DNA from: Gemmatimonadales bacterium
GTDB lineage: Bacteria; Gemmatimonadota; Gemmatimonadetes; Gemmatimonadales; GWC2-71-9
DNA: 64,000 bases
Assembly: GCA_035518815.1 (NCBI GenBank)
Contig: DATIXG010000074.1
Span: forward strand, 441 to 64,440
Direction: 5' to 3'
The position numbers and the translations under genes are program-made. The notes beneath the pieces are model-generated. The model saw only the letters and a program-made list of their open reading frames with translations, made no database searches and was not told the origin of the DNA. Below, piece by piece: positions 1 through 64,000 of this stretch. How positions within the stretch are numbered: the first letter of the stretch is position 1; the number at the start of each line of letters is the position of its first letter.

Positions 1-26
1 GCCACTGGTTTTTTTCGGAGCTCGAC

Positions 27-839
27 ATGGCAGCGCGTTACCTCGTGAAGGCGGTCAGTCTGCTCAAAGCGTCGTCTGATTGCGTAGCATTGAACTACGT
101 GCTGAATGGTTATGGCCTGTCCAAGCAGTACCTATGCGAATTTGGGGCCGCAGCAACAGCCTACCTGGAGGGCCTTAGCCTCGCTGAGAGAATAGGGGAC
201 GACTCCCGTGTTTCGATAATTGCCTCCAATCTGTGCTCTCTTCGCTGTATCGAGGGAGACTATGAAAGAGCGATCGAGTTCGGTCGTCATAGTGTCGAAA
301 CAGGGTCGAAGAGAACTGGCCATCCCTGCGTCCCAGCCGCATACACCAATCTTGCCGAGGCGTACATGCTGAAGGGGAAGATGGGAAACGCTCTTGATTG
401 CCTCGAGGCCGCGCAAGCGCTTGTCGAAGGGGGTCGCAGTTGGCGAGCTCGAGTCGCGTTCCTCAGCGAGAGTGCCAACCTCGCCTTGCTCGCGGGCAAC
501 GTCGGCCGAGCTATCGAGGCGATTGGCGCTGCGGAGCGACTCCTCGGGACGAGCGAGCGCGCCGCTCCGGACCTCGGGCAGGTCGAAAAGTTACGGATCT
601 TTAGGGCAGCTCACGTCAGAGGTCCGAGCACAGCCCATGCGATGGCGGTTGAGGCGACGGCCCGATTTCTGAACAAAAGCGTCCTATGCTATCTCGACGT
701 TCTCGGAGCCCGAGCGTGGACCGAACGTCTACTTCTAGGGACCGTCGGCGAAGAAACAGAAGCAGCACTTGCAGTCTTCGAGAGATCTGACTTGGCGGGA
801 AAACGGGCAGCTCTCGTCAGCCAGGGCTTCCTAACGTAG
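27..839 (+). CDS. TPR-like helical-repeat protein, possibly 5'-partial
   Basis: 270-aa ORF with repeated Ala/Leu-rich helix-pair pattern (YERAIEFGRHS, LAEAYMLKGKMGNALDCLEAAQAL). GGAG lies 8 nt before ATG 27, but the frame has no stop back to nt 3, so the CDS may start outside the window. Lower GC than the rest. Confidence 0.45.
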   Translation: MAARYLVKAVSLLKASSDCVALNYVLNGYGLSKQYLCEFGAAATAYLEGLSLAERIGDDSRVSIIASNLCSLRCIEGDYERAIEFGRHSVETGSKRTGHPCVPAAYTNLAEAYMLKGKMGNALDCLEAAQALVEGGRSWRARVAFLSESANLALLAGNVGRAIEAIGAAERLLGTSERAAPDLGQVEKLRIFRAAHVRGPSTAHAMAVEATARFLNKSVLCYLDVLGARAWTERLLLGTVGEETEAALAVFERSDLAGKRAALVSQGFLT

Positions 840-882
840 CCTTCTGATGCAGAGATACCCACCTGCGGAAGTGGGGTAAGCG

Positions 883-2238
883 CTACACCGCCGTCCGTTC
901 GACGCGAGGAACGCCGACTCGGACAAATGCGGGTTTGTAGTCCTGCGGCGTCATGTACCCGACCGCTACCAACCGTCGAATCGCAGTTGACTTCACAACG
1001 AGTTCGACCAGTCGTGGGTCAAATTGCCGCCCCGAGTATTTTCGGATTTCCTCAAGGACTCGATCGAACGAAAGGGCGGACCGGTATGGCCGGTCCGTCG
1101 TCATGGCATCGAGAGTATCAGCGATCATGATGACTCGAGCGCCAAACGGGATGCCCTCACCGGCGAGACCGTCTGGATAACCCGTGCCATCATAGTTCTC
1201 GTGATGATGGCGCACCGCCCTTTCGATCGGACCCCTGAGGCTCGAAATGGTACTGATGAGCTCCGCTGATCTCACGGGATGGGTCTGCAACAAGACTCGC
1301 TCCTCCGGCGTCAATCGACCTTCCTTCCGGAGTAGTGGTGCATACTCTTCGTACACCTTGCCAAGGTCGTGTAAGAGCGCGGCGGTCGCGATCTGCTCGA
1401 CCTGTCTCGCGGAGACACCAGCCTCCTTAGCGACAAGCCTGGCGTATTGTGCCACTCTTTGCGAGTGGCCCGAGGTGTAAGGATCCCGAGCCTCGATGTT
1501 CTTGACCATCAACTCCAACAGTTCGTGTGTAGCCTGTTGCAGTCGGAGGTTTTGCACGTAGATGTGTCGAACGATATACAACGGAACTCCGAGCCCCAGT
1601 ACCCCAGCGAGTTCCCAATTGACATAGACGTAGGCCAGCAGAGCGGGGATAGGACTGGCAAAAAGATCATAGACGGCAGAGCCGCCGAAGATCCGTCCCC
1701 AGGCGGAGGCAAAATCGATTCCCTCGGACATCGAAACAGCAAAGCTGACAGCGATGGACGTCACCGCGGAGTAGCCTACACCGGCAGCAAGAACACCTAG
1801 GGGAGCAAGGTCAAAGGTATAGACTGAAGGCGTCCCTCCACAAAACCGATACGCAGTAGCCGCAAATCCGAGTGCCAGAATCTCCTTGGACACATTGAAC
1901 ACGACCTTGATCGGGGGCTTCCTCCGAACCCACAACTCGGCGATGAGAAACGTGACGCCACCGATAACCATCGCCCAGAAGGGTCCAAACAAGAACGCGG
2001 CCGCGAGCAATGGGATGAACGCAACGGACATTGTCGACGTACCAAGCTGCACCTTTACCGAACTCGTCTCCGCAGCGAGCGCTACTAGGAAGATGATGAT
2101 GAGTCCATTTGACGCCTTGCTGGACCAGTCCCAAGTCTCGCCCCAACCAGCTACAAACAGAGCTAACGTCCCCCCCATGGCGATGACGGAGACGTAAAAC
2201 CTGATCAGACGATAGTTGCGCCGCGAAGCAAGTTCCAA
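883..2238 (-). CDS. Membrane-anchored HD-GYP domain c-di-GMP phosphodiesterase
   Basis: C-terminal HDLGKV and HHHENYDGTGYPDGL motifs (HD-GYP signature) follow about 230 aa of hydrophobic multi-TM N-terminus. The track start at 2238 is a TTG, so the start is uncertain. Confidence 0.85.
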   Translation of the reverse strand: MELASRRNYRLIRFYVSVIAMGGTLALFVAGWGETWDWSSKASNGLIIIFLVALAAETSSVKVQLGTSTMSVAFIPLLAAAFLFGPFWAMVIGGVTFLIAELWVRRKPPIKVVFNVSKEILALGFAATAYRFCGGTPSVYTFDLAPLGVLAAGVGYSAVTSIAVSFAVSMSEGIDFASAWGRIFGGSAVYDLFASPIPALLAYVYVNWELAGVLGLGVPLYIVRHIYVQNLRLQQATHELLELMVKNIEARDPYTSGHSQRVAQYARLVAKEAGVSARQVEQIATAALLHDLGKVYEEYAPLLRKEGRLTPEERVLLQTHPVRSAELISTISSLRGPIERAVRHHHENYDGTGYPDGLAGEGIPFGARVIMIADTLDAMTTDRPYRSALSFDRVLEEIRKYSGRQFDPRLVELVVKSTAIRRLVAVGYMTPQDYKPAFVRVGVPRVERTAV

Positions 2239-2541
2239 AATTCGAAACCCTATAAGAGTTGAGAGAGGGTGGCCCCAAGCTTGTCGCTACCATGTTGCCG
2301 ATATGTTTGCCATCAGAACCTTTAAAACTGCTCCCACCAACAACGCGAGAAGCTTGATTGCGAACACTGAGCGTCACCCCCTTTTTAGGACCTACGAGTC
2401 GCGGCTCGATAGACCAGGAGTGGCACACCTCGCTATGGCATGCCCGACGCTCCGCTTGTTAGCTTTTCGCTCGGCTCCGCTTGGGCAACGGCAAACTGGG
2501 GCCCCTTTCCCCCTCCTTTTCCTTGACGTCGGTTGTTCCGT

Positions 2542-2560
2542 ACGCGCCCGTCTGGCGCGT
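2542..2560 (-). terminator. Short GC hairpin just downstream of the HTH-receiver gene
   Basis: acgcgcc / ggcgcgt 7-bp inverted repeat with a 5-nt loop, about 25 nt after the stop at 2584. No clear U-tract. Confidence 0.3.
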
Positions 2561-2583
2561 GCGAGTAATCCCTTACGTCGCGA

Positions 2584-3219
2584 CTACGCCACCTTCTGAC
2601 GCCGTAGCGCCTTGCGTATCGCCTCAATCAATGCTTCCGCGCCGTCGGCCTTGTTGATGATTGTCTGCACGCCGACGGCCCGTAGCCGCTGTTGCTCCGC
2701 CTCTCGAATGCCGCCCGTGACTACCACTATCTCGGCGTCGAGCTGGCGCCCTGGCTCAAGCAGCCGCTCGATCACCTGCACCGCGTTCAAGTCGGGCAGC
2801 CGGAAGTCGAGCACGATGAGCGGTGGGTGCACCCGGCCGATCTCGAGCAGGGCGTCCACCCCGTTCGTCGCCCGGACGACCTTCACCCCCAGGTCCGACT
2901 TCTCGACGATCCGCGCCAGCGCCTCGAGGTAGGTCTTGTCGTCGTCCACCATCACGATCTCGACCAGTCCGTGCAAGTCGCGCAGATCGGGCGGCACCGG
3001 CATCTCCCGCTCGCCCAGAAACTTGATCAGCTCCGCGACCTCGACCCGGCGGCGCCCCGTGGGCGTCTTGTGCCCCTTGAGCAGCCCCTGGTCGATCCAA
3101 CTCGCAACGGTCGCCGGCGATACCTCGCACAGGCGCGCCACCCGTTGGGTGCCCCAGTATTGCTTGAATCGGCTAGAAGTCACAGAACACCAAATACCGC
3201 CAAAATGGGAAGTCCGCAA
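2584..3219 (-). CDS. Response regulator: excisionase/MerR-type HTH plus receiver domain
   Basis: N-terminal VARLCEVSPATVASWIDQGLLKGHKTPTGRRRV HTH. The receiver has MVDDD, the phospho-acceptor context IVLDFRLPD, VVVTGG and INKA. The track start is TTG 3219; an in-frame GTG about 35 nt downstream is an alternative. Confidence 0.8.
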   Translation of the reverse strand: MRTSHFGGIWCSVTSSRFKQYWGTQRVARLCEVSPATVASWIDQGLLKGHKTPTGRRRVEVAELIKFLGEREMPVPPDLRDLHGLVEIVMVDDDKTYLEALARIVEKSDLGVKVVRATNGVDALLEIGRVHPPLIVLDFRLPDLNAVQVIERLLEPGRQLDAEIVVVTGGIREAEQQRLRAVGVQTIINKADGAEALIEAIRKALRRQKVA

Positions 3220-3306
3220 GATCCCCCGTCACGGCGGGCGCCGCGCGGTGTGGCAGGCTTGCTACACGGCTGTGGAAGGGTGTGGAAGTGGTTCTACGGC
3301 AGCTAA

Positions 3307-4044
3307 TTACCGGCGGGCGTCAGTCCAGCGATTCGTCGCGTCCAGGACCGCCAGGACCGCGCTCCGCTCCGGGCTTTCCCGAATTTCGCACGTGCCGGTC
3401 AGGAGCTGCGCCTCCCGGCCCCCCAACCCGTGCACCGCCGCCAGCACGAACTTGCGGTCGAACGCCTCGATGAGCTGCGTCCCCTCCAGCGCGATCGAGT
3501 TGTCAGGCATCAACTCGTCCAGGCACTGCGCGGCCGCGCGCGCCGCCGTCTCCACCCGGTTCCGCACCGTGTCCGTCCCCTGCTCCTCGGCTTCGGCTTC
3601 CCGCTCCTCGAACGCGAGGCGCACCCGCACCATCACGCGCTGCGGCCGCGTCGACGGACGCACGTCAATCCCGCGGAAGGTGACGACGCGCTTCTTGGCG
3701 CGCGTGCTGATCGCTTCCTGCTGCAGCGCCTCGATGGGCCGGACGTCGGCCGTCTGCGCCACGCTGATCTTCCGATGATCGATCTTGAGGCCGAGCTGCG
3801 CCATCAGCGCCGACTCGATGTTGCGCACGACCTGCTTCGCCTGCATGTCGCTCGCCGTGAGCACGTGGACCTCGGTGACCTCGCCCTGCGCCGTCACCAC
3901 CACGCGCGCCGACAGGACGCCCGTCAGGCTGCTGATCAGATTCTCCAGCCGCTTCACGCCCCACGCGTCCGCCCCCCCGCCGCCGATCGGGATCGGCATC
4001 GGCTCGGAGTCGCCCGGTTCGTGTGCTGGCTTGGAAATCGTCAC
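3307..4044 (-). CDS. Hypothetical protein, no family recognised
   Basis: 245-aa ORF. Its GTG start lies 2 nt after the stop of the upstream GGDEF gene and its codon bias matches the neighbours. No motif I can name. Confidence 0.55.
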   Translation of the reverse strand: MTISKPAHEPGDSEPMPIPIGGGGADAWGVKRLENLISSLTGVLSARVVVTAQGEVTEVHVLTASDMQAKQVVRNIESALMAQLGLKIDHRKISVAQTADVRPIEALQQEAISTRAKKRVVTFRGIDVRPSTRPQRVMVRVRLAFEEREAEAEEQGTDTVRNRVETAARAAAQCLDELMPDNSIALEGTQLIEAFDRKFVLAAVHGLGGREAQLLTGTCEIRESPERSAVLAVLDATNRWTDARR

Positions 4045-4046
4045 GC

Positions 4047-5741
4047 CTAATCCTCCCCCGTCTCCACCCGATTGCGCCCCATTTCCTTGGCCCGGTACAG
4101 CGCGCGGTCCGCCGCGATGAGCACGTCCTCGTGCTCCGGCCCAGGCCGCGCTTCGGCGACACCAATGCTAACGGTGACGAGCCCGGGCGGATAGCCCAGC
4201 CGCCGGCCCAGCGCTTCGACCTGCACACGCACTTTTTCTGCCACCGCGCTCGCGCCCTGCAGGCCGGTCCGCACGAGCACGAGCACCAGCTCATCGCCGC
4301 CGTAGCGCGCCGCCAGGTCCGTGGACCGAATCAACAGCGCACACTCGTGTGCGGCATGGCGCAACACCTCGTTGCCTGCCTCGTGCCCGAACTGGTCGTT
4401 CACCTGTTTGAAATTGTCCAGGTCCACGAACAGCACGGCGAACGGGTCCCCCGTGCGGGCGCTGCGGGCCGTCTCATTCGCCAGGCGGTCGCGGAGCACG
4501 CGGAACGTGGCGAGGCCGGTGAGCGAGTCGACGGCGGCCTGGAGCTGTGCCTGCTGGGCCTGCCGGTCGAGGTAGGGCGGGCACGCCTTGAGGGACGTGC
4601 GCCCGAGCGCCGCCGCGATCGCGAACGCTCGGCACGTGCCATAACCGCATGCGCCGCAATCCCATGGCTTGCCGTTCGGCGCGAGGCCGACCTCCGCGAG
4701 CACTTGGTCCACCGCGTCCGCCGGGGGCGCGTGCCCGTTCCGGTTGATCGGAAACACGGCGCCCACCTGTACCGACTCCGCCACACCTGCGTCGACCACG
4801 GGGGCGCGCGCCCGCAGGGGCTCGGTGGCGCCCACGATTTCGCGCCGCCAGAACAGCGACTCGCGCGGCCCGAGCAGCGGATGGTCGAGGCACCCCTCGC
4901 ACGGCAGGATGTCCACGAACCCGACGTCGATCCGGTCCACGGCCACGGCCCGGGCGAGCGCTTCGAGGTGCCCCAGGCCGCGCAGCTTGCGAAATCGCCG
5001 GCTCGCATGGCGCTCCGCCATCAGCACCTCGAGCGGCAGGCCACCGGCCGTGCTCCAGTGGCGCCGCCGCTCCTCGGGCATCCGCGAGAAGTGCTGCGGC
5101 TGATCCTCGATGCGGATCCCGCGGCGCTCGATGATCTGCTTCAGCTCGGCGAACGTGATCGCTGCGTCGACCTCGTCGCGGCCCTCGGTGAGACACACAC
5201 CGGCGTAGACGACGGCGGTGCGCTTGCCGTAGAGCTCCTTCAGGTAGCGGGCCTCGGCGGCGATCGGCGTGGCGACGGGCGCGAGATAGGGAATCAGCTC
5301 GGGATACTGCGCACGCACCGTGTCTACGATCACCGGGCACGTGCTGCGAATCATCGTGCCCCACCCTTCGTCCGCCAGCACACGCATGTACTCGTGCGCC
5401 ACCAGCTCGTCACCCAGCACGCCGCGATGCACGGTCCGGAATCCGGCGGCATAACAGGCGTTGACGACCTGCTCGGGAGTGGAGGGATAGAAGAAGGCGG
5501 CGGACTCGACGGAGAGAATCAGGACGGCGCGGTTGCTGCGCGCGAGCTCCTGCGCGCGCTGCACGTCGCCCACGGCCACGATCGCGTCGTGCGGGCAGGC
5601 GGGCAGGCACACCCCGCAGCGCGTGCACGCTTCATCCAGGATGCGCACGCTGTCGCCTTCCACGCCGACCGCATCCGCGGGACACACGCGGACGCAGGCG
5701 TGACAGGCCACGCATACTTCGGGTACGATCCTAAAGTCCAC
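4047..5741 (-). CDS. Diguanylate cyclase (GGDEF) with N-terminal 2x[4Fe-4S] ferredoxin, iron-hydrogenase-like and RnfB-type Fe-S domains
   Basis: - Two ferredoxin motifs: CVACHACVRVCP and CTRCGVCLPACP.
- Hydrogenase-like blocks: IRSTCPVIV, YAGVCLTEG, ILPCEGCLDHP.
- DCGACGYGTCRAFAIAAALGRTSLKACPPY Fe-S motif.
- C-terminal GGDEF domain with RSTD-LAARY-GGDEL (nt 4287-4301 encode GGDEL). Confidence 0.85.
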   Translation of the reverse strand: MDFRIVPEVCVACHACVRVCPADAVGVEGDSVRILDEACTRCGVCLPACPHDAIVAVGDVQRAQELARSNRAVLILSVESAAFFYPSTPEQVVNACYAAGFRTVHRGVLGDELVAHEYMRVLADEGWGTMIRSTCPVIVDTVRAQYPELIPYLAPVATPIAAEARYLKELYGKRTAVVYAGVCLTEGRDEVDAAITFAELKQIIERRGIRIEDQPQHFSRMPEERRRHWSTAGGLPLEVLMAERHASRRFRKLRGLGHLEALARAVAVDRIDVGFVDILPCEGCLDHPLLGPRESLFWRREIVGATEPLRARAPVVDAGVAESVQVGAVFPINRNGHAPPADAVDQVLAEVGLAPNGKPWDCGACGYGTCRAFAIAAALGRTSLKACPPYLDRQAQQAQLQAAVDSLTGLATFRVLRDRLANETARSARTGDPFAVLFVDLDNFKQVNDQFGHEAGNEVLRHAAHECALLIRSTDLAARYGGDELVLVLVRTGLQGASAVAEKVRVQVEALGRRLGYPPGLVTVSIGVAEARPGPEHEDVLIAADRALYRAKEMGRNRVETGED

Positions 5742-5754
5742 GGGTCATCCCAGG

Positions 5755-7248
5755 CTACGCGAGCGCGTACTCCTTCAGCTTCCGGTAGAGGGTGCGTTCG
5801 CCGATGCCCAGTAGCTCGGCGGCCTTGCGCCGGTTGCCCTTGGTCTCGCGCAGCGCGGCCTGGATCGCCGCCCGCTCGACATCCGCCATCGTCATCCCCG
5901 CGCGGTACAGGACCGGCTCGGGGACCGGCTCTGCTTCGATCGCCGTGACCGGGGTGGAGCGACCGACCTCGATCACTTCGACATGTGGCGGGCGCTCGTC
6001 CAGCCGCCGCCGCAGCTCCTCCACCTGCAATTTTAATTCCACCAAACTGCGGAAGATAAACTGCAGTTCCTGGCCCTGAACCTCCCGAGTGTGGCCGGCG
6101 AGCCGCACCGGAAGGCTTCGGCCGCCGTCGCGGACATCGCGCGGAATGTCGGCCGCGCGAATCTCTCCTTCGGGCGCGAGCACCACCATCGACTCGATGA
6201 GATTGCGCAGCTGGCGCACGTTGCCCGGCCACGGCGCGTCGACCAGGATCTGCAGTGCCTCGGCATCGATGCCGTGAAACTTCCGCCCGTGTTCCGCTGC
6301 GAACTCCGCGATGAAGCGGCGCACGAGCAACGGGATGTCCTCGCGCCGCTCGCGCAACGGCGGCAGATAGATGTGCAGCACGTTGAGCCGGTAGAACAGG
6401 TCGTCGCGGAATTCGCCGAGCGCCACCGCTTCCTTGATCGGCTGGTTGGTCGCCGCGATGACGCGCACATCCACCTTGATCGGCTGCGTCCCGCCCACAC
6501 GGAAGAACGTGCGATCCTCGAGCACGCGCAGCAGCTTGACCTGCGTCGCGAGGGGCGTCTCCGCCACCTCGTCGAGGAAGATCGTCCCCGTGTCGGCCAG
6601 CTCGAAGCGGCCGAGGCGGCGTTCCGCGGCGCCCGTGAAGGCGCCCTTCTCGTGACCGAACAGCTCGCTCTCGAGCAGCGTCTCGGGCAGCGCCGCGCAG
6701 TTGACGGCGATGAACGGCATGCCGCGCCGCGGAGACAGATCGTGAATCGCGCGCGCGACAAGCTCCTTGCCCGTGCCCGACTCGCCTTCGATCAGCACCG
6801 TGGAGGTAACCGGCGCCATCTGCTCGATCTTCACGAGCACTTCCTGGATCGACGGCGATTCGCCCATGATGCCGGTGCGGCGTTGCAGCGCGCGGCGGTC
6901 GAGCAGGCGGCGCACGGTCGCGACTACTTCGGACGGGTCGGCCGGCTTCTCGAGCCAGGCGGCGAGCCCGCTGCGGCGCGCGAGGCCCGCCGCGTCCGGC
7001 TCGGTCGCCTCGACCAGGCCCAGCACGGGGATGGCGCGGTCGCGGGCGACCACGAGCACCTGCCGCGCGCGATCGTCGTGCAAGCCGCCCGTGATTATCA
7101 CGCACGCGGGCTCCCGCCGCTCGAACCCGCCGCGCACGTCGTCGAGCGACGTGATCATGCTCGTCTCGAACCCCGCGGACTCGAGCTGCGCGTTGATCCG
7201 CACCGCATGCTCGAGGTCGTCGCCCGTGACGAGAATGCGCTCGGCCAT
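5755..7248 (-). CDS. Sigma-54-dependent transcriptional activator with degenerate receiver domain
   Basis: AAA+ core [31 protein letters not shown]-terminal Fis-type HTH ([19 protein letters not shown]). The N-terminal receiver-like fold lacks the phospho-acceptor Asp (VIITGGL). Start set at ATG 7248; the track start is TTG 7251. Confidence 0.9.
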
Positions 7249-7660
7249 CAATGAGTCTCGGTGGAGCCGGTCAGCAGCTCGACGGCGTGGGACAGCAGCC
7301 CATCGAGCACGGCGAGGCCGTCGCGCACGCCGCGCGCCCAGCCCGGCAGATTGATGATCAAGGTCCTCCCGCGGATGCCCGGCACCGGCCGCTCAAGCGC
7401 CGCCCGCGTCGCCTCGGGCGTCACGTCGCGGGCGGACAGGCCCGTGCCCCCGGTCGTCAGAATCACATCCACCTCACCGGAGTCGGCCCAGCGCGCCAGC
7501 TTGCCGACGATCCGGTCGTTCTCGTCCGGCACGACGCTCCGTACCACCACTTCGTGCCCGCGCGCGCCCCCCACTCGGCGATGGCATCTCCCCAAGCGTC
7601 TCCCCCCTGCCCCAGCGCACCCAGGTCAGACACCGTAAGCACCCCGATCCGCATCGCCAC
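7248..7660 (-). pseudogene. mogA: mogA/moaB-type molybdopterin adenylyltransferase, frameshifted and internally shortened
   Basis: The N-terminus MRIGVLTVSD...GDAIAEW is in the frame of ORF 7463-7660. The remainder, GARGHEVVV...VDVILTTGGTGLSARDVTPEAT...LIINLPG, is in the frame of ORF 7248-7595. The frames switch at a C6 run (7567-7572). About 20 aa normally found between PG(F/I) and the NLPG block appear to be missing. Confidence 0.5.
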
Positions 7661-7670
7661 TCCGCACCCC

Positions 7671-8774
7671 TCAGACCGCCGCCGGCGCCCGCCGCGTGCG
7701 GTGTGGCACGAAGGGCAACCGGACCACTTCCGCCTCCGCCTGCCGGCCGCGCACGTCGATCGTAAACCGCGTGCCCGGCTTGGCCTGCGCCGTCGGCAGG
7801 TACGTCATGCCTACCGCGCTGCCAGCCGTCGGCGTCACGGTACCGCTGCGCACTACGTCCACCTGGCGGCCGTCGAGAAACACGCCGAAGCCGGGCCGCG
7901 CCACCACCCGGGGCTCGAGGACCCGGAATCCCACGAGGCGACGCGGGACGCCGGCCAGCCGTTGCTGCTTCAGCGCGGCCAGGCCGACGAAGTCGGTACC
8001 CTTCTCGAGCTTCACGATCCAGCCAAGGCCCGCTTCGAGCGGCGTGATCGTATCGTCGATGTCATTCCCGTACAGCGGGTATCCCGCCTCGAGGCGCAAC
8101 GTATCCCGCGCGCCGAGTCCGCACGGTACCGCGCGGCCAGGGCCCACGAGCGCGTACCACATCCGCTCCAGGTCGACGGCGCGGCAATACAGCTCGAAGC
8201 CGTCCTCGCCCGTGTAGCCCGTGCGGGAAATGAAGCACTCGATCCCGGCCACCTTGCCTTCGATGAAGTGGTAGTACGGCAGGAGCGACAGGCCCGCAGT
8301 CGTCAGCGGTGCAAGTAGCGCCTCGGCTCCCGGACCCTGGACGGCGAGGAGACCGGTCTCATCCGAGACGTCGCGCAGCCGCACGTTGCCTTGCTTGTGC
8401 GCCACGACGTGCTCCCAGTCGCGTGCGATGTTCGCGGCGTTGACCACGATCATGATCCGATCAGTGAACCGGTACACGACGCAGTCGTCCACGAACGTGC
8501 CGCGGTCCGTGAGTATCGCGGTGTATTGCGCCTGGCCGGTCTTGAGCGCGCCGACGTCGTTGCTCGTGACGCGCTGCACGAACGCGTTCCGGTCAGGGCC
8601 CGTGACTTCGAACTCGCCCATGTGCGAGATGTCGAACACGCCCACGGCTTCCCGCACCGCCTTGTGCTCGGCGCTGATGCCCTCGTGATAGTGCACCGGC
8701 ATCTCGAAGCCCCCGAACGGCACGAGCTTCGCGCCGAGGGCCTGATGCACGGCGAAGAGCGGCGTGCGCTTCAC
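7671..8774 (-). CDS. gcvT: Glycine cleavage system aminomethyltransferase (T protein)
   Basis: VKRTPLFAVHQALGAKLVPFGGFEMPVHY...GVFDISHMGEFEVTG is a typical GcvT N-terminus. GTG 8774 overlaps the argF TGA (GTGA). The track ORF is over-extended to 9251. Confidence 0.9.
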   Translation of the reverse strand: MKRTPLFAVHQALGAKLVPFGGFEMPVHYHEGISAEHKAVREAVGVFDISHMGEFEVTGPDRNAFVQRVTSNDVGALKTGQAQYTAILTDRGTFVDDCVVYRFTDRIMIVVNAANIARDWEHVVAHKQGNVRLRDVSDETGLLAVQGPGAEALLAPLTTAGLSLLPYYHFIEGKVAGIECFISRTGYTGEDGFELYCRAVDLERMWYALVGPGRAVPCGLGARDTLRLEAGYPLYGNDIDDTITPLEAGLGWIVKLEKGTDFVGLAALKQQRLAGVPRRLVGFRVLEPRVVARPGFGVFLDGRQVDVVRSGTVTPTAGSAVGMTYLPTAQAKPGTRFTIDVRGRQAEAEVVRLPFVPHRTRRAPAAV

Positions 8775-9685
8775 GCCACCCCCCCGAGCAGCTTGGCGAG
8801 GAGCGCCTTCTGGACGTGCAGCCGGTTCTCGGCCTGGTCCCACACGCGCGAGCGAGGGCCCTCGATCACGTCGGCCGAGACCTCTTCGCCTCGGTGCGCC
8901 GGCAGGCAGTGCAGGAAGATCGCCCCCGGATCGGCGAGCTTCATCAGGGCTGCATCCACCGCGTAGCCCTTGAACGCGTTGCGGCGGGACTCGGCCTCGT
9001 CCTCCTGCCCCATCGACGCCCAGACGTCGGTATTCACCACGTGCGCTCCTTCCACGGCTTCTTCGGGAACCTCGGTGATGGTCAGGCACGCGCCGGGGCG
9101 CGCGCGGGCTTCGTCGAACAGCGCCCGGTCGGGCTCGAACCCTTCCGGACAGGCGAGCCGCAGCTCGAACCCGAGCACCCCGGCGGCGTCGATCCAGCTG
9201 TTGGCCATGTTGTTGCCGTCCCCCACCCACGCCACGCGCTTCCCCTCCCACCCACCGAGCGTCTCCCGCATCGTGAACAGGTCGGCCAGCACCTGGCAGG
9301 GATGCATCAGGTCGGTCAGTCCGTTGATGACCGGCACCTGGGCGGCGCGGGCCATCTCCTCGACCTCCGCGTGGTCGAAGGTCCGGATCATGATCCCATC
9401 GACATAGCGCGACAGGACCCGCGCCGTGTCGGCGATCGGCTCGCCCCGCCCGAGCTGGATGTCGCGGTGGGACAGGAAGAGGGCCTGGCCACCCAGCTGA
9501 TACGTGCCCACTTCGAAGGAAACGCGGGTGCGGGTGCTGGCCTTGGCAAAGATCATCGCCAGGGTCTGGCCGGCGAGCGGCGTCTCGCGGTAAGCGCCCC
9601 GCTTCATGCGCGCCGCCAGGTCCATGAGGCGCCCGATCTCCTCGCTGGTCAGATCGGAAACGGCCAGAAAGTCCCGCTTGCCCAC
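8771..9685 (-). CDS. argF: Ornithine carbamoyltransferase
   Basis: STRTRVSFE carbamoyl-phosphate motif, HPCQ, HCLPAHRGEE; 304 aa. Confidence 0.9.
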   Translation of the reverse strand: MGKRDFLAVSDLTSEEIGRLMDLAARMKRGAYRETPLAGQTLAMIFAKASTRTRVSFEVGTYQLGGQALFLSHRDIQLGRGEPIADTARVLSRYVDGIMIRTFDHAEVEEMARAAQVPVINGLTDLMHPCQVLADLFTMRETLGGWEGKRVAWVGDGNNMANSWIDAAGVLGFELRLACPEGFEPDRALFDEARARPGACLTITEVPEEAVEGAHVVNTDVWASMGQEDEAESRRNAFKGYAVDAALMKLADPGAIFLHCLPAHRGEEVSADVIEGPRSRVWDQAENRLHVQKALLAKLLGGVA

Positions 9686-9760
9686 TAGTCGCCCCGGCGG
9701 CAGGTCAAAATGACAGTCTAGGAAGGGAGAGTCTAGCCCGCGCGCGTGGCGCTGACAAGG

Positions 9761-11292
<1,532 letters not shown>

Positions 11293-11293
<1 letters not shown>

Positions 11294-11832
11294 TATAGCT
11301 CCAGCACCGTGATGTGGTTGTTCGTGTACACGCAGATCTCCGCCGCGATTTGCAGCGACCGCTCGACGATCTGCTTCGCCGCCAGAGGGGACGCCGTGAG
11401 GAGCGCGCGCGCGGAAGCCAGGGCGTAGCTGCCTCCCGAGCCGATCGCGAGCACGCCGTCGTCCGGCTCGATCAGCTCGCCGGAGCCGGAGATGACATAG
11501 CCGTGCTCCTTGTCGGCCACCACGAGGAGCGCCTCGAGGCGCCGCAGGATGCGGTCCGAGCGCCAATCCTTGGCCAGCTCGACCGCGGCCCGGGGCAGGT
11601 TGCCCGGGTAGCGCTCGAGCTTCTCTTCGAACTTTTCGAACAGCGTGAACGCGTCCGCCGCGGCCCCCGCGAAGCCGGCGAGGATCCGCCCCCCCTTGAG
11701 GGTGCGGACCTTGTTCGCGTTGGCCTTCATCACCGTATCGCCGATCGTGACCTGGCCGTCGCCGCCCAGGGCCACCTGACCGTCCCGGCGCACGCAGAGG
11801 ATCGTGGTGCTGTGGATCCGTGGCATCTCCAA
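11293..11832 (-). CDS. hslV: ATP-dependent protease subunit HslV
   Basis: [23 protein letters not shown] catalytic N-terminus. Start is TTG 11832 (AAAGGA 8 nt upstream) or ATG 11826. Confidence 0.9.
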
Positions 11833-11849
11833 CTCAGCGTTCCTTTCGC

Positions 11850-12755
11850 TCAGGCCCGCGGATGGGCCCGGTGGTACACCTTCTTCAATCGCTCGACCGA
11901 TGTATGAGTATACACCTGCGTCGTGGAGAGCGAGGCGTGCCCGAGCAGCTCCTGCACGGCGCGCAGATCGGCGCCTGCGTCGAGCAAGTGCGTCGCGAAC
12001 GAGTGGCGGAGCGCGTGGACATGGAGGTCGCGCCCCCGCGGCAGCTCGCCGAACAGAGCTTTCATCGCGAGCTGCACCCCGCGCGGCGTGAGCCGGCGTC
12101 CCCGCAGGTTCAGAAACACCGCCCGCCGCTCGCCGCTAGTCGCCGAGAGCAGCGCGTCCCGGTGGCGGTAGTAATTCCGCAGCGCGGCCACCGCGTGGCC
12201 GCCGATCGGCACGATCCGCTCCTTTTTGCCCTTGCCGCGCACCTTGACCTGATCCGATACCAGGTCCACATCGGTCTCGTTCAGACCAGCGAGCTCGGAC
12301 AGCCGCAAGCCACCCGAGTAGAACAGCTCGAGCATCGCGAGGTCGCGCGCGCCCTTCGGCCCCGAACCTTCCGCCCGCCGCTCCGCGGCCGCGCACAACA
12401 GGTCCATCTCGGCGCGATCGAGATGCGTCGGCAGCGTGCGGCCGAGCTTGGGAGTGCGGGTCGCCTTGGCGGGATTCACCTCGATACCGCGCGTCAGGTT
12501 CAGGAACCGATAGAACGTGCGCAGCGCCGACAGGGCCCGGGCGGTCGAGCGCTTCGCGAGCCCCCGCTGCTGCAGGGCGCCCAGGAACCCCCGCACGGCG
12601 AGCCGATCCACCCCCGCCCACTGCCACGGGCCTCCGTAGAAACCGTCGCAGAACGCCGCGAACTCCGTCACGTCCCGGACGTAGGCGCGGACGGTATGCG
12701 GGGAGTCGTTGCGCTCCTTCGCGAGGAAAGCTTCGAATGCTTCCAGCTCGGGCAT
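11850..12755 (-). CDS. xerC: Tyrosine recombinase XerC/XerD family
   Basis: [30 protein letters not shown]-terminal SAM-like domain. The C-terminus has [12 protein letters not shown] and [14 protein letters not shown]. Start is ATG 12755; the track ORF is over-extended to 13268. Confidence 0.85.
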
Positions 12756-14082
12756 GCCGGTCACGCCGGTACCGCCGCGGCCCCGAGCTGGGCGACAAAG
12801 GTGTCCATGTCCCGCTGGGCGCGCGCCACGAGCTGGTCGCGACGGCGCGCCTTGTCCTTGACCGGTGCATCGAGCGGCTCGAGCAATCCGAAATTGGCAT
12901 TCATGGGCTGGAAGTGCGCGGGATCGGAGTCGCGGAGATAGCGGTACAGCGCACCCAACATGGTGGTCGGCGGCGGCACGAGCGGCGCCTCTCCCCTGAG
13001 AAGCCGCGCCAGGTTCGCGCCAGCCAGGATACCCGTCGCCGCCGATTCGGTGTAGCCCTCCACCCCGCTCAGCTGGCCCGCGAACAAGAGCATGGGCTCG
13101 TCCCGCGCTGCCAGATGCGGCGCGAGCGCGGCCGGCGAGTTGATGTAGGCGTTGCGGTGAAGGCTGCCGTAGCGCAGGAACTCCGCCTGCTCGAGCCCCG
13201 GAATGAGACGGAAGACCCGCTGCTGGTCCGCGATCCGGAGCCGGGTCTGAAACCCGACCAGGTTCCACATCTGTCCCGCCCGGTCTTCCTGCCGCAGCTG
13301 CACGACCGCATAGGGCATGCGGCCCGTGCGAGGGTCGGTGAGACCAACCGGCTTCATCGGACCGAACCGCAGCACGTCCCGGCCCCGGCGCGCCATCTCC
13401 TCCACGGGAAGGCAGCCCTCGAAGTACGGAGCGCGGTCGAACTCGTGCTTGGGCTGGTACTGGTCCGCCGCGAGGAGCGCCGCGAGGAACGTGTCGTACT
13501 CCGCTTCGGTGAGCGGGGCGTTCCAGTAGTCGTCGCCACCGCCTTTGCCGTAGCGCGAGGCGCGGAACAGCACGCTCCCCGCGAGCGAGTCACCCGCGAC
13601 GATGGGAGCGATGGCATCGTAGAACGCGAGCGCGGCCACGCCCAGGCGCTCGACAATCGCCCGGCTCAGGGCTTCCGACGTGAGCGGGCCGGTCGCGATC
13701 ACCGCCGGCGCGACGAGCGCCGTCACCTCGTCGCGCGCGATCGTGATACCGGGATGGCTCGAGACCCGCGCCTGGACCTCGTCGGCGAAGATCACCCGGT
13801 CCACGGCGAGGGCGGCGCCCCCGGGAACACGGGCGCGGTCGGCGGCGTCGAGCACCACGCTGCCGAGGCGCCGCATCTCGGCCTTGAGGAGGCCGTGCGC
13901 GTTCGCGAGCTCTTCGGACTTGAAGGAGTTGCTGCAGACCAGCTCGGCGAGCCGGTCGGTCTGGTGTGCGGCGGTCATGCGCACCGGCCGCATTTCGTGG
14001 AGGGTGACCGGGACGCCCCGCTCCGCCAACGCCCACGCGGCCTCGCTTCCCGCGAGCCCGCCCCCGACGACCGTCGCTCCGG

Positions 14083-16575
<2,493 letters not shown>

Positions 16576-16620
16576 GCATCAACCTTTCATCAACTCGCGA
16601 TCGCTCGCGGACCGGCATCT

Positions 16621-17139
16621 TTACCATCCGGCCCGGGTTTGCGCAAGCCTGACGACGTCAGTCGCCACTTGCGCCGCCGTCGCGCGGTCCGTGTCAACCT
16701 TTTCATCCGCTTTGAGGTACGCGGCCTCGCGCTCCTTGAGGAGCTGCCGCATCCGCTCCACGGGATCCTCTCCCATTAACAACGGCCGGGTTCCCTCGCC
16801 CTCGGTGCGGCGTGCCGCCGTGTCCGGCCGCGTGCGGAGATATACGACCAGCGCATACGCGCGCGCCGCGTCCACCGCGCCCGGCTGCGCAGCCCATCCG
16901 CCGCCCGACGCGATGATCGCCGGCTCCCCCGCGAGCGTGGTCTCCATCTCCTTGCGCTCGAGCTCGCGAAACGCCGGCTCGCCTCGCTCGGCGAAGATCA
17001 TCGTGATCGGCTTGCCCTCGCGGCGCACGATCACCGCGTCGATGTCAACAAATCCGCCCTGCAATTGTTCCGCGACTAGCCGCCCCACCGTCGTCTTGCC
17101 CGAGCCCGGAAGCCCGATCAACACGACATGCCGTTTCAC
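16621..17139 (-). CDS. aroK: Shikimate kinase
   Basis: VVLIGLPGSGKTTVGRLVAEQL Walker A; 172 aa. The GTG start overlaps the aroC TGA. Confidence 0.9.
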   Translation of the reverse strand: MKRHVVLIGLPGSGKTTVGRLVAEQLQGGFVDIDAVIVRREGKPITMIFAERGEPAFRELERKEMETTLAGEPAIIASGGGWAAQPGAVDAARAYALVVYLRTRPDTAARRTEGEGTRPLLMGEDPVERMRQLLKEREAAYLKADEKVDTDRATAAQVATDVVRLAQTRAGW

Positions 17140-18314
17140 GACGCTGCCCCTTTGGGCGTCCGGGCGCGGACCTGCGCCTGGTAGCCCTCGAAATTGCGCT
17201 TCATCTCGCTCAGCGCGTCGCCGCCGAACTTCTCAAGCATGGCCTCGGCCAGCGTCAGCGCTACCATCGCTTCGGCGATGACCCCCATGGCCGGTACTGC
17301 CGTCACGTCGGAACGTTCCGACTGCGCCTGCGCGGGCCCGCCGGTTTTCAAATCGACGGTGCGCAACGGCGACATCAGCGTCGAAATGGGTTTCATTGCG
17401 ACCCGCGCCACGAGCGGCTCGCCCGTGGTCATGCCTCCCTCGGTGCCGCCCGCGCGGTTTGTCGCGCGATCGAACCCGGGGAGGATTTCGTCGTGGACCT
17501 CGGAGCCCTTGCGGCGCGCGGCCTCGAAGCCCAGCCCGAGCTCGACGCCTTTCACGGCCGGGATGGACATCAGCGCGCGGGCCAGGCGCCCATCGAGCTT
17601 ACGGTCCCAGGAGATGTGGGAGCCCAATCCCACGGGCACGCCGAGCGCCAGAACTTCCACGACGCCGCCGAGCGTGTCGCCGGCCGCCTTCGCCGCGTCG
17701 ATCCGCCGGATGATCTCCTGCTCGGCGGCCGGGTCGAGACACCGCACCGGGCTCGCGTCGGCGGCGTCATTGAGCGGTGTGGGGAGCGGTACGGGAACCT
17801 TGGCGGCCACGCCGCCCAGCTCGGCGACGTAGCTCCCGATTTCGATGCCGAACTGGTCGAGCAGGATCTTGCACACCGCGCCGCACGCGACGCGCGCCAC
17901 GGTTTCCCGCGCGCTCGCCCGCTCGAGGATGTCGCGCGCGTCCTTCCGATCGTACTTGAGCACGCCGGTGAGATCCGCGTGGCCCGGCCGCGGGCGGGTC
18001 ACCTGGCGGCGCCGTTCCCCGCCGGGCGCGTCTGCCTCGGGCGCCATGACGTCCTGCCAGTGCTCCCAATCGCGGTTCCACACGAGCATCGCGATGGGCG
18101 AGCCGAGGGTCTCCCCCGCGCGCACGCCGGCGAGCCACTCGATCTGGTCGGATTCAATCTTCATCCGGGCGCCGCGTCCGTAGCCGCCCATCCGGCGCTT
18201 CAACTCGACATTGACCCGCTCGGCCGTGACCGGCAGGCCCGCGGGGATGCCTTCGAGGATCGCCGCCAGGCCGCGGCCGTGGGATTCTCCCGCCGTCGTG
18301 AAGCGAAACGTCAC
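17136..18314 (-). CDS. aroC: Chorismate synthase
   Basis: TFRFTTAGESHGRGLAAILEGIPAGL N-terminus and GGMTTGEP motif; GTG start. Confidence 0.9.
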   Translation of the reverse strand: MTFRFTTAGESHGRGLAAILEGIPAGLPVTAERVNVELKRRMGGYGRGARMKIESDQIEWLAGVRAGETLGSPIAMLVWNRDWEHWQDVMAPEADAPGGERRRQVTRPRPGHADLTGVLKYDRKDARDILERASARETVARVACGAVCKILLDQFGIEIGSYVAELGGVAAKVPVPLPTPLNDAADASPVRCLDPAAEQEIIRRIDAAKAAGDTLGGVVEVLALGVPVGLGSHISWDRKLDGRLARALMSIPAVKGVELGLGFEAARRKGSEVHDEILPGFDRATNRAGGTEGGMTTGEPLVARVAMKPISTLMSPLRTVDLKTGGPAQAQSERSDVTAVPAMGVIAEAMVALTLAEAMLEKFGGDALSEMKRNFEGYQAQVRARTPKGAAS

Positions 18315-18334
18315 TGCCAGACCTCCGGAAACAC

Positions 18335-18361
18335 GCGAGCCCGACCGACCGTCGGGCTCGC
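18335..18361 (-). terminator. Perfect 11-bp GC hairpin after the 845-aa gene
   Basis: gcgagcccgac / gtcgggctcgc with loop cgacc, 33 nt after the stop at 18394. On the minus strand it is followed by gtgTTTcc, a weak U-tract. Confidence 0.5.
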
Positions 18362-18393
18362 CGCTCTCACCGGTACCGCCGCCTGCCGTCGCG

Positions 18394-20931
18394 TCATGGG
18401 CGACGCACCCGCTGAGCGCGCGGGGGAGCCGGATTCGGGTTCGGGATCGGCGGCAACCGCACCATCACGAGTCCCCGTGAGGTCACCCCGAACAGCAGCT
18501 GGTTGCCACCGGCATCCTTCGCCACCCGCAGCGGGCCGACGATCGGGTCGCGTACGGGGATCGCGGTGATCAGGCCGTAGAAGAATGTATCGAACACCAG
18601 GATCTGCCCGCTCGGGTCCGCCGCGAAGACGACGCGGTTCGTCGAGTCGCGGGTGCCGCCGAACGCCGTCGTCCCACCCTGACCGGCCGCGAAGTCATGG
18701 AAGTAATTCATGTCCATGCCGTAGGCCCCGATCGGCGCGAAGGAGAGGCCCTTGAGCCGCAGCCCCTCGTCGAGGTAGTAGATCGAGTCCGCCCGGACGA
18801 GGTTCGTGCCGCCGTTGAAGTTGGTGGCGATGGACGAAATCTTCACGCCCGTGTTCGAGATGAAGTCGCTCACGTCCACCGCGGGCGACATGCCCAGATC
18901 GACGTCGATCGACCCCTGGTCGGTAGGCCCGGTCAGCGTGTCGGGTGACGTGCGGCAGAACACCGTGCTCCCGGAGGTCGAGGGGTGGACCAGGGTCCCC
19001 TTGCTCGTATAGCTCATCACGCGTCGGAACGTCGAGGCCGCGTTGCCGCCCTCGCCGAAGAAGCTGTGGGTAAAGTTCCCCGAGTTGCGCGCGTAGGTCG
19101 TGTCGCCGAGCCCGAAGGTCGAGAAGTTGATCGTGACTCCGGCGCACGCCGGGAGGATGACCTTGGTGTCGTTGTACGGCAGCCCGCGCCGCATCACGAC
19201 GCGCAGCGTATCCGTGAAGTCGCTGGCACCCTGGCCGCCGATTTCCCAGAAGAAATGGCCGAACAGCTGGGCGGGGTTGGCGGTGTTGATCAGTTTCTCC
19301 ATCCGCAACGTGCCCTTGCCGTCGAACGGCGAGCTCGAGCTGAGGGTCGGCGTCGTCGAGTACAGCGCGAACACCGAGTCCGTCTGGTTGCAGTTGCCGC
19401 GGCACACCGTGGCCACGAACTGCGGCCGGTCTGACAGGTCGTGGATCGTGATCCGCGCCGTGTACACCCCGGCGGCGATCTGGATCACCTTGTACAGCTG
19501 GATCTGGTAGTTCGGCAGATCCTGGCGCCAGCGCAGCCGTCGCGCCGCCACGTCGATGATCGAGAACTCCGTCCCGCCCGCGTCGGCGACGACGATCGAG
19601 TCGCCGTAGTTCCCCAGGGTGTCGTGCGGCCACAAGGCCACACCCCACGGCTGGGGTCCCGCCGTCAGAATGCCGCTTGCCACGAAGGCCGTGTTCGCAA
19701 CCTGGAACACCTCCACACGCGACAGCGGGTTGTTCGTCAGGTACAGCTCGCCCGTGCCGCCGCCGCCGTTCGCATTGAAAATCGCGTCCGCGATGTGGGT
19801 GCCGGGTTGTGGGAACCCGATCGTCACGCCGGCGACCACCTGGGCGGAATCCGACTTCGGGGGCGGGACGACGAAGTTGTTCTGGTTCGAGAACGCGCAG
19901 TTGCGCGCCGCCGCCTGATCGCAGGCATAGCCGTCAACCACAATGCTGGTCGGGAAGTTCGCGACCGCCGCGGACAGCTGCAGGCTGAACCGCCGCACCA
20001 CATCCGTGAACGCCCCGCCCACGGCCACCGAGTCAAAGCGTAGCTGGATGGTCGTGTCGGCCGCGAGCCGCACGCGGAACCCGATCCATGAGATCCCGCT
20101 CGGATCCGTGGCGTGGACCACCACGGTGTCGTTCACCTCGATGCGCGCCGCCAGGCTCTCGCTCACCTGCGGCGGGGTGTTGTCGTTCGCGGCGGAGAGC
20201 ACGTTCACGGTCACCACGTTGGTCGTGGCCCGCCGGCCGGCCGAGTCCTCGGCGAAGCCGGTGATCGTGAAGGTGCCTGTCGCCTGAACCACGGTCAGCG
20301 TGTCGACGTACTCGACCGAGTCCACGAACGGCACGGTGAACACGATGGAGTCGTTCGGCGGCACGGTCGGGTTGGTCACAGCCGCGGGCGGAGCGACCGT
20401 GAATCCGACTTTCCGGATACCCGAGAGCTGCTTGGCCACGACATCCACCAGCAGACTCCTGCCTGTCGAGGCGACGGCCCCCGTGGCAGGCGACAGCAAC
20501 TGCACCGTCAGCGCCTGCACGTTCGACAGGAAGATGACGAGCGTGTCCTCACCGAAGTTCCCGGCGCCGTCCGTCGCGCGGCCGATGATCGTGATGAACC
20601 CGCCGGCACCGGAGGTGGGCGGGAACGTCAGATGCACCGGCAGGGTGACCTTCTGCAGGGTCTGATTGAAAAAGATGGTATCCGTCGTGTCGATTAGGCC
20701 GCCCGCGTAAATAAGGCGGATGTCGTTCAACGCGAGGTTGTCGGTCGCGCTCGCCGTGAACGAGAGGCCGCTCGAGATCGGCTGGGTGTCCTGGGTCGCC
20801 GTCAGTACGATCTGCGGCGGCACGAGGTCCCGCTGGAACCCTCCCGGATTGCGCGCGGACTCGCACGCCCATCCCGCGAGGGCCAGTGCAGTGCCGCCCC
20901 AGACGATCGCCCTTACGGCTCCCGGCTTCAT
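18394..20931 (-). CDS. Secreted (possibly lipidated) protein with N-terminal Ig-like repeats and a large beta-rich C-terminal domain
   Basis: Signal peptide MKPGAVRAIVWGGTALALAGWAC. Three repeats have a PP(Q)I/V...ATD..G pattern (VPPQIVLTA...ATDNLALN; NTPPQVSES...ATDPSGIS). The C-terminal half has propeller-like strand motifs (VVADAGGTEFSIIDV, VVFAADPSGQILVFDT). The start is 13 nt after the pilQ stop. Confidence 0.7.
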   Translation of the reverse strand: MKPGAVRAIVWGGTALALAGWACESARNPGGFQRDLVPPQIVLTATQDTQPISSGLSFTASATDNLALNDIRLIYAGGLIDTTDTIFFNQTLQKVTLPVHLTFPPTSGAGGFITIIGRATDGAGNFGEDTLVIFLSNVQALTVQLLSPATGAVASTGRSLLVDVVAKQLSGIRKVGFTVAPPAAVTNPTVPPNDSIVFTVPFVDSVEYVDTLTVVQATGTFTITGFAEDSAGRRATTNVVTVNVLSAANDNTPPQVSESLAARIEVNDTVVVHATDPSGISWIGFRVRLAADTTIQLRFDSVAVGGAFTDVVRRFSLQLSAAVANFPTSIVVDGYACDQAAARNCAFSNQNNFVVPPPKSDSAQVVAGVTIGFPQPGTHIADAIFNANGGGGTGELYLTNNPLSRVEVFQVANTAFVASGILTAGPQPWGVALWPHDTLGNYGDSIVVADAGGTEFSIIDVAARRLRWRQDLPNYQIQLYKVIQIAAGVYTARITIHDLSDRPQFVATVCRGNCNQTDSVFALYSTTPTLSSSSPFDGKGTLRMEKLINTANPAQLFGHFFWEIGGQGASDFTDTLRVVMRRGLPYNDTKVILPACAGVTINFSTFGLGDTTYARNSGNFTHSFFGEGGNAASTFRRVMSYTSKGTLVHPSTSGSTVFCRTSPDTLTGPTDQGSIDVDLGMSPAVDVSDFISNTGVKISSIATNFNGGTNLVRADSIYYLDEGLRLKGLSFAPIGAYGMDMNYFHDFAAGQGGTTAFGGTRDSTNRVVFAADPSGQILVFDTFFYGLITAIPVRDPIVGPLRVAKDAGGNQLLFGVTSRGLVMVRLPPIPNPNPAPPRAQRVRRP

Positions 20932-20944
20932 GCGCGCGCTCCCG

Positions 20945-22891
20945 TTACTTCCCGACGCTCAAGTCGTCGATGATGTGCGGCGTGATCAGGATCAGCAGGT
21001 CGCGCCGGCTCTCCTGCTCGGTCGTGAACCCGAACAGCTTGCCCACAAAGGGCAGGTCTACAAGCAACGGAATTCCGGTCTTGGATACCGTGACCTCGGT
21101 CACCGTAAGTCCGCCAATTACAGCCGTTTCGCCGTCTGCCACCAGGATCTGATTGTCCGCCTGCTGGGTCTGGAACGTGAAGCCGATGTCGACCGACGCC
21201 GGTACGACGTTGGACCGCTCGGCGTGCACTTCCATCAGGATCTGCCGGTTCGCCGTGACGTGCGGCGTGACTTTGAGGTTGATACCGGTCTGTTCGAAGT
21301 CCACGGTGGCGCGTGGCGCCTGACCCCCGACCGTGGTGCCCGAGCTCACGTCGATCACGCGGATTGGGACACGATCGCCGACGAGGATTTGGGCCGGGCG
21401 GTTGTCCAGGGTCGTGATCGTGGGCTCGGCTTCGATGTCGTCGAGCTGCAGGGATTCGAGCGCCTGCAGGAAAGCGGTCAGGTTGAAGTTGCCGATCGCG
21501 GTCGAGAAGATCAGGTCGAGCGCGGGATTGACGACCGCCTGGCCCGCGTTCCCGAGGGCCGCGAGCGAATTGCCGCCCAGATCGATCACCGTTTGATCGG
21601 GCGAGAAGAACTGGGTCGGGACCGTTCCCGTCGGCACGCCGTTCGGGTTGAAGCCGCCCGGCTGTGCGCTCGACGGGATCGGCCGCTGCACGAGCCGGTT
21701 GAAGAACTGCGTCTGCGAGCCGAGGTCGTACTTGATGCCGAAGCTCTCGATGTCCGTGCGGTCGACGAAGATGATTTTCGCCTGGATCGATACCTGGGGC
21801 GTGCGGATGTCGAGGCCGCGCACGAACTGCTCGATCTCGCCGATGCGGTTGCGGACGTCCGTGATCACGAGTGAGTTGCTCGTGGTATCGGCGACCACCT
21901 GGCCCCGGTTCTTCGACACGATCGAGCGCACCGCGGGCAGCATGGCGGTGGCCTTGGCGTAGTTGATGCGCACGAGGCGAGTCTCGACCGGCACGGTGGA
22001 GTCGGCCCGCGCGAAGTCCGCCTTGTTGAGGACGTTGATGATCCCGCCCTCGAGGACCGTGTACGTGAGATCCTGCGATTCGAGTACGGCGGCGAAGGCC
22101 AGGTCCCACGGCTGGTTCTTGATCTCCGCCGTCACCTTGCCCTTCACTTCCCGGGCGATGATGATCGTGCGGCCGCTGAAGGCCGCGAAGCCTGCCACCA
22201 CGTCCTCGATGTCCGCGTCGTCCCAGCGCACGGTGATGCGCGGCGCCTGCGACTGCGCGCTCTCGCTCGCATGCGCCGCGAGGTAGCGATCGATGGTCGC
22301 GGGTTCGCCGATCCGCACCGACGCCGTTTGGTAACCGCTCGTCGGCGTGGCCTCGGGCATCGAGAGGCGGGCGAGCTCCGGACCGGCCGGCATCTCGTCG
22401 GCAGCCGCGGCCGGCGCCACAACGGTGGTGGCGGCCGCAACGGGCGTGGGAACCGCGCCCGCCGAGCGGCTGGACCAGGGGCCAAAGGCGGTCCGATCCG
22501 TTCCGATCTCCACGCGCACCTCACCCGGCGTGCGCTTCACCTGATAGTCCTTTACGACATCGAGATCGATCACGACCCGGACGACGTCGGGACGGTACTG
22601 CCCGTAGCGGAGGTTGCGCACCCCGCCGCGGTTCTGGCCGTCGTATGCCGCGGTCCTCCCATTCAGACGTGCGCCCTTGAGATCGAGCACGAGGCGCGCG
22701 GGATTGCTCAACGTGAAGTCCTGGACGTCCAGGGCGCCCTGGAACGCGATGACGACCGCCACCTTGCCGGAGGCCGGGACCACACTGACGGCGCGCACCT
22801 CGCCGTCGGGCCCGCCCCGGAACCCTGCGAGGGCCCGGGGAGGAGGCGCCGCGATGAGGACCATCGCGACGAGGGCAGCAAACACCTTCAT
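20945..22891 (-). CDS. pilQ: Type IV pilus secretin PilQ
   Basis: Signal peptide, AMIN domain (ARLVLDL...VVRVVIDL), secretin C-terminus (GIPLLVDLPFVGKLFG). The ATG overlaps the pilP TGA (ATGA). Confidence 0.9.
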   Translation of the reverse strand: MKVFAALVAMVLIAAPPPRALAGFRGGPDGEVRAVSVVPASGKVAVVIAFQGALDVQDFTLSNPARLVLDLKGARLNGRTAAYDGQNRGGVRNLRYGQYRPDVVRVVIDLDVVKDYQVKRTPGEVRVEIGTDRTAFGPWSSRSAGAVPTPVAAATTVVAPAAAADEMPAGPELARLSMPEATPTSGYQTASVRIGEPATIDRYLAAHASESAQSQAPRITVRWDDADIEDVVAGFAAFSGRTIIIAREVKGKVTAEIKNQPWDLAFAAVLESQDLTYTVLEGGIINVLNKADFARADSTVPVETRLVRINYAKATAMLPAVRSIVSKNRGQVVADTTSNSLVITDVRNRIGEIEQFVRGLDIRTPQVSIQAKIIFVDRTDIESFGIKYDLGSQTQFFNRLVQRPIPSSAQPGGFNPNGVPTGTVPTQFFSPDQTVIDLGGNSLAALGNAGQAVVNPALDLIFSTAIGNFNLTAFLQALESLQLDDIEAEPTITTLDNRPAQILVGDRVPIRVIDVSSGTTVGGQAPRATVDFEQTGINLKVTPHVTANRQILMEVHAERSNVVPASVDIGFTFQTQQADNQILVADGETAVIGGLTVTEVTVSKTGIPLLVDLPFVGKLFGFTTEQESRRDLLILITPHIIDDLSVGK

Positions 22892-23316
22892 GGCATCTCC
22901 TCCTGCTTGGCGAGCTGCAGACTCTCCTGCCGCTCGAAACCGAATTCTTGCACCGTGAACACGATCTCCCGCGGCCGGATCTGAGTGACTTTGAGCCGCC
23001 CCATCACGTCGCCCGCTTTGGCGCGGTACCGCTTCCCGTTGGTCACGTCGCGCAGCACCGCCACACTGCGCACGGGATACCGCTGGTCGTAGTAGATCCC
23101 CACGAGCTTCAAGTCGGTGAGCATCGGCCGGATGTCGCCCGAGCTGAGCAGCGAGACGAACGGATCGCGCCCGCCGCCTTCATACGCGAACTGCTCGCGC
23201 AGCAGGGTGACCGCGGCGGAATCGTGCTTCGCCGTGTCAGGTCTCGCGGCCTGGCCCGCAAGGCGGGTTATAGCGACGAGGCCCAGCCCGGCCACGAGCA
23301 CGCCCGCGCGGATCAC
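22888..23316 (-). CDS. pilP: Pilus assembly protein PilP-like
   Basis: 142 aa, N-terminal TM/signal, DPF motif (GGGRDPFVSLL), beta-rich C-terminus; position is between pilO and pilQ. GTG 23316 overlaps the pilO TGA. The track ORF is over-extended to 24540. Confidence 0.7.
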   Translation of the reverse strand: MIRAGVLVAGLGLVAITRLAGQAARPDTAKHDSAAVTLLREQFAYEGGGRDPFVSLLSSGDIRPMLTDLKLVGIYYDQRYPVRSVAVLRDVTNGKRYRAKAGDVMGRLKVTQIRPREIVFTVQEFGFERQESLQLAKQEEMP

Positions 23317-23942
23317 TGCGCGTCTCCGGCGCTGCCGGGCGGGCGCCGCGCGGGGGCGGGTGCCGCGGCCTTGACGAAGGTGCGCAGCGCCACGTCCGCC
23401 TCGAGCAGTTGCCCCGCGGTGTCGGCGAGCAGGCGCTGCGCGCCCTGCGAGGCCCGCTTGACCGACAAGTCCTGCGGCACGACCACGCGCGACAGGCTCG
23501 CGATGTCGGAGAGGTACTCGCCCAGCTGGTCGTAGTGGCCCACGATCTCGAGCCGGTAGCGGTACGTGTCGAACATCGGCCCGGGCTCGACCGGCAGCGG
23601 GTCGATTCGGTTGATCGTGACGCCCCGGACCTTCGCCTTCGTCGAGAAGTCGTCGATCAGCGCGGGGACCTCGTTCTTTTCGGGAACCAGCCGGCGCATC
23701 AGCGCGACGAGCGACCGGTATTGCTCGACCTTGGCCCGCAGATCCTCGACCGTGCCCTGCGCCAGGTCCCGCTTGACGTCGTCCAGGACCTTCTGGAGGC
23801 TGTCGATCTGGACCTTGGTCGTTGCGATCTCCTCGCTCGCGGGCTTGTAGTAGTAGTTCCAGAACGCGTAGCCCAGAGCCACGGCCCCGATGGTGGCGAG
23901 CAGCATCACCTGGCTGCGCTGGTCGGCAGGAAGGAGGGCCAT
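23313..23942 (-). CDS. pilO: Pilus assembly protein PilO (alignment subcomplex)
   Basis: Single TM (VMLLATIGAVALGYAFW), then coiled coil and a ferredoxin-like domain; conserved position. Confidence 0.8.
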   Translation of the reverse strand: MALLPADQRSQVMLLATIGAVALGYAFWNYYYKPASEEIATTKVQIDSLQKVLDDVKRDLAQGTVEDLRAKVEQYRSLVALMRRLVPEKNEVPALIDDFSTKAKVRGVTINRIDPLPVEPGPMFDTYRYRLEIVGHYDQLGEYLSDIASLSRVVVPQDLSVKRASQGAQRLLADTAGQLLEADVALRTFVKAAAPAPARRPPGSAGDAQ

Positions 23943-23945
23943 GCG

Positions 23946-24662
23946 CTATCTCAGGGACTGGGTGAACGGCACGGTGTGGATGTACACGGAGTCCGCCACC
24001 TTGTATTTCATCGTGATCGTGAACGCCGTGACCGGACGATCCTGCTCGACGACCGTCTGGGAGGAGAGCGGCGTCACGTCGGTGAACCAGGGCGACGCCG
24101 CGAGCTGGCGCAGGAACGTCGTATACGCCTGGATGTCCACCGTGCTGCCCGTGATCTGCACGCGAACGGGTTGCGGCCCGGCGCGCGACGTGTCGCGGCC
24201 GCCGGCGGGCGGCGGCGCGTTGCCGCCCTGCTGGGTCAGCTGGCCGAGCGTCGTGAGCCAGGTGTAGGGCGGAAGCGCCTTGGCGAGCTGATCCAGGACG
24301 TGCGGCCAGATATAGCGCTCGGCGTCGATCGAGCGGATCACCGCGATCTCCGCGACGAGCGAATCGCGGATCCGCTCGGACTGGCGCTTCTGGGCGATCA
24401 CGACGTCGAAGCGCTTCTTCTCCGTCTGGACCGCCTCGAGGCGGGAGTTCAGGACCGCGATGCGCGCCCGGCTGGTGACGAACAGCGCGCCACCGCCCGC
24501 CAGGAGCGCCACCCAGGCGCCGCTGGCGGCGAGTAGCCACGGGTTCTTGATCCCGGCGATGAGCCCCTTGAGGCTCTCCAGTCGAAACTGGAAGCCCGGG
24601 CCGCCGCCCGCGCCGGACTTTTTCTTCTTCCGTTTGGTAGGAAGAAGATTTATTTCAATCAC
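23946..24662 (-). CDS. pilN: Pilus assembly protein PilN
   Basis: IEINLLP N-terminal PilM-binding motif, single TM, coiled coil. The GTG start overlaps the pilM TGA. Confidence 0.85.
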   Translation of the reverse strand: MIEINLLPTKRKKKKSGAGGGPGFQFRLESLKGLIAGIKNPWLLAASGAWVALLAGGGALFVTSRARIAVLNSRLEAVQTEKKRFDVVIAQKRQSERIRDSLVAEIAVIRSIDAERYIWPHVLDQLAKALPPYTWLTTLGQLTQQGGNAPPPAGGRDTSRAGPQPVRVQITGSTVDIQAYTTFLRQLAASPWFTDVTPLSSQTVVEQDRPVTAFTITMKYKVADSVYIHTVPFTQSLR

Positions 24663-25708
24663 GGGCGCCTCAACGCGAGACCGATCGCGAGCATGAGCAG
24701 CGGCGCCACCTCATCGGCCGCCACCACGTCGAAGACCGAGTCCTGTACCTTGAGCCGCTGCAGCGGGTTCGCGATCTCGACGGGAACTCGCAACCTCGTT
24801 GCCAGGGCCTCGTTCAACCCGGGGATGCGGGCCCCGCCCCCGCTCGTATAGACGCGCGTCAACCCACCGCTCGAGCGCGACGCCGTGGCCAGGAAGGCCG
24901 CCGCGCGCTCGACGCCCACCGCGATCTCCTCGCCTCTCGCGTCTACGTACGAGCCCAGGTCCGCACTCTGGGTCTGGCCCTGGATCACCCGCTCCGATTC
25001 CTCCGCTGACAGCTGCTTTTCGCGCTGCAAATCCTCGCGGAAGCGCCGGGTGCCGACGGGCAGATCCCGGGTCAGAACCGGGACCGCATCCTCGAGAATG
25101 TTCACGTTCGTCACTTCATGCCCGATGTTGACGAGCCCCACGACCCCCTGCATCCCGTCGGGATGGTTCAGCTCGAACGCGTTGTGGATCGCGAAGGCAT
25201 CCACGTCGATGAGCGCGGGCTCGAGGCCGGCCTCCGAAAGCAGGCTCACCCGGTTCTCGACCAACTCCCGTTTCGCCGCGACCAGGAGGACGTTCATTTG
25301 GAGCCGCTCGGCTTCGGGGTCGAGGATCTGGAAGTCCAGCTCGACGTTCGCCATGTCGAATGGCACGTGTTGCTCCGCCTCCCAGCGAATCACCTCGCGC
25401 GCGTCGTTCTCTGTCATCCGGTCCATCTGGATCTTCTTGACGATCACGTCACGCCCGCCGACCGCCGTCACCACCGACTTCTGCTTGACCGCCGCCGTGG
25501 AAAACAGCCCCCGGATCGCCTCGCTCACGAGGCCGGGATCCATCACCTCGCCCTCGACGATGGCGTCGGTCGCCACTTCCGTCGTGGCGACTTTGACGAG
25601 CTCTGGCTCGCTCCCGGAGTGGTCGATCACCACCAGCTTGATGATCCCGGAGCCGATGTCGAGCCCAACTGACCTTTTTTTGCCGCCCAACAAGCCAAAT
25701 AGAGCCAT
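24659..25708 (-). CDS. pilM: Pilus assembly ATPase-like protein PilM
   Basis: Actin-like fold start VGLDIGSGIIKLVVI; 349 aa; heads the pilMNOPQ cluster. Confidence 0.9.
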   Translation of the reverse strand: MALFGLLGGKKRSVGLDIGSGIIKLVVIDHSGSEPELVKVATTEVATDAIVEGEVMDPGLVSEAIRGLFSTAAVKQKSVVTAVGGRDVIVKKIQMDRMTENDAREVIRWEAEQHVPFDMANVELDFQILDPEAERLQMNVLLVAAKRELVENRVSLLSEAGLEPALIDVDAFAIHNAFELNHPDGMQGVVGLVNIGHEVTNVNILEDAVPVLTRDLPVGTRRFREDLQREKQLSAEESERVIQGQTQSADLGSYVDARGEEIAVGVERAAAFLATASRSSGGLTRVYTSGGGARIPGLNEALATRLRVPVEIANPLQRLKVQDSVFDVVAADEVAPLLMLAIGLALRRP

Positions 25709-25749
25709 TGGCAGCCTGGAGTTAGTGGTAGACCGGGCGAGGGCAAACT

Positions 25750-25778
25750 ACAGTAAGGTTGGGCCCTTATCCTGTCAA
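25750..25778 (-). promoter_or_regulatory. Sigma-70-type promoter candidate for pilMNOPQ
   Basis: The minus strand reads TTGACA-17 nt-TACTGT (plus-strand tgtcaa 25773-25778, acagta 25750-25755). It sits in a 121-nt lower-GC gap, about 40 nt upstream of the pilM ATG. Confidence 0.4.
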
Positions 25779-25829
25779 GCCTCGAACCTACACGAGATTG
25801 GATAGCTAAACTACGTTGATTTCAAACAC

Positions 25830-26930
25830 TTAAGGCGCTTCGGAGAGCCCGAGCCAACCACGGCTCGAGAACATCACGGCGGGGGCCACTGACTCCAACG
25901 CCTTGACCACAGCGCACTTAGAGTATGTGATCGCAACTGATCCCGCAACCCCGGCCTCTAAGGTAGCGCTGTCGGCCGCGAACACCGCGCCCCAGACCGC
26001 GACGTCCTTGGCGGCACCTGGCGTGACCCGCAGGGCCCCACCGACCAGCACGAGACCTCGCCACCGTAGGCCGCCCCGGACCGTGAGGTCCCCGTCCACC
26101 AAGAGCGTACCCTGACCGTCCACCCCCGCCAGGGTAGCGGCCCCAACTATATGCACCACAGGCAGATACCCGCCGCATACCTGGTTAGGCTGCGTTCCGC
26201 CCCAGTTGGTAGCGACAGTCTCATCACAGCGACCGTCCACTACTGTCGGCCCGATGTTGCTCAACACCGCCGCGCCGGCAACCGAGCGCGTGGCGAGGGA
26301 AGCCAGCTCGGCGTACGTGAACCCTCCGGACGAGAAGGCCGCCAGGCCACCTCGCACCGTGTCGAGCCCTACCCGGTTGCTGTCGGGTGGCCCGCAGGGC
26401 TCCCAATCCGGGGGCAAGCCATCCCGTCCAGCAATAGAGACCGTGCCCGCTCGGCGGCTGCCCTTCCCCACCGTGAGGGCGGCGACCAGGCCAGGGGCGA
26501 CCGGCTGAACGCGGGCGAGCACGGCGACCCGCTGTCGTACGGCGGACGCTCCTGGCGGCGGGCCCCAGTCATCGCGCCCGGTCATGTCAATCAAATAGAG
26601 CTCGCTGTTCAGCTTGTAGACTTGCCCGCCATAGGCACCGGTGCCGTGCGGGGCGGCCGTCCAGTCCGCCGGGAAGCCGGCCGGCACCATCGCCGAATGG
26701 AAGGGATATGGGTCGTGCACATTGTAGGTCCGCGGGTCCCAGGCGCGGAGCACTTCGAGTGCACCTTCCTCCGCCACCCCGAACGCCTGCTGTACGCGAA
26801 CGCCGCTGCCGCTCAGGCGCCCTTCCTCGAACGCCACGTAGAACATCAACGCGGTGAGTCCCCCTCCCACCACGATCACGACGATGGCGAGAGCGAGCGC
26901 CATGCCTCGCTCTCCCCGCGCGTTGCTCAC
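25830..26930 (-). CDS. PilX/GspK-like minor pilin (set B)
   Basis: N-terminus ERGMALALAIVVIVVGG: prepilin-like hydrophobic helix without Glu at +5, as in PilX/GspK. The GTG start overlaps the upstream TGA. Confidence 0.6.
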   Translation of the reverse strand: MSNARGERGMALALAIVVIVVGGGLTALMFYVAFEEGRLSGSGVRVQQAFGVAEEGALEVLRAWDPRTYNVHDPYPFHSAMVPAGFPADWTAAPHGTGAYGGQVYKLNSELYLIDMTGRDDWGPPPGASAVRQRVAVLARVQPVAPGLVAALTVGKGSRRAGTVSIAGRDGLPPDWEPCGPPDSNRVGLDTVRGGLAAFSSGGFTYAELASLATRSVAGAAVLSNIGPTVVDGRCDETVATNWGGTQPNQVCGGYLPVVHIVGAATLAGVDGQGTLLVDGDLTVRGGLRWRGLVLVGGALRVTPGAAKDVAVWGAVFAADSATLEAGVAGSVAITYSKCAVVKALESVAPAVMFSSRGWLGLSEAP

Positions 26931-27853
26931 GGGCCTTCGCTAGGGCGGGGGTTGTTGCGGAGAGCCACGCGGGTCACGAGGCTGTCCGATTCGTACTCCA
27001 AGCGGTGGGTGCCGGGCGCCCGTACCGGGCGCGCCGTTCTGCCGCGCACCCGGATCTCGATCTGGGCCACCCGGACGGTTGAGCTGGTAGGTGCACCGGT
27101 GCTGTCGAAGAACGCGAACGCCACGCCCGCCGGGCCGATGAGAGGGCCGATCAGGGGCTGGACGGTTTCATCCTGGACTTGCTGGCCGAGGTACCACTGC
27201 GTGTCCGCCGGGGAGCGATAGACCGCGTACGCCACGCTTTCGAACCCGCGCAGCGGCGCGCCGCGGGTTACGGCACGGAGGTCCGGCGGACCGTCGCTCG
27301 ACCAGGGCAACTCGACGGTCAGGCGATATCCGGGGCGCGGCTGGTCCGCGTCCGGGCAGGCATCGTCCGAGACCGCGCGAATCCGCCCCCTCCACCAGCG
27401 GTCGTCCTCCCGGGTCGCCGGGTCGCCTTCGAAGAAGAGCAGCGCGGAGTCACCGGCGCTGAACGACTGGCGCAGGCCAAGGAGCGGGCGTTGCCGCACG
27501 GTCACGGCCAGCGCGCCGTCATCCTGACGGTGCGGGACCGTGCAGAGGAAGGCGAGCTGCCGGGTGGCTCGGATCCGGATCGAGGTCGTCGCCATGGCGG
27601 TGATATCGGAATCGCCGGCGTCGAGCTCCCGCAGCTCCGCCGGCAGGATGGCCGCGCTCGCGCGGAGGGTGCGCTCGAGCTCCACCCGCTCCGCCTCCCG
27701 CGAGTAGCTGCGCCGCGTCGCGTCGAGCGCTTGCCACAGGCCCGCGGCGACAACGGCGAGCAGCGTCAGAGCCAGCAGCAGCTCGACGAGTGAGAACCCT
27801 CGCGGCTTCAGACGCGGCACGAGACCTCGGTTTCGAGGCTGTCCGCACGCCAC
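26927..27853 (-). CDS. PilW-like minor pilin (set B)
   Basis: Prepilin cleavage/methylation motif KPRG/FSLVELLLALTLL. Start is GTG 27853 or GTG 27820. Confidence 0.7.
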   Translation of the reverse strand: MACGQPRNRGLVPRLKPRGFSLVELLLALTLLAVVAAGLWQALDATRRSYSREAERVELERTLRASAAILPAELRELDAGDSDITAMATTSIRIRATRQLAFLCTVPHRQDDGALAVTVRQRPLLGLRQSFSAGDSALLFFEGDPATREDDRWWRGRIRAVSDDACPDADQPRPGYRLTVELPWSSDGPPDLRAVTRGAPLRGFESVAYAVYRSPADTQWYLGQQVQDETVQPLIGPLIGPAGVAFAFFDSTGAPTSSTVRVAQIEIRVRGRTARPVRAPGTHRLEYESDSLVTRVALRNNPRPSEGP

Positions 27854-28179
27854 CCGTGCCGCTCTGTGGGGGAGCTCATGCGCAGCACGATGCGCCAGTG
27901 GCCGCTCCCCGCGTCTACGAACCGCCAGGCGATCGAGTCAAGTGGGGCGTCAGCGCTGCCGCGAACCTCGGACCCGGCGGTCCGCGAGGCGCACACCGTA
28001 GTGCGGAGGCGTTCCAGACGGGCAGCGGCGAGGGTCGTCACGCGCGTGGCGCGCCGGGCGCGGCCGATCAGGCGGGTGGCGGTGGCTGCGGTAGCGAGGA
28101 GGCCGAGCACGCCGACCTCGAGTACGACGAGGGCGATGACGACTTCGAGCAGAGTGAAACCGCGGGGATGGCGCGCCAC
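27808..28179 (-). CDS. PilV-like minor pilin (set B)
   Basis: HPRG/FTLLEVVIALVVL prepilin motif; 123 aa; GTG start. Confidence 0.75.
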   Translation of the reverse strand: MARHPRGFTLLEVVIALVVLEVGVLGLLATAATATRLIGRARRATRVTTLAAARLERLRTTVCASRTAGSEVRGSADAPLDSIAWRFVDAGSGHWRIVLRMSSPTERHGWRADSLETEVSCRV

Positions 28180-28255
28180 GCGCCGAACATGCTCCGCCCC
28201 CTACCAGTGTCCGGTATCAGAAAACCACGGAACGTGTTCAGCTATTGCAACGCGA

Positions 28256-28296
28256 GGCGGCCTGAGCTCCGCGCTATTCGCGAAGCTCAGGCCGCC
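28256..28296 (-). terminator. 13-bp perfect inverted repeat between the two minor-pilin sets
   Basis: ggcggcctgagct (28256-28268) pairs with agctcaggccgcc (28284-28296). The loop can extend the stem (CGCG...CGCG). No U-tract on either strand. Confidence 0.35.
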
Positions 28297-28325
28297 GTGT
28301 CTCACGACCCATGTGGACCGGGGTG

Positions 28326-30245
28326 CTAGTGCGTCAGCGGAACCAGCAGCGGCCAGTACGTGGCGATGTTGAAGTTCGTCGGCTCGACCTCGTAGTAGTG
28401 ACCCTTCGCGAAGTGGCCCGTCGTCGGGAAGTACGGCGGCGGATTGGTCGCGGCGCACTGGTCGTACGAATACCGCTTCAGGTTACCCGTACCGCTGGCC
28501 GTACCCACGGCGCCGCGCTGCTGCTGAATCACGCCACCGGTCAGGTAGAGACAGCCGCGCCCCTTGGCGAGCGTCTGGCACGGCTCCGCGCTGTTCGAGC
28601 CCTGGTCGTAGTTCTCCACGGTGAAGTTGCTGAGCGCCAGGAGGGTACCCTGGATGAACTCATCCATCGTGTCGTCCCAGGTAAAGGGATTCGTGCAGCT
28701 CGACGACGCGCAGCCCGTCGAGCTGCCCTTGGCCGGGATGGGATCGTTGATGAGGTTGTCGGCGACCACGATATCGGTGCCGCTGAACAGCCCCAGCATG
28801 TCCCGGTTCGGGGACGCACACGGCAGCCCAACCCCCGGGTCGGTGACGTACTTGATGTCGTCGGCGATGACGATGTTGTCCGTCGCCGCCAGGGTGATCT
28901 GCCCGCGGACCGTGCCGCTGACCGCCACTTTGCCCGTCACGAAAATCACGCCCTTGAAGTTCGGATTGAGGGCGCGGTTGACGGGCCACAGGTAGGCCGC
29001 ATCCCCGATCGCCGCGCGCGCGGCCGTGACCCGAGGGTCCACGGCACCCGACCACGGCAGCCACATGCCGACGGAGTCGCACGAATTCGCCGGTGAACAC
29101 GTGCCCGAGGTCGACGTAACGCCCGTCAGGAACTTGCCATGAACCGAAGACGCCGGTATGGAGTCGTTCAGAATCGGATCACCACCGAGGTAGCACCGCC
29201 TGCTGGTCCCGCCGGTGATCGCCGCCCCCGCGAGGTCTCCGGTTGTCCCGGCCGCATGGTGAGCGAACTGCTTGAAGTAGCTGTGCGTTCCCGCCAGGAT
29301 GTGGCCGCAGTTGCGGGACTTGAGCACGCCGTTTGAGGAATACGGAATTGCCACGCCGGTGGCGCTGTAGCCGCCAGTGTCCGCCACCACCCACGCCGCG
29401 TAATTGGCGACGGGGGTCCTGACCACCTGGTAGACCCTCATGAAGCCTTCGTCGACGCCGTTGGCAGTCCCGTCGCCGTTCAAGTCCACGGCCACGAACT
29501 CGATACGAGTGGTCGCCTGGCCGGCGGTGCCGGACGTCGTGCTCGTGATCGCGGTGTTTCCGATCGTCGCCTGCGCCTGGAGCTTGGTGAGATCGGCGGT
29601 CGCCGGGAACGTGATCGCCGGCGCGTTCTCGGTGTAGCCCTGCTTGAACACGCCATAGCTCTTGCCGCTGATCGTCTTGTGGGTCGCGACGGGCCCCCAG
29701 AAGGTGACCCCACCGCTGTTGATCGAGATGGCGTCGTTCGAGAACACGGGCCCGAAGATCTGGTCACCGCTACCGAACTGAATGGCTCCCTCGATGTTCG
29801 TGAAGTACGCGTACTTGGCGAAGCTCTCCTGATAGATCTCGCCCCGGCGTACCACGCGGTCTCCCTGCGTATTCTTGGTGACCACGACGGCACTGCCGAA
29901 CACGCCGAACTGGCCGCTCGTCACACCGACGGGACCAAGGTAGGTCCACCGCTTTACGTTCGGGATCAGGGTACCGTTGGCCGAATAGACGGCGACGCCG
30001 TTCTCCAGCGTGTTGTACCCGGTGTCGGGATAGAGCGCCCTGGACGCGTTCACCGCCGACCGCGCCTCTTCTAGGCCCGCGTCGGCCGCCGTCTCGAGCA
30101 CGCTCATGCGGCTGTGGTAGGTCGTGATCAGCGACGTGCTCGAGCCGAGCAACGCCGCGCCCGCGGCCACCGCCGCGATCGCCAACACGACGAGCAGCAC
30201 CACCACGAGGGCAATGCCTCGCTCGTTACGCAATACCGAACGCAT
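28326..30245 (-). CDS. Large PilX/GspK-like pilus-associated protein (set A), possible tip factor
   Basis: MRSVLRNERG/IALVVVLLVVLAI (no Glu+5), then about 600 aa of beta-rich sequence with beta-helix-like repeats (GVIFVTGKVAVSGTVRGQITLAATDNIVIADDIKYV). ATG 30245 has GGAGAGG upstream. The track ORF is over-extended to 30416. Confidence 0.65.
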   Translation of the reverse strand: MRSVLRNERGIALVVVLLVVLAIAAVAAGAALLGSSTSLITTYHSRMSVLETAADAGLEEARSAVNASRALYPDTGYNTLENGVAVYSANGTLIPNVKRWTYLGPVGVTSGQFGVFGSAVVVTKNTQGDRVVRRGEIYQESFAKYAYFTNIEGAIQFGSGDQIFGPVFSNDAISINSGGVTFWGPVATHKTISGKSYGVFKQGYTENAPAITFPATADLTKLQAQATIGNTAITSTTSGTAGQATTRIEFVAVDLNGDGTANGVDEGFMRVYQVVRTPVANYAAWVVADTGGYSATGVAIPYSSNGVLKSRNCGHILAGTHSYFKQFAHHAAGTTGDLAGAAITGGTSRRCYLGGDPILNDSIPASSVHGKFLTGVTSTSGTCSPANSCDSVGMWLPWSGAVDPRVTAARAAIGDAAYLWPVNRALNPNFKGVIFVTGKVAVSGTVRGQITLAATDNIVIADDIKYVTDPGVGLPCASPNRDMLGLFSGTDIVVADNLINDPIPAKGSSTGCASSSCTNPFTWDDTMDEFIQGTLLALSNFTVENYDQGSNSAEPCQTLAKGRGCLYLTGGVIQQQRGAVGTASGTGNLKRYSYDQCAATNPPPYFPTTGHFAKGHYYEVEPTNFNIATYWPLLVPLTH

Positions 30246-30256
30246 AGGACCTCTCC

Positions 30257-31423
30257 TCAAGGAGTGACTGAGCCACTGAGTGCCTGGGGCGACAGTGCCG
30301 GACTGCAATCCTGCGCCGCCACGGCGTAGTAGTACGTGGTACCGATGCTCACGGAGCCGTCCGTGTACGTGTAGCTCGGCGAGCCCGCCGGGATGCTCAC
30401 CAGGGGATCGCCCCAATCAGGATTCGTAGACACCCGCCGCCAGACGACGTAGCGCTCGACGTCCTTCTCGCCGGCGACCTCGTCCACCGATTGGGCCCAG
30501 GTGAGCTGCACCACGGGGACACCCGCAATCACCACGCGGCTGGCGACGGGCGCGGCGGTGGCAAACGGCGGGTCGCCGCACGACTTCGTGTTGGCTAACC
30601 CTGCGTTCGGGAGCCGGATCATGCGCGAGACCTGCCGCTTGCGCTCGTAGCTGCCGGTGCGGCCGTTGGTCACCGTGTAACTCACCCGCACCGCGCGCAG
30701 GCTGTCGATGAGCGCGAGCGCACCGGTGTCGCTCGGTGACAGGTGGATCTTGGCCGTATGCTGCAGCGGCAGGCTGCCCGCCGCCACGAGCGTGAGGGAC
30801 GGCGTACCGCCACCGAACGGCGTGATCAGACGGTAGTACTGGAGGAACGGCACACCCGACGTTTGCAGCACGTTCCGCGCGACCACTTCCGGCGCCAGGT
30901 TGTTGACCTTGCGGTACAGCAGGTAGTCGTCCGTGCGGCCGCTCGTCGAGTCCTGGACGAAGTAGAACACGATCGTTTCCGCCGCGCTGTTCGCCCCGCT
31001 CACGAAGTACGACGTGTCGGGGTACCCGAAGCTCGTCAGCGGGATCGTCGCCTTCTGCGCCTTGACCAACGCCTGTACCGCGCTGTCGGGCGCGTCCGGG
31101 TTGTAGTAGACCGCCGTCACGTCGCCCGGCGTGTTGGTCCAGTAGTTGGCGTTGAAGGCCACGACGTTCGACGACGCGTAGATCATTTGCGGCTGCTGAT
31201 CCGCCGTCGCCGCCCCCGCGGTGCGCAGGTCCTTCTCCATTTCGTTCAGCACGTAACGCGTGTTCTGGTACATCGACACGCGCTCGGTGCCGAGCTGGAA
31301 GCTCTTGCTCTGCGCCCGCAGGAACGACAGCGCGCCCGCCATTACGATCGAGAAGACGAACAACGCCAGCAACATCTCGATGAGCGTCATACCGCGCTCA
31401 TCGCGCATACGAAGGGTCGTCAT
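30257..31423 (-). CDS. PilW-like minor pilin (set A)
   Basis: DERG/MTLIEMLLALFVF prepilin motif; 388 aa. The ATG overlaps the upstream TGA (ATGA). Confidence 0.75.
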   Translation of the reverse strand: MTTLRMRDERGMTLIEMLLALFVFSIVMAGALSFLRAQSKSFQLGTERVSMYQNTRYVLNEMEKDLRTAGAATADQQPQMIYASSNVVAFNANYWTNTPGDVTAVYYNPDAPDSAVQALVKAQKATIPLTSFGYPDTSYFVSGANSAAETIVFYFVQDSTSGRTDDYLLYRKVNNLAPEVVARNVLQTSGVPFLQYYRLITPFGGGTPSLTLVAAGSLPLQHTAKIHLSPSDTGALALIDSLRAVRVSYTVTNGRTGSYERKRQVSRMIRLPNAGLANTKSCGDPPFATAAPVASRVVIAGVPVVQLTWAQSVDEVAGEKDVERYVVWRRVSTNPDWGDPLVSIPAGSPSYTYTDGSVSIGTTYYYAVAAQDCSPALSPQALSGSVTP

Positions 31424-31794
31424 GGCGCCGCCACCGTCACCGTGCGGGTGACCGCCGGGTTGACCCCCGGGCCGCTCACCGTCACGGTGACTCGTTTGAA
31501 GTCCTGTGAGCCGGCGGTGGTGCGGACGAGCAACGTGGTCCGCGTGAACCCCGGCAGCGTGGGAAAGCTGTTCTCGGTCTTGCCGTATGTCGTATCGAGA
31601 CCGGCGTAGTCCGGGTCGGACCGCACCTGGTCGATCCGGTCGCTCGCGAGCTGGACAGCCGCCTCCTGGCGATCGCCCGTGGCCGCGACGTTCGTCGTCT
31701 TGCCCGTCATCGTCACGAGCCCCACCATCACCACGAGCAGCAGCGTGAGGGCGATGACGACCTCGATCAGGGTGAAACCGCGTTCGTTGTTCAT
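31420..31794 (-). CDS. PilV-like minor pilin (set A)
   Basis: MNNERG/FTLIEVVIALTLL. ATG 31794 overlaps the upstream TGA by 1 nt. The track ORF is over-extended to 31839. Confidence 0.75.
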   Translation of the reverse strand: MNNERGFTLIEVVIALTLLLVVMVGLVTMTGKTTNVAATGDRQEAAVQLASDRIDQVRSDPDYAGLDTTYGKTENSFPTLPGFTRTTLLVRTTAGSQDFKRVTVTVSGPGVNPAVTRTVTVAAP

Positions 31795-32363
31795 CAGAAG
31801 GCCCTCACCCAAGCGCCGAGATTGCTGTAGCGAAACCACGACGCCCGTCCCGTGGCGCGGTCGAGCACGATGGCCCGCGAATCCTGCGGGTAGCCGGAGT
31901 ACTTCATGCCGCGTCTCGAGGTCAGATAGAAGCCGGCCGCCTCACTCGCGCTGCCGTCCCGGTGGAACACCAGCGCCTGGTAGCCGCCGATCGTCTTTGT
32001 GAACGACACGGGCCCGGCGCCGATCGACGCCATCGCGGCGGCGGCGCCCCGCCCGAACACGATGTCGTCGCCGAGCGGTATCCGCCGCACGCGTTCGCCG
32101 GCATCCATGGTCCCGCTGTTGTTGTTGTCTTCGTGCACCCGCAACGCGTTCTGCGTCTGATCGAACATCACGATGATGTCGTGCTGCTGGGCGATCGACT
32201 GACGCTCGAGCGCTAGCAACGTCATGCCCATGGTTTGCATGGCGCTCTCGACCTTGAACTTGGTCACGTCGATCTTGGGCGCCGCGAAGGCAGCGACCAT
32301 CCCCAGGATCAACACGACGATCAGGATCTCGATGAACGTGAAACCTCGGCGCGAATCGCGCAT
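31794..32363 (-). CDS. FimT/FimU/GspH-like minor pilin (set A)
   Basis: SRRG/FTFIEILIVVLILGMVAAFAAPK, 189 aa. Strong GAGGAGGAG ribosome-binding site before ATG 32363. Confidence 0.75.
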   Translation of the reverse strand: MRDSRRGFTFIEILIVVLILGMVAAFAAPKIDVTKFKVESAMQTMGMTLLALERQSIAQQHDIIVMFDQTQNALRVHEDNNNSGTMDAGERVRRIPLGDDIVFGRGAAAAMASIGAGPVSFTKTIGGYQALVFHRDGSASEAAGFYLTSRRGMKYSGYPQDSRAIVLDRATGRASWFRYSNLGAWVRAF

Positions 32364-32494
32364 GAACTCCTCCTCGGCCCGGGACCATGTACACGTCCCA
32401 TGCCATGACGTAAGTCATTTATCTGTAATAAGTTGACACATCAGGTCGGCCCCGGGACCGAGCGCAAAACCTCGCACCCATGCAAAGGCTTGCA

Positions 32495-33841
32495 CTACTC
32501 GAGGTCGTACTGCCGGAGCTTGTAGAAGAGGGTGCGCAAGCTGATCCCCAGCTTCTGAGCCGCATCTCGTCGGTTGCCCCCGGTCGCCTCGAGCGCCATA
32601 CCGATGGCCGCCCGCTCGGCAGCCTCGACCGCCTCGCTCAGGGTCCCGGCCCCCGCGTCTGACCGCGGCGCCAGCGCGCCAGGGGAGGTCGTGCGCAGGT
32701 CACCGGCCTCCAACACGTCGTCGTCGGAGAGCACGGCGGCCCGCTCGAGCGAGTGCTCGAGCTGACGGATGTTGCCGGGCCAGGGCTGCTGTTCCAACCA
32801 CGTCAACGCCTCGGCGCTGAGACTCAAGGGACGGCCGAACCGATGCGCCAGCTGCGCCACGAAATGCCGCGCCAGCGGCGCGATGTCCTCGCGTCGCTCG
32901 GCCAGGGGCGGCAGGTGAATCGCGATGACGTTCAATCGATCGAACAGATCCTCGCGGAAACGACCCGCGCGGGCTTCAGCCGCGAGGTCCTTGGCCGTGG
33001 CCGCGAGCAACCGCACGTCGAGCCGCCGGGTGCGCTGGTCACCGACCCGGCGTATCTCCCCCTCCTGGAGCACGCGCAGGAGCTTCGACTGCAACGGCAA
33101 CGGGAGCTCGCCGATTTCGTCGAGCAACAGAGTGCTGCCGTCCGCCTGCTCGAAGAGACCGGGGCGATCGGCAGCCGCGCCCGTGAACGCGCCCTTCACG
33201 TGGCCGAACAGCTCCGACTCGAGCAACGACTCCGGAATGGCGGCGCAGTTGACTGCCACGAAGGGCTGCGCCGCCCGCGGGCTGGCGCGATGGATCGCCT
33301 GCGCGATCACTTCCTTGCCGGTCCCCCGCTCGCCCGTGATGAGCACGGTGCTCTTGTGCCCCGCCACCCGCGCCACCAGCTCCAAGGCTTGTTTCATCGC
33401 CGAGCTTTCGGCGATGAGCGCTCTGACGGCCGGGGTGGTGTCGAGCTGTGCTCTTAGTGTCGCGATGGTGTGGCGAAGGCGCTCCCGTTCCTCGGCTTTG
33501 CGGAGCGTGAGCACGACCTCGTCTGGCCGGAACGGCTTCGGGATGTAGTCGTAGGCGCCCTCCTTCATGGCGGCGAGGGCCGCTTCCTCTCCTCCGTACG
33601 CGCTCATCATGACGATGAGGGCGCCGCCGCCACCCTGCTTGTAGGCGCGCAGGAACGCGAGCCCGTCCATCTCGGGCATCCGCACGTCGCACAGGATCAG
33701 ATCGAACGGCTCGGCCAGCCCGCGCTTCAGCGCCTTCGCGCCGTCGCTCTCCGACGCGACCTCGTACCCCGCGTCGGCGAGGAGGAGGCCGAGCGACTGG
33801 CGGAGCCCCGGTTCGTCGTCGACGATGAGGACGCGGGTCAC
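32495..33841 (-). CDS. Sigma-54-dependent response regulator (PilR-like, NtrC family)
   Basis: Canonical receiver (LIVDDEPG, LILCDVRMPEMDG, KPF), AAA+ core [15 protein letters not shown] / [15 protein letters not shown], Fis HTH. GTG 33841 overlaps the kinase TGA. Confidence 0.85.
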   Translation of the reverse strand: MTRVLIVDDEPGLRQSLGLLLADAGYEVASESDGAKALKRGLAEPFDLILCDVRMPEMDGLAFLRAYKQGGGGALIVMMSAYGGEEAALAAMKEGAYDYIPKPFRPDEVVLTLRKAEERERLRHTIATLRAQLDTTPAVRALIAESSAMKQALELVARVAGHKSTVLITGERGTGKEVIAQAIHRASPRAAQPFVAVNCAAIPESLLESELFGHVKGAFTGAAADRPGLFEQADGSTLLLDEIGELPLPLQSKLLRVLQEGEIRRVGDQRTRRLDVRLLAATAKDLAAEARAGRFREDLFDRLNVIAIHLPPLAERREDIAPLARHFVAQLAHRFGRPLSLSAEALTWLEQQPWPGNIRQLEHSLERAAVLSDDDVLEAGDLRTTSPGALAPRSDAGAGTLSEAVEAAERAAIGMALEATGGNRRDAAQKLGISLRTLFYKLRQYDLE

Positions 33842-34995
33842 GGGGCTGCTCGTGGCGCGCGATCGGCGGCCGGGAAAAACATCTTGAATGCCGCTCCGCC
33901 CTCGCGCGCGGTATCGACCCAAACCACGCCGCCCATGTCGTCCACGGCACGGGCGACGATGGCGAGGCCCAGTCCGGTGCCGCGCCCTGGGTCCTTGGTC
34001 GTGAAGAAGGGGTCGAACACCCGGGCACGGTCTTCGAATGCGACGCCCGGGCCCGAGTCGGCGACGAACACGAGTGCGCCCGATTCTCCGGCGGCAAAGT
34101 CGATGCGTCCGGGCCGGCGCGCCGGCTGCCGGGCGAAGCTCGTGCGCGGAGTATCGGTCTCCCGCCGTGGGAGCGCCCGGCCCGGCTCGAAGTCCCAGCG
34201 CCGCGCGCCGAGGACCACGATACCCCGGGGGGCGGCGTCGACGGCGTTCAACACGAGGTTCACGATCACCTGCTCCAACAGATGGGCGCGTCCAAGGATT
34301 TGCGGGACCTCCTGCGAAACCTCGAGCCTGGTGGACACCGACCGCAGGACGCCCTGCGCCATGAGGAGCCCGTGAGCGCCCTCGACGACAGCCCCGGGCT
34401 CGATCGGGACCAGGGCCTCCTCCTGGGGGCGCGCGTAGTCGAGGAGGCTTCGCACAATGTGATCGATTCGGTCCACCTCACGGCTCAACCCCGCCACGAC
34501 ATCTGGATCGGCGCCCCGGCGCCGCAGGACCTCAAGGTAGGTCCCCATGGCACCTAGCGGATTCCCCACCTCGTGGGCGATGCCCGCGGCCAGCCGGCCC
34601 ACACTCGCGAGCTTCTCGGAGCGAACGAGCTGGCTCTGGGCATCGAGCAGGTGGTCGGTCATGCGGTTGATCCGCTCCCCAAGAATCTGGAAGTCTCGGG
34701 TTTCCGCGCTCTCCGCCCGGGCCGCGAAGTCGCCGCCGGCGACCGCGTCGGCCACGGCCACCAGTCGCTCCACCGGCCGGAGCACGAGACGACTGATCAG
34801 GTAGCGGCCGAAGACAATGAAGAGGACGATGTCGAGCGGCACCACGAGTACCATGAAAGGCAGTGCCCGCTCGGGGGCGAGGGCGGCCACCAGGAGGACG
34901 GTCGTCACGCCGAGGAGTAGGGCCGCGGCCGCGAGGAACGCCAGGTTGAAGAGGAGCTCCGTACGGAGCCACGGTTTAACCGTCATTAGAGGCAT
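33838..34995 (-). CDS. Sensor histidine kinase (2 TM, HAMP, HisKA, HATPase)
   Basis: H-box AAGIAHEVGNPLGAM, N-box VNLVLNAVDA, DSGPG, GTGLGLAIV. Start moved to ATG 34995 because the track TTG 35007 lies in the U-tract of the pilA terminator. Confidence 0.8.
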   Translation of the reverse strand: MPLMTVKPWLRTELLFNLAFLAAAALLLGVTTVLLVAALAPERALPFMVLVVPLDIVLFIVFGRYLISRLVLRPVERLVAVADAVAGGDFAARAESAETRDFQILGERINRMTDHLLDAQSQLVRSEKLASVGRLAAGIAHEVGNPLGAMGTYLEVLRRRGADPDVVAGLSREVDRIDHIVRSLLDYARPQEEALVPIEPGAVVEGAHGLLMAQGVLRSVSTRLEVSQEVPQILGRAHLLEQVIVNLVLNAVDAAPRGIVVLGARRWDFEPGRALPRRETDTPRTSFARQPARRPGRIDFAAGESGALVFVADSGPGVAFEDRARVFDPFFTTKDPGRGTGLGLAIVARAVDDMGGVVWVDTAREGGAAFKMFFPAADRAPRAAP

Positions 34996-35011
34996 CAATA
35001 GGTACAAGAAA

Positions 35012-35039
35012 AGAGCGGCGGGGAAAGCCCCGCCGCTCT
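35012..35039 (-). terminator. Intrinsic terminator after pilA copy 1
   Basis: 12-bp perfect stem agagcggcgggg / ccccgccgctct with loop aaag. On the minus strand it is followed by TTTCTTGT; 27 nt after the pilA stop. Confidence 0.65.
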
Positions 35040-35065
35040 TTCTAGCTCAGCTCAACCGAGAAAGC

Positions 35066-35482
35066 TTACCGGCAAACCGGCGCGCCTTCGGGATCCGCCG
35101 TCGTGGCCGGAGCCGCCGGAGCCTGCGCACCCACGTAAATCGCGCAGCTCTTGGTCGTGTTCTGGTTCGTGATGCTCGCGGTCCACCCAGCCTGGGTGCC
35201 CGTGCCGACCTGCGGCGCCGCCAGCGTGTTGCCGGTCGTCGCGCAGAACGCGACCGTGCCTGCCGTCGGCGGATTGGCACAGGCGACGTTGGTGCTGTAC
35301 TTGACCGAGTCAGCGAAGTAGGCCTCTTCCGCGGTGACTAGATTACGCAGGTCGGACTTCATCGACGCGATGTAGGCCTTCTCCTTCGTGTTCGCGAACT
35401 TCGGGATCGCGATCGCGGCCAAGATGCCGATAATCACGACCACGATCAGAAGCTCAATGAGCGTAAAACCCTTGCGGTTCAT
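35066..35482 (-). CDS. pilA: Type IVa major pilin (copy 1)
   Basis: MNRKG/FTLIELLIVVVIIGILAAIAIPKF class III signal with Glu+5. 138 aa, four Cys, Thr/Ser/Pro/Ala-rich C-terminal half. Confidence 0.9.
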   Translation of the reverse strand: MNRKGFTLIELLIVVVIIGILAAIAIPKFANTKEKAYIASMKSDLRNLVTAEEAYFADSVKYSTNVACANPPTAGTVAFCATTGNTLAAPQVGTGTQAGWTASITNQNTTKSCAIYVGAQAPAAPATTADPEGAPVCR

Positions 35483-35541
35483 CCAAAACCCCCTAGTGAA
35501 AGCCGGTGACGGTAAGTGCTATCAGCCGAAGCCCAAGTTCA

Positions 35542-35557
35542 AGCAAGGGGTATGCCG
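35542..35557 (-). promoter_or_regulatory. Sigma-54 (-24/-12) promoter for pilA copy 1
   Basis: The minus strand reads CGGCATACCCCTTGCT. GG and GC sit at the exact consensus spacing of TGGCACG-N4-TTGCW, about 60 nt upstream of the ATG. Confidence 0.55.
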
Positions 35558-35710
35558 AATCAGGGGTTGCTGGGTAACTATCTACTGCACAATCACTTAC
35601 CATGATCGGCCCTGGTCCCGCAGCCCGCCGCAAGGCGGCAGAATCTCGCCTTTTGCAAGCGTCCCCGCCGGACGCAACAGAACGGTACATGCGCCCCCTG
35701 CGACGAAAAA

Positions 35711-35738
35711 AGAGCGGCGGGGAGAACCCCGCCGCTCT
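35711..35738 (-). terminator. Intrinsic terminator after pilA copy 2
   Basis: Same 12-bp stem as at 35012, loop agaa. On the minus strand it is followed by TTTTTCG. Confidence 0.65.
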
Positions 35739-35764
35739 TTCTAGCTCAGCTCAACCGAGAAAGC

Positions 35765-36181
35765 TTACCGGCAAACCGGCGCGCCTTCCGGATCCGCCGT
35801 CGTGGCCGGAGCCGCCGGAGCCTGCGCACCCACGTAAATCGCGCAGCTCTTGGTCGTGTTCTGGTTCGTGATGCTCGCGGTCCACCCAGCCTGGGTGCCC
35901 GTGCCGACCTGTGGCGCCGCCAGCGTGTTGCCGGTCGTCGTACAGAACGCGACCGTGCCTGCCGTCGGCGGATTGGCACAGGCGACGTTGGAGCTGTACT
36001 TGATCGAGTCAGCGAAGTAGGCCTCTTCCGCGGTGACCAGATTACGCAGGTCGGACTTCATCGACGCGATGTAGGCCTTCTCCTTCGTGTTCGCGAACTT
36101 CGGGATCGCGATCGCGGCCAAGATGCCGATAATCACGACCACGATCAGAAGCTCAATGAGTGTAAAACCCTTGCGGTTCAT
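35765..36181 (-). CDS. pilA: Type IVa major pilin (copy 2)
   Basis: Same 138-aa architecture. Differs from copy 1 at three residues (V to I, T to S, A to T). ATG 36181; the track ORF is over-extended to 36292. Confidence 0.9.
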   Translation of the reverse strand: MNRKGFTLIELLIVVVIIGILAAIAIPKFANTKEKAYIASMKSDLRNLVTAEEAYFADSIKYSSNVACANPPTAGTVAFCTTTGNTLAAPQVGTGTQAGWTASITNQNTTKSCAIYVGAQAPAAPATTADPEGAPVCR

Positions 36182-36240
36182 CAAGAAACCCCCCTCGCGA
36201 GAGCCGGTGACGTTCTTCCTGATCAGCGTGTACGGACCGG

Positions 36241-36256
36241 GGCAAGCCATATGCCG
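36241..36256 (-). promoter_or_regulatory. Sigma-54 (-24/-12) promoter for pilA copy 2
   Basis: The minus strand reads CGGCATATGGCTTGCC with correct GG/GC spacing, about 60 nt upstream of the ATG. Confidence 0.55.
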
Positions 36257-36381
36257 ATCATGGCCGAAGGCAGCTAACACGTTACGCCACAACGACCAAC
36301 GCGATTCTGAGTACTTGTTTCAAACTGCAAGAATCCGTGCATCGTGCGAGATATCGTGCCAGACGCAAGAGCGGCTAGATG

Positions 36382-37935
36382 TCACAAGCCTTTGGGCCGC
36401 ATGATCTTGTTGGCTCGAGCCACCAGTGAGTCCGCGGTCGCGGTGTCGCCCCGAGCCAGGGCCGCACCCGCCTCAAAGCGATAGTAATGCTCGCACCGGT
36501 AGCACAGCTCATCGAGCTTCGCGAGCAGCGAGTCCGCCGTGCTGGGCCGTCCGAGCATGAACGCTGCGTCCGCACCGGTCACATAGATCCACGGCATCTT
36601 GTCATAGATCCGCTCGGCAATACGGAATGCCGCGAGCGCTTTCTCAGGCTGATGCCGACTCAGGTACAATCGCACCATACGCGCCGGCCCATCGAACGAG
36701 CGAGGCGAATCTTGAAACTCGCTCAGGACCACCGTCGCTTCGTCCCGCCACACCGGCACACGGACGGCCGCCCGGACTCCCCCCGCCACGGCCAGCGCTA
36801 CGGCCACGGCCAGCCACCCGCGGGGGGCGGCGGTCGGAAGCCAGGCGCCGAGCGCGAGCGCGAGGCCGGCGGACGGGAGGTAGAGTGTGCGCTCGGCAAC
36901 CAGCACCCCGACCGGAAACAGCAGGTTCGCGACGGGTGAGAGGGCGATCCCGATCCACCCGAGAGCCCAGGCCTCCACCTTCCGGCCGCGGCGCCACGCG
37001 AGATAGACGAGCCCCACCCACAGGGCGACGCAGGCCAGGCCGGCCACGAACCGCACATCGAACGGCGAATCGACGAGTGTGCGCTCGGCAGGCGAGTAGT
37101 CCACGCGCAGTGTCGCGGGGAAGACGAGGAGCCGTGCGACGTCAGCGAATGCGGCGACGGCCGTCCAGCGAATCGCCAGCGGATCGGCCCCCACGAAAAC
37201 CGGGGCGATGTTGTAGATCGCGGCGTAGGCATGCAGCACCGACCACCGCACCACGCCATATACGAGCGCGAGCCCGATCCAGCCTGTCACGTACTGCGCG
37301 ACACGCCTCCGGGTCGGGTGCGCAAGACCGAGCACCCAGGCCCAAATTACGAGCCCCGGCACCACCGCCGCGTTCTCCTTGGAGAGCAGGCCGCCGGCGA
37401 GCGCGGCCAGGCTCCACCACGGCTGGTCGGCGACGAGCGCCGCGTACACGGCGAGCAACGCGAACAGCGCGGCCATCAGTTCCGCGCGCCCGACCACGTT
37501 TGCCACCGCCTCGACGTGTACGGGATGGGTGGCGAAGAGCAGGCCGGCGACGAGCGCCGCCCGGTCGCTGCTCAGACGCCGCGCGAGCAGAGCGACCGCC
37601 ACCGACGCGCCGGCGTGCCACATCACGTTCACCGCGTGGAACCATACGGTCGCGCCCCCGCTGATGCGCAGGTCGAGGGCGTAGCTCGCAATGGCAAGCG
37701 GACGGTACAGGCCGGCGCCAAGCTGCGGGGGCGAATAGGGCGCGAGGAATGCCCGCCAGATCGCGCTGGGCGACAGGAGCAACGGGTTGTAGACGATGAT
37801 GGGGATGTCGTCCCAGGCCCAGCGGTTCCCCAGCGCGCCGACGTACACGACGACGGCGCTGGCGGCGACCGCCAGGTAGAGACGCGCCGCGCTCGCGCGG
37901 GGGGCGTCGCTAGGGACGGGTGAGGCGTCGGGCAT
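36382..37935 (-). CDS. GT-C-like membrane glycosyltransferase, TMTC/DUF1736-like with short C-terminal TPR region (paralog 4)
   Basis: WAWDD after TM1, [49 protein letters not shown], about 10 TM. C-terminal DSPRSF plus TPR-like helices and CYRC. Start is ATG 37935. Confidence 0.75.
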   Translation of the reverse strand: MPDASPVPSDAPRASAARLYLAVAASAVVVYVGALGNRWAWDDIPIIVYNPLLLSPSAIWRAFLAPYSPPQLGAGLYRPLAIASYALDLRISGGATVWFHAVNVMWHAGASVAVALLARRLSSDRAALVAGLLFATHPVHVEAVANVVGRAELMAALFALLAVYAALVADQPWWSLAALAGGLLSKENAAVVPGLVIWAWVLGLAHPTRRRVAQYVTGWIGLALVYGVVRWSVLHAYAAIYNIAPVFVGADPLAIRWTAVAAFADVARLLVFPATLRVDYSPAERTLVDSPFDVRFVAGLACVALWVGLVYLAWRRGRKVEAWALGWIGIALSPVANLLFPVGVLVAERTLYLPSAGLALALGAWLPTAAPRGWLAVAVALAVAGGVRAAVRVPVWRDEATVVLSEFQDSPRSFDGPARMVRLYLSRHQPEKALAAFRIAERIYDKMPWIYVTGADAAFMLGRPSTADSLLAKLDELCYRCEHYYRFEAGAALARGDTATADSLVARANKIMRPKGL

Positions 37936-39421
37936 GTGCGAGGAGGGTGTCGGCGACGGTGGGACTGCCGAGCCGTCGGGCAACAGTCGCTTCGGTCTCA
38001 TAGAGGCTCCTGCACGGATTACAGAACCGGTTCACCCGCATGAAGAAGGAGTCCGCGACGCCATACTGCTCCAGCATGAGCGCGGCGTGGGCGCCGAGCA
38101 TGTAGGGGCGGGATTCCAGCGGGAAGGTGTCGATCGCGACCCGGGCGGCCTGGAGCGCCTTCTCGGGCTTGCTCTGCTCGAGGTAGATAGACGCCATGAT
38201 CATCGGCCCGACGTACGAGCGCGGCGAGTCCTCGAGGATGCTGAGGGTGGCCGTGACGTTGGTCTCCCAGACGGGCACGCGGAGCGCGCTGCGTATGCCC
38301 CCGAGCACGGCGAGCGCCGCCACCAGAAGCATCAGCGGACGTCCGCGCAGCTGCCGCGCGGCCCCGCCCACCGCGATCGCCAGTCCCACGGACGGGAGGT
38401 ACAGCGTCCGCTCCGCGATCAGGATTCCCACCGGAAACAGCAAGTTGGAAACAGGAGCGAACGCGAACGGCACCCATCCCAGCCCGAACGCCTCGATCTT
38501 GCGCCCACGTTGCCACGCGACGATCGCGAGGCATACCCAAACCAGGCCGCACAGCAAGCCGATCACGAAACGCGGATCGAACGGGCTGGTCACGATCGAG
38601 CGCTCGTTGGGTGAATAGTCCGCCCGCAGCTGGAGCGGGAACACGAGCAGGCGGAAGATGTCGGACCAGGCCGCAACCGCGGTGAGGCGAGCGGGAGTCG
38701 GGTGCTGCCCGACAAACACGGCCGCGATGATGTAGGCGGGGTCGTACTGCCGCAGCACGAGGTGCCGCACCACTCCGTAGGCCGCACCCGCGACTACCCA
38801 GCTCGCACAGAACACGAACATGGCGCGCCTGGGCGGCCGGCCGATACCCGCTGCCCAGGCCAACGCGATGAGGCCGGGGGCCACGGCTGCGTTTTCCTTG
38901 CACAGCAGCGCCAGGATCCAGCACGCCGTGCTCCACGCAACGCTGCGGCGCTCGATGGCCGCGTACAGCATGAGCAGCGTGAATACCGTCGCCATCAATT
39001 CAGCGCGGCCGACGACCTGCGCGACCGCTTCAACGTGCAGCGGATGTACCGCGAAGAGCACGCCCGCCACGAGCGCGGCTGTCGTGTTGATCCAGCGTCG
39101 CGCGAGCACGGACACGAGCACCGATGCGGCCGCGTGCCACAGGATGTTCACGGCGTGGAACAGCGCCGGGCCGTCCAGGTGCCAGTCGAGCACATAGGTC
39201 GCGACCGTCAGGGGCCGGTACAGATAGGCGCCAACCTCGGGAGGCCAATAGGACGTCCCGAAGGCTTTCCACCATCCGTCGGACGAATGGACGAGGGTGC
39301 TGCCGAGGATGATCTGCAGATCGTCGAGCGCCCAACGGTTCGACAGGGCGCCGAGGTAGACGAGGATGGCACAGGCGGCGACGGCCCCGTACAGGCGCCA
39401 GGACTCCCGATCCATTGTCAC
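37910..39421 (-). CDS. GT-C-like membrane glycosyltransferase, TMTC/DUF1736-like (paralog 3)
   Basis: WALDD, YRPLTVATYVLDWHLDGPALFHAVN, LFAVHPLHVEAVAQVVGRAELMA; C-terminal DSPRSY, TPR-like region, CNPC. GTG 39421 overlaps the upstream TGA. Confidence 0.75.
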   Translation of the reverse strand: MTMDRESWRLYGAVAACAILVYLGALSNRWALDDLQIILGSTLVHSSDGWWKAFGTSYWPPEVGAYLYRPLTVATYVLDWHLDGPALFHAVNILWHAAASVLVSVLARRWINTTAALVAGVLFAVHPLHVEAVAQVVGRAELMATVFTLLMLYAAIERRSVAWSTACWILALLCKENAAVAPGLIALAWAAGIGRPPRRAMFVFCASWVVAGAAYGVVRHLVLRQYDPAYIIAAVFVGQHPTPARLTAVAAWSDIFRLLVFPLQLRADYSPNERSIVTSPFDPRFVIGLLCGLVWVCLAIVAWQRGRKIEAFGLGWVPFAFAPVSNLLFPVGILIAERTLYLPSVGLAIAVGGAARQLRGRPLMLLVAALAVLGGIRSALRVPVWETNVTATLSILEDSPRSYVGPMIMASIYLEQSKPEKALQAARVAIDTFPLESRPYMLGAHAALMLEQYGVADSFFMRVNRFCNPCRSLYETEATVARRLGSPTVADTLLAHARRLTRP

Positions 39422-40911
39422 CGCTGGTGCGCCCGTGACGCGTGGGCCAGGAGCGAGTCCGCGACGGCGTCATCGCCGAGCCGGCGTGCGAGATCGGCCT
39501 CGATGCGATAGTAGCCGAGACAGGCGTTGCAGATGCGATCGCCTTGAACCAACAGCTCGGCCGCCTGCGCGGGCCGCCCGAGCTTCAACGCCGCATGCCC
39601 CCCCACGATGTAGGATCGCGCGTCCCAGGGGACCATACGAATCGCAATCTGAGCCGCTTGGAGGGCCTTCTCATCTTGCCGATCGATGAGGAGGAGCGAC
39701 GCCGACAGCATGAATCCGAGGTAGGAATGAGGCGAGTCCCTCATGACGCTTTGGATGACGGAGTTCTCATCCCGCCAGACGGGGACCCGCAGCGCGCTAC
39801 GCACGCCCCCCGCGACCGCCACGGCGGCCACGAGGACCGCGAGTCCTCGCCCGCGCAGCTCCGCAGCCAGTGCGCCCACGGCCACGGCAAGGCCAACCGA
39901 TGGCAGGTACAGGGTCCGCTCGGCGACCAGCACCCCGATTGGAAACAACAGATTCGCGACCGGCGCGAAGGCCAGCGCGAGCCAAGCGATCCCAAACGCC
40001 TCCACCCGCCGGCCCCGCCGACGCGCCAGCATGAACCAGAGCACCCATGCGGCCAGCGATATGACACCGGCGAGGACCCGCCCATCGAAGATGCTCGTCA
40101 CCGCCGTGCGCTCCGCCGGCGAGTAGTCGATCCGCAGCTTGAGCGGCAGGACGAGCAAGCGCGTCACGTCGGCTAGCGCGGCGATCGCCGTGAGGCGCAC
40201 GGTTGTGAGCGGCTGGCCGACGAACACGGGAGCGATGAAGGACGGATAGGCCTGGAGAACGTGCTCCCTGAGCAGCGCGTAGCCGATGCCGGCCACGGCC
40301 CACCATGCCGCGAACACCCCCATGCGACCCGGGGCGGGGCGCGAGAACCCGAGCACCCACGCCGCCCCGATCAAAGCAGGCGCGACGATCGCGTTCTCCT
40401 TGCTCAGCAGGCCAAGGATCCAGCACGCCGTGCTCCACGCGACGCTGTGCCGCTCCACGGCCGCGTACACTGCCAGCAGGGTGAACGCCGCCGCCATCAG
40501 CTCCGAGCGCCCCACCACGCTCGCCACCGCTTCGACATGCACGGGGTGAACGGCGAACAGCACGCCGCCGACGAGAGCCGCGGCGGCGCCGCACCAGGTG
40601 TAGAGCAGCGCGGCCACGAGCACGGAGACGCCCGCGTGCCACGCCACGTTGACCGCATGGAACAGCGCGGGACCGTCCAGGTGCCAGTCCAGCACGTAGC
40701 TGGCGACGGTGAGGGGCCGGTAGAGCTGGCCGCCCTGCTCTCGGTTCCAGTAGGGGTGCACGAAAGCGCTCCACAACCCGCTCCACGAATGCACCAGATC
40801 ATTGTACGTGACGATCTCGAGATCGTCTCCGCCGAACGTGTTCCAGAGCGCGCCGATGTACACGACGACGGCGCAGGCGGCGACCAGGAGGTAGACCTGC
40901 CTACGGCTCAC
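39418..40911 (-). CDS. GT-C-like membrane glycosyltransferase, TMTC/DUF1736-like (paralog 2)
   Basis: FGGDD, YRPLTVASYVLDWHLDGPALFHAVN, LFAVHPVHVEAVASVVGRSELMA; C-terminal DSPHSY, TPR-like region, CNAC. GTG 40911 overlaps the upstream gene by 11 nt. Confidence 0.75.
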   Translation of the reverse strand: MSRRQVYLLVAACAVVVYIGALWNTFGGDDLEIVTYNDLVHSWSGLWSAFVHPYWNREQGGQLYRPLTVASYVLDWHLDGPALFHAVNVAWHAGVSVLVAALLYTWCGAAAALVGGVLFAVHPVHVEAVASVVGRSELMAAAFTLLAVYAAVERHSVAWSTACWILGLLSKENAIVAPALIGAAWVLGFSRPAPGRMGVFAAWWAVAGIGYALLREHVLQAYPSFIAPVFVGQPLTTVRLTAIAALADVTRLLVLPLKLRIDYSPAERTAVTSIFDGRVLAGVISLAAWVLWFMLARRRGRRVEAFGIAWLALAFAPVANLLFPIGVLVAERTLYLPSVGLAVAVGALAAELRGRGLAVLVAAVAVAGGVRSALRVPVWRDENSVIQSVMRDSPHSYLGFMLSASLLLIDRQDEKALQAAQIAIRMVPWDARSYIVGGHAALKLGRPAQAAELLVQGDRICNACLGYYRIEADLARRLGDDAVADSLLAHASRAHQR

Positions 40912-42427
40912 TACGGACTCCGAAGAGCGCCCCGCCGTTGGCCCAGCGGCGCCGCAGCTCGAACCGCGCCGGATAGGCGGTGAGCAGGCGCTGCAGCTCA
41001 GTGAGCCCGCCCTCGTCTCCCGCGGCGACGAGCAGGTGGGTCACGCCCTGACGGTCGAGATAGGCGCGGTGCACGGCCGGAGGCGGCTCGAGCACCTGAT
41101 TCCCGCGCATGCGGTAGACGTAGAGGGGCACGGCCAGCCGGCGCGTGTAGAGCCACACCAGGGGGTCGTGGTCGGTGGCTACCACGGCGTTCTGAGGAAG
41201 GGAATCGAGCGCGGGGAGCATGTCGCCCAGCGTGTCGGACATCCGGGCGGCGGCGAGATCCCACCATTGATGGGCAAAGCCACGCGCCTCGTAGCGCGCG
41301 TAGCCGCCGACGAGAATCGCCGCCAGCACCGCGACGGGTATGCGCAGGCGGGTATGGCGCCACAAGGCGACCGCGCCAGCCGCCCAGCCGAGGGCGATCC
41401 ATGGAAGGACGGCCCAGAGAAATCGATCCGGCGGCACGGGCCAGCACGCGAGCAGCGCGAGGTACAACACGAGAGCGCCTCCGATCGCCGACCGGCGAGC
41501 GAGCTCGACGAGCCCGTAGAAGCCCACGGCGAGCGCCGCGATGCCGCACGCGTAGTATGCGGGGCCCGTCACCGTCCAACTCAGCGTCAGCACGCCGAGC
41601 GGGCGGACGAGATCCGTCACGCGCGCTCCCACCATTGCGACGCCGGAACCCGCTACCAGCTCGAGGTAGGATCCGTAGTCCGACCCGATGATGGGGTCGA
41701 TGCCGCCCTGGTGGATCATCACCCAGGCCCCCCACCCGAGCCCCGCCACGATGGAGGGAGCCGCCGCCAGGGCCACGCGGCGCCAACCGGCCGCCCGTCC
41801 CTCCTGGACGCGGTGGACGTGCGTGAAGTAGGTCCACACGACAACCCCCGCGGCCACCGCGCCGCCCAGCGACCGAGCGAGAAATGCGAGCGCCGCCGCC
41901 GCTCCCGAGATCAAGGCCGCGGCGTCCGGGGAGAACCGGCCCGGCGTCGGGCGATCCGCGAAGATCACGGCCACCGCGACGAACAGCGTGAAGACGGGCT
42001 CCGAGAGCAGCACCGTCAAGACCGTGAGGCACGGAATCGACAGAGCGGCGGCCACGACGACGCATCCGGGCAGCCAGGCAGGCCCACCGATCAGCCGAAT
42101 GCGCATCGCATGCCACACGATCAAACCGGACGATGCCGCGGCGCACAGCATGTTGAAGGCCTTGCCGACGAGCGCAGCGGTCGACACGGGCCATAAGCCG
42201 AACAGCGGCGACAGGATGACCGGATACAGCGGCGGGTAGTGCACGGCGACCGGCCGGCCCGGCAGGTTCGGATGCACGTACCCGAGACCGTGCGCCAGGG
42301 CCCAGGCGAGATTGGCGTATTGTGCGTCGTCGTAGAAGACGCCTACGAGGTGATGGTTCGACGTGAGGAGGCCGCCCGCGAGGGTCGCGAGGGCAGCGGC
42401 CAGCCCGGCGCGGCGAGGAGTCAGCAT
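40901..42427 (-). CDS. Polytopic membrane protein, ArnT/PMT-like GT-C candidate without TPR
   Basis: 508 aa, more than 10 hydrophobic segments, FYDDAQYANLAWAL acidic motif after TM1, soluble C-terminal domain of about 110 aa. The family assignment is inference only. Confidence 0.6.
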   Translation of the reverse strand: MLTPRRAGLAAALATLAGGLLTSNHHLVGVFYDDAQYANLAWALAHGLGYVHPNLPGRPVAVHYPPLYPVILSPLFGLWPVSTAALVGKAFNMLCAAASSGLIVWHAMRIRLIGGPAWLPGCVVVAAALSIPCLTVLTVLLSEPVFTLFVAVAVIFADRPTPGRFSPDAAALISGAAAALAFLARSLGGAVAAGVVVWTYFTHVHRVQEGRAAGWRRVALAAAPSIVAGLGWGAWVMIHQGGIDPIIGSDYGSYLELVAGSGVAMVGARVTDLVRPLGVLTLSWTVTGPAYYACGIAALAVGFYGLVELARRSAIGGALVLYLALLACWPVPPDRFLWAVLPWIALGWAAGAVALWRHTRLRIPVAVLAAILVGGYARYEARGFAHQWWDLAAARMSDTLGDMLPALDSLPQNAVVATDHDPLVWLYTRRLAVPLYVYRMRGNQVLEPPPAVHRAYLDRQGVTHLLVAAGDEGGLTELQRLLTAYPARFELRRRWANGGALFGVRSEP

Positions 42428-42434
42428 CCGGCGG

Positions 42435-44048
42435 TCACGACCGATGTTCGGCGATGCGCGCCGCCAGGTGCCGGGACAACCAATCCGACCAGACGGTCCG
42501 GCCCCGCCACCGGGCCTCCATCACCGCCGCCTGGTAAAACGTCACGCAGTTCACGCAAGTCGAGTCGACGTGGGCGATCAGCGAATCGACCAGCGCAACC
42601 CGGCCGAGGCGAAACGCGACCTCCGCCGCGTGCAGGGTCAGCCGGTTGTCCGAGGGAAGGAGGCGCGCGGCGCGACGGTAGGCCTCAAGCGCGTCGTCGA
42701 GGCGACCTTCGGTCTCCGCGTACCGCGCGGCGATCGCCGGACCGAAGTACGAGCGTGGCGAGTCCCGCACGACGCTCTGGTACACCGTTTCGGTGCTCTC
42801 CCACACCGGCACGCGCAGCGCCACGCGCACGCCACCGGCGACCACCACCAGCGCGACGGCCGCGTCGGCCCAACGGCGGGCGGCGGCGCCGATGGTCGGT
42901 CGCCATGCCGCGAGCCCTGCCCCCACGGCCAGCGCGAGGCCGACCGACGGCAAATAGAGGGTCCGCTCGGCCACCAGGACGCCGGACGGAAACACCAGGT
43001 TCGACACGGGGGCGAGCGCGATGCCGATCCATGCGACGCCGAATGTCTCGACCCGCCGGCGGCGGCGCCACAGCGACCACAGAAGCCCACCCCACAGGAG
43101 GAGGCAAGCAAGGCCCGCGAGGAAGCGCGGATCGGCCACGCTGGTGACGGCGGTCCGCTCCATGGGGGAGTAGTCGGCGCGGAGGTGCCACGGAAACACG
43201 AGCAGGCGCGTGACGTCCGCCAGGGCTGCCACCGCGGTGAGCCGCACGCCCAGCGGCGACTGGCCCAGGAAGACGATGGCCAACCCCGCGGTGACCGGGT
43301 ACGGCCGGAACACGGCGTACCGCAGGAGCGCCCACGCGATGCCGATCGCGCACCACACGCCGACGTACGCCGCGATGCGCCGCCGCGCCGGGCGGCCGAA
43401 CCCGAGCAGCCAGGCCGTACCCACCAGCGCTGGGACGACGACCGCATTCTCCTTGCAGAGGAGCCCCAGCGTCCACGCCACCGCGCTCCAGACGAGACGG
43501 TCGTTCTCCACGGCAAGCCACACCGCGAGGATCGTGAAGAGCGCGGCCAGGAGCTCGGCGCGCCCTACGACGTTGGCCACGGCCTCGACGTGCGCCGGAT
43601 GGACCGCGAACAACGCGCCGGCGATGACGCCCGCCGTGAGGCCGGCCCAGCGCCGGGCGAGAAGCGCGACCGCGGCGCTCACCCCGGCGTGCCACGCGAT
43701 GTTGACGCCGTGGAGCCACCAAGCGCGCCACGGCGCGATAAGCCAGTCCAGGGTGTACGTCGCGAGGACGAGGGGCCGGTAGAGGTGCCCGCCGCGCGGC
43801 GGCGGCCAGTACGGCACCGCGAACGCGCGCCAGAATCCACTCGCGCGGTGGACAAGGCCGTTGTCCTCAACGAGGGGAACGTCGTCCCAGGCGAAGCCGT
43901 TCGCGAGCGCGCCCAGGTAGATGACCGCGGCGAGCGCCGCGATCGCAGCCGCGAGCCGTCGCGCGGCGGCGCCGTCCTCAGCGCCGCCCGGCACTATCGG
44001 GGCGAAACAGGTTGTACCGGAGAATGTGGAAGAGTGCCGCGACGCCAT
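42435..44048 (-). CDS. GT-C-like membrane glycosyltransferase, TMTC/DUF1736-like (paralog 1)
   Basis: [40 protein letters not shown]; C-terminal DSPRSY, TPR-like region, CVNC. Start is ATG 44048 or GTG 43994; both overlap the GT2 3' end. The track ORF is over-extended to 44153. Confidence 0.75.
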
Positions 44049-44685
44049 CGCGCCAAGTGATCTTCTTTCCCTCCGCGTAGGTGCGGCCACTGTAGGAAAT
44101 GGGCAGCTCCCAGATCCGCGCGCCCGCCTGCGCAAGCCGCGCGGTGATCTCAACTTCGAAGCCGAACCGGTTGGCGGTGAGCGGCAAGCGTTTCATCAAA
44201 TCGGCCCGGACCAGCTTGTAGCACGTCTCCATGTCCGTCAGGTTCAGGTTCGTGAACATGTTGGACAGGAGGGTCAGTACCCGGTTCCCGACCGCATGCC
44301 AGAAGTAGAGCACGCGATGCGGGCCGCCCTGGAAGCGGGAGCCGAAAACCGCGTCGGCCCTTCCGTCCAGGATGGGTTTCAGCAGCGTGGGGAGCTCATC
44401 GGGATCGTACTCGAGGTCCGCGTCCTGGATCACGACGACGTCGCCCGTGGCGAGGGCGATGCCCGACCGGATCGCGGCGCCCTTGCCCCGGTTTACGGGG
44501 TGGCGCTGCAGCGCGTCGAGCCGGCCCGCGCCCCGGAGCCGTTCGAGCACGCTGTCCGAGCCGTCTACCGATGCGTCGTCGATGGCAATCACCTCGATCT
44601 GCAGCGGCACCGCGCGCACCCGTTCTACTACCTGCTCAATCGTCGTTGCTTCGTTGTAGACGGGAATCAGAACCGACAGCTTCAC
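43978..44685 (-). CDS. GT2 family glycosyltransferase, polyprenyl/dolichyl-phosphate sugar synthase type (DPM1/Ppm1/GtrB-like)
   Basis: [54 protein letters not shown] (DxD). 235 aa with no TM. GTG 44685 overlaps the regulator TGA. Confidence 0.8.
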
Positions 44686-46097
44686 GCCTCCGTCCCCGCC
44701 CCAGCCCCCGTCCCTGCGACCGTCTTGGTCACGCCGTCGTAGCGGCTCAGCTTGCGATACAGGGTCGATGGGTCGATACCGAGCACCTCCGCCGCGCGGG
44801 TCTTGTTGCCGCCTTCGCTCTGCAGCACCCACGTGATGTAGGCTTGTTCGATCACATCGAGCGTGGGGTTCACGTGCGGGCGCTCCGCTACGAGCGGCTC
44901 GGCCCGCCGCTCACTGATCTTGGCGGGCATGGCATCGAGCCCGATCGTCTCGCCCTTGGTCAGCACCCCCGCTCGCTCGAGCGCGTTCTCGAGCTCTCGC
45001 ACGTTCCCCGGCCAGTCATAGCTCATGATCGCATCGAAGGCTTCGGCATCGAGCCGTTTGGGCGGCTCGCCGCGCTCGACCGCGATGCGCTCGAGGAATG
45101 CCTTGACGAGGATCTCGATATCGTCGCGGCGGTCGCGCAGCGGCGGCAGGTGAATCGCGATCACGTTGAGGCGGTAGTACAAATCGGTGCGGAAACGGCC
45201 GCGCTTGATGTCCTCTTCCAGGTCGCGGTTCGTCGCCGCCACCACGCGGACGTCCACGGGGATCGCTTCCGTCCCGCCCACCGGGATCGCTTCCCGCTCC
45301 TGCAGCACGCGGAGCAGCTTCACCTGCGTGGCGGGCGACATCTCGCCGATCTCATCGAGGAAGAACGTGCCGCCGCGTGCGGCCGCGAACAGGCCCTGTT
45401 TGTCGCGAACCGCGCCGGTGAATGAGCCTTTCACGTGCCCGAACAGCTCCGACTCGAGGAGGCTTTCGGGCAGCGCGCCGCAGTTGATCGACAGGAATGG
45501 GCCTTCGCTGCGCGTCGAGAGCTCGTGGATGTAGCGGGCGATGACCTCCTTGCCCGTCCCCGACTCTCCCTGAATGAGCACCGTGCTTTCGGTCGGGGCA
45601 ACCTGTTCGGCCAGCCTCAGGACGTCCTGGAAGGCGCGTGCCTTGCCCAGAGGCTTGTCCAACCCGGAGCGCTCGCGGCGGCGGATCTCCTGCTTCAGCT
45701 GCTTGTTCTCTGCCTTGAGACGCCGCACCTCTCCGGCGCGGCGGCACAGCGCGACGATCTCGTCGTTGGAAAAGGGCTTCTGGACGTAGTGGAACGCGCC
45801 TTCGTTCACCGCCTGGATGGCGCTCTGGAGGGATGCTTGGGCGGTCATGAGGATGACCGGCGTCTCGGGGTCCTGCTCCTTCACGGCAGCCAGGATCTCG
45901 ATTCCGGTCACGCCGGGCATCTTGATGTCCGTCAAGACGATATCCGGGGCGGCCGTCTTGATCTGCTCCAGGCCCGCCTTGCCTCCCTGCGCGGTGATGA
46001 CGTCGAACCCCTCGTTCTTGAGGAGGATGCGCAGGGTGTCGAGGATGCCCTGCTCGTCGTCGACAACGAGGATCGAGGGCTGTGCGCTGTCGTGCAT
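44682..46097 (-). CDS. Sigma-54-dependent response regulator (NtrC/PilR family)
   Basis: Canonical receiver ([25 protein letters not shown]), [30 protein letters not shown], Fis [19 protein letters not shown]. Confidence 0.9.
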
Positions 46098-46199
46098 GTT
46101 TACGCAACCCGTTTGCGAGCAAAAGGTTACCGGAAATGCCCGGGAGGACGCAGCGCTAACATTGGAGAATGTCTCGCAGAGTGCAAGACGGAGGGTGGG

Positions 46200-47879
46200 C
46201 TAGGCGAGCGCCGGTGCCGGTTGCTCCACCCGCGCTCTGGCGGGGAAATGGATGGTGAAGGTTGTCCCCCGTCCTGCAACGGATTGCACGAAGACGATTC
46301 CGCGATGGGCGTCCACGGCGCGTTGGACGATGGCCAGGCCAAGTCCGGTGCCACCCCCCGCCGCCCGACCGGTAACGAACGGCTCGAACAAGCGGGGCCG
46401 CACGGTCTCCGGAATGCCCGGGCCGTTGTCGCTGACGCGGAGGAACACCGGGTTCTCGATTCCCGCGCCACCTGGCAATTCGCGCGCGTCCGAGCGGCCC
46501 GTTTGCACGACGACCTGGGCGCCGGCGCCCGCGGCCTGGACGGCGTTCAGGACGAGGTTCGAGACCACGCGATGCAGCAGGTCTTCATCGCCTTCCATGG
46601 AAGCGACCTCGCCCTCGAGCGTGATACGCGCATCGGCGGCGCAGTCGGGATGCTCGCGCACCACGCGAATCGCGGCGGCGGCCACGCGCTGCAGGTCCAG
46701 GGGGCGGCATTCGGTCACGCGGACGCGCGAGAAGTCGAGGAATTCCGACAGCAGGCGTGTCAGCCGGTCGCTTTCGCGCACGATCAGTCCGGCCAGGACG
46801 TGGTCGTCGGCGTTGGAGCGTTTCGGGCGGGCGAGCTGCTCCACCGACGAGCGGATGGAGGCGAGCGGGTTCTTGATCTCGTGCGCCAGGCTGGCCGACA
46901 GCTCGGCCACGGCTTCCAGGCGCTCGGTGCGGAGGTGCAGCTCCTCCAGCCGTTTCGAGTCGGAGATGTCGGTGAAGATGGCCGTGACGCGTGGCGGCCC
47001 TGCGGGCGGCGCTTCGAGGGTCGTGGTGGTCACGCCGATGGGGAACGTGCGGTCGGGGCGGCGCACCGTGGCTTCGACGCGCATGGCGCGCACCCCGCGA
47101 CGGGCGGTGGCCGTGATCGCGGCCCAGAATTCGGGGGCCATGCGCGCGAACTCCGGCATGATCGGCCGCGTGCGCCAGTCGCGCTCGTGGAAGCCGAGGA
47201 TGTGCTCGGCGGCCGGATTGCAATACAGGAGGAGGCCGTCGCCGTCCACCGTTACAACACCGGTCGGGATGTTCCGCAGCACGTCCGACGCTTCGAGCCT
47301 CGCCTGACGCAGCTCCCCGGCGAGCGCGACGCGCTCCGCCTCCATGACCGAGACCCGGCTCGAGAAGTACGCCGTGACGGCGGCAACGGCCGCGAACAAG
47401 GCAAGCTGGACCCCGATGTTCGGCGTCATCGCGGTGCGGTGGCCGAAGAAGACGTCGGCCAAATACACCATGCCCACGAGCACCGTGACGAGACCCGTGT
47501 TGGCGGGCGGCATGAGGACCGCGGCCACCGCGATGAGCGGCACGTAGAGCGACGTGAAGTCGCTCTGGGGTCCGCCGGTCATATGGACCACGGCCGTCAC
47601 GAGCGCCGTGTCGAAGAGCGCCTGGAGGTATACGAAGGTCGGACCCGGCGCTCGGTCCCGGACATGCGTGTACCAGTACGACGGGATGGTGACGACGACG
47701 GCGGCTACGAGCAGGAGCGAAGCGACGAGGATATCCGTCGGGGTGGCGACCGTGACGCGGAGCGCCGCGCTCAGATAGATCGCGATCGCCACGCACATCC
47801 GCCCGATGTAGACCGAGCGGAGGAGGGCCCGGGGACTCGGCATCGCCGACGCCCGCGTCCGCCGGCCGAGCCAGCTCAT
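46200..47879 (-). CDS. Sensor histidine kinase: multi-TM N-terminus, PAS, HisKA, HATPase (PilS-like architecture)
   Basis: About six hydrophobic segments in the first 180 aa, PAS (GVVTVDGDGLLLYCNPAAEHILG), H-box SASLAHEIKNPLASI, DNGPGI, GTGLGLAIV. Confidence 0.85.
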   Translation of the reverse strand: MSWLGRRTRASAMPSPRALLRSVYIGRMCVAIAIYLSAALRVTVATPTDILVASLLLVAAVVVTIPSYWYTHVRDRAPGPTFVYLQALFDTALVTAVVHMTGGPQSDFTSLYVPLIAVAAVLMPPANTGLVTVLVGMVYLADVFFGHRTAMTPNIGVQLALFAAVAAVTAYFSSRVSVMEAERVALAGELRQARLEASDVLRNIPTGVVTVDGDGLLLYCNPAAEHILGFHERDWRTRPIMPEFARMAPEFWAAITATARRGVRAMRVEATVRRPDRTFPIGVTTTTLEAPPAGPPRVTAIFTDISDSKRLEELHLRTERLEAVAELSASLAHEIKNPLASIRSSVEQLARPKRSNADDHVLAGLIVRESDRLTRLLSEFLDFSRVRVTECRPLDLQRVAAAAIRVVREHPDCAADARITLEGEVASMEGDEDLLHRVVSNLVLNAVQAAGAGAQVVVQTGRSDARELPGGAGIENPVFLRVSDNGPGIPETVRPRLFEPFVTGRAAGGGTGLGLAIVQRAVDAHRGIVFVQSVAGRGTTFTIHFPARARVEQPAPALA

Positions 47880-47894
47880 GCGCTTCGCGCCCTG

Positions 47895-48044
47895 CTACCG
47901 CGCGGTGGCGGGTGGCGTCGCGCCCCCCTCACGCCGCGCCCGGCCGCCCCGTTGCTTGGCCTTGAGCTTCTTGCGTCGCCGGCTATTGCCATAGGTGCCG
48001 CGAAAGATCTTGCCGCGGCTGCTGCGGAGGTCGCCCTTCCCCAT
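47895..48044 (-). CDS. 30S ribosomal protein Thx (bTHX) with basic C-terminal extension
   Basis: MGKGDLRSSRGKIFRGTYGNSRRRKK closely matches the Thermus Thx sequence as I recall it (GKGDRRTRRGKIWRGTYGK). GGAG lies 9 nt upstream of ATG 48044. Confidence 0.7.
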   Translation of the reverse strand: MGKGDLRSSRGKIFRGTYGNSRRRKKLKAKQRGGRARREGGATPPATAR

Positions 48045-48134
48045 AAGGAGCTCCAGTCGGATGTGGTTGGTCGGTAAGGTATGTGTCCGCCACGGCACGA
48101 ACCAGTCGGCGCCGCCGATATTAGATTCCGGCCC

Positions 48135-48866
48135 ATGACTTGTCATGCCTGCGGTGCCACCCTCGCGCCCACGGCGCGGTTCTGCCACAAATGCGGCGCT
48201 GCCACTCAGGGCGCCACCCCGACCGGCTGGCGCGCGGGCCTCCCCTGGGCCCTCGCCGGTGCCGCGCTCGGCGCGCTCATCGCGGTCGTCGGCCTCCGCT
48301 TTTCGGGAAGCTCAGGCGGTGGATCCTTCGAAAGCCAGAGCGCTCCACCACCCTTTGCCGGAGCGCCGCCCATGGCCGGCGGCGGGGGGGGCGGAGGCGG
48401 CATGGCCCCGCCGGACATCAGCCGGATGTCGCCCGAGGAACGCGCCAACCGGCTGTACAACCGCATCATGACGCTGCATTCCGCGGGCAAGACGGACAGC
48501 GCGGAATTCTTCCTGCCGATGGCCCTGCAGGCCTACGCCATGCTGCCCGCGCTGGATATCGACGCGCGCTATCATGTGGGAGTGCTGCATCTGACGGGAG
48601 GCGATGCCGCGGGCGCGATGGCGCAGGCCGACACGATTCTGCGCCAGGCCCCGACGCATCTGTTCGGATTCGTGCTCCGTGCGCACGCGTCCGAGCTGCG
48701 CAAGGATCCGAGCGGCGTCCAGCAGGCCTATCGCGATTTCCTGCGCAACGAGGCCGCCGAACGGGCGCGCCAGTTGCCGGAGTACGCCGACCACGCCCAG
48801 AACCTCGACTCGTTCCACGAGCAGGCCGCGCAAGCCACGAAGGGTGCCGGGAAGGCCGGGACGTAA
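48135..48866 (+). CDS. Zinc-ribbon membrane protein with poly-Gly linker and helical C-terminal domain
   Basis: MTCHACGATLAPTARFCHKCGAAT zinc ribbon, one TM (LPWALAGAALGALIAVVGL), G8 stretch, TPR-like helices. The only plus-strand gene between 883 and 60575. Confidence 0.6.
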   Translation: MTCHACGATLAPTARFCHKCGAATQGATPTGWRAGLPWALAGAALGALIAVVGLRFSGSSGGGSFESQSAPPPFAGAPPMAGGGGGGGGMAPPDISRMSPEERANRLYNRIMTLHSAGKTDSAEFFLPMALQAYAMLPALDIDARYHVGVLHLTGGDAAGAMAQADTILRQAPTHLFGFVLRAHASELRKDPSGVQQAYRDFLRNEAAERARQLPEYADHAQNLDSFHEQAAQATKGAGKAGT

Positions 48867-48902
48867 GCCCCCGTCCCGGTCCCGCTCTCTTCGTTCCTAC
48901 CG

Positions 48903-50108
48903 TTACTGAACCGCGTTGACCATGTCGAAAATGGGCAGGTACATCGCGACCACCATGCCGCCGACGATCACGCCCAGCACGACGATCATGATCGGCTCCA
49001 TGAGGGAGAGCAGCGCGCTCACGGCCGCGTCCACTTCCTCGTCGTAGAAGTCGGCGATCTTCGACAGCATCTCGTCCAATCCGCCGGTCTGTTCGCCCAC
49101 GGCGATCATGGAAATCACCATAGGCGGGAAGACCTTGGACTTTTGCAGGGGCGCGGCGATGGTCTCACCGCCCGCGATCGACGCGCGCGACTCCATCACC
49201 GCGTTGTGGATCACCATATTGCCGGCGGTCCGGGCCGTGATCTCGAGGCCGTCGAGGATGGACACGCCGGACGAGATGAGGGTGCCGAGGGTGCGGGTGA
49301 AGCGGGACACGGCGGACTTCCGGATCAGATCGCCGAGCACGGGCATGTGCAGCAGCAACGTGTCGATCTGAAGCTTGCCCGGCGGCGTCTTGTAGTAGCG
49401 GGTGATCCCGATGCCGATGCCGATGATCGCGCCGCCCATGGCCCACCAGTAGTGCTTGAGCAGGTTGCTCGCGCCGATCACGATGCGCGTCGGCAGGGGC
49501 AGCTCGAGGTTCACTGACGCGAACATGTTCTGGAACGTCGGGATTACGAAGATCAGCAGCACGGTCACGGCGATCGCGGCGACCGACATGATCACCGCCG
49601 GATAGACCATGGCGCCCTTCACCTTGCGGATGATGGCGTCGTTCTTCTCGAGGAACTGGGCGAGCCGCAGCAGGATGGTGTCGAGAATACCGCCGGCCTC
49701 GCCGGCGGCCACCATGTTGACGTAGAGGTCGCCGAACGCCTTCGGATGCTTGCGGAGGGCGTCGGCGAGCGTGTGGCCGCTCTCCACGTCGTAGACCACC
49801 TGGCGCGTCACGTCGGCCAGGATCTTGTTCTCCGTCTGCTGGGCCAGGATGTCGAGCGCCTGGACCAGGGGCAGGCCGGCGTTGATCATGGTGGCGAACT
49901 GGCGGGTGAGCACCACGACGTCGCGCGTCTTGATGCCGCTGCCGAACTTGAAGCTGATCTTGAACTGCTTGGGCGCCTGCCGCACCTGCACCACGAGCAT
50001 GCGGTTCTTGCGCAGGTGCGCGACGACGTCGTCCTTCGACGGAAGGTCGACCTCGCCTTGCTGCAGCTCCCCTTTCAGGGTGCGCGCGGTGTACTGGAAT
50101 ACCGGCAT
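48903..50108 (-). CDS. pilC: Type IV pilus platform protein PilC (GspF family)
   Basis: 401 aa; duplicated GspF domains with three TM segments; follows pilT. Confidence 0.9.
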   Translation of the reverse strand: MPVFQYTARTLKGELQQGEVDLPSKDDVVAHLRKNRMLVVQVRQAPKQFKISFKFGSGIKTRDVVVLTRQFATMINAGLPLVQALDILAQQTENKILADVTRQVVYDVESGHTLADALRKHPKAFGDLYVNMVAAGEAGGILDTILLRLAQFLEKNDAIIRKVKGAMVYPAVIMSVAAIAVTVLLIFVIPTFQNMFASVNLELPLPTRIVIGASNLLKHYWWAMGGAIIGIGIGITRYYKTPPGKLQIDTLLLHMPVLGDLIRKSAVSRFTRTLGTLISSGVSILDGLEITARTAGNMVIHNAVMESRASIAGGETIAAPLQKSKVFPPMVISMIAVGEQTGGLDEMLSKIADFYDEEVDAAVSALLSLMEPIMIVVLGVIVGGMVVAMYLPIFDMVNAVQ

Positions 50109-50126
50109 GACGTCCTCCCGTAGGCC

Positions 50127-51263
50127 CTATCGGCGGGCGGCCACCTTCTGTTGTCCGCTCGGCGTCGCGGTTCCAACCGGCTCCCGCTCGTCCATCGGGG
50201 GCTCGCCGATCATGCGCAGGAATTCGTTCGGGCTCGAGCTGACGCGGAGGCACTCCTCCTTGGACACCTCGCGGCCCATGTAGAGCTGGTACAGCGAGTC
50301 GTTCAGGGTCTGCATCCCGTATTTCTTCCCCGCCTGCATCGAGGACTCGATCTGGTGAACCTTGTCGTCCCGGATGAGTGCCCGGATCGCCGGCGTGCAC
50401 ACCATGATCTCCGCGGCCATCACGCGCCCCCGGCCCGTCACCTTCTGCAGCAACGTCTGGGTGAGCACGCCCTCCAGCACGAACGCGAGCTGGGCGCGGA
50501 TCTGCGATTGCTGGTGCGCCGGGAAGATGTCGATGATGCGGTTGATGGTCTCGGCCGCCGAGTTGGTGTGCAGCGTGGCGAAGGCCAGGTGGCCGGTCTC
50601 GGCGATCGTGAGGGCGGCCTGGGTCGTCTCGAGGTCTCGCATTTCGCCCACCAGCACCACGTCGGGATCCTGGCGCAGCGCGTACTTGAGCGCGGCCGCG
50701 AAGCTGTTCGTGTCGGTCCCCACCTCTCGCTGATTCACGATGCAGCTCTGGTGGCGGTGGATGAACTCGATCGGGTCTTCGACGGTGATGATGTGCCCCT
50801 TGAGCTCCCGGTTGATCTTGTCGATCATCGCCGCGAGGGTCGTGCTCTTGCCCGATCCCGTGGGCCCCGTAACCAGCACCAGGCCGCGGGGCCGCTCCGC
50901 CAGCTTTCCCACCACCTGTGGCAGGCCGAGATCGTCGAACGTGCGCACGTTGAAGGGGATCTGCCGGATGACGAGCGAGACACACCCGCGCTGCTTGAAA
51001 CAGTTCCCGCGGAAGCGCGCCAGGTTCTGGATCCCGAAGGAGAAGTCGAGCTCGCTTTCGGTCTCGAAGCGCTTCTTCTGGCTCTCGGTCAGCACCGAGT
51101 AAGCCAACGACAGCGTGTCCTTGGGGGTGAGCACCTCCGCGGTCGAGGCGTTCCCGATGTCGCCGTCGACGCGAAGCTTGGGCCGCTCGCCCGCGACAAT
51201 GTGAAGGTCGGAGGCGTCTTTCTCGATCATCTCTTCCAAGAGCGCCCGGAGGTTCACCGTCAT
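50127..51263 (-). CDS. pilT: Twitching-motility retraction ATPase PilT
   Basis: GPTGSGKSTTLAAMID Walker A, AIRALIRDDKVHQI (PilT AIRNLIRE-type motif); 378 aa. Confidence 0.9.
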   Translation of the reverse strand: MTVNLRALLEEMIEKDASDLHIVAGERPKLRVDGDIGNASTAEVLTPKDTLSLAYSVLTESQKKRFETESELDFSFGIQNLARFRGNCFKQRGCVSLVIRQIPFNVRTFDDLGLPQVVGKLAERPRGLVLVTGPTGSGKSTTLAAMIDKINRELKGHIITVEDPIEFIHRHQSCIVNQREVGTDTNSFAAALKYALRQDPDVVLVGEMRDLETTQAALTIAETGHLAFATLHTNSAAETINRIIDIFPAHQQSQIRAQLAFVLEGVLTQTLLQKVTGRGRVMAAEIMVCTPAIRALIRDDKVHQIESSMQAGKKYGMQTLNDSLYQLYMGREVSKEECLRVSSSPNEFLRMIGEPPMDEREPVGTATPSGQQKVAARR

Positions 51264-52975
51264 GCCGCCGTCTCCTTCACAACTTCGTCGAGTGTGGTAA
51301 TGCCGCGCTTGACCTTCAGCATGCCGTCCATCCGGAGCGTGAGCATGCCGTCCTTCACGGCCTGCTCCCGCAGCTCCTCGGTGGACCCGCCTTTGAGGAC
51401 GAGGCGCCGCAGGTGGCTACTCATGGCCATCACTTCGTACAGACCCTGGCGACCCTTATAGCCGGTCTCGTTGCAGGTATCGCAGCCCTGTCCCTTGAAG
51501 AACGTGAGCTTCGCCGCCTCGGCGACGGCGATCCCCAATGCGTGCAGCTCCTCATCCGAATATTTGCGCTCGGCCTTGCAGTTGCTGCAGATGCGCCGGA
51601 CCAGCCGCTGCGCCACGATGATGTTCACCGCGCTCGCCACGTTGAACGGCTCGATGCCCATGTCGATCATGCGCGTCACCGTCGACGGGGCGTCGTTCGT
51701 GTGCAGCGTGGACAGCACGAGGTGGCCCGTCAGCGCGGCCTTGATCGCGATGGACCCCGTCTCCATGTCCCGGATCTCGCCGACCATGATGATGTTCGGG
51801 TCCTGGCGCAAAAACGCCTTGAGCGCCGCCGCGAACGTCATCCCGACCTCGTTCCGCACGAGCACCTGATTGATGCCCATGAGGTTGTACTCGACCGGGT
51901 CCTCGGCCGTCATGATGTTCACTTCCATCGTGTTGATGCGCGACAGGGCGGAGTACAGCGTCGTGGTCTTGCCCGACCCCGTCGGACCCGTGACGAGCAC
52001 CATCCCGTACGGATTGAGAATCGCCCGCATCAGGTCCTGCTCGGCCTTTTGCTCGAAGCCGAACTTGGTCAGGTCGAGCGCCAGGTTGCCCTTGTCCAGA
52101 ATTCGCAACACGACCTTCTCGCCGAACAACACCGGCAGCGTCGACACGCGGAAGTCGATCACCCGGCTGCCCATCTTGAGCTTGATGCGCCCGTCCTGAG
52201 GGATGCGCCGTTCGGCGATGTTCAGAGCGGCCATGATCTTGACGCGCGAGGTGAGCGCCGCGCGCATCTTGATCGGCGGCTTCATGACCTCCTGTAGGGC
52301 CCCATCGATCCGGTACCGGACGCGCATCTCGTGCTCGAACGGCTCGATATGAATGTCCGACGCGCCACGGTTCACTGCGTCGGTGAGCAGTCCATTGATG
52401 AGCTTCACAACCGGCGCGTCGTCCGCCAGATCCTGCGCTTTGACATCCTCGTCCTGCGCCTCTTCGACGACCTCCAGGTCTTCCGCCGCTTCCACGCTCT
52501 TGAGGAGGCTCTGCAGCCGCACATCGCCCTGCTGGTAGTACCGCTCAATCGCGTTGCGCAGCGTGTACTCCCCGGCGATGACCGGAAAGACGTCGCAACG
52601 CGTGATGAACTTGATGTCCTCGATGGCGGTGACGTTGTTCGGGTCGACAATCGCGATCGTGAGCGTCCGCCCCTCGCGCTTCAAGGGCAGAACGGTGTGT
52701 TTGAGCGCGATGTCCCCGGGCAGGAGCTTGAGGATCCTGGGCTCCACCTCAAAGCGCGACAGGTCGACCGCCGGCATCCGGTACTGGCGGGCGAGCATCT
52801 TGGTGACCTCGGTTTCCTCGATGAAGCCGAGCTTCACCAAGGTGTAGCCGAGGCGCATCCCCGAGTTCTTTTGCTCGAGGAGGGCCTTTCTCAGCTGGTC
52901 CTGGGTTATCAGGCCTTCGCGGACGAGAATGTCGCCCAGCTTGTCCGAGGTGGCCGCTGCGGTCGCCGTATGCAA
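51260..52975 (-). CDS. pilB: Type IV pilus extension ATPase PilB
   Basis: N-terminal GSPII_E_N-type repeat (LGDILVREGLITQDQLRKAL), GPTGSGKTTTLYSAL, tetracysteine CSNC...CDTC. TTG start at 52975 with no nearby ATG. Confidence 0.9.
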   Translation of the reverse strand: MHTATAAATSDKLGDILVREGLITQDQLRKALLEQKNSGMRLGYTLVKLGFIEETEVTKMLARQYRMPAVDLSRFEVEPRILKLLPGDIALKHTVLPLKREGRTLTIAIVDPNNVTAIEDIKFITRCDVFPVIAGEYTLRNAIERYYQQGDVRLQSLLKSVEAAEDLEVVEEAQDEDVKAQDLADDAPVVKLINGLLTDAVNRGASDIHIEPFEHEMRVRYRIDGALQEVMKPPIKMRAALTSRVKIMAALNIAERRIPQDGRIKLKMGSRVIDFRVSTLPVLFGEKVVLRILDKGNLALDLTKFGFEQKAEQDLMRAILNPYGMVLVTGPTGSGKTTTLYSALSRINTMEVNIMTAEDPVEYNLMGINQVLVRNEVGMTFAAALKAFLRQDPNIIMVGEIRDMETGSIAIKAALTGHLVLSTLHTNDAPSTVTRMIDMGIEPFNVASAVNIIVAQRLVRRICSNCKAERKYSDEELHALGIAVAEAAKLTFFKGQGCDTCNETGYKGRQGLYEVMAMSSHLRRLVLKGGSTEELREQAVKDGMLTLRMDGMLKVKRGITTLDEVVKETAA

Positions 52976-53020
52976 CTCGTTGAAATAGAACGACCTAAAA
53001 TAGGTTGTGGCGAAGACGTG

Positions 53021-53443
53021 TCAATGGGCGGGCGGCTCCACCCCCGAAAAAGTGACGAAACGACGCACCACGTCCAGCAGGCGGGGGCCGACCCCCGGCA
53101 CGCTGTCCAGGCGTTCAAGACTGCCAAACGGACCGTGTTCGGTGCGCCAGGCGACGATCCGCTCTGCCAGTGAGGGCCCGACGCGAGGGAGGCGCGTGAT
53201 CTCCGTCACGTCCGCGCGGTCGAGGTCCACCCGCTCGCCTGGCAGGAGCGGGCGGGAGAGGCGTTCGGCGGTGTGCGCGCGTTGCGCGAGGCCGCTCTCG
53301 GGCGGTGTGTCCACCGGCATGAGCCTCACGTCGCCCGGGGCGGCTGCGGCGGACTGTCCCGTCCGAGGCGAGAGGCCGTAGCGCACCCCCGCGCCCACGA
53401 GGGCGAGCGCGCTCAAGAGCAGGGCGGCACGGCGGTCGTCCAT
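53021..53443 (-). CDS. comEA: ComEA-like helix-hairpin-helix DNA-binding protein
   Basis: TM anchor, then VDLDRADVTEITRLPRVGPSLAERIVAWRTEHGPFGSLERLDSVPGVGPRLL (tandem HhH). ATG 53443; the track ORF is over-extended to 53506. Confidence 0.75.
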   Translation of the reverse strand: MDDRRAALLLSALALVGAGVRYGLSPRTGQSAAAAPGDVRLMPVDTPPESGLAQRAHTAERLSRPLLPGERVDLDRADVTEITRLPRVGPSLAERIVAWRTEHGPFGSLERLDSVPGVGPRLLDVVRRFVTFSGVEPPAH

Positions 53444-53502
53444 GGAGCCAATGTGACGGTGCGCCCGTACACAGCGGTACCCGTTCTGCGCGGGGAGCGC
53501 CG

Positions 53503-53548
53503 GCAAATTGCCGAAGTCGGAAGGCGGAAGGCGGAACAGAACGAACCG
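53503..53548 (-). other. Nested hairpin with GGAAGGC repeats downstream of the M28 gene
   Basis: gaagtcggaa (53503-53512) pairs with ttccgacttc (53539-53548). Inner pair cggaac/gttccg. ggaaggc occurs twice in tandem. Adjacent palindrome cggcaaattgccg at 53491-53503. Confidence 0.3.
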
Positions 53549-53571
53549 TTCCGACTTCCACGTTCCGCGTT

Positions 53572-54480
53572 CTAGCGCACCAGCGCCACAGCAACATCTC
53601 CAACGATTTGGAGGGACGCCGCGCTCACCTTGTCGATCGTATCCTCGGTCGTGTGCCAGTAGGGATAGTCGAAGTCGACCACGTCGATGGCATGCACGCC
53701 TGCCTTCTGGAGCGACACGTGATCGTCGATCAGCGTGTGCCGGACGCCCGGCCGGAACTGCGCGCCGTGGCCGATGTCGTGGGCGACGCGCCAGACGCGA
53801 TCCACCACCTCGGGCGCCGTCGCTTGCGAGTTTCCTTCGTAGTAGATCTCGAGGTTCTTGTCGCCGACCATGTCGAACAACACGGCGTAGAGCGGCGCGT
53901 ATCCCGCAGGCTGGTGCGCGGCAAAGTAGCGGGACCCGATCAGGACGTCGGTCGAATCCGCGAAGTCGCCGTAGTCCTCGCCGTCGACGAACAGCAGGTC
54001 CACGCCGAGCGCGGGTGGGGTGGCCTTGAGCGCGTCCGCCACACCCAGGAGGACGGCGACGCCCGAGGCGCCATCGTTCGCGCCCGGCACCGGCATGCGC
54101 TGAGCGGCGAGGTTGGCGCTCTGGTCGGCATGGGGGCGCGTGTCCCAGTGAGCGAGGAACAGCACGCGCTCGGTGGCGGCGGGGCGGAAACGACCGAGGA
54201 AGTTCCGCAGCGCGAGCTTCGATCCGCGTTTCGTGACGTGCGTGAAGGCCTGGACCACGACGGTATCCGCGCTCGCGCGCAACCGCTCGAGGATCCAGTC
54301 GCCGGTCTGCTCGTGGGCCGGGGTTCCCGGCACGCGCGGTCCGAACTCGACTTGCCGGCGCAGGTACTCGAACGCCCGCTGGCCGTCGAACTTCTGCCCT
54401 CCTCCCGACCGCGCCCCCCCCGACCCCGCCCGGCAGGCGAGCAGCAGTCCCACCACCGCCAATCGCGCGGCCCGGCTCAC
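53572..54480 (-). CDS. M28-family zinc enzyme, glutaminyl-cyclase-like lipoprotein
   Basis: Lipobox LLLAC, then AHWDTRPHAD, GANDGASGVAVLLGVA, LLFVDGEDYG, YWHTTEDT (M28 metal-ligand blocks; DGED resembles cyclase-type more than AEE aminopeptidase-type). GTG 54480 overlaps the upstream TGA. The track ORF is over-extended to 55083. Confidence 0.7.
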   Translation of the reverse strand: MSRAARLAVVGLLLACRAGSGGARSGGGQKFDGQRAFEYLRRQVEFGPRVPGTPAHEQTGDWILERLRASADTVVVQAFTHVTKRGSKLALRNFLGRFRPAATERVLFLAHWDTRPHADQSANLAAQRMPVPGANDGASGVAVLLGVADALKATPPALGVDLLFVDGEDYGDFADSTDVLIGSRYFAAHQPAGYAPLYAVLFDMVGDKNLEIYYEGNSQATAPEVVDRVWRVAHDIGHGAQFRPGVRHTLIDDHVSLQKAGVHAIDVVDFDYPYWHTTEDTIDKVSAASLQIVGDVAVALVR

Positions 54481-57400
54481 CGGATCTGACCGACGTTGGT
54501 CGAGAAATTCACGAACAGGGTGACGCCGAGCTGCCCGGTTTTGTGGTTCGTCTGACGCTCGTCGTTCAGCTGGTACGCCATCTGGAACCCCGCGGTCAGA
54601 GAGGGAGGGAAAGCGGTATCGAGTGTAAGCTGTGCCTGCCGCTGCCTCGTGTCCACGTACGGGACGCAGGTCATCTGCGCCGCCGTCTGAAGGCAGGTGG
54701 TGTTGGCGCTCGCGTGGTAGGTCGCGTTGGCGCGAATGGAGCCCTTGAGGCGCATGATCACCGATGGCGGACGGAAAGAGAAGATCAGCGAGGCGTTCTC
54801 GACGCTGGCGCTCGTATGGAACAGGTTGCCGGCGTTGAGTGCATCGCTCGTGGTCTGCGACAGGTCGTAGGATGTGGAGACGCCGCCCGGCCAGGTGAGC
54901 GTCACCGCCGGCCCGATCGCGGTCTCCGTGGTCTGGGTGCTCGAGACCGCGGCCCCTCCCCCGAACAGCGCCTGCGCGGCGTCCGTCTCGCGACGGCGGT
55001 AGGTCAGGCGGGCGGAGAGCCCCCGGATCACCCAGCGAGTCCCCGACGGGGTGAGATTCCACGTCACGACCCCCGACGGCCATTCGACGTTGCTGGTCTG
55101 AAGCGGGACCTGCTCGCCCCCCCGGACCACCCAGGTGATGCCCCGCGTCCGCAGGTAGTTCGCCGTGAGCTTGAGACCGAGCACGAGGTCCAGGGCACCC
55201 GCCGCGTTGAGATTCAAGTTGTCCGACGCCGACCCGGCCAGGAGGTCCCCCTGCTTGCGGAAATCGTCGATCCCGCCGAGGGCCAACTGATAGCTCAACG
55301 GCGGCACGTCGGGCGCCCCGAAGTAGCTCGAGCTGTAGCCGCGGCCGTAGGACACGTCGAGGTTCGACAGGCGGCCCAGGAGTTGGGTCGCGGTGGCTTT
55401 CTCACCGAACACCCGCTGCCCGAGCCGGCGCACGTCGAGCTGGGCGCCTACGTTCGCTCGGCGCGAATTGCTGTAGGCCGTCGGGATGTGGAATCCGCCG
55501 GCGGTGTCGCCGATGTCGCGCACCGGGGCGGCGGCGTTGGGATCGCGGTTGAACGTGAAGACCGTCGTGAGCGTGAACCGCGGCCGCAGCCAGTCGCTCA
55601 CCCGGGGGGTGAGACCGAGGAACGTATTCATGGCCCGCTGGGTCTCGATGCCGGCGTTCAGCCCGAGGAACGTCTGGCTCTCCTGCTGCACCAGGCGTCC
55701 GCGCGTGGTCGTATCGCCGTAATCTCGCAGGTCGCGGCCCGAGCTGAGCGCGCCGCGGAGCTGCACGGCGGTCACGGGCAAGAAGTCCAGGCCCCCGGAC
55801 GTGCGCCACACCTTGCTCTGAGACAACGCGGGGGCGAGCAGTGAATCGGTCGGCAGGGCAATCGGCACGCCGTAGGTGAAGCGGGACCCATCCGCGCCCG
55901 CCAAGGTCGATTGCAGGCGGACGGCGCTGGGCGTGACGCGCACCCCCGCCAGCCTGATCGAACCTGGCAAGAGGGCGTAGTCGACCGAGCCGGCGTAGGA
56001 GGACGCCTTGGCGTACGTCAGATCGCTCCGCGTGCTGCCGTTCAGATACGAGCCGGACAACGCGAACGGGTCGAGGATGTAGCGCATCAACGCCGAGTTC
56101 GAGCGCCGGGCATGACGCAGCGTCGCCGCGTAGCTCATGGCCGTGGACTGCGGCGTGCGCAAGGCCCCGCCGAGCGCCGCCGCCTGAATGTCGGTCCCGG
56201 ACAGGTAGAACGGATCGCTCGCCGTCCGCGCATAGCGCACTGAGATCGGCAGCACCACGCCCCAGCGGTCGGGCAGGAAGCGCTGCATCTGGATCGTGCC
56301 CCCCATGCTGAGCCCGTTGTCGGTGGAGTAGCTCGGATCCTCCGCCAGCTGGCGGAACTGGTCGTCCTTGTGCGACACACTGAGCGCGAAGTCGCCGACG
56401 TCGGCCGCGATCAGCGTGAGGTCGAGCGCGGCCGCGGTCCCCGCGTCCTGGACGACGTCGCTCAGGCGGATGTCGTCCACCCACAGCTCCGCCTGATCGA
56501 CAGTGGTGTGCGTGTCCACGCGCCAGATGCCCGCCGCGAGCTCCCGGACGGCGGCGAGATTGGGCGGGCCGGTGGCGGGATCGCGCACGTGGATGACGTA
56601 GGGACCGTCGCACATCACGTAGGCGGAATCCGACGGGACGAGCACGCTGTCGGGGCAGCCGGGGTACACGTGTGGCAGCTCGCCTTTGAGCCACGCCTGT
56701 TCGACGCTCGCCCGGAGCGCGAGCCAGCGACTGAAATCCACCACGGCTTCCGGCTCCCATGTCGTGACGTGCGCGGGCGCGTGATAGAAGTAGAAGTTGT
56801 CGGCGTCTTTCGCGACCTTGATGTAGAAGTGGAGGTCGCCCTCCTCCCACCCCGCCCCGCGGCCGCGCGCCCACACGCGCATACGGCGGTACTTGAGGAA
56901 GTTCTTGTCACCCACCGTGGTGAACTGCAGGAACGCCTCCGCGCGCTGCCCGCGCTCGAGCCCGCTGCCCAGCACGCGGAGCGAGCGCTCATTGATCTGC
57001 GTCGCCCCGATCTGGACGCCTGCGTCCACACGGGACGCCTCGTCGGTGACGCCGGGCGGTGGCGTGTAGCCGAGGTCCACGTTCTCCGTGCTCACGGTCG
57101 AGGCCACCACGTCGCCCGTGCCCGTCGCGTCGCTCCCGCTGATGCCGCGCAGCGGTGTGTCGGCGCGCTTGAGCCAGGTCGCGCCGACCAGGCGCACGCG
57201 GGAGAGGCCGAAGTACACCTGGGGGTCGGGTCGGCCCGCCGGGGCCGTGTGCGGCGCCACGACCGTGATGCGCACGTCCTGCACCTGGCGCAGCGACGGC
57301 GTGCCCTGGACGAGCGTATCGGTCCGGAAGGGAATGCGGTAGAGGCGCCAGCCGGCGAATCCGTCGGGATTGCCGAGGGAGTCCTTCGCTGGCGTCATGC

Positions 57401-60400
57401 CGCCGTCGCGGACGTAGTAGCGGTCGTCGCCGATCGCGAACACGTACCGCACGAAGCTCTCGGACGTTCGCACGCCCGCCGCCGAGTCCAGCTGGAAGTC
57501 GCCGTCCCCATCCTCGGTGTCGATCGCGTCGTTGTGGCGCCCGCACCGGGAGCGCAGGTCGCCGAATCCGTAGTGCGCGATCGTGCCGTTCACCGATGCG
57601 CTGCACAGCGGCAGCGTGTCGACCAGGGCGCCGGTGGTCGCATTCCAGATCCCGTCCACCACGCGATCGGTCAGGATGCCCTCATCGTTGATGGCGGCAT
57701 TCCAGGAGCGCGTGAGCAGGTCGGACTCGGTATCGAGCCGCCCCACACCGGCACGATGGTAACCGCCGTACGTCGTGTCTCCCCCGGTGACCGTGAGGGT
57801 CTCCGGCACGAACGCCGTGGCGTCCTCGAAGACCGAGCCGAAGTCGATCAGCAGCGCGGTCTGGTTGGCCTTCGCGGTGCGGTGGCTGTCTTCCCACACC
57901 CACAGCTCGAGGTACTCGACGCGGGAGAGATCGATGCCCGTCGGCGCGAGCACCTGCGAGATGGAGCGCCAGCGCGGGCCGTCCTGATGCGGCCGGACCC
58001 AGTTGGGCAGGCCCGTCGTCGCGTTCGCGAGTCCGAGCACCGTATCGGGCTTGAGCATGATCCACAGCGCGGGCTCTTCCGACTGGGCCTGCCCCACGGT
58101 GCGGATCGTCGGATCGATCTGTTGCGCGGAGAACTGGACAGGCGAGCCGTCCCGATTGTACGGCACGCTCTGCCAGGTGAGCGCCGCGGCGTTGACGGTG
58201 TCGAAGGGCACGCCGCTGAATCCGTACGGCTCCGCGCCGCGCGTCGTGGTCGGAAGGCTGCCCCAGTGCCAGGCCGCGTCGTCCAGCGTGAGAAAGCGGC
58301 CGGACTCGCCCTCGAAGTCCTCGACCGTCGCCTCGCCGAGCGGATTGGGCCGGGGGCGCGACCGGGCGACCTCCGCGGAGACGTTGAGAAACGACGGCGC
58401 CTGGGTGTGGAGGCCCGGCAGCGCGTCGAGCGCCCGAGTGACCCAGTCGGGCTTGAAGTGCAGCTCGGTGGAGATGCCCCCGATGAAATTCGACGAGGGC
58501 TCGGAGCCGAGCGGGGGCCGCGTGAACGCGCTCTGCTGCCGCTGGAACAGGCCCGTGAGGTTCACTTCGCCGCGTTCGCCCAGATCGTAGCGCGCGGCAA
58601 GTCCGTAGATGGATGTGGGGGCGACGGCGAATGCCGCGCGCTCCTCGAACCGAGCCTGGACCTGGGTCGCGCCGCCGGTGAACAGCGAATCGGGATTCCT
58701 GAACAACACCGTGCCGGTCGCGTAGTCGATGGTGTAGTCATCGCCGCGCGCGAGCTGCCGGCCGCCGACCGTGATGCGCTCGCTTCCCTCGCGGATCTGA
58801 AAGCTGTTCAGCGACAGCGAGCCCCGGTCCCCTTCGAGCGACGCGCTGGCGTGCAGGACCAGGGAGAAGATGGCGGGTGAACCCTGCGTGAGCAGCAGCA
58901 CGCGCGGGGTCCGGTACAGCGAATCGTTCCGCTCGCCGGCCGCGAGCTTCGTGGAGTCGGCGAACGGCGTGAGGTGCGGAAAAATGATGAAATAGTCCCG
59001 CACGGGCGATCCCTGATCCGGGTCGCGCGCGCGGGGAAACAGGCGATTGTATTCGTCGAACTTGGTCGGGTCGGACGGCAGCGCGAGTCCCAGACGCGCG
59101 AGATAGGTCTCGCCGGTGGTGAGCGTCTTCTCGCGCTGGTTCACGGTCAACGTCAGCCGGACCGTTTCGCGCGTGATCTCGGCGCCCCCCACCCGATATG
59201 CGCTGCGAATCTCGAACCGAAACGACGGCGCGGCGGCGGTGAGCGCAGGCCGTGGATCGTACACGAGGCGCAGGGTGTCGACCACCGTCGGATTGGGATT
59301 CGCGACGATCGGATACGTACCGACGCACGGGCTGCCAATCCCGCACCCCTCCTGGCCAACCGGGACGTACGACACGGCCAGGTAGTCGCTCTGATCGAGC
59401 CGCGTGGCGAGTGCGAACCATTCGCCGCTCGGGTCGACGTAGTAGTCCTTCCCTTCCTGGAGCACCTCCCACTGGAAGGGTCCGGCGCGCTGCGCGGTGC
59501 AGTCCACGGCGAGCACGGTACCCGCGCCGCAGGCGACCGCGCGGACGCCGCCGATGTTCTGGTTGATGACCGAGGTGGGCGACGTGGCGCGCAGGCGATA
59601 TACGCGGAGGCTGCCGACGCGTACGTTGGTAGGGAGCGCGGCGGGATCGAGGTTCAACACGTCCACCGCGGGGTATCCGGGCACGAGCGCGGGGTCCACC
59701 GTGAAGAAGAAGCGTCCCGGCTCGTACTCCGCGTCGCGGGCCACGCGGTCCACCGGCTCGGTCGTCGTCTGTCCGATGGTGAACGTGCGGTCCTGCACCA
59801 CGCTGCCTTTCTGCTCCGCGTAGATGCCGCGCAGCTCGAGCGCCCCGATCTGCGCGACGGCCTGCACGCCGAAGTTGTTGGCCGGGATCGCGGCCGAGAT
59901 GAAGCGCGAGCGCGGCATCTGGAACGTCACGTTGCCGGCCTCGACGCGGCGCAACACCTCGTCCTCGAGGCCTTCGTACCACACCTGGATGTTGTTGTTG
60001 GCGTCGAACTCGCGCTGGCTGTCGAAGTCGACGTTCACATGGAGCCGCTGGGCCACGGTGCCACCCGTGCGGATGGCGTACTGCGGCGTCGGCGTGATGG
60101 TCGGAAACCCGGGACTGCACCCCGAGAGCGCCTGCAGCTCGTCCAGTGACGAGCAGCGGAGGTTGCGGAACTGATCGGCCTTGAGCTCGAAGCGGAGATT
60201 GAGCTGCATGCCGATATCGGCATAGGGTCCGAGCAACCCGCGATGCGTCGCGGGAGGGGGCGTTGGGGGGGCGGCCCCGGCCGATTCCGCCGCCGCGCGG
60301 GCGGCGAGCGCGGCGAGAACGGCCGCGGACGCGAGGGCGCCGGTTTGAAACGACAGCGACGCGCGCACGCGCGCTTCCCACGCGGCTGCGGCGAGCTCGG

Positions 60401-60575
60401 GCGACGTCCGCGGCCCGAGGCGGCCGCCGGGCTCGAGCGCGGCGATGACGGGGACGGCAATGGGCGCCGCGTGAAATGAGGCAACGAACTGGGGCGCCGC
60501 GGCTTGATCCTGAGCATGGGCGAGGGGTACGACGACCGACAGGGCGAGAAGACCGGCCAGGGTGGGGCGCCGCAT
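54477..60575 (-). CDS. Giant (2032 aa) outer-membrane beta-barrel protein, SprA-like (T9SS translocon family candidate)
   Basis: Signal peptide MRRPTLAGLLALSVVVPLAHA/QDQ. The N-terminal block VNVDFDSQREFDANNNIQVWYEGLEDEVLRRVEAGNVTFQMPRSRF...GVQAVAQIGALELRGIYAEQKGS matches my recollection of the conserved SprA N-terminal region. The rest is amphipathic beta-strand-rich throughout. The track ORF is over-extended to 61001. Confidence 0.6.
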   Translation of the reverse strand: MRRPTLAGLLALSVVVPLAHAQDQAAAPQFVASFHAAPIAVPVIAALEPGGRLGPRTSPELAAAAWEARVRASLSFQTGALASAAVLAALAARAAAESAGAAPPTPPPATHRGLLGPYADIGMQLNLRFELKADQFRNLRCSSLDELQALSGCSPGFPTITPTPQYAIRTGGTVAQRLHVNVDFDSQREFDANNNIQVWYEGLEDEVLRRVEAGNVTFQMPRSRFISAAIPANNFGVQAVAQIGALELRGIYAEQKGSVVQDRTFTIGQTTTEPVDRVARDAEYEPGRFFFTVDPALVPGYPAVDVLNLDPAALPTNVRVGSLRVYRLRATSPTSVINQNIGGVRAVACGAGTVLAVDCTAQRAGPFQWEVLQEGKDYYVDPSGEWFALATRLDQSDYLAVSYVPVGQEGCGIGSPCVGTYPIVANPNPTVVDTLRLVYDPRPALTAAAPSFRFEIRSAYRVGGAEITRETVRLTLTVNQREKTLTTGETYLARLGLALPSDPTKFDEYNRLFPRARDPDQGSPVRDYFIIFPHLTPFADSTKLAAGERNDSLYRTPRVLLLTQGSPAIFSLVLHASASLEGDRGSLSLNSFQIREGSERITVGGRQLARGDDYTIDYATGTVLFRNPDSLFTGGATQVQARFEERAAFAVAPTSIYGLAARYDLGERGEVNLTGLFQRQQSAFTRPPLGSEPSSNFIGGISTELHFKPDWVTRALDALPGLHTQAPSFLNVSAEVARSRPRPNPLGEATVEDFEGESGRFLTLDDAAWHWGSLPTTTRGAEPYGFSGVPFDTVNAAALTWQSVPYNRDGSPVQFSAQQIDPTIRTVGQAQSEEPALWIMLKPDTVLGLANATTGLPNWVRPHQDGPRWRSISQVLAPTGIDLSRVEYLELWVWEDSHRTAKANQTALLIDFGSVFEDATAFVPETLTVTGGDTTYGGYHRAGVGRLDTESDLLTRSWNAAINDEGILTDRVVDGIWNATTGALVDTLPLCSASVNGTIAHYGFGDLRSRCGRHNDAIDTEDGDGDFQLDSAAGVRTSESFVRYVFAIGDDRYYVRDGGMTPAKDSLGNPDGFAGWRLYRIPFRTDTLVQGTPSLRQVQDVRITVVAPHTAPAGRPDPQVYFGLSRVRLVGATWLKRADTPLRGISGSDATGTGDVVASTVSTENVDLGYTPPPGVTDEASRVDAGVQIGATQINERSLRVLGSGLERGQRAEAFLQFTTVGDKNFLKYRRMRVWARGRGAGWEEGDLHFYIKVAKDADNFYFYHAPAHVTTWEPEAVVDFSRWLALRASVEQAWLKGELPHVYPGCPDSVLVPSDSAYVMCDGPYVIHVRDPATGPPNLAAVRELAAGIWRVDTHTTVDQAELWVDDIRLSDVVQDAGTAAALDLTLIAADVGDFALSVSHKDDQFRQLAEDPSYSTDNGLSMGGTIQMQRFLPDRWGVVLPISVRYARTASDPFYLSGTDIQAAALGGALRTPQSTAMSYAATLRHARRSNSALMRYILDPFALSGSYLNGSTRSDLTYAKASSYAGSVDYALLPGSIRLAGVRVTPSAVRLQSTLAGADGSRFTYGVPIALPTDSLLAPALSQSKVWRTSGGLDFLPVTAVQLRGALSSGRDLRDYGDTTTRGRLVQQESQTFLGLNAGIETQRAMNTFLGLTPRVSDWLRPRFTLTTVFTFNRDPNAAAPVRDIGDTAGGFHIPTAYSNSRRANVGAQLDVRRLGQRVFGEKATATQLLGRLSNLDVSYGRGYSSSYFGAPDVPPLSYQLALGGIDDFRKQGDLLAGSASDNLNLNAAGALDLVLGLKLTANYLRTRGITWVVRGGEQVPLQTSNVEWPSGVVTWNLTPSGTRWVIRGLSARLTYRRRETDAAQALFGGGAAVSSTQTTETAIGPAVTLTWPGGVSTSYDLSQTTSDALNAGNLFHTSASVENASLIFSFRPPSVIMRLKGSIRANATYHASANTTCLQTAAQMTCVPYVDTRQRQAQLTLDTAFPPSLTAGFQMAYQLNDERQTNHKTGQLGVTLFVNFSTNVGQIR

Positions 60576-60578
60576 CCC

Positions 60579-60607
60579 TTGTAGAGGCGTGGAGGTGCGA
60601 ATATAAT
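60579..60607 (+). promoter_or_regulatory. Sigma-70-type promoter candidate (TTGTAG-17-TATAAT) in the sprA-like/lptF divergent gap
   Basis: A perfect TATAAT at 60602-60607 overlaps the track ATG of lptF (60606). TTGTAG lies at 60579-60584 with a 17-nt spacer. Confidence 0.3.
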
Positions 60608-62171
60608 GGCGCGACCGACCGTGCGCATCCTCAATCGCTACCTGCTGCGCCAGCATGTCGCTCCGCTCGCGTTCGCACTCGCTGCACTCACGTTCTTTCT
60701 CCTCATCCAGCAAGTCGCGAAGCAGCTCGGCAACCTCGTCGGGAAGGGCTTGCCGTGGGGCGTCATCATTCAGGTGTTCGCGCTCTCGATCCCGTTCATC
60801 GTGGCGACGACGCTGCCCATGGCCGTCCTCGTCGCCGTGCTGTACGCGTTCACGCGCCTCGCGACCGATAACGAGATCACCGCCATGAAAGCCGGCGGCG
60901 TCAGCATCTGGCAGCTGCTCCATCCCGTGCTGAGTGGAGCGCTCGCCGTGGCGCTCGTCGCCTTCGTCTGGAACGACCAGGTGCTCCCCCGGTCCAATCA
61001 TGAGCTGCGGATGCTGCTCATGGATATCCAGCGCAAGAAGCCGTCATTCAGCCTCAAGGAACAGGTCATCAACGAGGTCGTGGCAGGCCAGTTTTTTCTG
61101 CGCGCGGCACGAATCGACCCTGCGTCGAACAAGCTCAAGGATGTGACGATTTACGACCTGGGGGACGCCGAGCGACGACGGTTCATCAGCGCCGACAGCG
61201 GGCAGATGGCTTATACCCCCGGGGGGCAGGACTTATACCTCACGCTGCGCGACGGCGACATCCGTGAAGTGAAGCGCAGCGACCCCAGCCAATTCAATCG
61301 AACGTTTTTTCAGACGAACCGCATCCGGGTCGCCGGCGTCGGTAACACGCTGGAACGGACGGAGAACGACTCCTACCGCTCCGACCGCGAAATGGGCTCG
61401 TGCGAAATGCTGGGCATCGTCCGCGACACGAGGCGCGACGTGGCCGACGCGATGCAGGAGGGCCGTCGCGCGGTGCAGAGCGATCTGCGGCACCTGGCGG
61501 GCCTCGGGGCGCTGCCCGTGCCCCCTACGGTGAAGGCGCCGGCGGACTCGACGCCCGTGGGCGTCTACTGTCGCGTGCTCGCCTGGGTGGCGGGGTGGCT
61601 CAAACCCGCCACGGCGGCCGCGCAGACACCCGGCCGGCGCGCGGCGCGTCCCGCGCATCCTGCGCGTCCACCACTCCCACCGCCGCCGGCCCGCGTCCCG
61701 CTCGTCCAGAATCCCGTGCCGGGCCAACGCCCCCCGGCGGTCCTCAGCCCGGTATTGAGTGACGCAGCCGTCTCCGCGGCGCGGGTGCGCACCGATATCG
61801 CACTCGATCGCGAGGCGCGACTCACGGTCGAGATCCACAAGAAGTTCGCGCTCGCGGCGGCGTGCGTCGTGTTCGCGTTGCTGGGCGTACCGGTGGCGAT
61901 TCACTTCCCGCGAGGCGGCATCGGACTGGTGATCGGCGTGAGCCTGGTGGTCTTCACGATCTACTACATCGGGTTGATCGGCGGCGAGGAGCTGGGCGAC
62001 CACCGTGTGGTCTCTCCGGTGCTCGCCATGTGGGCCGCCAACGGGCTGTTCACGCTCCTCGCGCTCATCGGCTTCGTGCTCGCCCGCCGGCCCGCGCACA
62101 GCATCTCCGGCGCGAACTGGGCGGACATCGGAAGCGTGCTGCTCGGACCGCTGGCACGGCGGCGGCGGTGA
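60606..62171 (+). CDS. lptF: LPS export permease LptF (YjgP/YjgQ family) with Pro-rich insertion
   Basis: RILNRYLLRQHVAPLAFALAALTFFLL N-terminus; six TM in a 3+3 layout. The true start may be GTG 60621 (VRILNRYLL). Confidence 0.85.
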   Translation: MARPTVRILNRYLLRQHVAPLAFALAALTFFLLIQQVAKQLGNLVGKGLPWGVIIQVFALSIPFIVATTLPMAVLVAVLYAFTRLATDNEITAMKAGGVSIWQLLHPVLSGALAVALVAFVWNDQVLPRSNHELRMLLMDIQRKKPSFSLKEQVINEVVAGQFFLRAARIDPASNKLKDVTIYDLGDAERRRFISADSGQMAYTPGGQDLYLTLRDGDIREVKRSDPSQFNRTFFQTNRIRVAGVGNTLERTENDSYRSDREMGSCEMLGIVRDTRRDVADAMQEGRRAVQSDLRHLAGLGALPVPPTVKAPADSTPVGVYCRVLAWVAGWLKPATAAAQTPGRRAARPAHPARPPLPPPPARVPLVQNPVPGQRPPAVLSPVLSDAAVSAARVRTDIALDREARLTVEIHKKFALAAACVVFALLGVPVAIHFPRGGIGLVIGVSLVVFTIYYIGLIGGEELGDHRVVSPVLAMWAANGLFTLLALIGFVLARRPAHSISGANWADIGSVLLGPLARRRR

Positions 62172-63253
62172 AGACCCTCGACCGCTACCTCCTGCGCGAG
62201 TGGCTCAGGATCGTCCTCCTGGCGGAGATCGGCTTTCCACTCGTCGTGATCATCATCGACCTGACGGACAAGCTCGGCTCCTACCGCGCCCGCGGACTCA
62301 CGCGGGGAGCCGTGGCCTTGTCGTACGTCTATTACCTGCCGGAAGTGATGTTCCTCGTGCTTCCCGCCGCGGTCCTGTTTGCGACCGTCTTCACGGTCGG
62401 CCCCATGGCTCGCCACTCCGAGCTGACGGCAGCCAAGGCGTCCGGTCTTTCGTTCCACCGCGTGATTCGTCCTCTGCTCCTGGCCGCCGGAGGGGCCGTG
62501 CTGTTCGGCATCGTCGTGGGCGAGCTCGCGCCCGTGGGCACGCTGCGCCGCGCGGAGCTCTTGGGACAGCGGCCCGTGCGCTCGAGCGGCGCCACCCGCT
62601 CGAACTTCGTGTACCGTGCTGACGGGGGTTGGGTCTACGCGGTCCGGATCCTCGAGACGGGATCGGGAACCATGCGGGACATCATCATGGAGCAGTCCGG
62701 CAAGGGACCTGACTATCCGACGATCGAGATCGCGGCGGCACGCGCGAGCTATCAGCCCAAGGGACCGCACCGTGGCTGGACCCTGCTCCAGGGCACCGTC
62801 CGCTACCTGGAGGGTGGCGACAAAGAGACGGCATTCACGTTCGACACCCTCACGGTGCGCGCGCTGCGGGAGCGGCCGATCGACCTGCTCGCCGAGCCCA
62901 AGGCCCCCGAGGAAATGCGGTCGGCGGAGCTGGGCCGCTACATCGACGCGCTCGCGCGCAGTGGCTCCGATACGAAGAAGCTGCGCGTGGAGCGCGCGCT
63001 GAAGCTCGCTGTGCCATTTACCTGCATTGTCGTCGCGCTGTTCGGCGCGCCACTCGCCGTCTCCGGGCCGCGGGCCGGCACCGCCTGGGGCGTGGCCGTG
63101 AGCCTCGGCACCACGTTCGTTTTCCTCTTGCTGGTGCAGCTCACCAAGGCCGTCGGGGCCGGGGGCGTGCTGCCACCCGTGTTCGCGGCCTGGCTGCCCA
63201 ATCTGGCCTTCGGGGGAGCGGCAGTGTGGTTATTGAGGAAGGCGAGGACGTAG
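62168..63253 (+). CDS. lptG: LPS export permease LptG
   Basis: VKTLDRYLLREWLRIVLLAEIGF N-terminus. GTG 62168 overlaps the lptF TGA. The track ORF is over-extended to 61862. Confidence 0.85.
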   Translation: MKTLDRYLLREWLRIVLLAEIGFPLVVIIIDLTDKLGSYRARGLTRGAVALSYVYYLPEVMFLVLPAAVLFATVFTVGPMARHSELTAAKASGLSFHRVIRPLLLAAGGAVLFGIVVGELAPVGTLRRAELLGQRPVRSSGATRSNFVYRADGGWVYAVRILETGSGTMRDIIMEQSGKGPDYPTIEIAAARASYQPKGPHRGWTLLQGTVRYLEGGDKETAFTFDTLTVRALRERPIDLLAEPKAPEEMRSAELGRYIDALARSGSDTKKLRVERALKLAVPFTCIVVALFGAPLAVSGPRAGTAWGVAVSLGTTFVFLLLVQLTKAVGAGGVLPPVFAAWLPNLAFGGAAVWLLRKART

Positions 63254-63302
63254 ACGGTAAGGGGCGGTAGGGGACGGTAAGGGGCGGTAAGGGGCGGTAC
63301 GG
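63254..63302 (+). repeat. Imperfect tandem decamer (CGGTAAGGGG) x about 4.5, forming a G4 consensus
   Basis: acggtaagggg cggtagggg acggtaagggg cggtaagggg cggtacgg, immediately after the lptG TAG. A complementary arm ctcttaccgcccc lies at 63321-63333. Confidence 0.8.
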
Positions 63303-63323
63303 CAACGTGGCTGCTAGCGCCTC

Positions 63324-64000
63324 TTACCGCCCCCGCCCGCCTGTTGCCGCCCAGCCGTAGTACACAGGCACCCCGAGCGCAATCCCGCCAAAGGCCAGCC
63401 CCGTCGCACCCGGATGCTCTCGCAGCGCATTCACGAGGATGACGAGGGACGCGAGCACGAAGACGAGGGGCACCACCGGGTAGCCCCACACGTGCACGGG
63501 CCGAGGGGCGTCGGGCCGGCGCCGGCGCAGCACGAATACCGCCGCGGCAGCGAGCGCGTAGAACGGGAAGATCGCCACCACGAACTGATCGGCCAGCTCT
63601 TCGAACGACTGGGCCAGCACAAACGCGACGCCCAGGCATCCCGTGAGCGCAATCGCGACCGACGGCGTCTGAAAGCGCGGATGCACGCGGGCGACGCTCT
63701 TGAAGAACAGGCCATCGTCCGCCATCGCGAAGAAGATGCGCGGAGCGGTGAGCAGCGATCCGAGGAGCGTGCTGAACGTGGACACCATCACGACCGACGC
63801 CACGATCGTTACGCCGGTCCGGCCCACGAGCAGCTGTGCCGCGTCGGCCGCGATCAGCGGTGAGCCGGCCATGGTGCCGATCGGGATGAGATAGAGGTAT
63901 GCGGCGTTGACGAGGAGATAAATGGCGACGATCGCCGCGGTACCGAGAACCATGGCGCGCGGCAGGGTGCGCTCCGGATCCCGCACCTCTCCCCCCACGA
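63324..64000 (-). CDS. Amino acid/polyamine (APC family) permease, 3' portion; continues past window end
   Basis: Hydrophobic TM-rich C-terminal sequence with the RDPERTLPRAMVLGT motif typical of APC transporters. The frame is open to the window edge. Confidence 0.7.
   Translation of the reverse strand, partial: VGGEVRDPERTLPRAMVLGTAAIVAIYLLVNAAYLYLIPIGTMAGSPLIAADAAQLLVGRTGVTIVASVVMVSTFSTLLGSLLTAPRIFFAMADDGLFFKSVARVHPRFQTPSVAIALTGCLGVAFVLAQSFEELADQFVVAIFPFYALAAAAVFVLRRRRPDAPRPVHVWGYPVVPLVFVLASLVILVNALREHPGATGLAFGGIALGVPVYYGWAATGGRGR

Follow-up and report, generated by a model that had tools for sequence, protein, structure and literature searches.

We describe an island of six genes next to the pilin genes of a soil bacterium from the phylum Gemmatimonadota. 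It encodes a predicted lipid-sugar synthase of the GT2 family, four paralogous homologs of the TMTC glycosyltransferases (T_A to T_D) and a fifth membrane protein, X, with a predicted GT-C fold. We consider it fairly probable that this island O-glycosylates pilin in the periplasm, as a module specific to the type IV pilus, with a polyprenyl-phosphate monosaccharide as the donor. The window, i.e. the whole stretch of DNA analysed here, comprises 64,000 nucleotides; the island, pilS-pilR and the two pilA genes with their elements lie on its minus strand.

The island fills exactly the positions 36382 to 44685. Genes called independently on this contig agree, which bears out six co-directional, tightly packed genes upstream of two pilin genes, as noted in an earlier sequence-only reading. 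It begins with the soluble GT2 protein of 235 aa (43978..44685), predicted to be a polyprenyl-phosphate sugar synthase of the DPMS/ArnC/GtrB type. This is followed by T_A (519 aa; 42435..43994), X (508 aa; 40901..42427), T_B (497 aa; 39418..40911), T_C (501 aa; 37910..39415) and, closest to the pilin genes, T_D (517 aa; 36382..37935). Overlaps occur between GT2 and T_A (17 nt), X and T_B (11 nt) and T_C and T_D (26 nt), while the remaining two junctions are gaps of 7 and 2 nt.

Upstream lie the genes for a PilS-type sensor histidine kinase (46200..47879; Pfam 6TM_PilS, PAS, HisKA and HATPase_c) and a PilR-type sigma-54-dependent response regulator (44682..46097; Response_reg, Sigma54_activat and HTH_8), with pilS 5′ of pilR as in related loci. 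The pilR stop codon and the GT2 start codon overlap in the sequence GTGA; because of this coupling, the island is probably co-expressed with pilS-pilR. It is located between these regulators and two pilA genes, inside a complete type IVa pilus supercluster (PilB/T/C, PilS/R, both pilA genes, a second histidine kinase/response regulator pair, minor pilins, PilMNO and PilQ). Elsewhere in the window, a protein of 845 aa is encoded at 18394, which the sequence-only reading named as a possible further acceptor.

The first pilin gene, pilA1 (35765..36181), encodes a type IVa major pilin of 138 aa with four cysteines (N_methyl, 2e-9; N-terminal match to NCBIfam PilA_Myxo). The second copy, pilA2 (35066..35482; N_methyl, ~2e-9), is 98% identical to it at the nucleotide level, with three amino acid changes, two of them at Ser/Thr positions. 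Both genes are preceded, at a distance of 61 nt, by a sigma-54-type −24/−12 element CGGCAT-N5-TTGC (36242..36256 and 35543..35557, respectively), and the pilins have predicted sigma-54 promoters of their own. Elements of this type occur 53–80 nt 5′ of 46 of the 65 related pilin genes, compared to 5.4% of background windows. Downstream of pilA1, an intrinsic-terminator-like hairpin with a T-run can be read from the sequence (35705..35738; AGAGCGGCGGGG-TTCT-CCCCGCCGCTCTTTTTT). Serine and threonine make up 22–27% of the globular part of the pilins, and an S/T pair just past helix alpha-1 is conserved.

The four T paralogs share 50–58% pairwise identity (T_C versus T_B, 58%). TMTC1-4 are the Dol-P-Man-dependent O-mannosyltransferases of cadherins and protocadherins and constitute the CAZy family GT105. 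Judged by sequence and profile comparison, T_A to T_D are genuine homologs of this family, as had been proposed. Against human TMTC3, for which a reconstructed sequence was used, a profile built for the membrane domain of T reached 99.96% and E 4e-39 over 381 columns in hhalign and 250 bits over the whole domain in hmmsearch. With the same TMTC3 sequence, T_B was 28% identical over 381 aa in BLASTP (E 3e-31), and the phmmer E-values of the individual paralogs lay between 4e-33 and 2e-24 (T_A, 4e-33; T_C, 4e-28; T_D, 2e-24). The reconstructed sequence was validated by its agreement with all 19 published residue positions (Table 4) and with the 17-residue fragment 118–134 in the same source (PMC7801869).

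The Pfam model TMTC_DUF1736 gave 13–19 bits for the window T proteins (T_C, 18.6; T_D, 19), under its cut-off of 27, and sub-threshold matches in 25 of 36 close relatives. The protein P0381 reached the cut-off with 35.4 bits, and PF08409 is annotated, with no score stated, in Gemmatimonadaceae pilin-locus orthologs such as P0484 on the L052 contig. Sequence membership in the PMT/GT39 or ArnT/GT83 families was rejected: PMT_2 matches were borderline (T_D, 26.6 bits with a cut-off of 26.1; T_A, 22.9; none in T_B and T_C), and the membrane-domain profile found no PDB chain at E ≤ 10, the solved GT-C chains of ArnT, Pmt1/2/4, STT3, PglB, Emb and Aft included. The resemblance of T to ArnT is at the level of the fold only, as detected by Foldseek. 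The PglL/TfpO type was likewise rejected, as none of the island proteins gave a Wzy_C match.

All sequence blocks quoted previously for the paralogs, xDD, YRPL, FHxVN and LFAxHPxHVEAVAxVVGR(A/S)EL, were seen again. In 140 locus-linked T proteins, the residues D29, D30, R65, P66, H85, H125, E127, K171, E172, Y263 and R332 are invariant. The published TMTC motifs M1 to M7 are DD, SHKSYRP, RxD, KE(T/Q)xxT, DW, PxxP and ERxxY (PMC7801869). Four of these seven (DD, RxE, KE and ERxxY) are invariant or nearly so in T and were counted as kept in full; M2 is reduced to YRP, DW is conservatively changed to DY, and M6 reads P-x6-P.

The AF2 model of T_B (pLDDT 87) shows about 11 TM helices and a helical-repeat domain at residues 382–496. 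This C-terminal region, only ~115 aa long in the window T proteins, resembles TPR proteins in Foldseek (MamA, the TPR of OGT) and has weak Pfam TPR matches, in agreement with the short TPR-like region noticed before. A profile of the broader family matched OGT and consensus TPR sequences with E-values from 1e-42 to 1e-142. That the TPR-like domain is on the non-cytoplasmic side is suggested by the topology of TMTC and by the odd count of TM helices. A CxxC motif is conserved in this region in the T1 subfamily (66 of the 140 T proteins), to whose main group, T1a, T_D belongs.

Protein X lacks a TPR and ends in an alpha/beta domain. Its AF2 model (pLDDT 88) was matched in Foldseek by AglB (1e-6) and ArnT (TMq 0.53), then by AftD, AftA, STT3 and ALG9. 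A Pfam search of the window protein gave no match, GT87 included, while 7 of 35 X homologs matched GT87, at best with 5e-6. YDD following TM1 is invariant, and hhalign detected no relationship between X and T. According to its model, X clearly has a GT-C fold; its likeness to GT87 is weak.

The GT2 protein matches Glycos_transf_2 (PF00535) at 1.7e-31. Its top NCBIfam matches, AglJ, PpgS and a Dol-P-hexose transferase, are all below cut-off, and the closest solved structure is the Dol-P-Man synthase of Pyrococcus (5mlz, 1.1e-15), followed by ArnC and GtrB. A GT2 gene was found in 41 of 51 related loci. The suggested combination of a lipid-monosaccharide donor with GT-C transferases fits both this DPMS-like enzyme and the predicted fold of X.

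Neighbourhood conservation, named in the sequence-only reading as a check of the link to the pilins, was analysed in 78 GTDB Gemmatimonadota species loci from Gemmatimonadales, Gemmatimonadaceae and Longimicrobiales, and it strengthened that link. The order pilR-island-pilA is conserved across the phylum: PilR is encoded 5′ of the island in 49 of 51 related loci and a pilin at most 1 kb downstream in 37 of 50. In at least three further loci GT2 alone separates the last GT-C gene from the pilin, and about 9 of the 50 are without a pilin directly 3′. The number of transferase paralogs varies from one to four, plus the extra GT-C protein X. By our reading of the locus table, a T2 protein nearest to the pilin goes with a two-cysteine pilin of 122–127 aa (~21 loci) and a T1 protein with a four-cysteine pilin of 129–142 aa (9 loci), with no exception where the pilin directly follows. 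Loci ending in T2 and in T1 are scattered on the PilR tree, a neighbour-joining tree without support values.

It is conceivable, but in our judgement rather unlikely, that the island serves general periplasmic or surface protein O-glycosylation, with the pilin as one client among many and its position in the pil locus reflecting co-regulation. Mycobacterial Pmt and PglL of Neisseria glycosylate many secreted proteins. The superfamily is huge (83,185 representative clusters), and within the same phylum TMTC-like genes occur also at loci without pilins and elsewhere in PMT-rich clusters, hence the wider family is not pilin-specific. Several TPR-bearing paralogs could, moreover, reflect several client classes, as for TMTC1-4. 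However, the T1 and T2 subfamilies are nearly confined to the interval between pilR and pilA, and the pilin-proximal subfamily co-varies with the pilin type, both of which speak against this reading.

Still less probable is that the GT-C enzymes modify something other than protein, be it the core or O-antigen of LPS, an exopolysaccharide or a further glycan of the envelope, and are encoded next to pilA by coincidence. Models for such an activity are GtrABC, ArnT, YfhO and the mycobacterial GT87/Emb enzymes. X is similar to ArnT, Aft and GT87 enzymes, whose substrates are lipids or glycans, and three-component systems of glycan modification classically combine a GT2 with a GT-C enzyme (PMC11127046). 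Nevertheless, T is homologous specifically to a family of protein O-mannosyltransferases and carries a protein-binding TPR module, the pilR/pilA synteny is kept across orders of the phylum, and the island is without genes for polysaccharide synthesis or export. That the T proteins are non-catalytic TPR scaffolds for pilus assembly appears very improbable: the JGI labels "Tfp pilus assembly protein PilF" or "TadD" on some relatives arise because TPR matches drive the naming, whereas none of the GT-C motifs for catalysis or ligand binding varies among 140 proteins, the TMTC homology spans the full membrane domain and a lipid-sugar synthase is co-encoded.

For the favoured pilin-glycosylation module, we infer the pilin as acceptor, the O-linkage, the identity of the sugar and the division of labour among the paralogs. 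Judged by its family, GT2 would work at the cytoplasmic side of the membrane, where it takes a monosaccharide from a nucleotide sugar and attaches it to polyprenyl phosphate. The lipid-linked sugar would then be flipped by some factor, a gap in the model: the window ORFs scanned contained no flippase candidate of the GtrA, SMR or MATE type, and it may be encoded elsewhere. The earlier description of the island as self-contained is therefore not supported. The four T enzymes, with a pocket formed by DD, YRP, KE, DY and ERxxY, would move the sugar onto Ser/Thr hydroxyls of the membrane-anchored pilin ahead of its assembly. Recognition of the acceptor would fall to the short TPR-like domain in the periplasm, separate paralogs may serve separate sites or pilin types, and the TPR-less X probably extends or branches the glycan.

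According to a preprint, pilus-specific phages are blocked by pilus glycosylation (bioRxiv 150227). We tentatively suggest, at somewhat less than even chances, that the GT105/TMTC proteins of these loci O-glycosylate pilins specifically, with a donor supplied by the polyprenyl-phosphate-sugar synthase of their operon, and that their paralog arrays match pilin types or sites and are swapped as cassettes, plausibly under phage pressure. If true, the Gemmatimonadota pil loci would provide the first natural functional context for bacterial GT105/TMTC enzymes, and the metazoan machinery of cadherin O-mannosylation would derive from a bacterial adhesin-glycosylating system.

Among known systems, the arabinosylation of group IV pilins in Pseudomonas aeruginosa by TfpW, together with the DPA pathway, comes close. 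TfpW is a protein of 646 aa with 11 TM helices, DDX in loop 1 and, at its C-terminus, a TPR domain in the periplasm, is best modelled on ArnT plus the TPR of OGT, and O-arabinosylates several Ser/Thr residues of the pilin from a polyprenyl-phosphate monosaccharide made in the cytoplasm (bioRxiv 10.1101/2020.04.19.049825). The sequence-only reading had called it simply a GT-C enzyme encoded next to pilA; its claim of novelty, made because it was aware of no characterised bacterial TMTC-like protein glycosylation system, was overstated, since TfpW has the same architecture and genomic logic. Going by the description of TfpW (AAM52060.1), both it and T are pilA-adjacent GT-C proteins with DDx in loop 1 and a periplasmic C-terminal TPR, and in both systems the accessory gene and the pilin type travel together. 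The donor route differs, with a DPMS-type GT2 in the island and PRPP/DprE1/DprE2 in the TfpW system; genes for the D-Araf donor pathway (DPPR synthase, DprE1/DprE2) were absent from the window ORFs scanned. Moreover, island-type loci possess one to four transferase paralogs plus X instead of a single TfpW, they are located 5′ of pilA and coupled to pilR whereas tfpW lies 3′, and the TPR region of T is far shorter.

With metazoan TMTC1-4, T shares homology along the entire 11-TM GT-C domain, a non-cytoplasmic TPR, several paralogs per genome, the elements DD, YRP, RxE/D, KE, D-aromatic and ERxxY and, if the pilin is indeed its client, adhesion proteins as substrates. It differs in being bacterial, with a predicted location in the periplasm instead of the ER, in having 3–4 TPR-like hairpins instead of 8–10 TPRs, in the absence of SHKS from M2 and of PxxP from M6 and in DY for DW, in the extra CxxC of the T1 TPR region and in the dedicated GT2 in the same operon. 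Actinobacterial Ppm1/Pmt (GT39) likewise combines a DPM1-type polyprenyl-phosphate-mannose synthase with an outer-face GT-C protein O-glycosyltransferase; Pmt belongs, however, to a different family without TPR, and the genes are not linked to pilins. Gtr-type three-component systems consist of a GT2 lipid-sugar synthase and a GT-C enzyme using a lipid-monophosphate sugar (PMC11127046). GT2 and GT-C are both present in the island as well, but the Gtr systems include a flippase, found nowhere among the window ORFs scanned, their GT-C belongs to another family, and they modify O-antigen or teichoic acid instead of the predicted protein acceptor. The enzymes of the island most likely add sugars to the pilus protein, which would make the pil locus the first functional context put forward for TMTC-type enzymes in bacteria.

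The ORF listing and a separate gene call made on the contig give a gene order in which the island (36382-44685, minus strand) has pil genes on both sides and so forms the centre of a complete type IVa pilus supercluster. On this strand pilB-pilT-pilC lie upstream of pilS (46200-47879), the interval from pilC to pilS containing a 164-aa ORF on the opposite strand followed by a Thx gene, and pilR (44682-46097) comes next. The island itself comprises GT2 (43978-44685, 235 aa), which encodes a soluble, predicted polyprenyl-phosphate sugar synthase of the DPMS/ArnC/GtrB kind, T_A (42435-43994, 519 aa), X (40901-42427, 508 aa), T_B (39418-40911, 497 aa), T_C (37910-39415, 501 aa) and T_D (36382-37935, 517 aa). 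Behind it lie the pilin genes pilA1 (35765-36181) and pilA2 (35066-35482), also on the minus strand and specifying 138 aa each. The sequence GTGA is common to pilR and GT2 at their junction, and overlaps of 17, 11 and 26 nt join GT2 to T_A, X to T_B and T_C to T_D, respectively. Further on, the minus strand carries a second histidine kinase and sigma-54 regulator, several minor pilins, pilMNO and pilQ. The coordinates and the inventory of six genes proposed in the sequence-only reading are correct according to both gene listings. The G+C content is 66-72% across most of the window, and homologs of its proteins were found almost only in metagenome-assembled genomes of Gemmatimonadales and Gemmatimonadota.

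Several further genes of the window were noticed. Directly upstream of pilB, the gene at 53021-53506 (-) encodes a ComEA-like HHH_3 DNA-binding protein, which suggests a possible role of the pilus in DNA uptake. Two large proteins within the pilus cluster are without a Pfam family: one of 845 aa just after pilQ (18394-20931, minus strand), described earlier as an Ig-repeat protein, and one of 696 aa (28326-30416, minus strand), placed like PilY1 amid the minor pilins. Just past the cluster, a 2174-aa ORF (54477-61001, minus strand) has SprA_N, a gliding-motility/T9SS translocon-like domain, as its sole Pfam match (8.7e-14). The 564-aa protein encoded at 4047-5741 (-) is a fusion of an [FeFe]-hydrogenase-like large-subunit domain and 4Fe-4S ferredoxin modules with a diguanylate cyclase (GGDEF) domain at its C-terminus. 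Synthesis of c-di-GMP in response to redox state or H2 is a possible role, and the adjoining gene (5755-7251) encodes a sigma-54 activator.

The four T proteins, T_A to T_D, are membrane proteins with a short C-terminal TPR-like domain and are mutually 50-58% identical; every one of the sequence blocks quoted earlier as TMTC/DUF1736-like recurs in all four. Pfam recognized them poorly, with PMT_2 at threshold in one copy only and TMTC_DUF1736 at 18-19 bits for a cut-off of 27. The same sub-threshold DUF1736 match occurs in 25 of 36 close T relatives. The cut-off is attained by more remote relatives, which have canonical TPRs; one of these, P0484, is encoded in a pilS-pilR-GT2-T-T-T-pilA locus (L052). 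No NCBIfam family matched T or X. Compared with the published TMTC motifs DD, SHKSYRP, RxD, KE(T/Q)xxT, DW, PxxP and ERxxY (PMC7801869), the T proteins keep DD, ERxxY and the KE of the fourth motif, retain only YRP of the second, have RxE and DY for RxD and DW, and show P-x6-P in place of the absent PxxP.

Direct comparisons were made with a sequence of human TMTC3 that was checked against PMC7801869, with agreement at 19/19 residue positions listed in Table 4 of that paper and in the fragment 118-134. Profile A5, built from the T membrane domain, aligned with it end to end in hhalign (99.96%, E 4e-39) and scored 250 bits in hmmsearch (E 3e-73 at PDB-sized Z). Single window paralogs matched it at E values of 4e-33 to 2e-24, and T_B alone showed 28% identity over 381 residues (E 3e-31). 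The same profile searched against the whole PDB, including ArnT, Pmt1/2/4, STT3, PglB, AglB, Emb and Aft, retrieved no chain at E <= 10; a second T profile (A1) likewise retrieved no GT-C chain, and with the broad full-length family profile (A4) TPR matches swamped the result. The PDB copy searched contained no solved structure of a TMTC enzyme. Taken together, the TMTC3 matches and the PDB result for the same profile identify the T proteins, at the level of sequence, as specifically TMTC-family rather than generic GT-C. The earlier TMTC assignment is borne out and strengthened. The family corresponds to CAZy GT105 (PMC10214176).

Residues D29, D30, R65, P66, H85, H125, E127, K171, E172, Y263 and R332 are invariant in 140 T proteins of related loci, and every T copy looks catalytically competent as judged from its sequence. 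In the AF2 model of T_B (pLDDT 87), about 11 TM helices precede a tail of eight short helices (residues 382-496). Foldseek matched TPR proteins to the tail and, weakly, ArnT and STT3 to the membrane part. Global matches of the model were weak (ArnT, TMq 0.38) because of its two-domain, all-helical architecture, and were counted as fold-level support only. Inside the periplasmic TPR-like domain a CxxC pair is conserved in the T1 subfamily only (66/140 proteins); in T_B it occupies residues 461-464 (window about 39520-39531), and T_A, T_C and T_D have equivalents. The alternative of T as a PilF/TadD-like assembly factor was rejected, since such labels stem only from TPR matches, and a PglL/TfpO-type O-OTase was dismissed as the Wzy_C domain is absent.

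The GT2 protein matched Glycos_transf_2 (1.7e-31), and its closest solved relative is the Pyrococcus Dol-P-Man synthase (1e-15, residues 1-212), with ArnC and GtrB next. These solved relatives are much longer (322-374 aa) than the 235-aa window protein, whose sequence does not discriminate which sugar would be loaded. The X protein, of GT-C fold, had no Pfam match and is not a fifth T paralog, because hhalign of T versus X found no significant relation (probability about 1%). Its profile (A3) retrieved no GT-C chain from the PDB sequences. The AF2 model of X (pLDDT 88) matched the GT-C structures AglB, ArnT (TMq 0.53), AftD, AftA, STT3 and ALG9 with E values down to 1e-6. The YDD after TM1 is invariant, Pfam GT87 is matched by 7 of 35 X homologs, and the C-terminus is an alpha/beta domain without TPR.

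For a survey of related loci, one genome per GTDB species was used and the window proteins were mapped onto the 78 loci returned, all of which (78/78) belong to Gemmatimonadota. PilR is encoded upstream of the GT-C genes in 49/51 loci and GT2 is present in 41/51. A pilin gene follows within 1 kb downstream in 37/50, and in at least 3 more loci GT2 alone separates the last GT-C gene from the pilin. Related loci carry 1-3 T copies, compared with four in the window, 0-2 X copies and 1-3 pilin copies. On a 440 kb JGI contig the gene order is identical, with one additional methyltransferase. This gene (L001, 7177-7800), which the window is without, encodes a 207-aa SAM-dependent methyltransferase and lies between pilR and GT2, and many other related Gemmatimonadales loci have an equal-sized gap there; the enzyme may methylate the sugar or the pilin. 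A sigma-54-type GGCAT-N5-TTGC element is located 61 nt upstream of each window pilin gene, and such elements precede 46/65 related pilins versus 5.4% of background windows. The island is therefore flanked by the gene for the PilR regulator on one side and by the promoters that PilR probably targets on the other.

The T proteins of Gemmatimonadales form two groups, T1, to which all four window copies belong, and T2. Where a T2 gene adjoins the pilin gene, the pilin has 2 Cys and 122-127 aa (about 21 loci); where a T1 member does, it has 4 Cys and 129-142 aa (9 loci including the window). Reading the tabulated loci by eye, we saw no exception among those with the pilin gene immediately behind the island. 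Such pairing argues for functional coupling of T and pilin and resembles the pilin/accessory-gene cassettes of P. aeruginosa. The T2-last and T1-last classes are interleaved on a PilR neighbour-joining tree drawn without support values, which suggests cassette exchange.

The pilins have a conserved S/T pair directly after helix alpha-1 and are rich in Ser/Thr, whose share of the globular part averages 27% and is 22% in the window. The pilA1 and pilA2 genes are 98% identical (8/417 differences), and of their otherwise diverged upstream regions only the sigma-54 core and the RBS are conserved. The proteins differ at three residues, two of them Ser/Thr positions (S/T59 and T/A76 in mature numbering).

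Pilin glycosylation is the best-supported function of the island, and we infer it as a rather probable one. No flippase was found among the window ORFs scanned; the 164-aa ORF at 48372-48866 (+) was rejected as a candidate, being a soluble protein with no Pfam match. The bacterial TMTC-like superfamily, with 83,185 representative clusters at E <= 1e-3, is not always pilin-linked. A second conserved Gemmatimonadota locus (L081, L082 and L083) carries TMTC-like genes of ~600 aa with a DUF3592 protein and an amino-acid permease as neighbours and has no pilin and no GT2, another relative is located among PMT genes, and representative matches outside the phylum lie in non-pilin contexts or on contigs too short to judge pilin linkage.

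TMTC enzymes are disease-relevant in humans. Our literature search found no report of in vitro TMTC activity, and none that deals with pilin glycosylation in Gemmatimonadota or with the function of TMTC proteins in bacteria; it found no published function for any of the more than 80,000 sequence clusters of bacterial homologs. This compact operon, which places a donor synthase and several TMTC-type transferases beside a small, abundant and easily purified candidate substrate, pilin, could provide a tractable bacterial GT105/TMTC model for studying catalysis, the choice of acceptor by the TPR and the specificity of the paralogs. Pilin glycosylation would also be carried into a major soil phylum, and the system bears on the arms races of pilus and phage.

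The closest characterised system is TfpW of P. aeruginosa, a protein of 646 aa with 11 TM helices, an essential DDx in loop 1 and, in the periplasm, a TPR domain at the C-terminus; the best templates for modelling it were ArnT and the TPR of OGT. Its gene adjoins pilA, and the enzyme attaches D-Araf, supplied by a polyprenyl-phosphate donor, to several pilin Ser/Thr residues (bioRxiv 10.1101/2020.04.19.049825). Because TfpW shares architecture and logic with the T proteins, as compared by description, the earlier statement that no bacterial TMTC-like system had been characterised was too strong. The island differs from TfpW in its donor route through a DPMS-type GT2, its multi-paralog array with a second GT-C family, its position upstream of pilA and coupled to pilR, its short TPR and its phylum. 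With these differences, it would represent a variant of an already known kind of system, the GT-C plus TPR glycosylation of pilins from a lipid-monosaccharide donor.

Follow-up and report, generated by a model that had tools for sequence, protein, structure and literature searches.

A predicted bacteroidal-type glutaminyl cyclase and a SprA orthologue in a conserved gene array of Gemmatimonadales, a lineage that appears to follow the Q-rule

In Bacteroidetes, most exported proteins, whatever their destination, carry a glutamine directly after the signal peptidase I site, and a lipidated glutaminyl cyclase (QC) accompanies this "Q-rule" (Bochtler et al. 2018, PMC5837995; Szczesniak et al. 2023, PMC10653852). 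The rule was described as Bacteroidetes-specific or exclusive, with scattered high values elsewhere (77% in Ignavibacterium album), and its coincidence with the T9SS (type IX secretion system) was called striking and unexplained; Gemmatimonadetes are not mentioned in the text of that paper (PMC5837995). Bacteroidal QCs are marked by a single zinc site, by an Asp183 ligand that replaces Glu, and by Gly150, which replaces the Asn or Asp of aminopeptidases; in the numbering of the Porphyromonas gingivalis enzyme (PgQC), the mono-zinc ligand set is Asp149/Asp183/His299. The aromatic residues Trp193, Phe294, and Trp298 are conserved among these enzymes, though they were not presented as activity-defining (PMC7948796). 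Animal-type QCs from outside Bacteroidota have also been solved, from Fimbriiglobus ruber (7D1B) and an Acidobacteriales bacterium (7D18), and no reported association of either with the Q-rule or with sprA was found. The giant translocon of the type IX pathway is SprA in Flavobacterium johnsoniae (Fjoh_1653; 6H3I, 6H3J, 8GL8) and Sov in P. gingivalis; the disulfide partners are SprF, PorG, and GldK, and not SprA (PMC12635249).

A 64-kb stretch of DNA (the window) from a soil Gemmatimonadales bacterium carries a gene of each kind, side by side on the minus strand. The first, sprA (54477..60575), reads from an ATG at 60575 to its stop codon, TGA, at 54477-54479; the 2032-aa product is identical in a public gene call. 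A longer reading of 2174 aa, from an ATG at 61001, was rejected, since it overlaps the divergent lptF in antisense and would have no signal peptide. The product begins with a 21-aa Sec signal peptide, MRRPTLAGLLALSVVVPLAHA (60513..60575, minus strand), followed by QDQ, with an equivalent peptide in 103 public orthologue gene calls, and the CAG codon at 60510..60512 (minus strand) encodes Gln22, the predicted mature N-terminus. The second gene, qc (53572..54480, minus strand), encodes a 302-aa lipoprotein that starts with VSRAARLAVVGLLLAC and matches its public gene call with 100% identity over 302 aa. Its lipoprotein signal peptide (54433..54480, minus strand) ends in the lipobox LLLA-C, with Cys16 encoded at 54435-54433, and a lipobox Cys is found in nearly all orthologues. 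The two genes share a GTGA (54477..54480, minus strand), within ...ATCCGGTGAGCC..., in which the sprA stop codon (54479-54477) overlaps the GTG start codon of the QC gene (54480-54478). The predicted AHA/QDQ cleavage site of the large protein and the overlap with an LLLAC lipoprotein, both reported in the initial annotation, were thus found again in the sequence and in the public gene calls.

The pair lies in an envelope gene array within a 35-kb type IV pilus supercluster. Immediately downstream of qc is a comEA-like gene (53021..53506, minus strand), predicted to encode an N-terminal membrane anchor and a helix-hairpin-helix domain (Pfam HHH_3; the match to TIGR00426, the ComEA HhH region, falls under the cut-off), which keeps this position in nearly all loci compared. 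It is followed on the same strand, with tight spacing, by pilB (51260-52975; Pfam T2SSE/MshEN), pilT (50127-51263; T2SSE), and pilC (48903-50108; T2SSF), all in conserved synteny. On the other side, lptF (60606-62171, plus strand) starts 30 nt from the sprA start and diverges from it, and is followed by lptG (62168-63253, plus strand), both matching Pfam LptF_LptG; these two genes are also joined by a GTGA overlap (62168-62171). A scan for promoters and terminators between 48.8 and 61.2 kb returned nothing above chance, and no terminator within sprA-qc-comEA. The array, with lptG-lptF divergent from sprA-qc-comEA-pilB-pilT-pilC, is probably co-transcribed.

The large protein was identified as an orthologue of SprA/Sov by family models, by profile comparison, and by predicted fold. 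The equivalog family model TIGR04189 matched in three stretches and scored 486.7 bits, where its curated cut-off is 200, the best stretch aligning residues 373-933 with model positions 376-968 of 2319, and Pfam SprA_N (PF14349) scored 52 bits against a cut-off of 27. As a single sequence, the protein matched F. johnsoniae SprA (6H3I) with E=1.7e-28; a profile built from 18 orthologues matched 6H3I/6H3J with E=4e-73, aligning positions 163-309 and 372-1611. An AlphaFold2 model that covers only residues 1000-2032 (pLDDT 73) has approximately 25 long strands, as anticipated from the beta-rich sequence, and its best structural matches were the SprA chains 8GL8, 8GL6, 6H3J, and 6H3I (E=3e-28 to 5e-23; TMq 0.53), the next match having E=1e-6. 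The last ~420 residues are matched to SprA by fold only, and not by sequence. Taken together, these sequence and model comparisons bear out the earlier identification as SprA, for which a search with SprA family models had been proposed.

The 302-aa lipoprotein has Peptidase_M28 as its sole Pfam match (118 bits), which on its own could point to a conventional co-catalytic M28 aminopeptidase, next to which the Gln of SprA would be coincidental. Some public records likewise carry the name "M28 family peptidase", and NCBIfam returned weak matches to aminopeptidase and DapE models, far under their cut-offs. Closer comparison makes this reading highly improbable. The closest solved relatives by sequence are the QCs TfQC (6QRO), BvQC (3GUX), PgQC (6QQL), and BtQC (4FUU), with E=1e-55 to 1e-52, whereas the best aminopeptidase match, YwaD, has E=3e-6. 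In a Foldseek search with a structure model of moderate confidence (pLDDT 71), the best 50 matches were all glutaminyl cyclases, with a TM-score of 0.80 to BtQC. Every one of the Gemmatimonadales orthologues (82/82) has H111, D136-G137, E168-D169, D203, D253-H254, and H276; among these residues are Asp-Gly and Glu-Asp, the motifs by which bacteroidal QCs differ from aminopeptidases, and the zinc ligand H276 (PMC7948796). The Q-rule signature of the secretome, described below, also speaks against an aminopeptidase. Judged from sequence and model, the lipoprotein belongs with the type II (M28-fold) glutaminyl cyclases of the bacteroidal type and not with the aminopeptidase-type M28 proteins, and the cyclase proposed in the initial annotation held when set against the aminopeptidase subfamilies. 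The substrate pocket is different: the position of PgTrp193 is Val in 77 of the 82 orthologues, the 8-aa loop bearing PgPhe294 is deleted, and PgTrp298 is kept in 65/82 and replaced by His in 17/82. The full set of pocket aromatics is thus not shared by the Gemmatimonadales enzymes, and substrate handling could differ from that of the bacteroidal QCs.

Analysis of signal peptides revealed that Gln at position +1 is widespread. Among the SprA orthologues, 99/103 (public gene calls) have Gln after a (-3,-1)-compatible site, while the -2 and +2 positions are variable. Among 14 independent secreted-protein families, curated from within ~10 kb of this one locus and therefore a small and local sample, 12 have Gln+1, with signal peptides called by a home-made heuristic rather than SignalP, any (-3,-1)-compatible site accepted, and other residues serving as internal controls. 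The per-family frequency at +1 was 0.83 for Q, compared with 0.15 for D, 0.20 for T, and 0 for E and N, and the binomial P is 2.5e-7 even at a null of 0.2. The families include TonB-dependent-receptor-like proteins (16/16), a family of 205-aa proteins (8/8), and Sortilin/BNR, S9 peptidase, S41 peptidase, beta-lactamase-family, and SnoaL-like proteins, among others; the two exceptions are PilQ of the window (ALA/GFRGG) and a 310-aa family. Two cruder counts were set aside: a first automatic signal-peptide predictor, which placed cleavage sites erratically when the signal peptide was rich in Ala, gave Q in 14/70, and a count over all 41 "families" gave Q at 0.27, diluted by Rossmann-type and spurious ORFs. 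On the available sample, the Q-rule appears to extend to the Gemmatimonadales lineage, as the initial annotation had supposed for this high-GC lineage when it called for statistics on the +1 residue.

Of 79 informative species loci compared in Gemmatimonadales, 60 have sprA as the gene immediately upstream of qc, and a 4-nt stop/start overlap is kept in 43 of those 60 (ATGA in 34, TTGA in 5, and GTGA in 4). Because the gene pair recurs in so many loci, with the overlap in most of them, the pairing is not due to chance. In the remaining 19 species, sprA is missing from this place and lptF is the immediate neighbour of the QC gene, giving an arrangement in which lptFG diverges from qc-comEA-pilBTC; the absence applies to this locus, and sprA could sit elsewhere in those genomes. 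These absences are spread over at least five clades of a neighbour-joining tree of QC, and the QC gene is kept in all 19 species. It therefore holds its place where sprA has been lost, so that sprA is the accessory and the QC gene the constant element of the array.

These data bear on whether the cyclase and SprA form a dedicated module, with the enzyme adjoining SprA as its specific or principal substrate and the coupling serving SprA pyroglutamylation, which is the sense of the enzyme-substrate pairing that the initial annotation had put forward. The conserved overlap and the nearly invariant Gln+1 of SprA would fit such a module, but the QC gene occupies the same place where sprA is missing, and unrelated secreted families conserve Gln+1 to the same degree, also in sprA-less species; in L002, L004, L005, L007, L008, L014, and L020, Gln+1 is kept in the receptor and 205-aa proteins. 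Moreover, the QC of P. gingivalis is general, essential, and unlinked to sov (PMC10653852). A dedicated module is thus very unlikely, and the comparison does not support the special pairing. Since Gln+1 is found in 12 of the 14 independent signal-peptide families, SprA is predicted to be one QC substrate among many and not a dedicated partner.

The secretion context of SprA is less apparent from its surroundings. Pfam scans covered ~40 ORFs of the 64-kb window, and NCBIfam scans covered the two genes plus another ten ORFs, of which six lack a Pfam match; they detected no other T9SS family, in agreement with the initial annotation, and NCBIfam and PDB sequence searches uncovered no hidden T9SS components among its unannotated proteins. 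Neither the window nor the 81 loci examined (+/-10 kb) contained porK/L/M/N, porV, sprE/porW, sprT/porT, porU, or cargo with a Por_Secre_tail C-terminal domain (CTD), and the SprA partners PorV, Plug, PPI, and SprE were likewise not identified there. The dispersal of T9SS genes that is usual in Bacteroidota genomes means that little can be concluded from not finding them within 64 kb. On T9SS, SprA, PorV/Gld genes, or glutaminyl cyclase in this phylum, a literature search yielded no more than a brief mention, in a review that lists Gemmatimonadetes among the phyla with a possible T9SS (PMC11285876).

An alternative, already raised in the initial annotation as work in another context, is that SprA works outside a canonical T9SS, as a stand-alone outer-membrane conduit or as a partner of the pilus and competence genes (comEA, pilBTC, pilQ), in a genome that has no PorK/L/M/N genes. 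The position of sprA in the pilus supercluster, where it probably shares an operon with comEA-pilBTC, the empty T9SS searches, and the shorter protein with its C-terminal ~420 residues unalignable to F. johnsoniae SprA by sequence would be consistent with this idea. It is nevertheless rather unlikely. The pilus and competence genes are intact in the 19 sprA-less species, and SprA is thus not needed by them; the fold match to SprA spans the C-terminal half; the scattering of T9SS genes in Bacteroidota leaves the empty window with little weight; and the review cited above places Gemmatimonadetes among the candidate phyla. A related and quite unlikely possibility is that the SprA of Gemmatimonadales runs without the PorK/L/M/N motor-ring, as a stand-alone or differently energised translocon, possibly for the adjacent pilus and competence genes, and would represent an ancestral or minimal T9SS pore. 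If so, species with and without sprA, both with QC and Gln+1, would separate the Q-rule from type IX secretion. Most likely, SprA has the more conventional job of a type IX-like translocon, and any further parts of that pathway would be encoded at other places in the genome.

The likely explanation of the locus is therefore that two ordinary orthologues, a general QC acting under the Q-rule and a SprA translocon, reside in a conserved envelope gene array. The QC would be a mono-zinc enzyme that sits on the periplasmic side of the cell envelope, with its lipidated Cys as the anchor. Signal peptidase I would leave an N-terminal Gln on most exported proteins, which the QC, by analogy with P. gingivalis, would cyclise to pyroglutamate, presumably shielding them from aminopeptidases; SprA, with its AHA/Q site, would be one of these many substrates. 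The 2032-aa protein itself would form a giant outer-membrane beta-barrel and serve a type IX-like secretion pathway as its translocon. Where sprA is present, translation of the QC is probably coupled to that of sprA, since the QC start codon overlaps the sprA stop codon; with sprA lost, this divergent region would be followed directly by the QC gene.

Each gene is an unremarkable member of an established family, and the names SprA and glutamine cyclotransferase are already in use for them in public annotation. New here are the adjacency of sprA and the QC gene, the patchy loss of sprA from it, and the Gln+1 pattern in Gemmatimonadales. Current descriptions treat the Q-rule and its cyclase as peculiar to Bacteroidota, and a second phylum now appears to follow the rule. 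The always-kept QC, combined with a SprA that is present or lost by species, offers a natural experiment that could separate the two traits, and the divergent SprA could help to show what in the translocon is indispensable. The comparisons also support renaming these "M28 family peptidases" as glutaminyl cyclases.

The locus shares with the Bacteroidetes Q-rule the Gln+1 of most families and a lipidated-type QC, although here the pattern comes from 14 families and from sequence alone. With SprA and Sov, the large protein shares a Sec signal peptide, sequence homology to the F. johnsoniae protein over positions 163-1611, and a predicted C-terminal half formed by a wall of long beta-strands, for which SprA leads the other structural matches by over 20 orders of magnitude. 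It is ~370 residues shorter than F. johnsoniae SprA (2032 versus 2403 aa), is only 13-14% identical to it in structural alignment, and has N-terminal ~160 and C-terminal ~420 residues that cannot be aligned to it by sequence. Unlike SprA and Sov, it is encoded in a Gemmatimonadota type IV pilus/lptFG cluster, is overlap-coupled to a QC gene, and has been repeatedly lost from the locus within the order. The gene neighbours of the QC differ from those in P. gingivalis, where PG2158 and hemG share an operon with the QC gene (PMC10653852). The predicted enzyme shares with bacteroidal QCs (PgQC PG2157, TfQC, PiQC, and BtQC; 6QQL, 6QRO, 4FUU/7D1E) the M28 alpha/beta fold, a lipoprotein signal, the Asp-Asp-His zinc ligands, the Asp after the catalytic Glu, the Gly after the first Asp ligand, and the conserved equivalents of HsAsp248 and DDH; relative to PgQC, it differs in the pocket changes described above (Trp193 to Val, a Phe294 loop shorter by 8 residues, and Trp298 to His in some orthologues). 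Identity to the bacteroidal enzymes in structural alignment is ~35%, with TM-scores of 0.78-0.80, whereas the QCs of F. ruber (7D1B; E=2e-39, TM 0.78) and of the Acidobacteriales bacterium (7D18; E=4e-29, TM 0.77) are less similar to it than the bacteroidal enzymes are.

The 2032-aa product of sprA is encoded on the minus strand, between an ATG at 60575 and a TGA at 54477-54479. Its N-terminus, MRRPTLAGLLALSVVVPLAHA followed by QDQ, has a hydrophobic core behind a charged n-region, and Gln, encoded by CAG (60512-60510), directly follows its AHA site. A longer reading from an ATG at 61001 was rejected; its extension is antisense to the divergent lptF (start at 60606) and carries no signal peptide. 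The sprA TGA overlaps the GTG of the glutaminyl cyclase (QC) gene in the sequence GGTGAG (54480-54477, minus strand), and the latter frame ends at 53572, encoding a 302-aa protein with a lipoprotein signal, VSRAARLAVVGLLLAC, and Cys16. Public gene calls predict exactly the same two proteins (2032 and 302 aa), and the initial annotation of the reading frames, AHA/QDQ site, overlap, and lipobox was confirmed in every detail.

The 2032-aa protein is an SprA/Sov ortholog, as its initial description as an SprA-like giant protein had anticipated. The family HMM search suggested at that stage gave 486.7 bits (cut-off 200) for TIGR04189 (NCBIfam, "T9SS outer membrane translocon Sov/SprA") and 52 bits for Pfam SprA_N. 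Flavobacterium johnsoniae SprA (6H3I) was found at E=1.7e-28 with the single sequence, and at E=4e-73 with a profile of 18 Gemmatimonadales orthologs (30-66% identical to the window protein), in which positions 163-309 and 372-1611 pair with F. johnsoniae residues 168-313 and 436-1785. Since the last ~420 residues were unaligned by sequence, residues 1000-2032 were modeled on an alignment of 50 database homologs. This partial model (pLDDT 73) has ~25 long strands over residues 1380-2023, and its top PDB matches are four SprA chains (8GL8, 8GL6, 6H3J, and 6H3I; E=3e-28 to 5e-23, TMq ~0.5, identity 13-14%), the next match being at 1e-6. The family name is already public, as "cell surface protein SprA" or "motility/secretion related protein SprA" (NCBI and JGI).

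The 302-aa protein, judged by sequence and predicted fold, is a bacteroidal-type glutaminyl cyclase. Pfam reports Peptidase_M28 alone, but among solved structures the nearest are QCs from Tannerella forsythia, Bacteroides vulgatus, Porphyromonas gingivalis, and B. thetaiotaomicron (E=1e-55 to 1e-52), compared with 1e-7 for human QC and 3e-6 for the best true aminopeptidase. In PgQC and TfQC, zinc is bound by Asp149, Asp183, and His299, the second ligand being Asp rather than Glu, and Gly150 follows the first ligand, where aminopeptidases have Asn/Asp and animal QCs Ser; these features distinguish them from both two-zinc aminopeptidases and animal QCs (PMC7948796). Across 82 Gemmatimonadales orthologs aligned with PgQC, TfQC, and BvQC, no variation occurs at H111, D136-G137, E168-D169, D203, D253-H254, or H276 (numbered as in the window protein). 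The 50 best PDB matches of the structural model (pLDDT 71, pTM 0.77) are all glutaminyl cyclases, with BtQC first (TM 0.80). The choice between cyclase and aminopeptidase, raised as a check with the initial cyclase-like assignment, thus favors the cyclase. Public names vary between "glutamine cyclotransferase" and "M28 family peptidase". For both proteins, the nearest relatives are encoded in metagenome-assembled genomes (MAGs) labeled Gemmatimonadales, Gemmatimonadaceae, or Gemmatimonadota; the highest QC identity to any species-representative genome is 79%.

A predicted Gln at +1 is characteristic of the SprA homologs: in 99/103 public gene calls with a signal peptide, Gln follows a (-3,-1)-compatible site (-1 Ala in 98; A, V, L, or G at -3; variable +2, with D, A, E, G, or V), and the other four appear truncated. 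To extend these +1 statistics, proposed in the initial annotation, ORFs in all loci were called by codon-position G+C and screened for signal-peptide-like N-termini; because the cleavage site is ambiguous in Ala-rich signal peptides, any compatible site followed by a given amino acid was counted. Gln+1 was found in 12 of 14 independent families resembling genuine signal peptidase I substrates: SprA, a TonB-dependent-receptor-like family (16/16; A/QG(V/A/S)), a 205-aa family (8/8; x/QAALTPAD), Sortilin/BNR, CarboxypepD_reg, SnoaL-like, S9 peptidase, S41 peptidase, and beta-lactamase-family proteins (Pfam), and three families (342, 366, and 194 aa) with no Pfam match. The exceptions are the window PilQ (ALA/GFRGG) and a 310-aa family whose members may be anchored in the membrane. 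Per family, the residue frequencies are Q 0.83, D 0.15, T 0.20, E 0, and N 0 (binomial P = 2.5e-7 for Gln, even with the chance rate put at 0.2). The Q-rule was called Bacteroidetes-specific or exclusive (PMC5837995, PMC10653852); Gemmatimonadetes are absent from the text of both papers and from the PMC5837995 supplements examined, and our literature search found no paper tying them to glutaminyl cyclase. These sequence data provide evidence that the Q-rule reaches Gemmatimonadales, the extension to a high-GC lineage initially foreseen.

A one-genome-per-species scan yielded 80 QC loci, all from Gemmatimonadales, to which one metagenome contig was added; gene order was read by tblastn with the window proteins. 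The order lptG-lptF <> sprA-qc-comEA-pilB-pilT-pilC occurs in 60 of 79 informative loci, while the other 19 show the same order without sprA, lptF directly adjoining the QC gene. Throughout, the QC gene and the pilus genes downstream of it are retained, with a lipobox in nearly all QC orthologs. A neighbor-joining tree of QC proteins places the loci without sprA in at least five distinct groups, several of them among close sprA-bearing relatives (for example, loci L002/L008 beside L001/L017), a distribution most simply read as repeated sprA loss. In three long-read MAG assemblies (L039, L056, and L081), sprA is frameshifted and split over two to three reading frames, which may reflect sequencing indel errors or decay toward loss. 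One MAG, DATNOR01, holds two distinct QC loci, which share 74% and 68% identity with the window QC and point to an additional copy or else a mixed bin. Among the 60 sprA-bearing loci, the QC start overlaps the sprA stop by 4 nt in 43 (ATGA 34, TTGA 5, GTGA 4) and by 1 nt in 2, and a gap of 2-241 nt separates them in 15.

QC is kept in species with and without sprA, indicating that the cyclase does not exist for SprA; the receptor-like and 205-aa families retain Gln+1 where sprA is missing. The cyclase is the constant, general element and SprA one of its probable substrates. The original proposal of a cyclase encoded with a substrate therefore stands in part: SprA would be a substrate, but the 19 sprA-less loci argue against a dedicated enzyme. 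The tight coupling is best explained as operon economy. In this proposal, sprA separates the QC gene from the divergent lptF/sprA control region, and QC would be translated by reinitiation at the overlapping codons; upon sprA loss, the QC gene would come to adjoin the same control region. Only 30 nt (60576-60605) separate the sprA and lptF start codons, so each promoter must sit within the other gene. The lptF and lptG genes also overlap, by GTGA (62168-62171).

The role of SprA itself is less certain; homology and fold point to a type IX translocon. A single type IV pilus supercluster takes up most of the window (Pfam, NCBIfam) and contains pilQ, pilO/N/M, minor pilins, two pilins, a glycosyltransferase block, a PilS/PilR-like two-component pair, and pilC, pilT, and pilB, then a ComEA-like gene, the QC gene, and sprA, with lptF/lptG divergent from it. 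As first reported, SprA is the sole T9SS family matched by Pfam or NCBIfam in the window, and neither T9SS partner genes nor CTD cargo were seen in the window or in the DNA of the QC loci. This, and the dispensability of sprA in a quarter of species, would suit an SprA that works in a context other than T9SS, which we consider unlikely given its homology and fold and a review that lists Gemmatimonadetes among phyla possibly having T9SS (PMC11285876). It is rather probable that SprA acts in a canonical or reduced T9SS encoded elsewhere.

Other features of the window were also observed. No match in Pfam, NCBIfam, or PDB sequences was obtained for an 845-aa putative lipoprotein adjoining pilQ (18394-20931, minus) or for a 696-aa protein among the minor pilins (28326-30416, minus), whose N-terminus carries a hydrophobic, membrane-anchor-like segment. 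The minus-strand region 35066-44832, which coincides with a strong positive AT skew (0.2-0.33), is likely a pilin-glycosylation module. It contains a GT2 polyprenyl-phosphate glycosyltransferase (43978-44832), four tandem paralogous multi-TM PMT_2/GT-C-like proteins, 48-58% identical (36382-38001, 37910-39421, 39418-40911, and 42435-44153), an unrelated 8-TM protein amid them (40901-42427), and, directly downstream, two pilin genes (35066-35518 and 35765-36319). A possible redox- or H2-sensing c-di-GMP synthase of 564 aa (4047-5741, minus) combines 4Fe-4S ferredoxin and Fe-only-hydrogenase large-subunit-like domains with a GGDEF diguanylate cyclase domain at its C-terminus. The G+C content is 65-72%, except for 58% in positions 1-2000, which hold a TPR protein and an HD-GYP-type HD domain protein. 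The minus strand carries nearly all genes from 2.5 to 60.6 kb (58 kb), in agreement with the conserved stretch of high strand bias known from Gemmatimonadota chromosomes (PMC11237797).

Public annotation already carries the family assignments; what is new is the Q-rule evidence in Gemmatimonadales, the conserved translational coupling, and the presence/absence polymorphism of sprA. Close solved QCs beyond Bacteroidota include planctomycete and acidobacterium enzymes (7D1B and 7D18), so type II QCs outside that phylum are not new as such. The Gemmatimonadales enzyme most likely cyclizes the Gln that signal peptidase I cleavage uncovers on exported proteins, as PgQC does in P. gingivalis. It differs from PgQC in the pocket-lining 8-residue loop with Phe294, which is absent, at Trp193, which is Val in 77/82 orthologs, and at Trp298, which is His in 17 of 82.
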